Shown here one piece after another: positions 1 to 34,315 of a DNA stretch of 34,315 nt. Numbering within the stretch: position 1 is the first letter of the stretch; each line of letters starts with the position of its first letter. The position numbers were made by a program, and so were the translations under genes. The notes under the pieces are model-generated. The model searched no databases. It saw only the letters and a list, made by a program, of their open reading frames with translations, and was not told where the DNA came from. Origin of the DNA: Candidatus Bathyarchaeia archaeon (GTDB taxonomy: Archaea > Thermoproteota > Bathyarchaeia > Bathyarchaeales > Bathycorpusculaceae); contig JAVZNT010000011.1 of NCBI GenBank assembly GCA_038882655.1, positions 1 through 34,315 of the forward strand, written 5' to 3'.

Positions 1-1
1 T

Positions 2-730
2 GAGGTTTTCAAGGAGTTGGCTGAAACCCTAAAAGTGGCGAAAGTTGAAAAATACGGTCCAGAGGAGCTTTCAGCCGGACCAGAAATCGACAGCGCCAAA
101 GAGATAATTCTCGTTGAAGGGAGAGCCGACGTCATAAACCTGCTGCGTTGCGGAATCCACAATGTCATAGCCCTTGAAGGCGCAAAAGTCCCAGAAACAA
201 TAAAGAAACTATGTAAAGAAAAGGAGGCAACAGCCTTCCTAGACGGAGACCGCGGCGGAGACCTAATCCTGAAAGAACTATTGCAAGTGACCAACGTGAA
301 ATATGTGGCTAGAGCCCTCAGGGGAAAAGAGGTTGAAGAGCTCAACTGCAAAGAAATCTTCGAGGCTTTAGAAGCCAAAGTCCCGGTTGAAGAGCTTTTC
401 AAACCACCACCAAAAAGAGAAAAACGCCGAGTGGAACTTCCAAAAGAGGTTGTTCAAATAGCCAAGGAACTGGACGGCACATTTGAGGCGGTACTCCTAA
501 ACGAAAAACTCGAGCCAATAGAGAGACTTCCAGTAAGCCAGCTAGCCGAAAAACTCCAGCAAACCAGCGGCGTAGACACCGTGGTCTTTGACGGCATAAT
601 AACCCAGAGGATAGTGGACATAGCTAGCGAGAAAAACATAAAAAATATAGTGGCTTCTCGCATTTCAGAAGCCTTAAAGCCGCCACTAAACGTGCAGCTT
701 ATAACATTTTCCGAAATATTCGAAGGCTAG
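2..730 (+). CDS. dnaG: Archaeal DnaG-type primase / exosome-associated protein, 5'-truncated by the window edge
   Basis: TOPRIM motifs ILVEGRADV and FLDGDRGG, plus the C-terminal VVFDGIITQRIVD typical of archaeal DnaG. The frame is open from position 2 (EVFKELAET...), so the real start lies outside the window. Confidence 0.93.
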   Translation, partial: EVFKELAETLKVAKVEKYGPEELSAGPEIDSAKEIILVEGRADVINLLRCGIHNVIALEGAKVPETIKKLCKEKEATAFLDGDRGGDLILKELLQVTNVKYVARALRGKEVEELNCKEIFEALEAKVPVEELFKPPPKREKRRVELPKEVVQIAKELDGTFEAVLLNEKLEPIERLPVSQLAEKLQQTSGVDTVVFDGIITQRIVDIASEKNIKNIVASRISEALKPPLNVQLITFSEIFEG

Positions 731-731
731 C

Positions 732-3122
732 CTAGAAAAAGTCTGTAAGCCTCCTAGTCTCCCTTTCCTTATTACTAGCCTTAGCCGTTAACAGCTGCTC
801 TTCGGTTATGCCAAAACACTCGAGGACTCTGGCGGCTGCTGGCACAATCTGGTTAGCTACATAATATTCTATGTCCACCTCATCATAGGAGGCAAACATG
901 TAGGGCTTAACCCGCTCATATAGGCGTCCAGTCCCTGCAACAACAACATAGCCAACCTTGTCGCCCATAGCAAGCTTCCAACCCTTCTCCATAAACATTC
1001 TGGCTGCCTCAACATGAGGCGTCTTAACGGCATATTCCTCAACTGACTTCGTCAAAGTCTTCCAAATTATCAAGTCACGGTATGGAACACGCCTCTGCCT
1101 CAGCTCATAAATGAACTGTTGAGTGAATCTTGCAGCTTTCTGCGGCGACTGTTCCCCCAAAATTATCTCTAAAACCTTCTCCTGCACCTTCTTAGCTACA
1201 ACAGCCCAGTCGCCCCTAATGACTTCCAAGCCGACAATGTCAAGTCGCCCATCTGGAAGAAGCCCAGCATAACGCTTCTTGGCTTCAGTGAAAAATATAC
1301 GCGTGTAAATCTTGTCAGGCTTAATTTCCAAGCCGAGCTTCTCATAAATCTTTGCGGCAAGCCGTTCAACCTTTTCAGGCTCGTACTTTATGAAGATGCT
1401 GTCGGTATCGCCGTAAACAACCGTCAATCCTTCCTCCTCAGCCATCTTAATAGCGCTAAGAATCATGTGTCTGCCCCAAGCAGTAGCAGCCTCGGCAACC
1501 GGCTTAATGTACCATCTTGCGCCAATCCATCCAACATAACCATAAGAAGCATTTGTAATAACCTTAATCGCCTTCTGTCTAGCATCCAAAACGCGATACT
1601 CAACACTGTTCGGGGCACACTTCTTCACCTTCGAGCGAACCTTATTTCTAACACTTATGAGATGCGACAAAACCTCCTTGTAAAAACCTGAAGGCTCTTT
1701 TCTAAACCTATGCTTAACTTCCGGCGCTTCATAAACGCCGCATGGTGGAATAGACTCTTTAGGAGCTACATACGTGTCTGGTGAAAGGTTGTATGTTATC
1801 ATAATGTTTGGGTACATAGCTGCGAAGTCTAAAACGGCGATGTTCTCATGCAAGCCGGGCTTGGGGCTGAGCACTATGGCGCCAGCATAAGGTCTATACG
1901 GTTGCTCAACCCTCTTTGGCACAAGCTCGCCGATTTTGTGGGCATGTTTAATTAGGAACCACTCAACCCTAAAGCCAACAGCTGCCGTTCCAACATGGTC
2001 GAGGGGCAAACCAACAAAGCTTGAAAGTTGCATGGCAAGATCCAGAATAGCATTAGCTATACCCATAATGCAACGGGTGTTTTCCAACGAAAACCTCTTG
2101 AGGATTTCACGCTTCGTCTTATCATCCCAGTAATCGGCAAAATCCACATCCTCAATCAAAACGCGATTTTCAATTTTCATAACGCCCAAATAATCTGCCA
2201 AATTTTCCAAAGTCTTAACTTTAACGTCTGGAAACTCGTCTGCAAAATCGAAAATGTCAATGTTCACTCTACCAGTAATCGAAACATGCCCATAAACACT
2301 CGTGTGTGGCTCGGTTTTAGCCCTATCAATGGATAAGCGCAAACCAAGCTTCTTACAACGCTCATTGAGGTAAGCCCAATCCTGCCTATTCACTCCATAA
2401 CCAACAATAATGTCAGGGTCAAATCTTCGCACATAATCTATAAAAGCCTCTAAAACAGGCTTGTCATCCCTATCTTCACCAGCAACAAACTGCCTCTCAT
2501 CACCAGCGTTGGTTGCCACCGAGATTATGACAACGGGGTTTCTGTCCGGTTTTGGCGCTCCCTCACGGCTATAACAGATAGTTGAAAAACCTAAAATTCT
2601 CAAACTTGGAACTTCTGCCCTTTCAACGAATTTCGGTGGAGACGCAGCTACATAAACATGATCCACCCGCAAATCCGTGTTTTTTTCTTCTTTGGCAACC
2701 TCAACCTCATGCCAGCCACACGGAACAACATCATTGTCAATTAAATAGCGCATCGAATAACGAATATCATCTTCAAGGCACTCTTCAACGCCCTCAATTT
2801 TCCGGAAAGTCTTAGCATACTTCACCATAACATCTGGGTCACGACAATAAACCTTTAAGGCTTTAACAGGCTTGCCGAAAAATTTCTTTTCAACGACCTC
2901 AACCCTAACAATAAATGGAAACTCCGCTTTTCTAGACTCAATTTCGCCAGCAACTTTTGCTGGGTTAAAACCATCCTCAACAACTGCATAAAAATAGGAA
3001 AGAAAACCTCTATCAACCACCAAAACTCTACTCCCAGAAGAGTCTATACCCCAAAGCCACACTTCTGGCTCATGATTCTTAACCTCATAATTCACATCCA
3101 ACAACCAAAACATAACCTTCAT
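732..3122 (-). CDS. polB: Family B DNA polymerase (PolB3-like); polymerase motifs intact, 3'-5' exonuclease motifs degenerate
   Basis: Motif A LDFAAMYPNI, motif B RQKAIKVITNASYGY, motif C YGDTDS, also KKRYAG and GLEVIRGDW. Start placed at ATG 3122 (MKVMFWLLD) behind GCGGGGT; TTG 3143 and ATG 3128 are alternatives. Confidence 0.93.
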   Translation of the reverse strand: MKVMFWLLDVNYEVKNHEPEVWLWGIDSSGSRVLVVDRGFLSYFYAVVEDGFNPAKVAGEIESRKAEFPFIVRVEVVEKKFFGKPVKALKVYCRDPDVMVKYAKTFRKIEGVEECLEDDIRYSMRYLIDNDVVPCGWHEVEVAKEEKNTDLRVDHVYVAASPPKFVERAEVPSLRILGFSTICYSREGAPKPDRNPVVIISVATNAGDERQFVAGEDRDDKPVLEAFIDYVRRFDPDIIVGYGVNRQDWAYLNERCKKLGLRLSIDRAKTEPHTSVYGHVSITGRVNIDIFDFADEFPDVKVKTLENLADYLGVMKIENRVLIEDVDFADYWDDKTKREILKRFSLENTRCIMGIANAILDLAMQLSSFVGLPLDHVGTAAVGFRVEWFLIKHAHKIGELVPKRVEQPYRPYAGAIVLSPKPGLHENIAVLDFAAMYPNIMITYNLSPDTYVAPKESIPPCGVYEAPEVKHRFRKEPSGFYKEVLSHLISVRNKVRSKVKKCAPNSVEYRVLDARQKAIKVITNASYGYVGWIGARWYIKPVAEAATAWGRHMILSAIKMAEEEGLTVVYGDTDSIFIKYEPEKVERLAAKIYEKLGLEIKPDKIYTRIFFTEAKKRYAGLLPDGRLDIVGLEVIRGDWAVVAKKVQEKVLEIILGEQSPQKAARFTQQFIYELRQRRVPYRDLIIWKTLTKSVEEYAVKTPHVEAARMFMEKGWKLAMGDKVGYVVVAGTGRLYERVKPYMFASYDEVDIEYYVANQIVPAAARVLECFGITEEQLLTAKASNKERETRRLTDFF

Positions 3123-3185
3123 ACACATACCCCGCTTGCACAAGATTTAGGTATGACAAGCAGTTTAAATAAAGTTTCCATGAAG

Positions 3186-3286
3186 TGGCGGGTCCGCCGG
3201 GATTTGAACCCGGGATCTCCGGCTTAGAAGGCCGACGCGCTCTTTGGATTAAACATTACGCTTTGTCCAAGCTGCGCCACGGACCC
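3186..3286 (-). tRNA. tRNA-Arg(UCU) with encoded CCA and a 23-nt non-canonical D-loop intron (3242..3264)
   Basis: Reverse complement folds as acceptor GGGUCCG/CGGACCC-G-CCA, D-stem GCGC/GCGC, anticodon arm UCGGC-CU UCU AA-GCCGG and T-arm CCGGG-UUCAAAU-CCCGG. A20 identity element present. Removing 23 nt gives a 78-nt mature tRNA. Confidence 0.93.
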
Positions 3287-3416
3287 TCCGTTGGGTTTCA
3301 TATGAAAAGTGTTGAAGATATAGTTTTATCTTTTGACGGTTTATACGAATCTTCAGCATTTAAATCCTCGTATCCTTGGATGCAAAGGATAGCGTCACGA
3401 GGAAAGTGAACAACGT

Positions 3417-4154
3417 TTAATTTAGCTTTCTACATAAACTACGCTTTTGTTTTCTCTTGAATGCGTTATCGGTTTGAATTGGTACTCGTATAGTTAGGCA
3501 TCTCTTAAATTGCACTAAAATAAAAATGAGAAGTAATGTAGGATAAAACACGGCTACGATTATTGCTAAAATACCGTAGTAAAAGTATGGTTTTTCAAAT
3601 ACTAAATCCTCTATACGAATGTGCAGATTAGCGTGTTTATCTTGCGTGTCACAATTTTTGATTTCAAACGTGTAAGTTTCAGGTTCAGAGACCTCATACG
3701 GTGGAGCAGCAGACAGAAGGGCTCCAGGCCACAGGCTAAACGTATAGTTGCTTACAACATTTCCATGGTTGTCGTAACTTATAAACCATACATCAAAGGT
3801 TTCGTTTGTTGTAAACCACAAATAAAACTGTATAATTTCCCATCTAGTTAACGTCGGTTTGGAGATTTTTCTCATATTACAAAATGTGTAGTTTTCTTCA
3901 AAAAATAATGCGCCATAGGGTGGAGGTTCACGTATGCTCAAATGAAAAGTGAAAGTTTGACTGCCGTTCAGAGTCATTGGATAATTGAACTCTGTTTTCT
4001 CAAATGGCCCTGTGCGTTCTACATAATTAATACAACGTAGGCCTACATCTATTAAAGCACAGGTCATAACTAAAGGATAAACAATTAGTATGAACCAAAC
4101 AATTTTTAATGCCTTACTTGACTCTTTGTTGCATGACATGAAATTAATCTGCAC
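3417..4154 (-). CDS. Hypothetical membrane protein (N- and C-terminal TM helices around an extracellular beta-rich domain)
   Basis: Hydrophobic segments IVWFILIVYPLVMTCALI and YYGILAIIVAVFYPTLLLIFILV; several NxS/T sequons (NGS, NYT twice); visibly AT-richer than neighbours. Start uncertain. Confidence 0.65.
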   Translation of the reverse strand: MQINFMSCNKESSKALKIVWFILIVYPLVMTCALIDVGLRCINYVERTGPFEKTEFNYPMTLNGSQTFTFHLSIREPPPYGALFFEENYTFCNMRKISKPTLTRWEIIQFYLWFTTNETFDVWFISYDNHGNVVSNYTFSLWPGALLSAAPPYEVSEPETYTFEIKNCDTQDKHANLHIRIEDLVFEKPYFYYGILAIIVAVFYPTLLLIFILVQFKRCLTIRVPIQTDNAFKRKQKRSLCRKLN

Positions 4155-4186
4155 TGTAGTACTACACTTATGATGCTTTTTAATTT

Positions 4187-7102
4187 TTACTCAATGTATA
4201 TAGCCGGGCGCCATGGCTTCGCCATTTTCGCCCTATTTTTCGGGTCGTAAAGTTCTGCTCTCTCATCCTTTTGAATGGTTATTTCGGCGGCACCGACTTC
4301 TGCTTTTAGGAACTCCTTTGTCTCATCCAATATTTTGGTTTCATCTACATATCCAACGTGCATTAGCCTCTCCCTTCTTTCTTGGGGCATTCTATTAACT
4401 TCGTCAATGATTTTACCCACAAATTCAGCTATTTTCTTAGCTTTTCCTTTCAAATCTGCATCCTTTAACAATTTTCTGATTAGGCTGCCTTGTTCAAGCT
4501 TTCCTTCCACGGATTTTTCAACTGCTTTTAGGTACGTCTTCCATTTCCACTCAGACGCTGTGTAATAGAACACTTTTTTGGGCGTTATGCCGGTTGCCCT
4601 TATAATGTGCAGCGTATCCTCAAGTAATGTCGCTATCAGCGTTTCACTCTCCTCAGCCTTAACATCAACCTTTGTCTCGTCTGGTTTTGGCCACTGTGCC
4701 AATGAGGCGAATTCTTTTCCACCCATTTTTTCCCATAGTTCCTCAGAGGTGTGGGGTGCGAAGGGCGTAAGCATCAATATTTGAGCCTTTAATACTTCGT
4801 TTAGTATGTAGTTTGTTGCGGCTTTTGGTGTTGTTTTTGCGCGTTTCTGGTACCATTGCAAGTCTTGGTCCAATTCAAATAGAATTGTGTGGATTGCTTT
4901 GCGCACAGCCAGTTTTTCCATGGCGCTTGTCGCCCTTTTAATGTGCTCTTGCAGTCGACTTAACATCCATCTATCGATGGTTGTCAACTCCTCCTTTGGC
5001 AACTGGCTCTTTTGGCTTACTTCAGTTTTGGCGTTTTCGACAAGTTTGTAAAGCCGCTCTAGCCTATCGCGCATTGCTTTTGCAACGGATGGGCTGAAAT
5101 CTGCATCTTGCAATAGTTCTGCTGTTGCTAGCACGCTTAGCCTTATTGGGTCTGCGCCGAAAGTTTTCAAACCTTCCCTTAAAGGTATTATGTTACCAAA
5201 GGATTTGCTCATTTTGGCTCCTTCCATTGTGACAAGCCCATTTGTCACTATTTGTCGCGGCCAAAGGTTTTCTGGGAATATTGCTGTATGGTTGAATATC
5301 ATAAACGTTAGGTGGTTTGGTATGAGCTCGTGGGCTGAATGTCTACTGTCAAGGGGATAAAAGTATAGGAACTCACTGCGCATGTCTTCCAAAACTGTGG
5401 CGTCTATTCCAGCTTCCTCTGCCAACTCTTTTAAGTTTCCAATTCCAAGAAAGATGTAGTCGAAAACTTTGTCCGTTAGCTGGTCTGACTGAATTTTATG
5501 TTCCTTTATGTGGCGGGCTATGGTGTAATATGCCATATAGATCGTTGAGTCTGATAGGGACTCTATAATCCATTCAGGATCCCATGGCAGTCGTGTTCCC
5601 AATCCCGACTTTCTTGCGCACGCTTTTTCGTGTAGCCAGTCTATCACGTACTTATATTCTGCGCGAAGTTCTTCTGGCAATATCCTCATCTTCTCTAGGC
5701 ATTTGTGGGCTAGAGCTTTCCATTCCGGTTTTCCATAATCTATGAACCATTGGTTTTCAAAAATTTTCACAATACACTCTGTTCCACAGCGACACTGTAC
5801 CGGCCTGTTTAAGAGCTCATACATTGTTGTAGCTTTTCCAGCAGCTATTAAGTCCTCCTTAACTTTTTCTTTTGCTTCCGCCACTGACAAGCCAGCGTAT
5901 TTTCCAGTGTTGCCCTTCATTTTGCCATTGTGAAACTCGTGTCGGTAAACCTCCTTTGTAGCGTCTTCAAGTTTGGGGTCTGTCTGCTCCTTTATTCCCA
6001 TTTTCTTTACAACATCTGCCGCTGGAACATCAGAATATTGTGGAGCTTCAATTATGGAAATGGCGTTTATGGGTTTTACGACATCCTCTGTCAACCCGTA
6101 TTCCACGAGCCTCGACGGCTCGCTTTTAATGTTTTTCAAGGCAACATAATCGTAGGGGGCATGTCCAGGCACGGACATTACTACGCCTGTCGCATTCTTG
6201 GGATCGACAAAATCTGCTGGCAGAATGTAGATTTCTTCGTTTGTGGCCGGGTTTTCAACAAGTTTTCCTATAAGCGCCTTTCCTTCGAAGCGTTCAAGTA
6301 TAGTCACTTTGTGGTTTTGGTATGTTAGCTTTTCAGCGCATTCTTGGCTTACTATCCATTTTTCACCGTTAACAACTACCTTAACATACTTTGCCTTCGG
6401 GTTAAGCCAAATGTTTGTAACGCCAAAGATTGTTTCTGGGCGAAGTGTGGCTGTTGGAAGAATCCACTCTCCATGCCTAAACTTTATCAGCGTAAACTCG
6501 CCTATTTCTGGTTCCACATCGCCTTGTGTGTCATGCTGTCCAACCGGATTGCCGTCTTTTGGACACCAGCCCACTGGGTGGCTTCCACGCGTTATGTAGC
6601 CTTTTTCGCGGAGTTTGTGGAACTGCCATTCTATGAAACGGTTATATTGGGAATCTACTGTTGTGAATTCGCGTCTCCAGTCTATTGAATAGCCTATCCT
6701 CTTCATGCCTTCTCTGATTTCTTCATGGAAATATCTTGCCATAACAAGCGGCTCCGTTAACTCTTTCAGCTTTTCCCTCGGAACTTTGTAGACTTCTACA
6801 AAGTCGCTTATCAAGTCCTCATCGTTTTCTGCTAGGCGCTTTGCCATGGCTAAAACTGGCGTTCCAGTATAATGGAAAGCCATTGGTAAAAGCACATTAT
6901 AGCCTTGCATCCGCATGTATCTAGCGTAAACATCAGCCAAAGTGTAGGTTCTTGCGTGGCCTATATGCTGCGGAGAATTTGGGTAGGGGTAAGCGACTGT
7001 TATATAGAATTTTGGCTTTTGGGGCTCTGGGTTTGCCTCAAAAATTTTTGCTTCTTGCCAGCGTTTTTGCCATTTCTCCTCGATTCGCCTTAAAATTTCC
7101 AT
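4187..7102 (-). CDS. leuS: Leucine--tRNA ligase (archaeal/eukaryal type)
   Basis: AYPYPNSPQHIGH (HIGH), KMSKS, editing-domain TLRPET and GVVMSVPGHAPYD, WIIESLSDSTIY, C-terminal AKPWRPAIYIE. Start ATG 7102 (MEILRRIEEKWQ) preferred; ATG 7162 possible. Confidence 0.96.
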   Translation of the reverse strand: MEILRRIEEKWQKRWQEAKIFEANPEPQKPKFYITVAYPYPNSPQHIGHARTYTLADVYARYMRMQGYNVLLPMAFHYTGTPVLAMAKRLAENDEDLISDFVEVYKVPREKLKELTEPLVMARYFHEEIREGMKRIGYSIDWRREFTTVDSQYNRFIEWQFHKLREKGYITRGSHPVGWCPKDGNPVGQHDTQGDVEPEIGEFTLIKFRHGEWILPTATLRPETIFGVTNIWLNPKAKYVKVVVNGEKWIVSQECAEKLTYQNHKVTILERFEGKALIGKLVENPATNEEIYILPADFVDPKNATGVVMSVPGHAPYDYVALKNIKSEPSRLVEYGLTEDVVKPINAISIIEAPQYSDVPAADVVKKMGIKEQTDPKLEDATKEVYRHEFHNGKMKGNTGKYAGLSVAEAKEKVKEDLIAAGKATTMYELLNRPVQCRCGTECIVKIFENQWFIDYGKPEWKALAHKCLEKMRILPEELRAEYKYVIDWLHEKACARKSGLGTRLPWDPEWIIESLSDSTIYMAYYTIARHIKEHKIQSDQLTDKVFDYIFLGIGNLKELAEEAGIDATVLEDMRSEFLYFYPLDSRHSAHELIPNHLTFMIFNHTAIFPENLWPRQIVTNGLVTMEGAKMSKSFGNIIPLREGLKTFGADPIRLSVLATAELLQDADFSPSVAKAMRDRLERLYKLVENAKTEVSQKSQLPKEELTTIDRWMLSRLQEHIKRATSAMEKLAVRKAIHTILFELDQDLQWYQKRAKTTPKAATNYILNEVLKAQILMLTPFAPHTSEELWEKMGGKEFASLAQWPKPDETKVDVKAEESETLIATLLEDTLHIIRATGITPKKVFYYTASEWKWKTYLKAVEKSVEGKLEQGSLIRKLLKDADLKGKAKKIAEFVGKIIDEVNRMPQERRERLMHVGYVDETKILDETKEFLKAEVGAAEITIQKDERAELYDPKNRAKMAKPWRPAIYIE

Positions 7103-7290
7103 AAAACTTTCTGAGCTGTTTTGGGGGATATTAAAGGTTTTGTCTTCACGTGGAGAGAACATAATCCCTCATATTTTACACCGTTAAGACATGATGCGGA
7201 ACTCAAATTAAACCTTTACTGCTCTTTAATAAACGCGAAGGTGGTTAACATTTCGTCTTCAAATTTTAGTAACTGTTTGTTCTTTTCGGT

Positions 7291-7707
7291 TTAGGCTTGA
7301 CTAAATTTTCTAGTTAATATTTCCCGCATTCTCTCAATTGTTGCTCTATCTTCCCATGCGGCTCTTTTGGTTTCCAACTCTTTGGCGGCTTCCATGCTGC
7401 GGTTATATTCGTCTATGGCTTTATTTGTCTGGTTTATAACATGTTCAACCCAGTCAAGTTTTTCTTTAAAATCGTCTTCCGTTGTCACGAGCCTTATCTT
7501 TTCACCTATAATGAAGAGTTTTCTATCCCATAAATGTCTGCTGGAACGCCATTCCTGTTCGAAAATATCTTGCCAAATGTGGTCTGGAATGGCTTCTAGC
7601 GGTAGGTCCACTATGTAGGCGTCGTGGAAGTAGCGGTCTCTTTCAATTGATATTTTGCTCGCATCGAAAGGTTTCAAAAGGTTTACTTTTTTGGCTTTTT
7701 CACTCAT
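7291..7707 (-). CDS. Hypothetical soluble protein (~138 aa) with C-terminal coiled-coil-like helix
   Basis: Clean ORF filling the gap between leuS and hdrA with normal protein composition; no family recognised. Confidence 0.7.
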   Translation of the reverse strand: MSEKAKKVNLLKPFDASKISIERDRYFHDAYIVDLPLEAIPDHIWQDIFEQEWRSSRHLWDRKLFIIGEKIRLVTTEDDFKEKLDWVEHVINQTNKAIDEYNRSMEAAKELETKRAAWEDRATIERMREILTRKFSQA

Positions 7708-7787
7708 ATATATGCCCAATATAAATTATAGGCGGTTTTGCGCTTTTAATTGTTATTGTTAAAAATAGCGTAACTAAGAATTAAACC

Positions 7788-10166
7788 CTATACTTGCAGT
7801 TTTTGCCTTATGTTCTGTCGTTTCTCTTCCGCTAGTGGTCCAAACTTTTTGATTCTATCAGCGAACATCGCGAAGAGTTCTGCAGCCTTCTTGTAGACTG
7901 GCAATGGAACATAACTGTATCTGAGCCTCATTGTTTCTATGCCGAAGGCTGCAAGCTCTTTACCCATTTCTATCATGCGTTTCTTGGTGAACTTCTCGTC
8001 TATTTCCTCGCTTCCTTCGATTACCAGCACCCCGTCTGCCCCGTATGCAAATGCCATGAGAATTTGCTTCTTTCCGAGAATCGCTGTTGTTGGAACAGCA
8101 ACTATGCGGACGTTTTCCGGATAGTTTGCACGGTCAAGTCCTAAGAAGTCCATGCCCGTGTACCCAACATTCTTGTCGACGAAGGCTATTATTCGATTTT
8201 CTTCTGGTGTTTTGTCGGCTAAAACTCCTCTTATGGTGGCTTTTATTTGCTTTATTGTTGAGTTTTTGAAGTCTATTGCTTCTTGTGGGCATATGGGGAT
8301 GCATGCACCACAGCCAATGCACTGGAAGGGGTCTATTTTAGCTTTACCGTTCTGCAGTGTTATAGCGTTTACCGGGCAAATTTTTATGCATTCGCTACAT
8401 CCGTTGCACAAATCCGTGATGACGAAGGCTTTCTCTGGGCTGGTGGTTACGTACTCGCTTTTTAGGAATAAGGCTGCCCTTGCCGCTGCGCCTAGAGCAT
8501 CTGAAACGGTGTCTCTCACGTCTTTGGGGCTTAGGGCGCATCCACATGCGAAAATTCCTGTGACAAGCGAGTCTACCGGGTCGAGTTTTGGATGCTTCTC
8601 TGTTACGAAACCGTCTTCGCCTAGAGCTACTTTCATTTTTTCAGCCAGCTTCGCCAACCCGTCTGGCGGAACCATTGCAGTTGCCAAAGCTACCATGTCA
8701 AATTCGTCCTCTCTAGTTTCGCCAGTAAGCGTGTCTTCAGCTTGAACCACAAGCTTTCCATTGTTGTTTTTCCACACTTCGGCAACTTTTCCTCGGATGA
8801 AGATTACTCCGGCTTCTTGGTCTCGCCAGTACAAGTCCTCATAGCCCTTTCCGGTCGCCCTAATGTCCGTGTAGTAAATTGTTACGTCTATTCCCAGCAT
8901 TTTTTTGAGAACGAAGGCTTGTTTAAGGGCGTACATGCAGCATATTCGACTGCAGTATGGGATATGGTTCTTATCTCTTGAGCCAGCGCACAAAATTATG
9001 GCGATTTTGCGGACATCGCTTCCATCAGCCCTCTTAACATAGCCCCCTGTCGGTCCAGTTGCCGATGTAAGCCTCTCCAAGTCCATCATTGTTATAACGT
9101 CTTTGTAGATGCCATAGCCATAGTTTTCTAGTTTCCGCGCATCATAAAGCCTGTAGCCAGTAGCCAAAATTATGGCGCCAACATTTAACTCAACAATCTT
9201 GCCGGTGTCGTTTAAGTTTATGGCTTTTGCTGGGCAGTATTGTTCGCATTTTCCACATTTTGTGCATGCTTTGAAGTCTATGGCGTAGGCGGATGGAACG
9301 GCTTGTGGGAACTCTATGTAGGCTGCTTTTCGCTGGGATAAGCCCTCATTAAATTCGTCTGGAACTGTGACGGGACAAACTTTTGCGCATACACCACAAC
9401 TTCTACACTTCTCAACATCAACGCCTCGGGGCTTCATAAAGATGCGAACCGTGTAATTACCGGGGCGACCACTAACATCTTGCACCTCAGCATAAGTTAG
9501 CAAATTCACGTTGGGGTTTCTTCCAACCTCAGCCATTCTTGGCGTTAAAATGCACTGCGCACAGTCAAGCGTGGGAAACACCTTTGTTAGCTTTGCCATG
9601 TTTCCACCTATGCTGGGTTTTCGCTCAACAAGGTGAACCCTATAGCCAGAATACCCAAGCTGGAGAGCAGTCATTATGCCAGCTATTCCGCCGCCCACAA
9701 TAAGGATTTCCCTTGAGCCCTTCTCACTTATCATTTCTAGAGGCTCAAGTTCGAGGCTACGCTCGTATCCTCCCCTAATTAGGCTTATAGCTTTCCTTGT
9801 TGCTTCGGGATTTGGTTTTGGTCCATGAACCCATGAGTCCTGTTCCCTTATGTTCACAAATTCAAGCATGTAGGGATTTAGCCCAGCCCTTTCCAGCACG
9901 CTTTGGAATGTAGCCAAGTGCATTCTTGGCGTGCAGGAAGCCACCACAACTCTGTCGAGGTTTTCCTTTTTTATGGCTTCCGCAATCATTTCTTGGGCTG
10001 GCTTTGAGCACAAATATTTATGGTATTTGGCTACTGCAACACCTTCCCAGTTTTTGACAGCTTCAACAACCGCTTTAACGTCAACAACATCTCCGATATT
10101 GCCACCGCACTCGCATACAAAAATTCCTATGCGAGGTCTTCCTGCTTCATTCTTTTCCTCTGACAT
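7788..10166 (-). CDS. hdrA: Heterodisulfide reductase subunit A (HdrA-1) fused to a cysteine-less MvhD-like C-terminal domain
   Basis: GIFVCECGGNI, LCS, ASCTPR, NIREQDSWVH, GGGIAG, KVFPTLDCAQC, inserted 2x[4Fe-4S] domain, CAGSRD, YCSRICC, GCALSPKD, C-terminal 2x[4Fe-4S] domain, then an MvhD-like tail (YPENVRIV, AFAYGADGVLV). Confidence 0.93.
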   Translation of the reverse strand: MSEEKNEAGRPRIGIFVCECGGNIGDVVDVKAVVEAVKNWEGVAVAKYHKYLCSKPAQEMIAEAIKKENLDRVVVASCTPRMHLATFQSVLERAGLNPYMLEFVNIREQDSWVHGPKPNPEATRKAISLIRGGYERSLELEPLEMISEKGSREILIVGGGIAGIMTALQLGYSGYRVHLVERKPSIGGNMAKLTKVFPTLDCAQCILTPRMAEVGRNPNVNLLTYAEVQDVSGRPGNYTVRIFMKPRGVDVEKCRSCGVCAKVCPVTVPDEFNEGLSQRKAAYIEFPQAVPSAYAIDFKACTKCGKCEQYCPAKAINLNDTGKIVELNVGAIILATGYRLYDARKLENYGYGIYKDVITMMDLERLTSATGPTGGYVKRADGSDVRKIAIILCAGSRDKNHIPYCSRICCMYALKQAFVLKKMLGIDVTIYYTDIRATGKGYEDLYWRDQEAGVIFIRGKVAEVWKNNNGKLVVQAEDTLTGETREDEFDMVALATAMVPPDGLAKLAEKMKVALGEDGFVTEKHPKLDPVDSLVTGIFACGCALSPKDVRDTVSDALGAAARAALFLKSEYVTTSPEKAFVITDLCNGCSECIKICPVNAITLQNGKAKIDPFQCIGCGACIPICPQEAIDFKNSTIKQIKATIRGVLADKTPEENRIIAFVDKNVGYTGMDFLGLDRANYPENVRIVAVPTTAILGKKQILMAFAYGADGVLVIEGSEEIDEKFTKKRMIEMGKELAAFGIETMRLRYSYVPLPVYKKAAELFAMFADRIKKFGPLAEEKRQNIRQKLQV

Positions 10167-10261
10167 GGGCGAATGTCTCCAAATGGCATGATTGTTTAAA
10201 CCCTTAAAAGGGAAAATGCTTTTAAAATCTTATCCTTCAACTTTCAGCAAAGTGACATGAA

Positions 10262-11371
10262 ATGAACCCTCAAGAACTCGTTCAAAAGCACAAGCTTCTG
10301 GAATGCATCCAATGCGGCATGTGCACTGGAAGCTGCCCAGTCGCCAAAAAGGCAAACCTAAACATTAGACGTTACATGCGTGAAGTTTCCGCCTCTAGGA
10401 AGTTAGTGATACATCCGCCCAACGAGTTGTGGAGCTGCACAACATGCACAACTTGTGGTGTGCGTTGTCCTAAAGACTTGAATCCCTACGAGTTTCTTAT
10501 TGACATTAGAAGCATGGCTGTTGAGGAAGGACAAATAGCCCCAACCATAAGGGACGCCTTAGAAAGCATATTCAAAAACGGTAACCCATGGGGAAGGATT
10601 CGCGGGAAACGCACGGAGTGGAGTCAAGGCTTAAATGTCAAGCATATTTCCCAAGGGGCCGAAATCCTATTTTATGTTGGATGCACGCCAGCCTACGACC
10701 CACGAGTGCAAAGTGTTACAAAAAGCCTTGTGAAATGTTTTGAGGCCGCTGGACTTAATTTCGGAGTTTTAGGCGAAGAGGAAAAATGTTGTGGAAGCGA
10801 GGTATACGGCATGGGTGAAAAGGGACTTTTCGATTTCTTGGTTGAAGAGAACATGAAAATTTTTGGCAAGTATGACGTCAAACAGTTGGTTACAAGCTGC
10901 CCTCATGGTTTTCACGCCTTCAAGAATAGGTATAATCAAACAAGCTTTGAGCCCCTGCATCATACGCAGCTTTTGGCAAAGCTTATTGAAACTGGGAAGC
11001 TGACACCGTCAAAAGAAATGGCCAAAAAAGTGATTTATCATGACCCGTGTTACCTTGGCAAACAAAACAACATTTACGATGAACCCCGCAAGGCCATTGA
11101 AAGCATAAAGGGCGTAACGCTTCTAGAGTTTGACCGTTCAAGAAGCAGAAGCCTATGCTGCGAAGGGGGAGGCGGAAGAATGTGGGTTGACATTCCAGGA
11201 CCACGCTTAGCTGAAATCCGCGTCAAGGAAGCTGTATATGTAGGGGCCGACGTATTGGCTGTGGCTTGTCCCTTCTGCATGCTCACAATGGAAGATGCTG
11301 TAAAAACAACTGGTAATGAGGGTAAAATCCAAGTTATGGACGTGGCTGAGCTTTTGGCACTCGCTTTATAA
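10262..11371 (+). CDS. HdrD-like Fe-S oxidoreductase (2x[4Fe-4S] plus two CCG domains)
   Basis: CIQCGMCTGSCP and CTTCTTCGVRCP; GNPWG; CCG elements VGC/EKCCG/TSCPH and HDPC/LCCEGGGG/ACPFC. Divergent from hdrA-1. Confidence 0.88.
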   Translation: MNPQELVQKHKLLECIQCGMCTGSCPVAKKANLNIRRYMREVSASRKLVIHPPNELWSCTTCTTCGVRCPKDLNPYEFLIDIRSMAVEEGQIAPTIRDALESIFKNGNPWGRIRGKRTEWSQGLNVKHISQGAEILFYVGCTPAYDPRVQSVTKSLVKCFEAAGLNFGVLGEEEKCCGSEVYGMGEKGLFDFLVEENMKIFGKYDVKQLVTSCPHGFHAFKNRYNQTSFEPLHHTQLLAKLIETGKLTPSKEMAKKVIYHDPCYLGKQNNIYDEPRKAIESIKGVTLLEFDRSRSRSLCCEGGGGRMWVDIPGPRLAEIRVKEAVYVGADVLAVACPFCMLTMEDAVKTTGNEGKIQVMDVAELLALAL

Positions 11372-11406
11372 AACGCATATGTGCATATAGAATTTGAGGT
11401 TTATTA

Positions 11407-11547
11407 ATGGAGGAAGAAGAAACCTACCACTGTCTGCTTTGTGGCAGGGAAATCACAAGAGAGGAATACGAGATCTATGATGGGCTTTGTCCAGAATGTT
11501 ATGAACTTGAAATTGCCGAACTTGACATGGACTTTGAAGAAGACTAG
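11407..11547 (+). CDS. 46-aa acidic zinc-finger microprotein (CxxC-x15-CxxC), absent from the ORF track
   Basis: Translated by hand: MEEEETYHCLLCGREITREEYEIYDGLCPECYELEIAELDMDFEED*. GAGGT ribosome-binding site at 11396-11400. Confidence 0.75.
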   Translation: MEEEETYHCLLCGREITREEYEIYDGLCPECYELEIAELDMDFEED

Positions 11548-11608
11548 CGGCTCACAAAACAATTAAAAATGGCGTTGCAGCCAAATACTCAGTTAGGGTT
11601 GTTAGGGA

Positions 11609-12544
11609 ATGGAAGACTGGGAATTAATAATTATTGGCGCTGGCGTTGCTGGCTTAACGGCTGGAATCTACGCTGTTAGAAGCGGGTTAAAAGCGTTAAT
11701 TCTTGAGGAGAAGATTGCTGGTGGAACAGCCGCCGACGCCCCAATAATTGAGAACTATCCTGGTTTCGAGCGAATAAGTGGGCTTGAGCTTATGCAGAAA
11801 ATTGTGGCGCAGTGTAGAAGACTCGGCGCAGAAACCCGCGAGTTTGAAAAGGTTACGAGCCTAAACTTGAAGGGCGAGGAGAAAATTGTCGAAACTGCTA
11901 AAGCCGCCTATAAAAGTAAGGCTGTTATAATCGCCTCTGGTACAAGCTACACTGAGCTTGGCGTTCCGGGCGAAAAAGAGTTTCGTGGTAGAGGGGTAAG
12001 CTACTGTGGTATTTGTGATGGCCCCCTCTTTAAGGGTAAACGTGTCTTGGTGGTTGGCGGCGGCAACTCTGCTGTGGCTACAGCCCTCTATTTGGCTGAT
12101 TTGGCTTCAGAGGTTAAGGTGTCACATAGAAGGGACGCCTTTAGAGCCGAAGAGGCGCGTGTTAGGGCTTTATTGGAAAAGCCCAATGTCGAGGTTTTTT
12201 GGAATACTGAGTTGAAAGAGATTAAGGGTGAAAAGCTCGTCAGCAAGGTTGCACTTTTTAATTCCAAAACTGGTGCTGTCATGGAGCTTCCAATAGACGG
12301 AATTTTTGTTCAAGTCGGTGAAAGGCCTAACAGCCAACTCGCTAAGGAAGCTGGAGTGGCTGTGGACGAGCATGGCTACATAATTGTTGATGCTCGTCAA
12401 AGAACAAACATTCCCGGGGTTTATGCGGCTGGTGATGTTACTAATCATCCGGTTAAGCAAGTTGGGACGGCTGTTGGGCAGGGGATAACCGCCGCTTTAG
12501 AGGTTTATGGTTTTATTCGCAGACCTTACTATTTCAAGCAGTAA
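11609..12544 (+). CDS. trxB: Thioredoxin-disulfide reductase (low-Mr type)
   Basis: GAGVAG FAD motif, IENYPG, GRGVSYCGICDG redox CxxC, VGGGNSA, HRRDAFRA (NADPH-type), TNIPGVYAAGD. Confidence 0.92.
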   Translation: MEDWELIIIGAGVAGLTAGIYAVRSGLKALILEEKIAGGTAADAPIIENYPGFERISGLELMQKIVAQCRRLGAETREFEKVTSLNLKGEEKIVETAKAAYKSKAVIIASGTSYTELGVPGEKEFRGRGVSYCGICDGPLFKGKRVLVVGGGNSAVATALYLADLASEVKVSHRRDAFRAEEARVRALLEKPNVEVFWNTELKEIKGEKLVSKVALFNSKTGAVMELPIDGIFVQVGERPNSQLAKEAGVAVDEHGYIIVDARQRTNIPGVYAAGDVTNHPVKQVGTAVGQGITAALEVYGFIRRPYYFKQ

Positions 12545-12649
12545 TGCGCCAATTTTGCTCCAAAAATATTATATTGTTCTATGGTCTTTCATTCAGAACT
12601 TCTAGCGCTGATGCGTTTAAATAAGCAGCGGGTTTGGAGATATGATGGA

Positions 12650-13858
12650 ATGGGCGAAGAACAAACGGTTGTTGTATTTATAAACCAAGATTACTGTAGT
12701 CGCTGTTCCATATGTTATTCTATATGCCCCTATGAAGCCATTAAACGAGATGCTGAAACTGGCAAGGTGGAGATAGACCTCCAGAAGTGCCAAGTGTGCG
12801 GGATATGCTACAGTGCATGTCCAGTTTTCGCCATAGAAATTGTCTACTACGATTATGAAAGTTTGGTAGACTATGTGGAAAGCGAGCGGAAAAGAACTGG
12901 AACTGAAACGCTTGTGCTCATGTGCCGTGGGAACTCGCCTTCAACAAGGGAAGTTGAGGAGATTTTGACTGAGCAGGGTTTAAGCATAAAGGAGTACATC
13001 CCACTTCGTTTGCCATGTTCCGGGCGAGTTCCAACAGAATTCATATTCAAGGTTTTGGGTTCTGGCATTAGAAATGTTGTTTCAATTCAATGTGAGGATT
13101 TGTTCTGTCGCTTCAAAGAAGGCACAAAAATCAACACGAGGCGGCTTTTCCTTGGAAGAAGGGTTCTTGAAGAGCTGGGCTTCAGCAAAGACGCTGTCAG
13201 AGTTGTTAAATATTCTCGGAAAGCTGTTTATGATACTGCAAAGTGTGTTGGCTGCGACAAATGTGTCTTTATATGTCCATACGCCGCTATAGAAGCGGAG
13301 CCTTTCACCACGCCAAAAATCCTAAGCGACTATTGTATGGGCTGTGGCGCATGTGCTTTAGTCTGTCCACATCATGCAATTCAGGTTAAGGGCTTTGAGT
13401 TTGAGAATGTCTTGAGGCGTTATGGTGATTCAGCGATTAGGCTGAAGGCTGAGGGCAAATCACCCCTAATTCTTGTCTTTAGTTGTCAGTGGTCTGAGTT
13501 TTCCGCCCTTGATAATCCGGAGGGCGTTCTCTTCAAGCGGAATGTTGTTATGCTTGAGGTTCCATGCTTCAAAGCTCTTGATCCAGTTCACGTTGTCAAT
13601 GCGCTGGAAAATGGCTTTGACGGGGTTATGGCTGTTGTGTGTTCCGCTGAGGATTGCAAGCTTCAAGAGGGGCGCGACACAGCTGAGAGAAACATGACTG
13701 TGCTTAAGGATGTTTTAAAGAAGATGGGCCTAATTGAGCGTTTTGAGCTTTATGAGGCGTCTCCAAGGGATGCTGGGAAATTTGAGGAGAGACTTGAAGA
13801 TTTTGTGAGGATGATTGCGGCTTTACCGCCAATAAAACCTTTGAAAATGGAGGCTTAG
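12650..13858 (+). CDS. Polyferredoxin-like protein with tandem (2x[4Fe-4S] ferredoxin + MvhD/FlpD domain) x2
   Basis: Four CxxCxxCxxxCP motifs in two pairs, each pair followed by an MvhD-like domain (LMC..LPCSGRV..QCEDLFC; FSCQW..VPC..GFDGV..VCSAEDC). Start ATG 12650 (MGEEQ) preferred over 12581. Confidence 0.85.
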   Translation: MGEEQTVVVFINQDYCSRCSICYSICPYEAIKRDAETGKVEIDLQKCQVCGICYSACPVFAIEIVYYDYESLVDYVESERKRTGTETLVLMCRGNSPSTREVEEILTEQGLSIKEYIPLRLPCSGRVPTEFIFKVLGSGIRNVVSIQCEDLFCRFKEGTKINTRRLFLGRRVLEELGFSKDAVRVVKYSRKAVYDTAKCVGCDKCVFICPYAAIEAEPFTTPKILSDYCMGCGACALVCPHHAIQVKGFEFENVLRRYGDSAIRLKAEGKSPLILVFSCQWSEFSALDNPEGVLFKRNVVMLEVPCFKALDPVHVVNALENGFDGVMAVVCSAEDCKLQEGRDTAERNMTVLKDVLKKMGLIERFELYEASPRDAGKFEERLEDFVRMIAALPPIKPLKMEA

Positions 13859-13862
13859 CCCT

Positions 13863-16098
<2,236 letters not shown>

Positions 16099-16100
16099 GG

Positions 16101-16254
16101 TCAAATTTAGGCGTCGGCTAAAGCCTAAATTTGATACCCTCTCTATACATTTTTTGGCTTGGAAAAAAGCCAATAGCATCCCTCCCTCTATAGATTTTAA
16201 ATTGCGAAAATGGCTTCGAAAAACAGCCTAAAGTGACTACCCCCTCCCCTCTAG
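16101..16254. repeat. Three degenerate units of [GGC...GCC hairpin + CCCTC(C/T)C(C)T(A/C)TA tract]; first hairpin may terminate nfnB
   Basis: Perfect 12-bp inverted repeat TCAAATTTAGGC/GCCTAAATTTGA (16101-16134), TTGGCTT/AAGCCAA (16154-16173) and GGCT/AGCC (16212-16228), each followed by a CCCTC-rich pyrimidine box. Confidence 0.6.
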
Positions 16255-16321
16255 CTTTTCTCGTGCCCCATGCCAAGCTGAGGTGTTTTTGCATAAAATT
16301 TTAACCCCAAACCCAAAGGTG

Positions 16322-16570
16322 TTAGGGTTTATTGACCTCGTTTAAGATTTTAATGATCCTGCCGAGAAGATACAGTGTTGGGATCATAGACAGTACAATA
16401 TACATGTAACTAAATGGGTCGTAAACAAACGGAACGCCTTGTTGCTCTGCAATTTCTTGTTGAATCCTCCAGACTTCCATTATGTTCCATGTGGTATATA
16501 TCGTAAATCCGAGACAAATAAAAAAGGCAATTACAGTTGTAAACAGTTCACCTTTTTTCTCTGCTCTCAC
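16322..16570 (-). CDS. Small two-TM membrane protein, unknown function
   Basis: 82 aa with hydrophobic segments LFTTVIAFFICLGFTIYTTW and YMYIVLSMIPTLYLLGRII. Confidence 0.6.
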   Translation of the reverse strand: MRAEKKGELFTTVIAFFICLGFTIYTTWNIMEVWRIQQEIAEQQGVPFVYDPFSYMYIVLSMIPTLYLLGRIIKILNEVNKP

Positions 16571-16766
16571 GCTTACACTCTACCTGTATGCAATAAGCTA
16601 ATGTTGATAATTAATTTTTACCCCAAAACCCACCCGTTACCCACACCCTACCCTGTCACAGACACACAGTCAGCCAGCCCCAGTCACAGTCAGTCAAATA
16701 AACACGAACGGACGACAAACCGCAAAATTTACTTTAAATGCATGTATAATTAATATTTGATGAAGG

Positions 16767-17390
16767 ATGCCTCAATGCGAATATTGTGGGAAAGAAGTAG
16801 ACCTCCCTTTTGAATGCAAATTTTGCGGAGGATATTATTGTTTAGAACATAGGCTTCCAGAAAGTCACAGCTGTCCAAACCTACCGCCTAGAACACCTTT
16901 AGGAAGTTGGCAAACAAAAAAGGAAATAGCTATTGCACATGCTGAAGAGAAAAAGGGTAAATTTGTATCAGAAGGAGAACTACATTTTATTAAGGAAGAA
17001 GGCAAAAGTGAAAGAAAGGAAGTAAGAAAGCCATTTCCAACAAAGAAAGTTGTTGGTGTATTGATATTAGTCTCAGTAATGGGTGTGTTGATTTGGCAGC
17101 TGCCTGTAATACTCTCTTATTTTCAGAATCTCTCTTACAAGAAGCTAACAATCACCAACGGACAAATTCAAGATGTTGAATTCAACGGTAACAAGTTCGG
17201 GATACTATATTCACATGACCCTTCTGCTGGTGATTACCACACCCTAGCAGTGGCTACCCCTGCTTTTCAAGTAAGAATATACAGGCATGTGTATAAGTCT
17301 CAAGTAATCCATTGCGACTTAGGCTTAGAAATAAAAGTGGATGAAGTGACGGATTCATACATTACGATTTATGTTAAACCTTCATACTAA
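16767..17390 (+). CDS. AN1-type zinc-finger membrane protein
   Basis: N-terminal CEYC...PFECKFCGGYYCLEHRLPESHSC matches the archaeal zf-AN1 pattern; single TM VVGVLILVSVMGVLIW; unknown C-terminal beta domain. Confidence 0.8.
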   Translation: MPQCEYCGKEVDLPFECKFCGGYYCLEHRLPESHSCPNLPPRTPLGSWQTKKEIAIAHAEEKKGKFVSEGELHFIKEEGKSERKEVRKPFPTKKVVGVLILVSVMGVLIWQLPVILSYFQNLSYKKLTITNGQIQDVEFNGNKFGILYSHDPSAGDYHTLAVATPAFQVRIYRHVYKSQVIHCDLGLEIKVDEVTDSYITIYVKPSY

Positions 17391-17495
17391 CCAGAATAGC
17401 ATATATAGATAAAACAACCCTAAACTTCTATACCTAAATATCTAAACGCTTAATAATCCTTAAAACGCGTTCTCTAAAAGTCAAATATTCCTTAA

Positions 17496-17747
17496 TCATG
17501 TTGTTTTGGCTTCGTAACGGTAAACAATTCTCGGAATGGACTTATAACTGTTTGGATTAATGGGTTTAGGACTTACCCTTAAAGTGCAATAGCCTTTAAT
17601 GGCTTGCATACACATCCACTTCCATAAATTTCGGTTGCTCCTAACGATTCCTATCCATGCAATAACCTTTAACACGCTACTCCAACGCCGCATAGGCTTA
17701 TCAAAAACCACATGATAATGCCTAAGGCTAAACTTCGCCTTATCCAT
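17496..17747 (-). pseudogene. Probable truncated gene remnant (83 aa; YHVVF and TLRVSPK motifs)
   Basis: Short ORF that starts just before a HYHVVF motif, with no upstream in-frame extension. It reads like the C-terminal half of a larger protein. Family not securely identified. Confidence 0.35.
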
Positions 17748-17879
17748 TACACAGTCATCCCTTTATCAAACACTAGGCTGATTTTAAAGTTATAGGTTTA
17801 ATCAATTTTGGAAATGCTGTTTATTTTTAGGTAAACTTTTAATCTTCGCTGCCGATTTTTCAAGGTGCGGTGCTTTGGC

Positions 17880-18059
17880 TTGGTTACCCTATATCTCGAC
17901 AAGATTTTTAACCCTAAAAGCGTGTCTGTTGTGGGCGCCAGCGACGGAAGGCTCTGTAGGCTACGCCCTAATGAAAAATTTTATAGAGTCTGGCTTTGAA
18001 GGGGAAGTTTACCCAGTAAACATCCGCGAAAAGAGATTTTAGACGTTAAGGCTTACTAA
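17880..18059 (+). pseudogene. Frameshifted 5' fragment of an ADP-forming acyl-CoA ligase (paralogue of 21730..24492)
   Basis: TTG-VTLYLDKIFNPKSVSVVGASD/(frameshift)/EGSVGYALMKNFIESGFEGEVYPVNIRE/(frameshift)/EILDVKAY-TAA aligns by eye with the N-terminus of the intact gene, 41 of 60 positions identical. Confidence 0.88.
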
Positions 18060-18141
18060 AATGTGGGAATTATACGACCAAAATATCTTAGTATTAGGGA
18101 TGGGCTCCTTATTGTTGGAGCTTTGAAACTTTTTGGCTTGG

Positions 18142-19410
18142 TTACCTTAGATTTAAGGCTAAGATTAGGCCAAGGGCTGCCAAAGCCGCCACGTATGGGA
18201 AGATCTTTACATATGCTCCAAAGATATCTTTAGCTTGTCCGGCGATTAGGTTGCCGATGAGGGCTCCTGCGCCATATGCCGTGAATACGAGACCGTAGTT
18301 GCGTGCATAGTCTTTTGTTCCGAAGAACTGTGCTGTGGCTGCTGGAGCTATTGCAAGCCACCCGCCTAGGTTAAGCCATAAAACTGCGAAGGCGAAAACG
18401 TAGACTACTAGCAAGTTCGACAGTATAGACATCGCTAATGAAGCTATAATAATCATTGTGAAGGATATGGCTGCTGTCTTTCTGGGGCCAAGTCTGTCGG
18501 TTAACCAGCCGAATATAGGGCGTCCAACACCATTGCAGAGAGCGAATGGAGCGATTAAGACTGTAAGTAGGGCTGAAATTTCTTGCTCCCTTATCCCAAT
18601 ATTTGAGGCTACTTCTAAACCAACGGATTTTGAAACCCCTATGGCCATTAACCCAGCTAATGTTCCAACAGTGTAACATACCCATAATGCATAGAAAGCC
18701 TTGGTTCGTATCATCTCATCTCTTTTCAAGTTGCCTTGAGAGGCCTCCAGCTTCCCTGCGGGTTTCCAGCCCTGTGGCGACCAGTTTTCGGGAGGAAGTT
18801 TAAGGAATAAAGCGGAAGCAGCCGTTAAGGCAAAAAATGTGCCTCCCAATATTTGAAACATGGCTCGTACTCCAAACTTTGCTGCGAGAAAGTCTGCCAG
18901 AGGCGCTACTAAAGCTGCTGATAAGCCGAAGCCGAGGACTGTTAAGCCGACAGCTAAGCCTCTTCGATCCGGGAACCACTTTGTTGAAGTTACTATTGGA
19001 CAGTTGTAGGCTATGCCAACTCCGAGGCCGCCTACCACGCCGTAAAGGAAGGTGAGTGTTAACGGAGAATTGGCGAAGGAAGCCAAACACCATCCTAAAC
19101 CTACAAACAACGCACCCACAAGCGTGACTTTTCTAGGCCCATACCTTTCAATGAATCTTCCTATAAGTGGCATGGTAAGTGCGAAAAGAAGCAGGAAAAC
19201 AATAAATGGAAATTGCATTTCGGTGGATGAAACTTTTAGACCGTAACCTTGTGGGGGCGAAGCTTCAAAAATCTTCTTCGAATGTAGAGAGATCACACTG
19301 TAGGCGTAGATTGCACCGAGACAAAGCATTACAATAAGACCTGCTACAACAACGATCCATCTGCCAGTTTCCGCCCTTAAACCAAAAACTTTGAAGGTTT
19401 CATTTGACAA
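18142..19410 (-). CDS. MFS transporter, oxalate/formate antiporter (OFA) / monocarboxylate family
   Basis: About 12 TM segments; LGAIYAYS, GRFIERYGPR, KWFPDRRGLAVG, NGVGRPIFGWLTDRLG, FFGTKDYARNYG. Confidence 0.9.
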   Translation of the reverse strand: MSNETFKVFGLRAETGRWIVVVAGLIVMLCLGAIYAYSVISLHSKKIFEASPPQGYGLKVSSTEMQFPFIVFLLLFALTMPLIGRFIERYGPRKVTLVGALFVGLGWCLASFANSPLTLTFLYGVVGGLGVGIAYNCPIVTSTKWFPDRRGLAVGLTVLGFGLSAALVAPLADFLAAKFGVRAMFQILGGTFFALTAASALFLKLPPENWSPQGWKPAGKLEASQGNLKRDEMIRTKAFYALWVCYTVGTLAGLMAIGVSKSVGLEVASNIGIREQEISALLTVLIAPFALCNGVGRPIFGWLTDRLGPRKTAAISFTMIIIASLAMSILSNLLVVYVFAFAVLWLNLGGWLAIAPAATAQFFGTKDYARNYGLVFTAYGAGALIGNLIAGQAKDIFGAYVKIFPYVAALAALGLILALNLR

Positions 19411-19478
19411 GAGTTCTCACCATTTTAAGCTAGCTTTTGTCCATGTTTCGAGGATTAAATACTAAAAAGATTTGATGG

Positions 19479-21524
19479 TTATTTGGATTCAAGGGCTGAC
19501 TTTATGATTTCATAAGCCTTTTTTGCCTCTTCGACGGCAACGCCATCCTCCAAAGTTGTTACGTCGCCTAAAGTTGCGCTTTCAACAACAGATCTCAGCA
19601 ACCTTCTCATTATTTTTCCGCTTCTTGTTTTAGGTAGAACCTCAACGAAGGCTATAACGGTGTCTGATGCCACTATAGGCCCTATAGAAGTTCTAAGGTG
19701 ATTCTTTAATTCCTTTTCAAGCTCTGAACTTGGAGAGAAACCCTTCTTAAGCACCGTAAAGATCACCGGTACCTGTCCCTTTACCGGGTCGCTCTTGCCC
19801 ACACAAGCCGCCTCAGCCACTGCTGAGTGCCTCGCAAGGGTTGCTTCAACCTCAGCAGTGCCTATTCTGTGCCCTGCAACCTTGATGACGTCGTCAGCCC
19901 TTCCAAGTACCCATATGTATCCATCTTGATCTTTAACTGCGAAGTCTCCCGTGTAAAAGTATAATTTACCCTTAAACCTCAACCAGTATGCGTCAATGTA
20001 CCTCTGCGGGTTCTTGTACAAGGTTTCAAGCATTCCCGGCCAAGGAGAAGTTATCACGAAGTACCCTCTGACGCCAGGCGGGCATGGATTGCCATCATCA
20101 TCAACAACGTCGACGTCCACGCCGGGTATGGAGTATCCGTTGGTTCCAGGCTTCATCGGGAAGATTTTTCCAAGACCTGGGAAGTGTCCAGTTATAATGT
20201 GCCCAGTTTCAGTCATCCACCACGAGCTAGTGGCCACTACGTCGTTTCGACCTAGGTTTTTAAAGTACCATAAGAAGGCTTCGGGATTTATTGGCTCTCC
20301 TACTGTGTGGATAATTCTTAACGTTGAGAAGTCATGTTTCTTTACATAACCTTCAGGATACTTCATCAGCATTCTAATGGCGGTGGGCGCGGTATAGAAC
20401 AATGTTACTCCATGTCTTTCTATAATGCTCCACCATCTGTCAGGTTCAGGGTAGTCTGGGCTGCCCTCATAGATTACGGTTGTTAACCCTAAAATGAGCG
20501 GACCGTAAACCACGTATGAGTGCCCTGTAATCCATCCCACGTCAGCGGTGCACCAGTAGATGTCATCCTCCCTTACGTCAAAAAGCATTTTCATTGTAGC
20601 ATATAATCCAGTCGCATAACCGCCTATTGAATGTTGGACAGCCTTAGGGGTGCCCGTTGTCCCAGAAGTGTATAGGATGAAAGAGCTATCTGATTCATTT
20701 TGCCTCTCAACTGGCACATAAACTGTCTGCGGCACATCAGCTATCAACTCGTGGTGCCACAAATCCCTATCCCGGTTAAACTCTATCTCATTTCCGGCCC
20801 TCTTGACAACTATGACCTTTTCGATTTTGCGCCCTTCTTTTTCACATATCTTTACAGCCTCGTCGACTATTGATTTTAAGTTTATAGTTTTGCCTCTTCT
20901 GTAAAAGCCGTCGGCAGTTACTATTATTCTCGAGCCACTGTCCACAACACGGCTTGCCAGCGACTCTGCACTGAAACCGCTGAAGACAACACTATGTTCA
21001 GCGGCTAGGCGCTGAACAGCAAGCATATAAAATGGTAGCTCCGGAATCATGGGCAAGTAGAAAGTTATAATCTCCCCCTTCTTTACGCCTAACTTCTCTT
21101 TCAACGCATAGCTTATTACATTGGAGGCCTTAAATAAATCGTAAAAAGTGAACTTTTTAACCTCTCTTGGCTGTTGGAGCACGCTGTCCCAAGGCTCTCC
21201 TTCCCATATAATCGCCAACTTGTTCTTGCGTCCTTTTTGGACTTGCCAGTCGGTGGCTAAATAAGCTAGGTTGGTTTCTCCACCAATGAACCACTTGTAA
21301 AATGGCGGTTTACTGTCGTCTAAAACTTTACTCCACTTTTTAAACCAGAATAGTTCATTCGCCCATTTCTCCCACCATTTTTCAGCGGCTTCCTTACTCG
21401 CCACGGTACTCGCATGGAACTTTTTAAAATCCTCTTTGCTCCAAACTCTGTCTTTCCAGCTCGGCGGGATTACGTCTCCTTCAAAAAACTCTTTATATAC
21501 CTCCACACTTTGAGCCACAACCAT
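19479..21524 (-). CDS. acs: Acetate--CoA ligase (AMP-forming acetyl-CoA synthetase)
   Basis: YTSGTTGTPK, WCTADVGWITGHSY, VGEPINPEA, WWMTETG, GRADDVIKVAGHR, LPKTRSGKIMRR. Confidence 0.95.
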   Translation of the reverse strand: MVVAQSVEVYKEFFEGDVIPPSWKDRVWSKEDFKKFHASTVASKEAAEKWWEKWANELFWFKKWSKVLDDSKPPFYKWFIGGETNLAYLATDWQVQKGRKNKLAIIWEGEPWDSVLQQPREVKKFTFYDLFKASNVISYALKEKLGVKKGEIITFYLPMIPELPFYMLAVQRLAAEHSVVFSGFSAESLASRVVDSGSRIIVTADGFYRRGKTINLKSIVDEAVKICEKEGRKIEKVIVVKRAGNEIEFNRDRDLWHHELIADVPQTVYVPVERQNESDSSFILYTSGTTGTPKAVQHSIGGYATGLYATMKMLFDVREDDIYWCTADVGWITGHSYVVYGPLILGLTTVIYEGSPDYPEPDRWWSIIERHGVTLFYTAPTAIRMLMKYPEGYVKKHDFSTLRIIHTVGEPINPEAFLWYFKNLGRNDVVATSSWWMTETGHIITGHFPGLGKIFPMKPGTNGYSIPGVDVDVVDDDGNPCPPGVRGYFVITSPWPGMLETLYKNPQRYIDAYWLRFKGKLYFYTGDFAVKDQDGYIWVLGRADDVIKVAGHRIGTAEVEATLARHSAVAEAACVGKSDPVKGQVPVIFTVLKKGFSPSSELEKELKNHLRTSIGPIVASDTVIAFVEVLPKTRSGKIMRRLLRSVVESATLGDVTTLEDGVAVEEAKKAYEIIKSALESK

Positions 21525-21683
21525 CGACCTCGGGAATCGTTTTTGAAAAAAAGTTGCATAATAAATAGTTTACGTTAAAATTCAACAATATTTAAGGGAA
21601 AACATGGGTTTTAATTTAAACCATATTTAATTAGGTTTCCACGTCATGAATGCCTTTTTCAACGTGTAGTATGCCAAATGCAC

Positions 21684-21694
21684 AAAGTTTTAAT
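21684..21694 (+). promoter_or_regulatory. Putative BRE/TATA element of the ligase-GNAT gene
   Basis: AAAGTTTTAAT ends 36 nt before the CTG start; the pseudogene copy has AAACTTTTAAT (17833-17843) ending 37 nt before its TTG. Confidence 0.5.
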
Positions 21695-21729
21695 TTCAGC
21701 CCCACCTATTTCCAACACGGGGGTTCGTC

Positions 21730-24492
21730 CTGGTTACTATTTATCTTGAAAAAATCTTTAATCCTAACAGTGTTGCTCTCATAGGCGCCACGGACAGGGA
21801 GGGGTCCGTGGGACGTGTTTTAATGGCAAATTTCATCGAATCAGGTTTTGAAGGGACCCTCTACCCAGTTAACATAAAGAAGAAAGAAATCTTGGGTTTT
21901 AGGGCCTATCAAAGTGTGGAGGAAATTCCTGAAACGGTAGATCTCGCCGTCATTGCAACTCCAGCAACGTCAATCCCGGAAATTGTGGAACAATGTGGCA
22001 GGGTGGGGATTAAGGGCATAGTGATAATCTCCGCTGGATTTAGGGAAGTTGGACCGGAAGGCAAGGAGCTTGAGAATAAAATATTGGAAGCTAAGCAAAA
22101 GTATGGCTTGCGGATAATTGGGCCAAATTCGCTGGGTGTAATGCGACCGAAAATCAAGCTTAACGTCACCCTCTTAAATAGGATGCCAAAGCCAGGCAAC
22201 ATAGCTTTCATTACTCAAAGCGCAGCGTTAGGGGCTGCAACGCTTGACTGGGCAATCCACGAAAATATAGGGTTTAGCTACTTCGTCTCCGTTGGTTCAA
22301 TGATTGACGTTGACTTTGGCGACTTAATAGATTATTTCGGAACAGACCCCGAAACTAGGAGCATATTAATGTACATTGAAGGAATAACAGATGCCCGCAA
22401 ATTCATGAGCGCAGCGAGACACTTCGCAAGAACAAAACCCATAATTGTTGTTAAGGCTGGAAAATTCAGCGAAAGCGCAAAGGCTGCAGCTTCTCACACA
22501 GGCTCCTTAACTGGGGAAGATCAAATTTACGATGCAGCCTTTAAACGTGCAAGCATAGTTCGGGTTGATGAAATATCAGACCTATTTAATTGCGCAGAGG
22601 CACTTGGGCTTCAGCCTTTGCCTAAAGGTCCAAACCTTGCCATAATAACAAACGCCGGCGGCCCTGCCGTTATCGCAACAGACGTCCTCATAACTCGGGG
22701 AGGCAAACTTGCCACTTTAAGCCCAAAAACGCTTGACATGCTAGGAAAAATGCTTCCAAAGTACTGTAGCATCACGAACCCCATCGACCTCCTAGAAGAG
22801 GCCAACGCTGATCGTTATAAGGCTGCGTTGGAGGCGTGTCTCAAAGACGAAAATGTAGACGGCATCCTTATAATTTGCACTTCACAAGCCATGTCAAATC
22901 CTGTTGAATTAGCAAAGGCTATTGTTGATATATGTAAGAGTTGCAAATACCATGACAAAACAATCTTGACGTCTTTCATGGGTTACGGCGCTATTGAAGA
23001 GGCAAACCACATATTAAACGAGAACGACATTCCAACCCATCCCACTCCGGAACAGGCAATAAAAACATACCTGTACATGTACCAGTACAAGAGGAACTTA
23101 GAACTTCTCTACGAAACTCCAGAGGAACTGTCGGTGGATTTCTCACCGCCTAAACGTCCAATCGTTGCAGCCATGGGAAGCGTAGTGATGGAAGGCCGTG
23201 AAGTTTTGACCGAAGCTGAGGCGAAAAAGATCCTTGAATTCTATGGTATACCGGTGGTGAAAACATATGTCGCTAGAACAGCCGATGAGGCCGCACGTTT
23301 AGCGTCACAGATCGGCTACCCCGTGGTCGTCAAGGTTCTCTCACAACACATAACACATAAAACCGAGGCTGGAGGCGTCGCCCTTAACTTGAATAGCGAG
23401 GCTGAGGTCAGAAGCGCGTTTGAATGTGTGGTTAAGGCCACCAAGGAACATAACCCAACAGCAGAAATTCAAGGCGTAACCGTTCAGAAAATGATAAAAG
23501 GTAACGGCTACGAAGTAATGGTCGGTGCCAAAAAGGACGAAATCTTCGGTCCTATTGTCCTCTTCGGAATTGGTGGCACAGCTGCCGAGCTATATAAGGA
23601 CTACGCAATTGGCTTGCCTCCGCTGAACCAGACCTTAATTAAAAGGTTAATTGAAGAGACGAAGGTTTACCATCTGCTTAAAGGATACAGGGGGTCGCCG
23701 CCAGCAAACATGAAATTTCTTGAGGAAATACTAATGCGATTCTCCCAGTTACTGGTGGATTTTCCACAGATAAAAGAAGTAGACTTAAATCCGCTGTGGA
23801 TAAGTGATAAAGAGGCCTATGTCTTGGATGCGCGCATGGTCATCGATAAGGATCTAATTTTTAAAAATGTTGAGCCGCATTCACATTTGATAATAAGTCC
23901 TTACCCTAAAAAGTATGAAACTCTCTGGAGGATGCGAGACGGGAGAATAGTGTTACTTAGGCCAATAAAGCCTGAAGATGAACTGTTATGGCTTGAAATG
24001 TTCAAGAACTTTTCCGAGGAATCAATCCGTTATAGGTTCTTCCAAATAATAAAGGACACACCCCACGAGGTGAGGGTGCGATACTGTAATATAGACTATG
24101 AAAGGGAAATCGCGATAGTCGCTGAATTAAATGAGGGAGACCGCAAGAAGATTCTCGGAGTAGCAAGAATAAGCCTTGAGCCTGACCGTAGGAAGGGCGA
24201 AATAGCGTTCATAGTTGCAGACCCATGGCAGGGGCTAGGCTTAGGCACAAAAATGGTGGACTACGCCATAGAAATCGCTAAGGAAATGGGTGTAGAGACG
24301 ATATATGCTATAATGCTCCCAGACAATGTTAAAGCCATAAATCTTCTCAGAAACATGGGATTCACCATTAAAGCCCAGGAGGACGGCAACCTAAAGGCGA
24401 TTCTTAACCTTAAGGAAGAGAAGCCGCAAGAAATCTCTATCGAATCTCAGAAGATTACGAACAGGGAAGCTGAACCATCTTCGTTAGACTAG
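21730..24492 (+). CDS. ADP-forming acyl-CoA ligase (alpha+beta) fused to a C-terminal GNAT acetyltransferase (Pat/YfiQ-like architecture); probable CTG start
   Basis: IFNPNSVALIGA, YPVN, IISAGFRE, IGPNSLG, ASHTGSL, TNAGG, NPIDL, THKTEAGGV, FGPIVLFG, DLNPL, then GNAT (LRPIKPED, RYRFF, WQGLGLGT). The conserved N-terminus lies upstream of the track's GTG 21808. Confidence 0.92.
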   Translation: MVTIYLEKIFNPNSVALIGATDREGSVGRVLMANFIESGFEGTLYPVNIKKKEILGFRAYQSVEEIPETVDLAVIATPATSIPEIVEQCGRVGIKGIVIISAGFREVGPEGKELENKILEAKQKYGLRIIGPNSLGVMRPKIKLNVTLLNRMPKPGNIAFITQSAALGAATLDWAIHENIGFSYFVSVGSMIDVDFGDLIDYFGTDPETRSILMYIEGITDARKFMSAARHFARTKPIIVVKAGKFSESAKAAASHTGSLTGEDQIYDAAFKRASIVRVDEISDLFNCAEALGLQPLPKGPNLAIITNAGGPAVIATDVLITRGGKLATLSPKTLDMLGKMLPKYCSITNPIDLLEEANADRYKAALEACLKDENVDGILIICTSQAMSNPVELAKAIVDICKSCKYHDKTILTSFMGYGAIEEANHILNENDIPTHPTPEQAIKTYLYMYQYKRNLELLYETPEELSVDFSPPKRPIVAAMGSVVMEGREVLTEAEAKKILEFYGIPVVKTYVARTADEAARLASQIGYPVVVKVLSQHITHKTEAGGVALNLNSEAEVRSAFECVVKATKEHNPTAEIQGVTVQKMIKGNGYEVMVGAKKDEIFGPIVLFGIGGTAAELYKDYAIGLPPLNQTLIKRLIEETKVYHLLKGYRGSPPANMKFLEEILMRFSQLLVDFPQIKEVDLNPLWISDKEAYVLDARMVIDKDLIFKNVEPHSHLIISPYPKKYETLWRMRDGRIVLLRPIKPEDELLWLEMFKNFSEESIRYRFFQIIKDTPHEVRVRYCNIDYEREIAIVAELNEGDRKKILGVARISLEPDRRKGEIAFIVADPWQGLGLGTKMVDYAIEIAKEMGVETIYAIMLPDNVKAINLLRNMGFTIKAQEDGNLKAILNLKEEKPQEISIESQKITNREAEPSSLD

Positions 24493-24583
24493 TTGCAAAC
24501 TTTCATTGTCTTCGCATCTTTTTGAATCGTGTTAAAACAATATTTTTCTATTTACTTATGAGCTAAATTTAAATTATAGATGC

Positions 24584-24592
24584 TATATATAA
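24584..24592 (+). promoter_or_regulatory. Putative TATA box of the mvh-hdr operon
   Basis: TATATATAA about 33 nt upstream of the mvhG ATG in an AT-rich intergenic region. Confidence 0.45.
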
Positions 24593-24624
24593 CCTAACTT
24601 CAATTCCGGTAACTGGTGAGGAGA

Positions 24625-25572
24625 ATGGAAAAATCTCAAAAATTGAAGTTTGCGTTTTACTGGGCAGCAAGCTGTGGCGGATGCGAAATCGCTGTTCTAG
24701 ACATTAACGAAAAAATCTTAGACGTCATAGCTAAAGCAGACATCGTGTTTTGGCCTGTAGCCATGGACATTAAATATAAGGATGTGAAAGCCATGCCAGA
24801 CAAAAGCATAGACGTCTGCTTCTTTAACGGTGCAATAAGAACGGAGGAAAACGAGTACATGGCGAAACTGCTAAGGCAGAAATCAAAAGTGCTGGTGGCT
24901 TTTGGCTCATGTGCATGCGATGGCGACGTAATAGGCTTGGCGAACTTGTGGAATAAGGAGAAAATTTTCGAAAGGGTGTACTTTGAAACTCCATCAACAA
25001 AGAATCCGGGAAAAGTAACCCCTCAAACTCGGTTGAAGGTTGCACAAGGAGAGCTGGAACTTCCAGAGTTTTATGATACGGTTAAGACTTTGGCGCAAAC
25101 CGTCGACGTAGACTACTTTATTTCTGGCTGTCCTCCTCCAGTTCCAAGGATAATTGAAGCTTTAGACACCATTTTAAGTGGGGGACTTCCACCTAAAGGC
25201 TCCAGCTTTCTACTAAACAAGTCTATCTGTGATGAATGCCCAAGGGAAAAGAAAGACCGAAAAATAACACAGGTCAAAAGAATCTATGAGATAGAAGACG
25301 ACTACAAAACATGTTTCTTAGACCAAAGCGTCATATGCATGGGACCCGCCACAAGAGGCGGATGCGGTGCCCAATGCTTAAAGGCGAATATACCTTGCAC
25401 TGGATGCGGTGGACCGGCGCCCCGCGTGGCAGACCAAGGCGCAGCCATGATAAGCGCCTTCGCCTCCATAGTCACGGACCCAAAAGTCATAGAACAAGTC
25501 GTCGACCCTGTTGGAACCTTTTACAAGTATTCTTTGGCTAACTCGATTTTGCGGAGGAGGGTGATGCGATGA
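24625..25572 (+). CDS. mvhG: F420-non-reducing [NiFe] hydrogenase small subunit
   Basis: ASCGGC, FGSCACDG, GCPP, ICDECP, CFL..CMGPATRGGC..C...PCTGC. ATG 24625 follows GGTGAGGAGA; GTG 24616 is an alternative. Confidence 0.9.
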   Translation: MEKSQKLKFAFYWAASCGGCEIAVLDINEKILDVIAKADIVFWPVAMDIKYKDVKAMPDKSIDVCFFNGAIRTEENEYMAKLLRQKSKVLVAFGSCACDGDVIGLANLWNKEKIFERVYFETPSTKNPGKVTPQTRLKVAQGELELPEFYDTVKTLAQTVDVDYFISGCPPPVPRIIEALDTILSGGLPPKGSSFLLNKSICDECPREKKDRKITQVKRIYEIEDDYKTCFLDQSVICMGPATRGGCGAQCLKANIPCTGCGGPAPRVADQGAAMISAFASIVTDPKVIEQVVDPVGTFYKYSLANSILRRRVMR

Positions 25573-27026
25573 AAGAGATAGTTATAAACCCCATCACAAG
25601 GCTGGAGGGCCACGGAAAGATAACCATATTCCTAAATGAAGAAGGCGACGTTGACGAAGCCTACTTCCAAGTTCCAGAACTCCGCGGCTTTGAAAAGTTC
25701 TGTGAAGGTCGAAGGGCTGAAGATTTGCCAATAATAACAACGCGCATTTGCGGCGTCTGTCCCGTAGCCCACCACATGGCGAGCGCCAAAGCCCTAGACG
25801 CGGCTTTCAATGTTGAACCGCCGGAGCCCGCCAAAAAATTGCGGGAACTCATGTACTGCGGTTACTACTTATACGACCACACATTGCACTTCTACTATCT
25901 TGGCGGTCCAGATTTTGTGGTCGGGCCAGATGCGCCACCGGAAAAACGCAACGTTTTAGGCGTTATTGAAAAAGCCGGCTTAGAAATTGGCAAAGAAGTC
26001 ATAAAGCATAGGGCTTATGGCCAAAAGATAACCGAAATCTTAGGCGGAAAGGCAACCCACCCAGTAAGCGCATGCATTCCCGGCGGATTTGCAAGGCCAA
26101 TTTCAGAGGACGAGCGGCGAGAAATTGAGCGTATGGTGAGAAGCTGTCTAGAATTCGCCAAGTTCTCGCTGAAACTCTTCGACGACATAGTACTGAAAAA
26201 CACCGCTTACATAGACTTGATTAAAAGTGAGGCTTACACGCTCAAAACCTACTATATGGGGTTAGCGGATAAAAACAACAAGGTGAACTTCTACGATGGA
26301 AACGTCCGCGTAGTAGACCCAAATGGGCGTGAGTTCGTCAAATTCTCTCCCAAAGAGTATTTAGACGTCATAGAAGAACATGTGGAGCCATGGACCTACG
26401 TGAAGCTTCCGTACTTGAAGAAGGTTGGTTGGAAAGGTCTTGTTGACGGTCCTGAAAGTGGTGCCTACCGTGTTGGTCCCCTTGGAAGGCTTAATGCTGC
26501 TGATGGCATGGCAACACCCCTGGCCCAAGCCGAATACGAGCGCATGTACGCAACCCTAGGCGGGAAACCTGTTCACAACACTTTGGCTTACCACTGGGCT
26601 AGGCTCATAGAGCTTTTATACGCTGCTGAACGTGCCCTAGAACTTATAACAGACCCGGAAATAACCAGCAAAAATGTTCGCAACAAGCCCGGCAAACCAG
26701 GCGAAGGCGTCGGAATCGTGGAAGCAGCAAGGGGCACGCTTATACATCATTATCAGTTTGACGAGAATGCTTTGGCTAAGAAGGTCAATTTGATAGTGGC
26801 TACCGTTAATAATGCGCCGAGCATTTGCATGTCCATTAGAAACGCTGCCAAAGGCTTAATCAAGAAGGGTAAGGTGACCGACGGCATATTGAACATGATT
26901 GAGATGGCTTTTAGGGCTTACGACCCATGTTTCGCATGCGCCACCCATTTTGCGGTTGGTCAAATGCCTTTGGAGGTGGAGATTTATGATAGCGAGAAAA
27001 GGCTCATCCAAAAAATCAAAAGGTAA
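25569..27026 (+). CDS. mvhA: F420-non-reducing [NiFe] hydrogenase large subunit (group 3c by context)
   Basis: TRLEGHG, RGFE, L1 RICGVC, EAARGTLIHHY, L2 RAYDPCFACATH followed by a cleavable C-terminal extension; ATGA overlap with mvhG. Confidence 0.94.
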   Translation: MKEIVINPITRLEGHGKITIFLNEEGDVDEAYFQVPELRGFEKFCEGRRAEDLPIITTRICGVCPVAHHMASAKALDAAFNVEPPEPAKKLRELMYCGYYLYDHTLHFYYLGGPDFVVGPDAPPEKRNVLGVIEKAGLEIGKEVIKHRAYGQKITEILGGKATHPVSACIPGGFARPISEDERREIERMVRSCLEFAKFSLKLFDDIVLKNTAYIDLIKSEAYTLKTYYMGLADKNNKVNFYDGNVRVVDPNGREFVKFSPKEYLDVIEEHVEPWTYVKLPYLKKVGWKGLVDGPESGAYRVGPLGRLNAADGMATPLAQAEYERMYATLGGKPVHNTLAYHWARLIELLYAAERALELITDPEITSKNVRNKPGKPGEGVGIVEAARGTLIHHYQFDENALAKKVNLIVATVNNAPSICMSIRNAAKGLIKKGKVTDGILNMIEMAFRAYDPCFACATHFAVGQMPLEVEIYDSEKRLIQKIKR

Positions 27027-27057
27027 AGTTGGAAGGAGGAAAAGGAGGGAAACAAAA

Positions 27058-29478
27058 GTGAAAGCCGTTGAAGAAGCTAAAGTTGGAGTCTTCCTATCCG
27101 ACTGCGGTGGGCAAATAGCAAAAATCCTCGACTTTGAAGCCTTAACAAACTTTGTTAAGGCTGTTCCGGGAGTTGCCCTTGTTGCCCGAGGAAGCGAGTT
27201 TTGGCGGGGCGAAGGCCTAAAAACCATAGTAGACGCCATTAAAACTAAAAAGGTAAACCGCGTCGTCGTCGCAGAGACTATTCCAAAAATAAGCGAAATA
27301 GTTGTTGCAAAAGCCGTTGAAGAGGCTGGACTCAATCCGCATTTAGTGGAGGTTTTAGACCTTAAAGACCATTGTGCATGGCCCCACAAGGACACGCCAA
27401 AAGAGGCTACTGAAAAAGCGAAGGCAATGCTTCTAGCCGCCATCGAAAAAGCCAAACTTCTAGAACCAATAGAGAAAGCCGAATTTCCAGCTGTCAAATC
27501 TGTCCTCGTTATTGGCGGCGGAATAGCTGGAATGCAGGCAGCTGAAGATTTGGCGGATATGGGCTTCCAAGTCCACTTAATAGAAAAAGAGCCTTTTGTA
27601 GGCGGTTTGGCCGCTAAAGCCGTTCGCTTCTTCCCCACAGACGACTGTGCCATATGCATTCAGTCTCCAGCAACGGACCTAAAAACCGTGACCCAAACAT
27701 CGAGGAAATGCGTTTACCGTTCCGGCTTCTCGGAGATTCCAAACTTGAGTGTTTTGACAAACGCTAAAGTCGTTAAGGTTGAGGGCGGCCCGGGAAACTT
27801 CAAGGTGACTGTTGAACGGAAACCCCGCTACGTGGACGAGAAAAAGTGTGTGGCATGCGACCTATGCACAAGCGTCTGTCCCGTCGAAGTGCCAGACGAA
27901 TATAACGCCAAGCTCACAAAGCGGAAAGCCATCTACATAAACAAGCCTTTGGTTTACCCGCCAGCCTACGCCATAGACGCCAAAGCCTGCAAGTTCCATG
28001 AATGCGCCAAATGCGTTGAGGTTTGCCCAACAAAAGCCATCAATCTGGACCAGAAAATTGAACATGTGACACTTAACGTCGGGAGCATAATTGTGGCTAC
28101 CGGCTTCCGTGAATACGACCCAAGTGTCATAAAGGAGTACCATTATGGCGAATATCCAGACGTGATAACGCATCTGGAACTGGCGAGGATGCTGGACGCC
28201 TTCGGCCCAGTTGGAGGCGTGCCCATTAGGCCCTCAGATAGGAAACCGGCAAAACGCATTGTCTTTGTGCAGTGTGTTGGTTCAAGGGACCGGCGCTGGA
28301 ACCCCTACTGTTCAAGCATTTGCTGTATGATTTCGCTGAAGCATGCAACACTGATTAAGGAGGAGTTTCCAGACGCGGATGTGACCATATGCTACATAGA
28401 CATCCGCACAACAGGCAGAGAACACGAATACTATTATGAAAAAGCCAGAGAAATGGGCGTGAAATTTGTTAAGGGAAGGCCATCCGAAATAATCCACGAC
28501 CCAGCCACAAACACGCTGATTGTTGAGGTTGAAGACGAGCTTCTGAGAAGGCTTATGGAATTGGAAGCCGACTTGGTGGTTTTAGCCACAGCCATGGTCC
28601 CATCAGAAGACACGAAAGAGCTGGCGAAAATCTTAGGCATAGAGTTAGATCAAGACGGCTTCTTTAAGGAGTACAACGCCAAGCTTAGGCCTACTGAAAC
28701 AAAGCGGAGGGGCATATTCATATGCGGAGGCGCCGTCTTCCCAAAGGACGCCCCAACAGCTTCGCTTCATGCCCATTCTGCGGCTGTTAAGGCGGCCAAG
28801 TTCCTCATGAACGGTAAAATCACCAAAGACTTGAAAGTGGCTGTAGTCAACCAAGACTATTGTGGCAACTGCCAATTCTGTCCGGTAACATGTCCATATG
28901 GCGCCATAACACTTGAGCCGAAAGGCGACAGCCACTTCGTGGCTAAAATTTCAGAATTATTGTGCGAGGGCTGCGGCGTCTGTGTTGGCACATGCCCAGT
29001 TGGAGCCATAGAACTGCGCCACCTAAGGCCAAACCAAATATACGCCCAAATAAAGGCGCTGCTATCTGTTAATGGTGCTTCTAAACCGCTGGTGCTGGCC
29101 TTCAGCTGTTCAGAATGCGGCAACGCAGCAGTGGACTCTTCTGGAATGGCTATGATGAGCTATCCAGCCAACGTCAGAGTTTTGCGAGTCCCATGCACTG
29201 GCATAGTTCAAGTCCAGCATATCCTAGAAGCCTTCAAGGCTGGAGCCCAGGGCGTTATGGTGGTTGGCTGCAAGCCCGACGGATGCCACTACGAGGTTGG
29301 AAGCCAAAAGGCCCAAAAGAAAGTGGAAATGGCGAAGATGCTCCTCCAAGCCTACGGCATAGAACCGAAAAGACTCGAAATGTTCAATCTAGTCTACATA
29401 GAAGGCGACAAATTCGCAGAAGCAGCCAAAGCCATGACAGAAAAAGTGGAAAGGCTAGGCAACCTCCAACTCGCCTAG
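27058..29478 (+). CDS. hdrA: Heterodisulfide reductase subunit A (HdrA-2) fused to an intact MvhD domain; N-terminal Fe-S domain degenerate
   Basis: GGGIAG, FPTDDCAIC, two ferredoxin domains, CVGSRD, YCSSICC, FPKD, then MvhD (FSCSEC, RVPCTG, GCKPDGCHY). Start GTG 27058 behind GGAGG; the track's 26899 start overlaps mvhA. Confidence 0.92.
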   Translation: MKAVEEAKVGVFLSDCGGQIAKILDFEALTNFVKAVPGVALVARGSEFWRGEGLKTIVDAIKTKKVNRVVVAETIPKISEIVVAKAVEEAGLNPHLVEVLDLKDHCAWPHKDTPKEATEKAKAMLLAAIEKAKLLEPIEKAEFPAVKSVLVIGGGIAGMQAAEDLADMGFQVHLIEKEPFVGGLAAKAVRFFPTDDCAICIQSPATDLKTVTQTSRKCVYRSGFSEIPNLSVLTNAKVVKVEGGPGNFKVTVERKPRYVDEKKCVACDLCTSVCPVEVPDEYNAKLTKRKAIYINKPLVYPPAYAIDAKACKFHECAKCVEVCPTKAINLDQKIEHVTLNVGSIIVATGFREYDPSVIKEYHYGEYPDVITHLELARMLDAFGPVGGVPIRPSDRKPAKRIVFVQCVGSRDRRWNPYCSSICCMISLKHATLIKEEFPDADVTICYIDIRTTGREHEYYYEKAREMGVKFVKGRPSEIIHDPATNTLIVEVEDELLRRLMELEADLVVLATAMVPSEDTKELAKILGIELDQDGFFKEYNAKLRPTETKRRGIFICGGAVFPKDAPTASLHAHSAAVKAAKFLMNGKITKDLKVAVVNQDYCGNCQFCPVTCPYGAITLEPKGDSHFVAKISELLCEGCGVCVGTCPVGAIELRHLRPNQIYAQIKALLSVNGASKPLVLAFSCSECGNAAVDSSGMAMMSYPANVRVLRVPCTGIVQVQHILEAFKAGAQGVMVVGCKPDGCHYEVGSQKAQKKVEMAKMLLQAYGIEPKRLEMFNLVYIEGDKFAEAAKAMTEKVERLGNLQLA

Positions 29479-29511
29479 CTAAAGACGAAGATTCCCATGG
29501 AGTGAGCAAAA

Positions 29512-30018
29512 ATGGCTGAAGAAAAACCCCTTGACTTCGCAAGGGAGATAACAAGCAGACTCGGCGGAGAAACAATAACACGCTGTTACCAGTGCGGCAC
29601 ATGCGCCAGCGCATGCCCAGTCGCAAGAACAACCGAGCGCTACAACCCCCGCCAAATAATAAGACTAGCCCTTCTGGGACAGAGAGACGAGGTTCTCAAA
29701 GGCGGTGCTATATGGCTTTGCGCCTCATGCTACAACTGCCAAGAACGCTGCCCCCAAAAAGTTGAGATTGCAGACTTGATATACGCCTTAAGAAACATAG
29801 CCATCAGAGAAGGCAACATGCCTGCCGTATACACAGAATTCGCAGCGGGACTCATAAGTGAAGGACGCCTGGCTCCAATATCAAAATTCTTGGAAAAGAA
29901 AAGAGCAGACTATGGCTTGCCACCGCTAAAACCAACAGGCATAGAAGATATCAAAAAGATTCTAGCGGCAACAGGTTTCGACAAAATCATGTTTAAGAAA
30001 GAAGGTGCACCACAATGA
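29512..30018 (+). CDS. hdrC: Heterodisulfide reductase subunit C
   Basis: CYQCGTCASACP, YNPRQII, IWLCASCYNCQERCP. Confidence 0.93.
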   Translation: MAEEKPLDFAREITSRLGGETITRCYQCGTCASACPVARTTERYNPRQIIRLALLGQRDEVLKGGAIWLCASCYNCQERCPQKVEIADLIYALRNIAIREGNMPAVYTEFAAGLISEGRLAPISKFLEKKRADYGLPPLKPTGIEDIKKILAATGFDKIMFKKEGAPQ

Positions 30019-30890
30019 CAAGCTACGCCCTATTTTTGGGCTGCACAATACCAGCCCGCCAACCCCACTACGAACTCGCAGCAAGAAAAGCCCTAACAAA
30101 ACTTGGAATACAACTCGTAGACATGGAAGGCGCAACATGCTGCGCCCCACCGCCGCTTCAGTCTATAGACTTAGAGACAAGCCTTGCAATAGCCGCCTAC
30201 AACATTTGCCTAGCAGAAGAAGCAGACCTAAACATAATCACGCTTTGCACCGGATGCTTCGAATCCCTAACCATCGCCAACCACCTCCTAAAAGGAAAAC
30301 CAGAACTGCGCGAAAAAATTAACAAAATTTTGGCTGAGGTTGGTAAAGAGTTTAAAGGCACAAAAGAGGTTAGGCATTACCTACAAGTTTTAATTAACAA
30401 TATAGGCGTAGACCGCCTAAAACAAACCATAGTTAAGCCCCTAAGCAACCTTAAGGTAGCCGCCTTCTCTGGATGCCACCTATTACGCCCAAGCGAACTT
30501 CTACGCTTTGATGACCCAGAACGCCCCCGTATATTCGACACCCTAATAGAGACTCTTGGAGCCAAAAGCATACCCTATAAGAACAAGCTTCGATGCTGTG
30601 GAGGGCTTCTCAGAGGCTATGCGGATGATGTGGCATTAGCCATAGCAAGAGACAAAATTGTAAACGCCTACAACGCCGGGGCAGACTGCATATCAACCCT
30701 ATGCCCCTTCTGCTTCCTAACCCTAGACCTTGGACAAATGCTAATAAAAACAACCTACAAGGAAGAGTACAACTTACCAATAATTCACTACGCTGAACTG
30801 TTAAGCCTAAGTCTAGGCGTGGAGCCAAAAGAACTTGCATTAGACTTTCACAAGGTAAAAATAGACAAAGTTTTAGAAAAGATAGGCTGA
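30015..30890 (+). CDS. hdrB: Heterodisulfide reductase subunit B
   Basis: YALFLGCTIP, TCCAPP, LCTGC, FSGCHLLRP, RCCGG, LCPFC; ATGA overlap with hdrC. Confidence 0.93.
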   Translation: MTSYALFLGCTIPARQPHYELAARKALTKLGIQLVDMEGATCCAPPPLQSIDLETSLAIAAYNICLAEEADLNIITLCTGCFESLTIANHLLKGKPELREKINKILAEVGKEFKGTKEVRHYLQVLINNIGVDRLKQTIVKPLSNLKVAAFSGCHLLRPSELLRFDDPERPRIFDTLIETLGAKSIPYKNKLRCCGGLLRGYADDVALAIARDKIVNAYNAGADCISTLCPFCFLTLDLGQMLIKTTYKEEYNLPIIHYAELLSLSLGVEPKELALDFHKVKIDKVLEKIG

Positions 30891-30985
30891 AACACATCCA
30901 TACCTCATTTCAACAACTTTTCTTTTAATTTTGTTAGAAAGTGTTAAAAGCTTACGATAAGGCATTAGGTTTTGAGGATGCTGGG

Positions 30986-31183
30986 ATGAAGATTACAGCC
31001 CTTAAAGAGCATAAATGCTTCTGTTGCGGGGGAGCCATTAGAAAGGGCGAGGAATGCTTCGTATTTATCGTTAATCCTGAAAATCCAAACAGAAGCGAAT
31101 TTGATGTTATTTACACTTGTGCAAAATGTGCTGAGGAAGAGGCTTGTCGAAGAAGGATTAAACAAAAAGGTGTTGCTGTTTAA
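30986..31183 (+). CDS. Small Cys-rich putative zinc-binding protein (65 aa)
   Basis: CFCC...C...CAKC...C; ATG 30986 preceded by GAGGA. Confidence 0.6.
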   Translation: MKITALKEHKCFCCGGAIRKGEECFVFIVNPENPNRSEFDVIYTCAKCAEEEACRRRIKQKGVAV

Positions 31184-31194
31184 CGCTTCATGCC

Positions 31195-31659
31195 TTAATT
31201 TCTATAGTTCACGGTTGTCTTTAGCTTTGGAATCTCCACCTCTAAAGCCTTATTATTGTTACACTTTATAATCATGTTTTCAACTTGCAGCTCGTCAGTT
31301 GGAAGGTTAAGTTTCCAACATGTATTTTCTAGGCATATTTGTAAGCCGTCATCAAATTTATTGAGCGTTACCCGTTGATCCTTGCAGCGGCACTGCATCA
31401 AAACCTTAACATAATTTTCATCTTCGAAAATGTCTATTAAGGGCTCCTCAGCATGAGGCAATGGAATAAAATGTTTTGCTGTTGGGCTTTCCTCAAACCT
31501 TTCCTCAATAACATACTTCTTTTTCAAAAGCCTATCTATAGGCTCCAAGGGGTTCTCGCCTCTAGGTTCCTCTTCTTTGAGGCTTTCCACCAGTTTTTTA
31601 GCTAAAACTTTGCAGAAGACGTCTATATTCCTCAAAGCCTCTTCAAAATCATCACTCAT
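31195..31659 (-). CDS. Divergent Hsp20/alpha-crystallin-like protein
   Basis: EEPLIDIFEDENYVKV and NNKALEVEIPK resemble the first and last strands of archaeal small heat-shock proteins; five Cys residues are atypical. Confidence 0.6.
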   Translation of the reverse strand: MSDDFEEALRNIDVFCKVLAKKLVESLKEEEPRGENPLEPIDRLLKKKYVIEERFEESPTAKHFIPLPHAEEPLIDIFEDENYVKVLMQCRCKDQRVTLNKFDDGLQICLENTCWKLNLPTDELQVENMIIKCNNNKALEVEIPKLKTTVNYRN

Positions 31660-31749
31660 GACGTCTTCCTCTAATAGTTATTTTACATTTCATTCTATTT
31701 AACTTTGTTATTTCAAGCTTAGCTGAATTATGCACTATGCTTTTGAAAA

Positions 31750-32823
31750 CTATTTCTTTCCAATAGCCAACGGCAAAGTCCTAACATGCTTAACAGCCCG
31801 AACAACATCACCAACATATTTACCAGGATCTTCTAGAGCTCTGTTTATGGCTATTTCAGCTATTGTTGCGCCTTTGTCGGCAATCTTGCTTAGGCAGGAG
31901 AGAATGGACCTCACATAGGGGATTTCTGGGGCTTCCCTCATAAGCCTATTTGAGTCTACTTCAAGCACTTTTCTCATTTCCAGTAGCTGGTTTGCCACCT
32001 TCAAATCCCTTGTGAAGATGCATTCAATAGCCTTCTGAAGAATTGTCTGGGTTAGCTCACTTAAATGGAATATTCGGTCGACAACATCCTCTGGAAGCCT
32101 ATTTCTATAAATTTCCATTTCAAGAACCTCTCTAGCTAAGTCTTCAGAATAATCTGCAATCAACTCCAAATACTGCAGAATCAGCCTAGCAGCCGGTATG
32201 AAAAGCACGTCCACCATGCCAACCTCTTCGGCTATGGCTGGCTTTACCTGTGCTGATAAAAGAAGACGTACCGCCAAATAGTAGATTTTGTCCGCTTCGT
32301 CTTCTCTGGCTATTGCCTCCTCCACAATATCATATTTTTTCTCTTTAAAGCCCTGCATTGCCTCAGAAAGTATGGTTGAAGCTATGAGCGCAAGCCTTCG
32401 TATGAGCATGTCAAGCTTAAACTTTGTAGAATCTATAGAGCATTGCAAGAGTATGCTTTTAGGAGTCTCTTCAAGAATGCCCAGCCCAATGAGTTTTTGA
32501 ACTATCCTTCGAACTTCGTCTATATGGTTTTTGCCTATGCGGCTTGTAGAAATCACCCGTATAACATCCCGCCCAAGAATATAGCTTCCGACAATAATCC
32601 TTTCAAGCATGCCAGGCTCGTCGCATGCATCAGCATTTACAATATATTCCTCAGCTTCTTCCTTTTGGGCTATATGCCTCGGCATTATTTTTAGGGAACC
32701 ATCTCTTTCCGGCATTATGAATAGTAGGTCTCGCGGTTTTATGCCTTGTTCTTTAATCCATTCGTTTGGAAGCGAAACAGTCATTGTTGAGTGTCCTACT
32801 CTTTGAACTTTTCTAATTTCCAA
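31750..32823 (-). CDS. AbrB/SpoVT-PhoU domain regulator (archaeal phosphate-uptake regulator family)
   Basis: RKVQRVGHSTMTVSLPNEW (AbrB-like N-terminus), GSYILG, GLGILEET and two PhoU-type helical repeats (EDEADKIY, LELIADY, LSKIAD). Confidence 0.88.
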   Translation of the reverse strand: MEIRKVQRVGHSTMTVSLPNEWIKEQGIKPRDLLFIMPERDGSLKIMPRHIAQKEEAEEYIVNADACDEPGMLERIIVGSYILGRDVIRVISTSRIGKNHIDEVRRIVQKLIGLGILEETPKSILLQCSIDSTKFKLDMLIRRLALIASTILSEAMQGFKEKKYDIVEEAIAREDEADKIYYLAVRLLLSAQVKPAIAEEVGMVDVLFIPAARLILQYLELIADYSEDLAREVLEMEIYRNRLPEDVVDRIFHLSELTQTILQKAIECIFTRDLKVANQLLEMRKVLEVDSNRLMREAPEIPYVRSILSCLSKIADKGATIAEIAINRALEDPGKYVGDVVRAVKHVRTLPLAIGKK

Positions 32824-32949
32824 ACGTTTCCCTCTACTTACAGTATTTACTTTAACATATTTATTTATTCTATATTTTCTATTTACGTTAGATATATATC
32901 TTTCGCTTTGTTCTATATATCACGCAGATGTAAAGGAGGTTGATGTGAA

Positions 32950-33540
32950 ATGTCTGAATGGAAAACCGTAAGCATAAGGCAAGAGCTAATAAAAGAAATC
33001 GAGAGACTCCTAAGGACAGGACGCTACAGAAGCATATCAGAATTCGTCTCAGAAGCTATAAGGCTACGCTTGGAAGAATTGATGAGGGCTGAGGGAATTC
33101 CAGCCGCAAAACGTGAAGAGCTTTTGGCAATACCGGAACAGCTGCTATACACGCCAAAGCATACATGGGCACAAATAACTCCTGAAGGAAACATCCGTGT
33201 GGGTGTTTCAGACTACGCTCAGAGGCATCTCAAAGGCATTGCAAACATAATGACCGATCCTGTTGGGAAGGAAATAGCAAAAATGGAGCCCTTCGGTGTG
33301 GCTGAAACTTGGATGTTTATGTTTGATTTATACGCGCCCGTAAGCGGCAAAATTGTTAAAATTAACGAACAATTGAAGGATAAGCCTTACTTGGTGAATG
33401 AGGATCCATATGGTGAGGGCTGGATAATTGAGATTAAGCCCAAAAACTCTTTGACGCTTGAGGAGGAGCTCAAAAGCCTTCTAGGCTCTAGGGAGTACAA
33501 CAAGTGGGTTAGCAAGCTTGAGGGAAGACTCCGCGAATAA
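32950..33540 (+). CDS. Ribbon-helix-helix domain fused to a glycine-cleavage H-protein-like domain lacking the lipoyl-lysine
   Basis: N-terminal WKTVSIRQELIKEIERLL..GRYRSISEFVSEAIRLRL is CopG/RHH-like. The C-terminal LLYTPKHTW, RVGVSDYAQ, YAPVSG, VNEDPYGEGWI match GcvH. Strong RBS AGGAGGT. Confidence 0.9.
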   Translation: MSEWKTVSIRQELIKEIERLLRTGRYRSISEFVSEAIRLRLEELMRAEGIPAAKREELLAIPEQLLYTPKHTWAQITPEGNIRVGVSDYAQRHLKGIANIMTDPVGKEIAKMEPFGVAETWMFMFDLYAPVSGKIVKINEQLKDKPYLVNEDPYGEGWIIEIKPKNSLTLEEELKSLLGSREYNKWVSKLEGRLRE

Positions 33541-33548
33541 ACTGTCCA

Positions 33549-33569
33549 TTTCCCCTTCTTTTTCTTTTT
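33549..33569 (+). terminator. Putative archaeal oligo-T terminator
   Basis: Pyrimidine tract TTTCCCCTTCTTTTTCTTTTT immediately after the RHH-GcvH stop codon. Confidence 0.5.
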
Positions 33570-33663
33570 GAAAATTTTATGTTATGCTTATGTTACGTTT
33601 GATTTAGATGGCTTAATATATCAGGTTTAACATTCAAATATGCTTCTAAGAAGGCTGGTTAGC

Positions 33664-34315
33664 TTGACGGAAAAACCCCCTCAAGAGGTTAGGAAATTAC
33701 CGCCTTGTCGGGCAGCATGCCCAGCGCATGTCAATGTTCAGGCTTATGTGGCTCTTATTCAAAGGGGCAAGTTCAAAGAAGCCGTTGAAGTTATAAGGCG
33801 AGATTTGCCTTTTCCGGCTATTTGTGGGCGAGTTTGCTTCAGCCCATGTGAAGATGCTTGCGCACGGGTTAACCTTGACCAAGCAGTAGCTGTGCGCGCC
33901 TTGAAAAGACTTGTAGCGGACATCGAACGTGAACAAGGAAGAGTTGTCGCCGAACCGGTGCCAAAAAAGTACAGCGAAAAAATCGCCATAATCGGTGCTG
34001 GACCAGCTGGATTGACAGCGGCTTACGAACTCGCGAAGCTGGGTTATCCTGTTACAGTTTTTGAGCGGATGGCTGAGCCCGGCGGCATGATGCGCTACTG
34101 CATACCAGACTTCCGCTTGGAAAAATTCGTTGTTGCGAATGAGATAGCCTACATTAAGGACGTAGGTGTTGAAATTAAAACTGGTGTTGAGTTTGGCAAG
34201 GACATAACCATTGAAAACCTTAAAAAGGACGGTTATAAGGCAATTTTCTTTGCCATTGGCACACAATTGGGCATGAAGTTAAACGTGCCAGGCGAAGACT
34301 TAGAAGGCGTAATAA
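33664..34315 (+). CDS. GltD/NfnB-like Fe-S flavoprotein, 3'-truncated by the window edge (absent from the ORF track)
   Basis: Hand translation from TTG 33664 (in-frame ATG 33640 possible): [60 protein letters not shown]; no stop before the end. Confidence 0.9.
   Translation, partial: MTEKPPQEVRKLPPCRAACPAHVNVQAYVALIQRGKFKEAVEVIRRDLPFPAICGRVCFSPCEDACARVNLDQAVAVRALKRLVADIEREQGRVVAEPVPKKYSEKIAIIGAGPAGLTAAYELAKLGYPVTVFERMAEPGGMMRYCIPDFRLEKFVVANEIAYIKDVGVEIKTGVEFGKDITIENLKKDGYKAIFFAIGTQLGMKLNVPGEDLEGVI

Follow-up and report, generated by a model that had tools for sequence, protein, structure and literature searches.

A ribbon-helix-helix module fused to an H-protein fold lacking the lipoyl lysine: a candidate local transcription regulator of Bathyarchaeia

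Results

Gene layout and fold

The window analysed here is a stretch of 34,315 nucleotides from a Candidatus Bathyarchaeia archaeon (GenBank assembly GCA_038882655.1, contig JAVZNT010000011.1). Near its end lies a gene whose product combines, in one chain, an N-terminal ribbon-helix-helix (RHH) DNA-binding motif with a complete H-protein fold, the two being joined by a linker (Table 1). The initial annotation had proposed this architecture, and it is confirmed by the agreement of the open reading frame, the Pfam GCV_H match and the fold superposition.

Table 1. Features of the fusion gene and its surroundings, in positions of the window
Feature	Position	Strand	Basis or remark
AbrB/MazE-like + PhoU-domain gene, 357 aa	31750..32823	-	Pfam PhoU E 1e-14, MazE_antitoxin E 5e-4
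Divergent promoter region, 126 bp	32824..32949	.	between AbrB-PhoU and fusion genes; 12 orthologous regions compared
Candidate operator cAGTATTTACTt	32841..32852	.	core AGTA-TT-TACT palindrome at 32842-32851
RHH + Lys-less H-protein fusion gene	32950..33540	+	ORF; 196 aa plus stop, ATG start
RHH module, residues 1-47	32950..33090	+	strand WKTVSIR, helix 9-23, turn G-R-Y-R-S, helix 29-47
Linker, residues 48-64	33091..33141	+	least conserved segment; one short helix at 52-60 in model
H-protein (GCV_H) fold, residues 65-188	33142..33513	+	Pfam GCV_H, genome search, Foldseek
Degenerate lipoylation hairpin E119-T-W-M-F-M-F125	33304..33324	+	alignments
Spacer to GltD-like gene, 99 bp	33541..33639	.	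T-rich tract (ttctttttcttttt) + AT-rich box, read by eye
GltD-like Fe-S flavoprotein, 5' part	33640..34314	+	Fer4_20 + NAD-binding domains; PRK12771-like

The Pfam family GCV_H (PF01597) matches residues 65-188 with an E value of 3e-30 (105 bits), and a genome search places the H-protein domain at 33142-33513. Compared with solved H-proteins by Foldseek (ranks 1-12), the AF2 monomer model of the 196-aa protein (pLDDT 86.6) gives target TM scores of 0.84-0.93 and an rmsd of 1.1-1.8 Å, and HMMER matches the protein to the E. coli H-protein chain 3a8i_E (E 5.5e-21). The fusion protein contains no cysteine, and no ligand motif was recognisable in its H-domain. Its score of 102.8 bits falls under the cut-off of the TIGR00527 gcvH equivalog (115.85), whereas the 122.1 bits obtained with the looser subfamily model PRK01202 exceed the cut-off of 117, which is probably why such proteins bear the public name GcvH.

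The N-terminal module matches Pfam RHH_1 at residues 6-43 (E 0.0018), its 18.6 bits lying just under the cut-off of 20.5. Matches to the ParD (E 4.4e-4), YlcI/YnfO (8e-4), CdrS and NikR models range from E 4e-4 to 0.07, and the NikR model covers only residues 6-48. A 14-sequence profile of residues 1-52 returned the RHH domain of NikR (E 0.0074), CopG (E 0.065) and also ParD from the PDB, all of them weak matches (E 0.007-0.09). The segment is basic (pI 9.7), and helices 9-23 and 29-47 are formed in the monomer model, from which the N-terminal strand is absent. A homodimer prediction scored 0.36 against a mark of 0.42, which says nothing about dimerisation either way. Stand-alone proteins of 60-98 aa have the same helix-2 signature, YRSISEFVSEAIRLRLEE; three of these relatives carry Pfam PF01402, and some were named Arc/MetJ or CopG regulators at their source. 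Given these relatives, the sequences indicate that the RHH segment is an independent module. A toxin-antitoxin role for the RHH was rejected, there being no toxin-like neighbour.

Distribution and conservation

The fusion is not peculiar to this assembly, a doubt left by the initial annotation. Full-length copies are present in 24 of 41 related genomes, and the fusion occurs at 69 archaeal species-genome loci, all from Bathyarchaeia or from archaea labelled less specifically. The frame is intact and full-length at 66 of these loci, in many independent assemblies, so the fusion is no assembly artefact. Orthologues of 196 aa are 83-100% identical, and mean column identity is 0.82-0.83 for both domains versus 0.68 for the linker. 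This pattern indicates that the gene is under selection rather than decaying.

Tandem paralogues are present at 12 of the 69 loci, and one protein of 417 aa (P0121) is a covalent double unit. Both forms agree with a module that acts in pairs. The model of P0121, whose alignment (A5) had all single-unit rows piled onto the second unit by MAFFT, reached a pTM of 0.42 with a pLDDT of about 50-66 for the first RHH, and is uninformative on an intramolecular RHH dimer. Frameshifted or truncated copies exist, one in genome G029 and others as P0271, P0273, P0284 and P0140. An apparently split fusion gene in G029 proved to be a frameshift, and that copy lies in a different context, with DsrE, TusA and sulphur transport genes; an apparent RHH-only gene in G014 lies where the contig ends.

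Genomes of the same genus encode, in addition, a canonical GcvH that is about 147 aa long and bears the lysine. It adjoins GcvT in one genome (G011), and GcvT is present in five of five near-complete relatives. Since the relatives own a canonical GcvH together with GcvT, the fusion gene is an extra paralogue. In the window's own genome, which is 84% complete so that absence is not shown, a search found GcvP and neither a canonical GcvH, another GCV_H gene nor GcvT. The ESM Atlas held Bathyarchaeota clusters named GCV_H only, with no other lineage or architecture, and a literature search returned no description of an RHH joined to a Lys-less H-protein.

The lost lipoyl lysine

The hairpin aligns with solved H-proteins free of gaps (HMMER; ...fgvaetwMfmfdlyapvsgk... 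in the query against ...fgeveStKSvsdlyapisgk...), and Met122, encoded by ATG at 33313-33315, stands opposite the lipoyl lysine. The replacement of Lys by Met at these positions, and with it the loss of lipoylation at the canonical site, had been read from the sequence initially, and both hold. The lipoyl column contains Met at 66, Leu at two and Trp at one of the 69 archaeal loci; this count is partly circular, and the hairpin conservation figures are inflated, because the hairpin served as one of the two patterns of the genome scan, which was built on a five-sequence alignment (A4). All fused representatives recovered by an unbiased phmmer scan likewise have no Lys in this column. Lysine occupies it in none of 17 fused sequences versus three of three unfused GcvH paralogues, and no RHH-bearing orthologue or paralogue carries it, an outcome that the initial annotation had named as one that would count against its reading. 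The alignments thus support the conclusion that the canonical site of the fusion protein cannot be lipoylated.

Among the paralogues, the hairpin and cleft fall into several classes, namely WMFMF, WWFTY, an inserted GWPFVIH and a class with four cysteines. Surface charge was dropped as a proxy for recognition by a ligase, as the pI of the H-domain (4.7-6.2) overlaps that of canonical paralogues and does not discriminate.

Gene neighbourhood

The divergent AbrB-PhoU gene is the most constant neighbour, lying upstream of the fusion at 60 of the 69 loci, and its orthologue (at least 50% identity) tracks the fusion across relatives. Downstream, a GltD-like gene was present at 13 of 14 loci in one survey and 54 of 69 in another. 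Its product is about 567-577 aa at full length in relatives, and it is the first gene of a redox cluster that usually reads GltD-like, MvhD-HTH, HdrA, MvhD, HdrC, HdrB, often with MvhG and MvhA. The GltD/MvhD-HTH/HdrA/MvhD/HdrC/HdrB cluster follows even paralogues of only 45-62% identity. In alternative contexts, the fusion accompanies TauE with a NuoE-type module, or DsrE/DsrH/TusA/Sulf_transp genes. The initial annotation had placed the gene between hdrABC and a GltD-like gene. The GltD-like gene is indeed downstream, but the simple placement does not stand, as the fusion heads a second GltD/HdrA/HdrCB/Mvh cluster and is divergent from AbrB-PhoU. The fusion gene shows no linkage to gcvT or gcvP, and the LplA-like gene of the window's genome is on another contig. 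The spacer in front of the GltD-like gene is a possible terminator and second promoter.

One raw-read RNA run, of which about 12% was read, gave no reads and has no bearing on expression either way. Two runs labelled metatranscriptomic, flagged as probably DNA, yielded short contigs from related strains only.

Promoter region and palindrome

The region between the two divergent genes is rich in A and T; it contains TATA-like boxes, and AAGGAGG precedes the ATG of the fusion gene. Counted in related genomes, which are non-independent samples, exact AGTAnnTACT occurs in the intergenic region at 28 of 67 loci (41 sites) versus four sites elsewhere in 343 kb, and TAGTAnnTACTA with at most one mismatch in 24 of 66 upstream regions versus 24 of 1798 background windows. 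The palindrome keeps a fixed spacing, near -90 relative to the ATG and roughly 18-30 nt from the start of AbrB-PhoU. In loci with a small gene inserted between the two divergent genes it is duplicated, the copies lying about 350-420 bp apart. Genome-wide, AGTAnnTACT was found at two sites versus about 1.8 expected and is not enriched; the palindrome was therefore rejected as a regulon motif. The palindrome might just as well be bound by the AbrB-PhoU protein. An Rfam scan of 32600-33800 gave a single match, to a Pseudomonas sRNA model (22.8 bits versus a gathering threshold of 70), which was treated as chance.

Discussion

The best explanation of these observations is that the fusion protein is a lineage-specific local transcription regulator of Bathyarchaeia, laid out like NikR, in which the effector domain is a lipoyl-carrier fold that has lost its lipoyl site. 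A probability of about 0.6 is assigned to this reading. The fit is indirect: it comes from the RHH signature and the relatives in which an RHH stands alone, from a location close to the promoter and from the conserved palindrome. The position of the gene, with AbrB-PhoU upstream at 60 of 69 loci and GltD-like downstream at 54 of 69, is typical of a local regulator. Two RHH modules would pair to form a DNA-reading beta-ribbon, and the resulting dimer, or a heterodimer of tandem paralogues, may bind the promoter region shared by the AbrB-PhoU and fusion genes, possibly at the AGTA-nn-TACT palindrome. Once bound, the regulator would control the adjacent genes for the GltD-like flavoprotein, HdrA, MvhD, HdrCB and the Mvh hydrogenase; in other loci, the controlled genes would be those of the TauE transporter with its NuoE-type module. 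The E-T-W-M-F-M-F hairpin and the neighbouring cleft, which differ between paralogue classes, are proposed as the surface that receives the signal. This surface could dock a partner protein, bind a hydrophobic or thiol ligand, or drive higher oligomerisation. The initial annotation had further suggested that the H-domain may act as a decoy for lipoate ligase or for P/T/L proteins.

An unlikely alternative is that the protein does not bind DNA and is instead an accessory subunit, an assembly factor or an electron or sulfur-relay adaptor of the GltD/HdrA/HdrCB/Mvh complex, in which the RHH only dimerises and the H-fold docks onto the complex, as LbpA may do with sHdr. H-protein folds are by nature protein-docking modules, and the hairpin, being hydrophobic and exposed, suggests a surface that is buried against another protein. 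The tight long-range synteny with Hdr/Mvh/GltD genes also agrees with such a role, as do the other contexts (TauE with a NuoE-type module; DsrE/DsrH/TusA/Sulf_transp), which likewise concern sulfur handling or redox. However, the protein has neither the lysine nor any cysteine with which to carry a cofactor or persulfide, and at its N-terminus it has a basic RHH of typical form, related to stand-alone regulators. Moreover, the spacer with its T-rich tract separates the fusion from the GltD-like gene, and AbrB-PhoU is a steadier partner of the fusion than the Hdr genes are.

A more specific proposal, and a doubtful one, is that the H-fold has been repurposed as a sensor. The hairpin would take the place of the swinging lipoyl-lysine arm and dock in a partner's channel for a lipoyl or dithiol arm, so that the redox state or occupancy of the electron-bifurcating complex would be conveyed to transcription of its own operon. 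The channel could belong to the GltD-like flavoprotein, to a lipoate enzyme or to an Hdr-type CCG active site. Tandem paralogues with WMFMF, WWFTY, GWPFVIH or four-Cys hairpins might heterodimerise and thereby integrate two signals. If this were true, the protein would be the first known regulator with a pseudo-lipoyl carrier as its sensor, and it would offer a way to the substrate of Bathyarchaeial Hdr.

There is also a small chance that the H-domain senses no signal and is a mere oligomerisation scaffold, comparable to the tetramerising C-terminal domain of NikR, through which RHH dimers bridge two operators. The paired palindromes at small-gene insertions could be the bridged sites, and the hydrophobic hairpin and the tandem and covalently doubled forms are compatible with such assembly. 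The differences in hairpin and cleft between paralogue classes are, however, more typical of a site that determines specificity.

It is very improbable that the protein is still a functional glycine-cleavage H-protein, or a lipoyl carrier modified at another residue. Its fold is complete, it passes the PRK01202 cut-off, and the 84%-complete genome of the window shows GcvP and no other GCV_H gene. Yet the lipoyl lysine, which is described as strictly conserved in GcvH and LbpA, is missing in every fused member; the score is under the gcvH equivalog cut-off; and relatives own a separate canonical GcvH, beside GcvT in G011. It is hardly credible that the gene was miscalled or is a paralogue decaying into a pseudogene: although frameshifted and truncated copies exist, 66 of the 69 archaeal loci, which come from many independent assemblies, have the 196-aa frame intact, and both domains are well conserved.

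Hundreds of Bathyarchaeia database entries of this kind are named "glycine cleavage system protein GcvH". The name is misleading for the fusion proteins, which cannot carry lipoate, and a metabolic reconstruction, for instance of the reductive glycine pathway or of glycine cleavage, would be wrong to include them as GcvH. If the regulator reading is correct, the H-protein fold, a cofactor-carrier fold here without its cofactor site, would join the small set of effector domains of RHH regulators. The AbrB-PhoU, RHH-H and MvhD-HTH genes may form a conserved regulatory node beside electron-bifurcation genes of the Hdr/Mvh/GltD type. Bathyarchaeia are an abundant class of uncultured archaea, and what the H-domain binds could give a clue to the substrate of their Hdr or to the controlling signal.

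Comparison with known systems

GcvH (PF01597, TIGR00527) has the same fold as the C-terminal domain and is 35-45% identical to it in sequence. The fusion keeps the glutamate before the hairpin, D-L-Y-x-P-x-S-G after it, and N-x-D-P-Y-x-x-G-W. Unlike GcvH, the fusion family has Met, Leu or Trp in place of the lipoyl lysine, or an insertion there, and an additional N-terminal RHH and linker; it is linked to AbrB-PhoU and Hdr genes and coexists with canonical GcvH in relatives.

The initial annotation had drawn an analogy with LbpA of sHdr systems, in which an H-protein-like fold is also encoded beside Hdr-type genes. LbpA has a strictly conserved lysine and usually two conserved cysteines (PMC6067878). 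The fusion protein has neither the lipoyl lysine nor any cysteine, and its Hdr neighbours are Mvh-associated (MvhD, MvhG, MvhA) instead of following the sHdr layout; for these reasons the link to LbpA and sHdr is unsupported. In addition, sHdr clusters have dedicated genes for lipoate ligase and maturation, whereas the fusion locus has MvhD, MvhG, MvhA, HdrA, HdrC, HdrB and GltD-like genes, and LbpA has no DNA-binding module.

GcvH-L of Streptococcus and Staphylococcus and other H-like proteins outside the glycine cleavage system (GCS) are comparable as H-protein paralogues recruited to other functions. GcvH-L is described as a lipoic acid carrier (PMC12440151). Its structure (5a35) matches the fusion model with an E value of 8.6e-6 (Foldseek). 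The fusion protein scores far below the cut-offs of TIGR03077 not_gcvH (45 versus 144 bits) and NF045810 GcvH_rel_desulf (43 versus 150 bits). To our knowledge, no GcvH-L or other non-GCS H-like protein is fused to a DNA-binding domain.

On the N-terminal side, the stand-alone CopG/Arc/MetJ-type RHH proteins of Bathyarchaeia (for example P0286, P0287 and P0275) share the strand-helix-turn-helix order, the helix-2 signature and 51-80% identity over the RHH. Unlike the fusion, they have no H-domain and are either 60 aa long or end in a short tail unrelated to it. In NikR, the C-terminal part is an ACT-like domain that binds nickel and mediates tetramerisation. In its place the fusion protein has an H-protein fold with no evident metal ligands, but among PDB sequences NikR matches the N-terminal module best (E 0.0074), and its single chain is laid out in the same way, with the RHH first and the regulatory domain at the C-terminus.

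Architecture and fold of the fusion protein

The initial annotation described this gene product as an RHH domain preceding an H-protein fold in which the lipoyl Lys is replaced by Met. Pfam and NCBIfam domain assignments, HMMER alignments and superposition of an AlphaFold2 model agree with this description, which is therefore correct. The protein passes the loose PRK01202 GcvH subfamily cut-off of NCBIfam (122.1 vs 117) and misses the gcvH equivalog cut-off (102.8 vs 115.85); ParD, YlcI/YnfO, CdrS and NikR models match its N-terminus weakly. In alignments to solved H-proteins the lipoylation hairpin is matched without gaps, with Met122 (33313-33315) opposite the lipoyl Lys. The modelled monomer has a mean pLDDT of 86.6, with two N-terminal helices (residues 9-23 and 29-47), a short linker helix and an H-protein domain (pLDDT > 90) that superposes on solved H-proteins at ranks 1-12 (target TM 0.84-0.93, rmsd 1.1-1.8 Å).

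A profile built on residues 1-52 of 14 family members, searched against the PDB, best matched NikR RHH domains (E 0.0074), followed by a CopG-family protein (0.065) and ParD/CopG antitoxins (0.09-0.7). The RHH segment is basic (pI 9.7). Related modules are encoded on long contigs by P0275, P0276 and P0278 (81-98 aa), which join an RHH to a short tail that bears no relation to the H-domain, and by P0286 and P0287 (60 aa), which share the helix-2 signature of the fusion. Several short RHH relatives either have names of Arc/MetJ or CopG regulators or contain PF01402; further short matches are frameshift products.

Occurrence of the fusion

A word-indexed search returned 1144 relatives, the best 120 of which are nearly all 196 aa (195-201), are 82-100% identical, come from many assemblies and sources and, where named, are labelled 'glycine cleavage system protein GcvH'. 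Of 41 related genomes searched in six frames, 24 encode the full-length fusion; G029 has a frameshifted copy, and in G014 the copy is truncated where the contig ends. A scan with one genome per species yielded 80 loci. Archaea account for 69 of them, under the label Bathyarchaeia, Bathyarchaeota, Thermoproteota or uncultured archaeon, with a full-length best match in 66. The 11 bacterial loci are ordinary GcvH, since they align only from query residue 19-59 onward; all 11 have Lys at the lipoyl column. Neighbours in the ESM Atlas are exclusively Bathyarchaeota clusters. The fusion is therefore no assembly artefact but is fixed in a Bathyarchaeial lineage. One related genome, G006, contains two copies of the entire AbrB-PhoU/fusion locus at 98% identity on separate contigs (G006:C5:59844-60431; G006:C20:4953-5540); the locus may have duplicated recently, or the bin may combine different strains.

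RHH proteins bind DNA as dimers via a two-stranded ribbon. Tandem fusion paralogues occur in 12/69 archaeal loci. When 1.84 billion representatives at 50% identity were scanned exhaustively with phmmer, about a dozen clusters spanned both domains, and one 417-aa protein (P0121) had two RHH-H units in one chain. The tandem paralogues and the double unit both fit the RHH dimer mode. In some tandem pairs the hairpins differ, with WWFTY or GWPFVIH upstream and WMFMF downstream (L020:2188-3393; L021:9344-10633; L022:6291-7468).

Loss of the lipoyl lysine

In an alignment of 17 fused sequences with three unfused GcvH sequences, all three unfused sequences have E-S-x-K, and the fused sequences have M, L, W, F, C or N, or an insertion, at the Lys column. 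The best copies at the 69 archaeal loci have M (66), L (2) or W (1), counts that, like hairpin conservation, are partly circular because the hairpin was itself one of two scan patterns. The second tandem copies, the related-genome search and the phmmer data are free of this circularity; the 12 second copies have W (8), P (2), L (1) or S (1).

A quick maximum-likelihood tree, rooted at the midpoint and built solely from the H-domains of 145 among the top 150 representatives together with further sequences from this analysis, has a branch with SH-aLRT support of 89, below the 95 mark, that groups all 17 RHH-bearing rows with 13 other Lys-less rows and no Lys-bearing row. Most of these 13 resemble truncated or frameshifted gene calls. 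On the other side are all 107 Lys-bearing rows and eight scattered Lys-less rows. The topology fits, without proving, a single origin of fusion and Lys loss. The eight RHH-free H-like representatives lacking the column Lys (P0166, P0229, P0224, P0247, P0164, P0173, P0174 and P0268) lie among Lys-bearing GcvH, so Lys may have been lost independently elsewhere in H-like proteins; alignment error is an alternative.

Paralogues fall into classes by hairpin and adjacent cleft: WMFMF, WWFTY, an insertion giving GWPFVIH, and C-R-K-C plus D-L-C-C-P. The last, a four-Cys class, has both motifs beside the degenerate hairpin, and other paralogues have a Cys-rich C-terminal tail such as CxxCxxxxC. These Cys-bearing proteins include P0133, P0135, P0129 and P0148, and both kinds could be metal- or redox-sensing variants.

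The genome containing the window (1.02 Mb, 84% complete) encodes GcvP subunits and an LplA-like protein, and in this 84% neither a further GCV_H gene nor GcvT was found; two weak GCV_H matches are biotin carriers with an EAMKM motif. Most same-genus genomes encode a second, canonical GcvH (about 147 aa, about 40% identity), and GcvT is present in 5/5 near-complete relatives, adjoining canonical GcvH in G011. The missing genes are best explained by incompleteness, and gene content indicates that the fusion is an extra paralogue, distinct from the H-protein of the cell.

Gene neighbourhood and promoter region

Features of the window and of the related locus L020
Feature	Location	Strand	Remarks
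Further redox cluster	7788-16098		HdrA-MvhD fusion, HdrC/B-like fusion (Fer4 + CCG), thioredoxin-reductase-like flavoprotein, MvhD-ferredoxin, NfnA/NfnB-like pair
mvhG, mvhA, hdrA-mvhD, hdrC, hdrB	24616-30890
80-aa Cys-rich (Zn-ribbon-like) ORF	30941-31183	+	Kept beside AbrB-PhoU in many relatives
154-aa ORF	31195-31659	-	Kept beside AbrB-PhoU in many relatives
AbrB/MazE-like + PhoU-domain gene	31750-32823	-	357 aa; followed by fusion gene
Candidate palindrome copy	32841-32852		cAGTATTTACTt
RHH-H-protein fusion ORF	32950..33540	+	196 aa; ATG start, AAGGAGG ahead
RHH_1 domain	residues 6-43		Pfam, E 0.0018; 18.6 bits, slightly below 20.5-bit gathering score
GCV_H domain	residues 65-188		Pfam, E 3e-30
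GltD-like Fe-S flavoprotein, 5' part	3' end of window, after fusion gene
GltD-like	L020, downstream gene 1		577 aa, C-terminal 2x[4Fe-4S] domain
MvhD (FlpD) domain + ArsR-type HTH	L020:5184-5954, downstream gene 2		257 aa; MvhD/FlpD E 1e-42, HTH_5 E 1.9e-5
Double HdrA-like protein	L020, downstream gene 3		1006 aa
MvhD, HdrC, HdrB, HycI protease	L020, remaining downstream genes

AbrB-PhoU lies upstream of the fusion in 60/69 archaeal loci and a GltD-like gene downstream in 54/69; in the relative search, AbrB-PhoU orthologues (at least 50% identity) co-occur with the fusion. In 13 of 14 more extended loci of relatives the fusion is followed by the GltD-like gene, and beyond that, contig permitting, are HdrA-like, HdrC, HdrB, MvhG and MvhA, an order kept even beside fusion paralogues at 45-62% identity. 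A subgroup has a TauE/SafE transporter and then a NuoE-type 2Fe-2S module in place of the GltD-like gene; L086 has TauE, then GltD. The frameshifted G029 copy lies in a cluster (L023:9074-15762) whose other members are DsrH, two DsrE, TusA, DUF169, Sulf_transp, DsbD-like and DGC-domain proteins and a 157-aa GCV_H that keeps the Lys; a second ORF beside the frameshifted copy is similar in appearance. The Lys-bearing H-protein amid sulfur-relay genes resembles an LbpA-type arrangement. The common theme of these contexts is redox and sulfur-handling genes.

The orthologue of the L020 MvhD-HTH gene falls just past the 3' end of the window; this MvhD/FlpD-HTH_5 fusion could be a second regulator carrying a redox-cluster domain. 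The 154-aa ORF had no match in Pfam or NCBIfam. As listed, hdrA-mvhD starts with a TTG (26899) inside mvhA (25569-27026) and shares the last 128 nt of that gene (26899-27026); the true hdrA-mvhD start is therefore probably further downstream.

Comparison of 12 orthologous intergenic regions revealed a conserved palindrome, TAGTA-TT-TACTA, as well as TATA-like boxes and a conserved leader. The 12-mer (at most one mismatch) occurs in 24/66 upstream 160-nt regions vs 24/1798 background windows, and the exact 4-2-4 core is intergenic in 28/67 loci (41 sites) vs four sites elsewhere in 343 kb, counts from related genomes that overstate independence. The core lies preferentially near -90 relative to the ATG and at a distance of 18-30 nt from the start of AbrB-PhoU. 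When a small ORF separates the divergent genes, the palindrome occurs twice, one copy near each gene. Such an ORF, with the conserved peptide ...AISWRIVATLTT...YYxHERxWN..., is inserted in L024, L025, L026, L030 and L031 (intergenic regions of about 450-540 bp). Either the fusion or AbrB-PhoU could be the regulator that uses the candidate site. A regulon motif is not indicated, as the window's own genome has two sites vs about 1.8 expected.

Interpretation and comparison with known families

The evidence as a whole suggests, with a probability of roughly 0.6, that the fusion is a local transcription factor; any particular signal for its H-domain is much less probable. The hairpin and adjacent cleft correspond to the part of pea H-protein structures in which the loaded lipoyl arm is held, and this surface may determine specificity because it is split into distinct classes between paralogues. 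Candidates for what it binds are a protein from the adjacent complex, a thiol or hydrophobic ligand, or a further copy of the fusion protein. The significance of the fusion would be greater if its H-domain turned out to report on the state of Hdr/Mvh.

The fusion is systematically mis-annotated and is conserved in one archaeal class. Unlike GcvH, it lacks the Lys, scores below the equivalog cut-off, has other gene linkage and coexists with a canonical paralogue, and for these reasons is not functionally a GcvH. The initial annotation also invoked LbpA and sHdr systems. That analogy fails, because the fusion has neither the Lys nor the Cys and the adjacent Hdr is Mvh-type, unlike the sHdr of sulfur oxidisers (criteria from PMC6067878); Lys is strictly conserved in both GcvH and LbpA according to bioRxiv 10.64898/2026.10.01.755906. 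The observation in the initial annotation is confirmed, and its interpretation is borne out in part. Full-text literature searches returned no publication on an RHH domain fused to an H-protein or on a regulator with an H-protein that lacks the Lys. The most economical reading follows NikR-like logic, an RHH coupled to an effector domain; the fusion would thus be an RHH regulator, and its novel effector domain a lipoyl-carrier fold whose attachment site has been lost.
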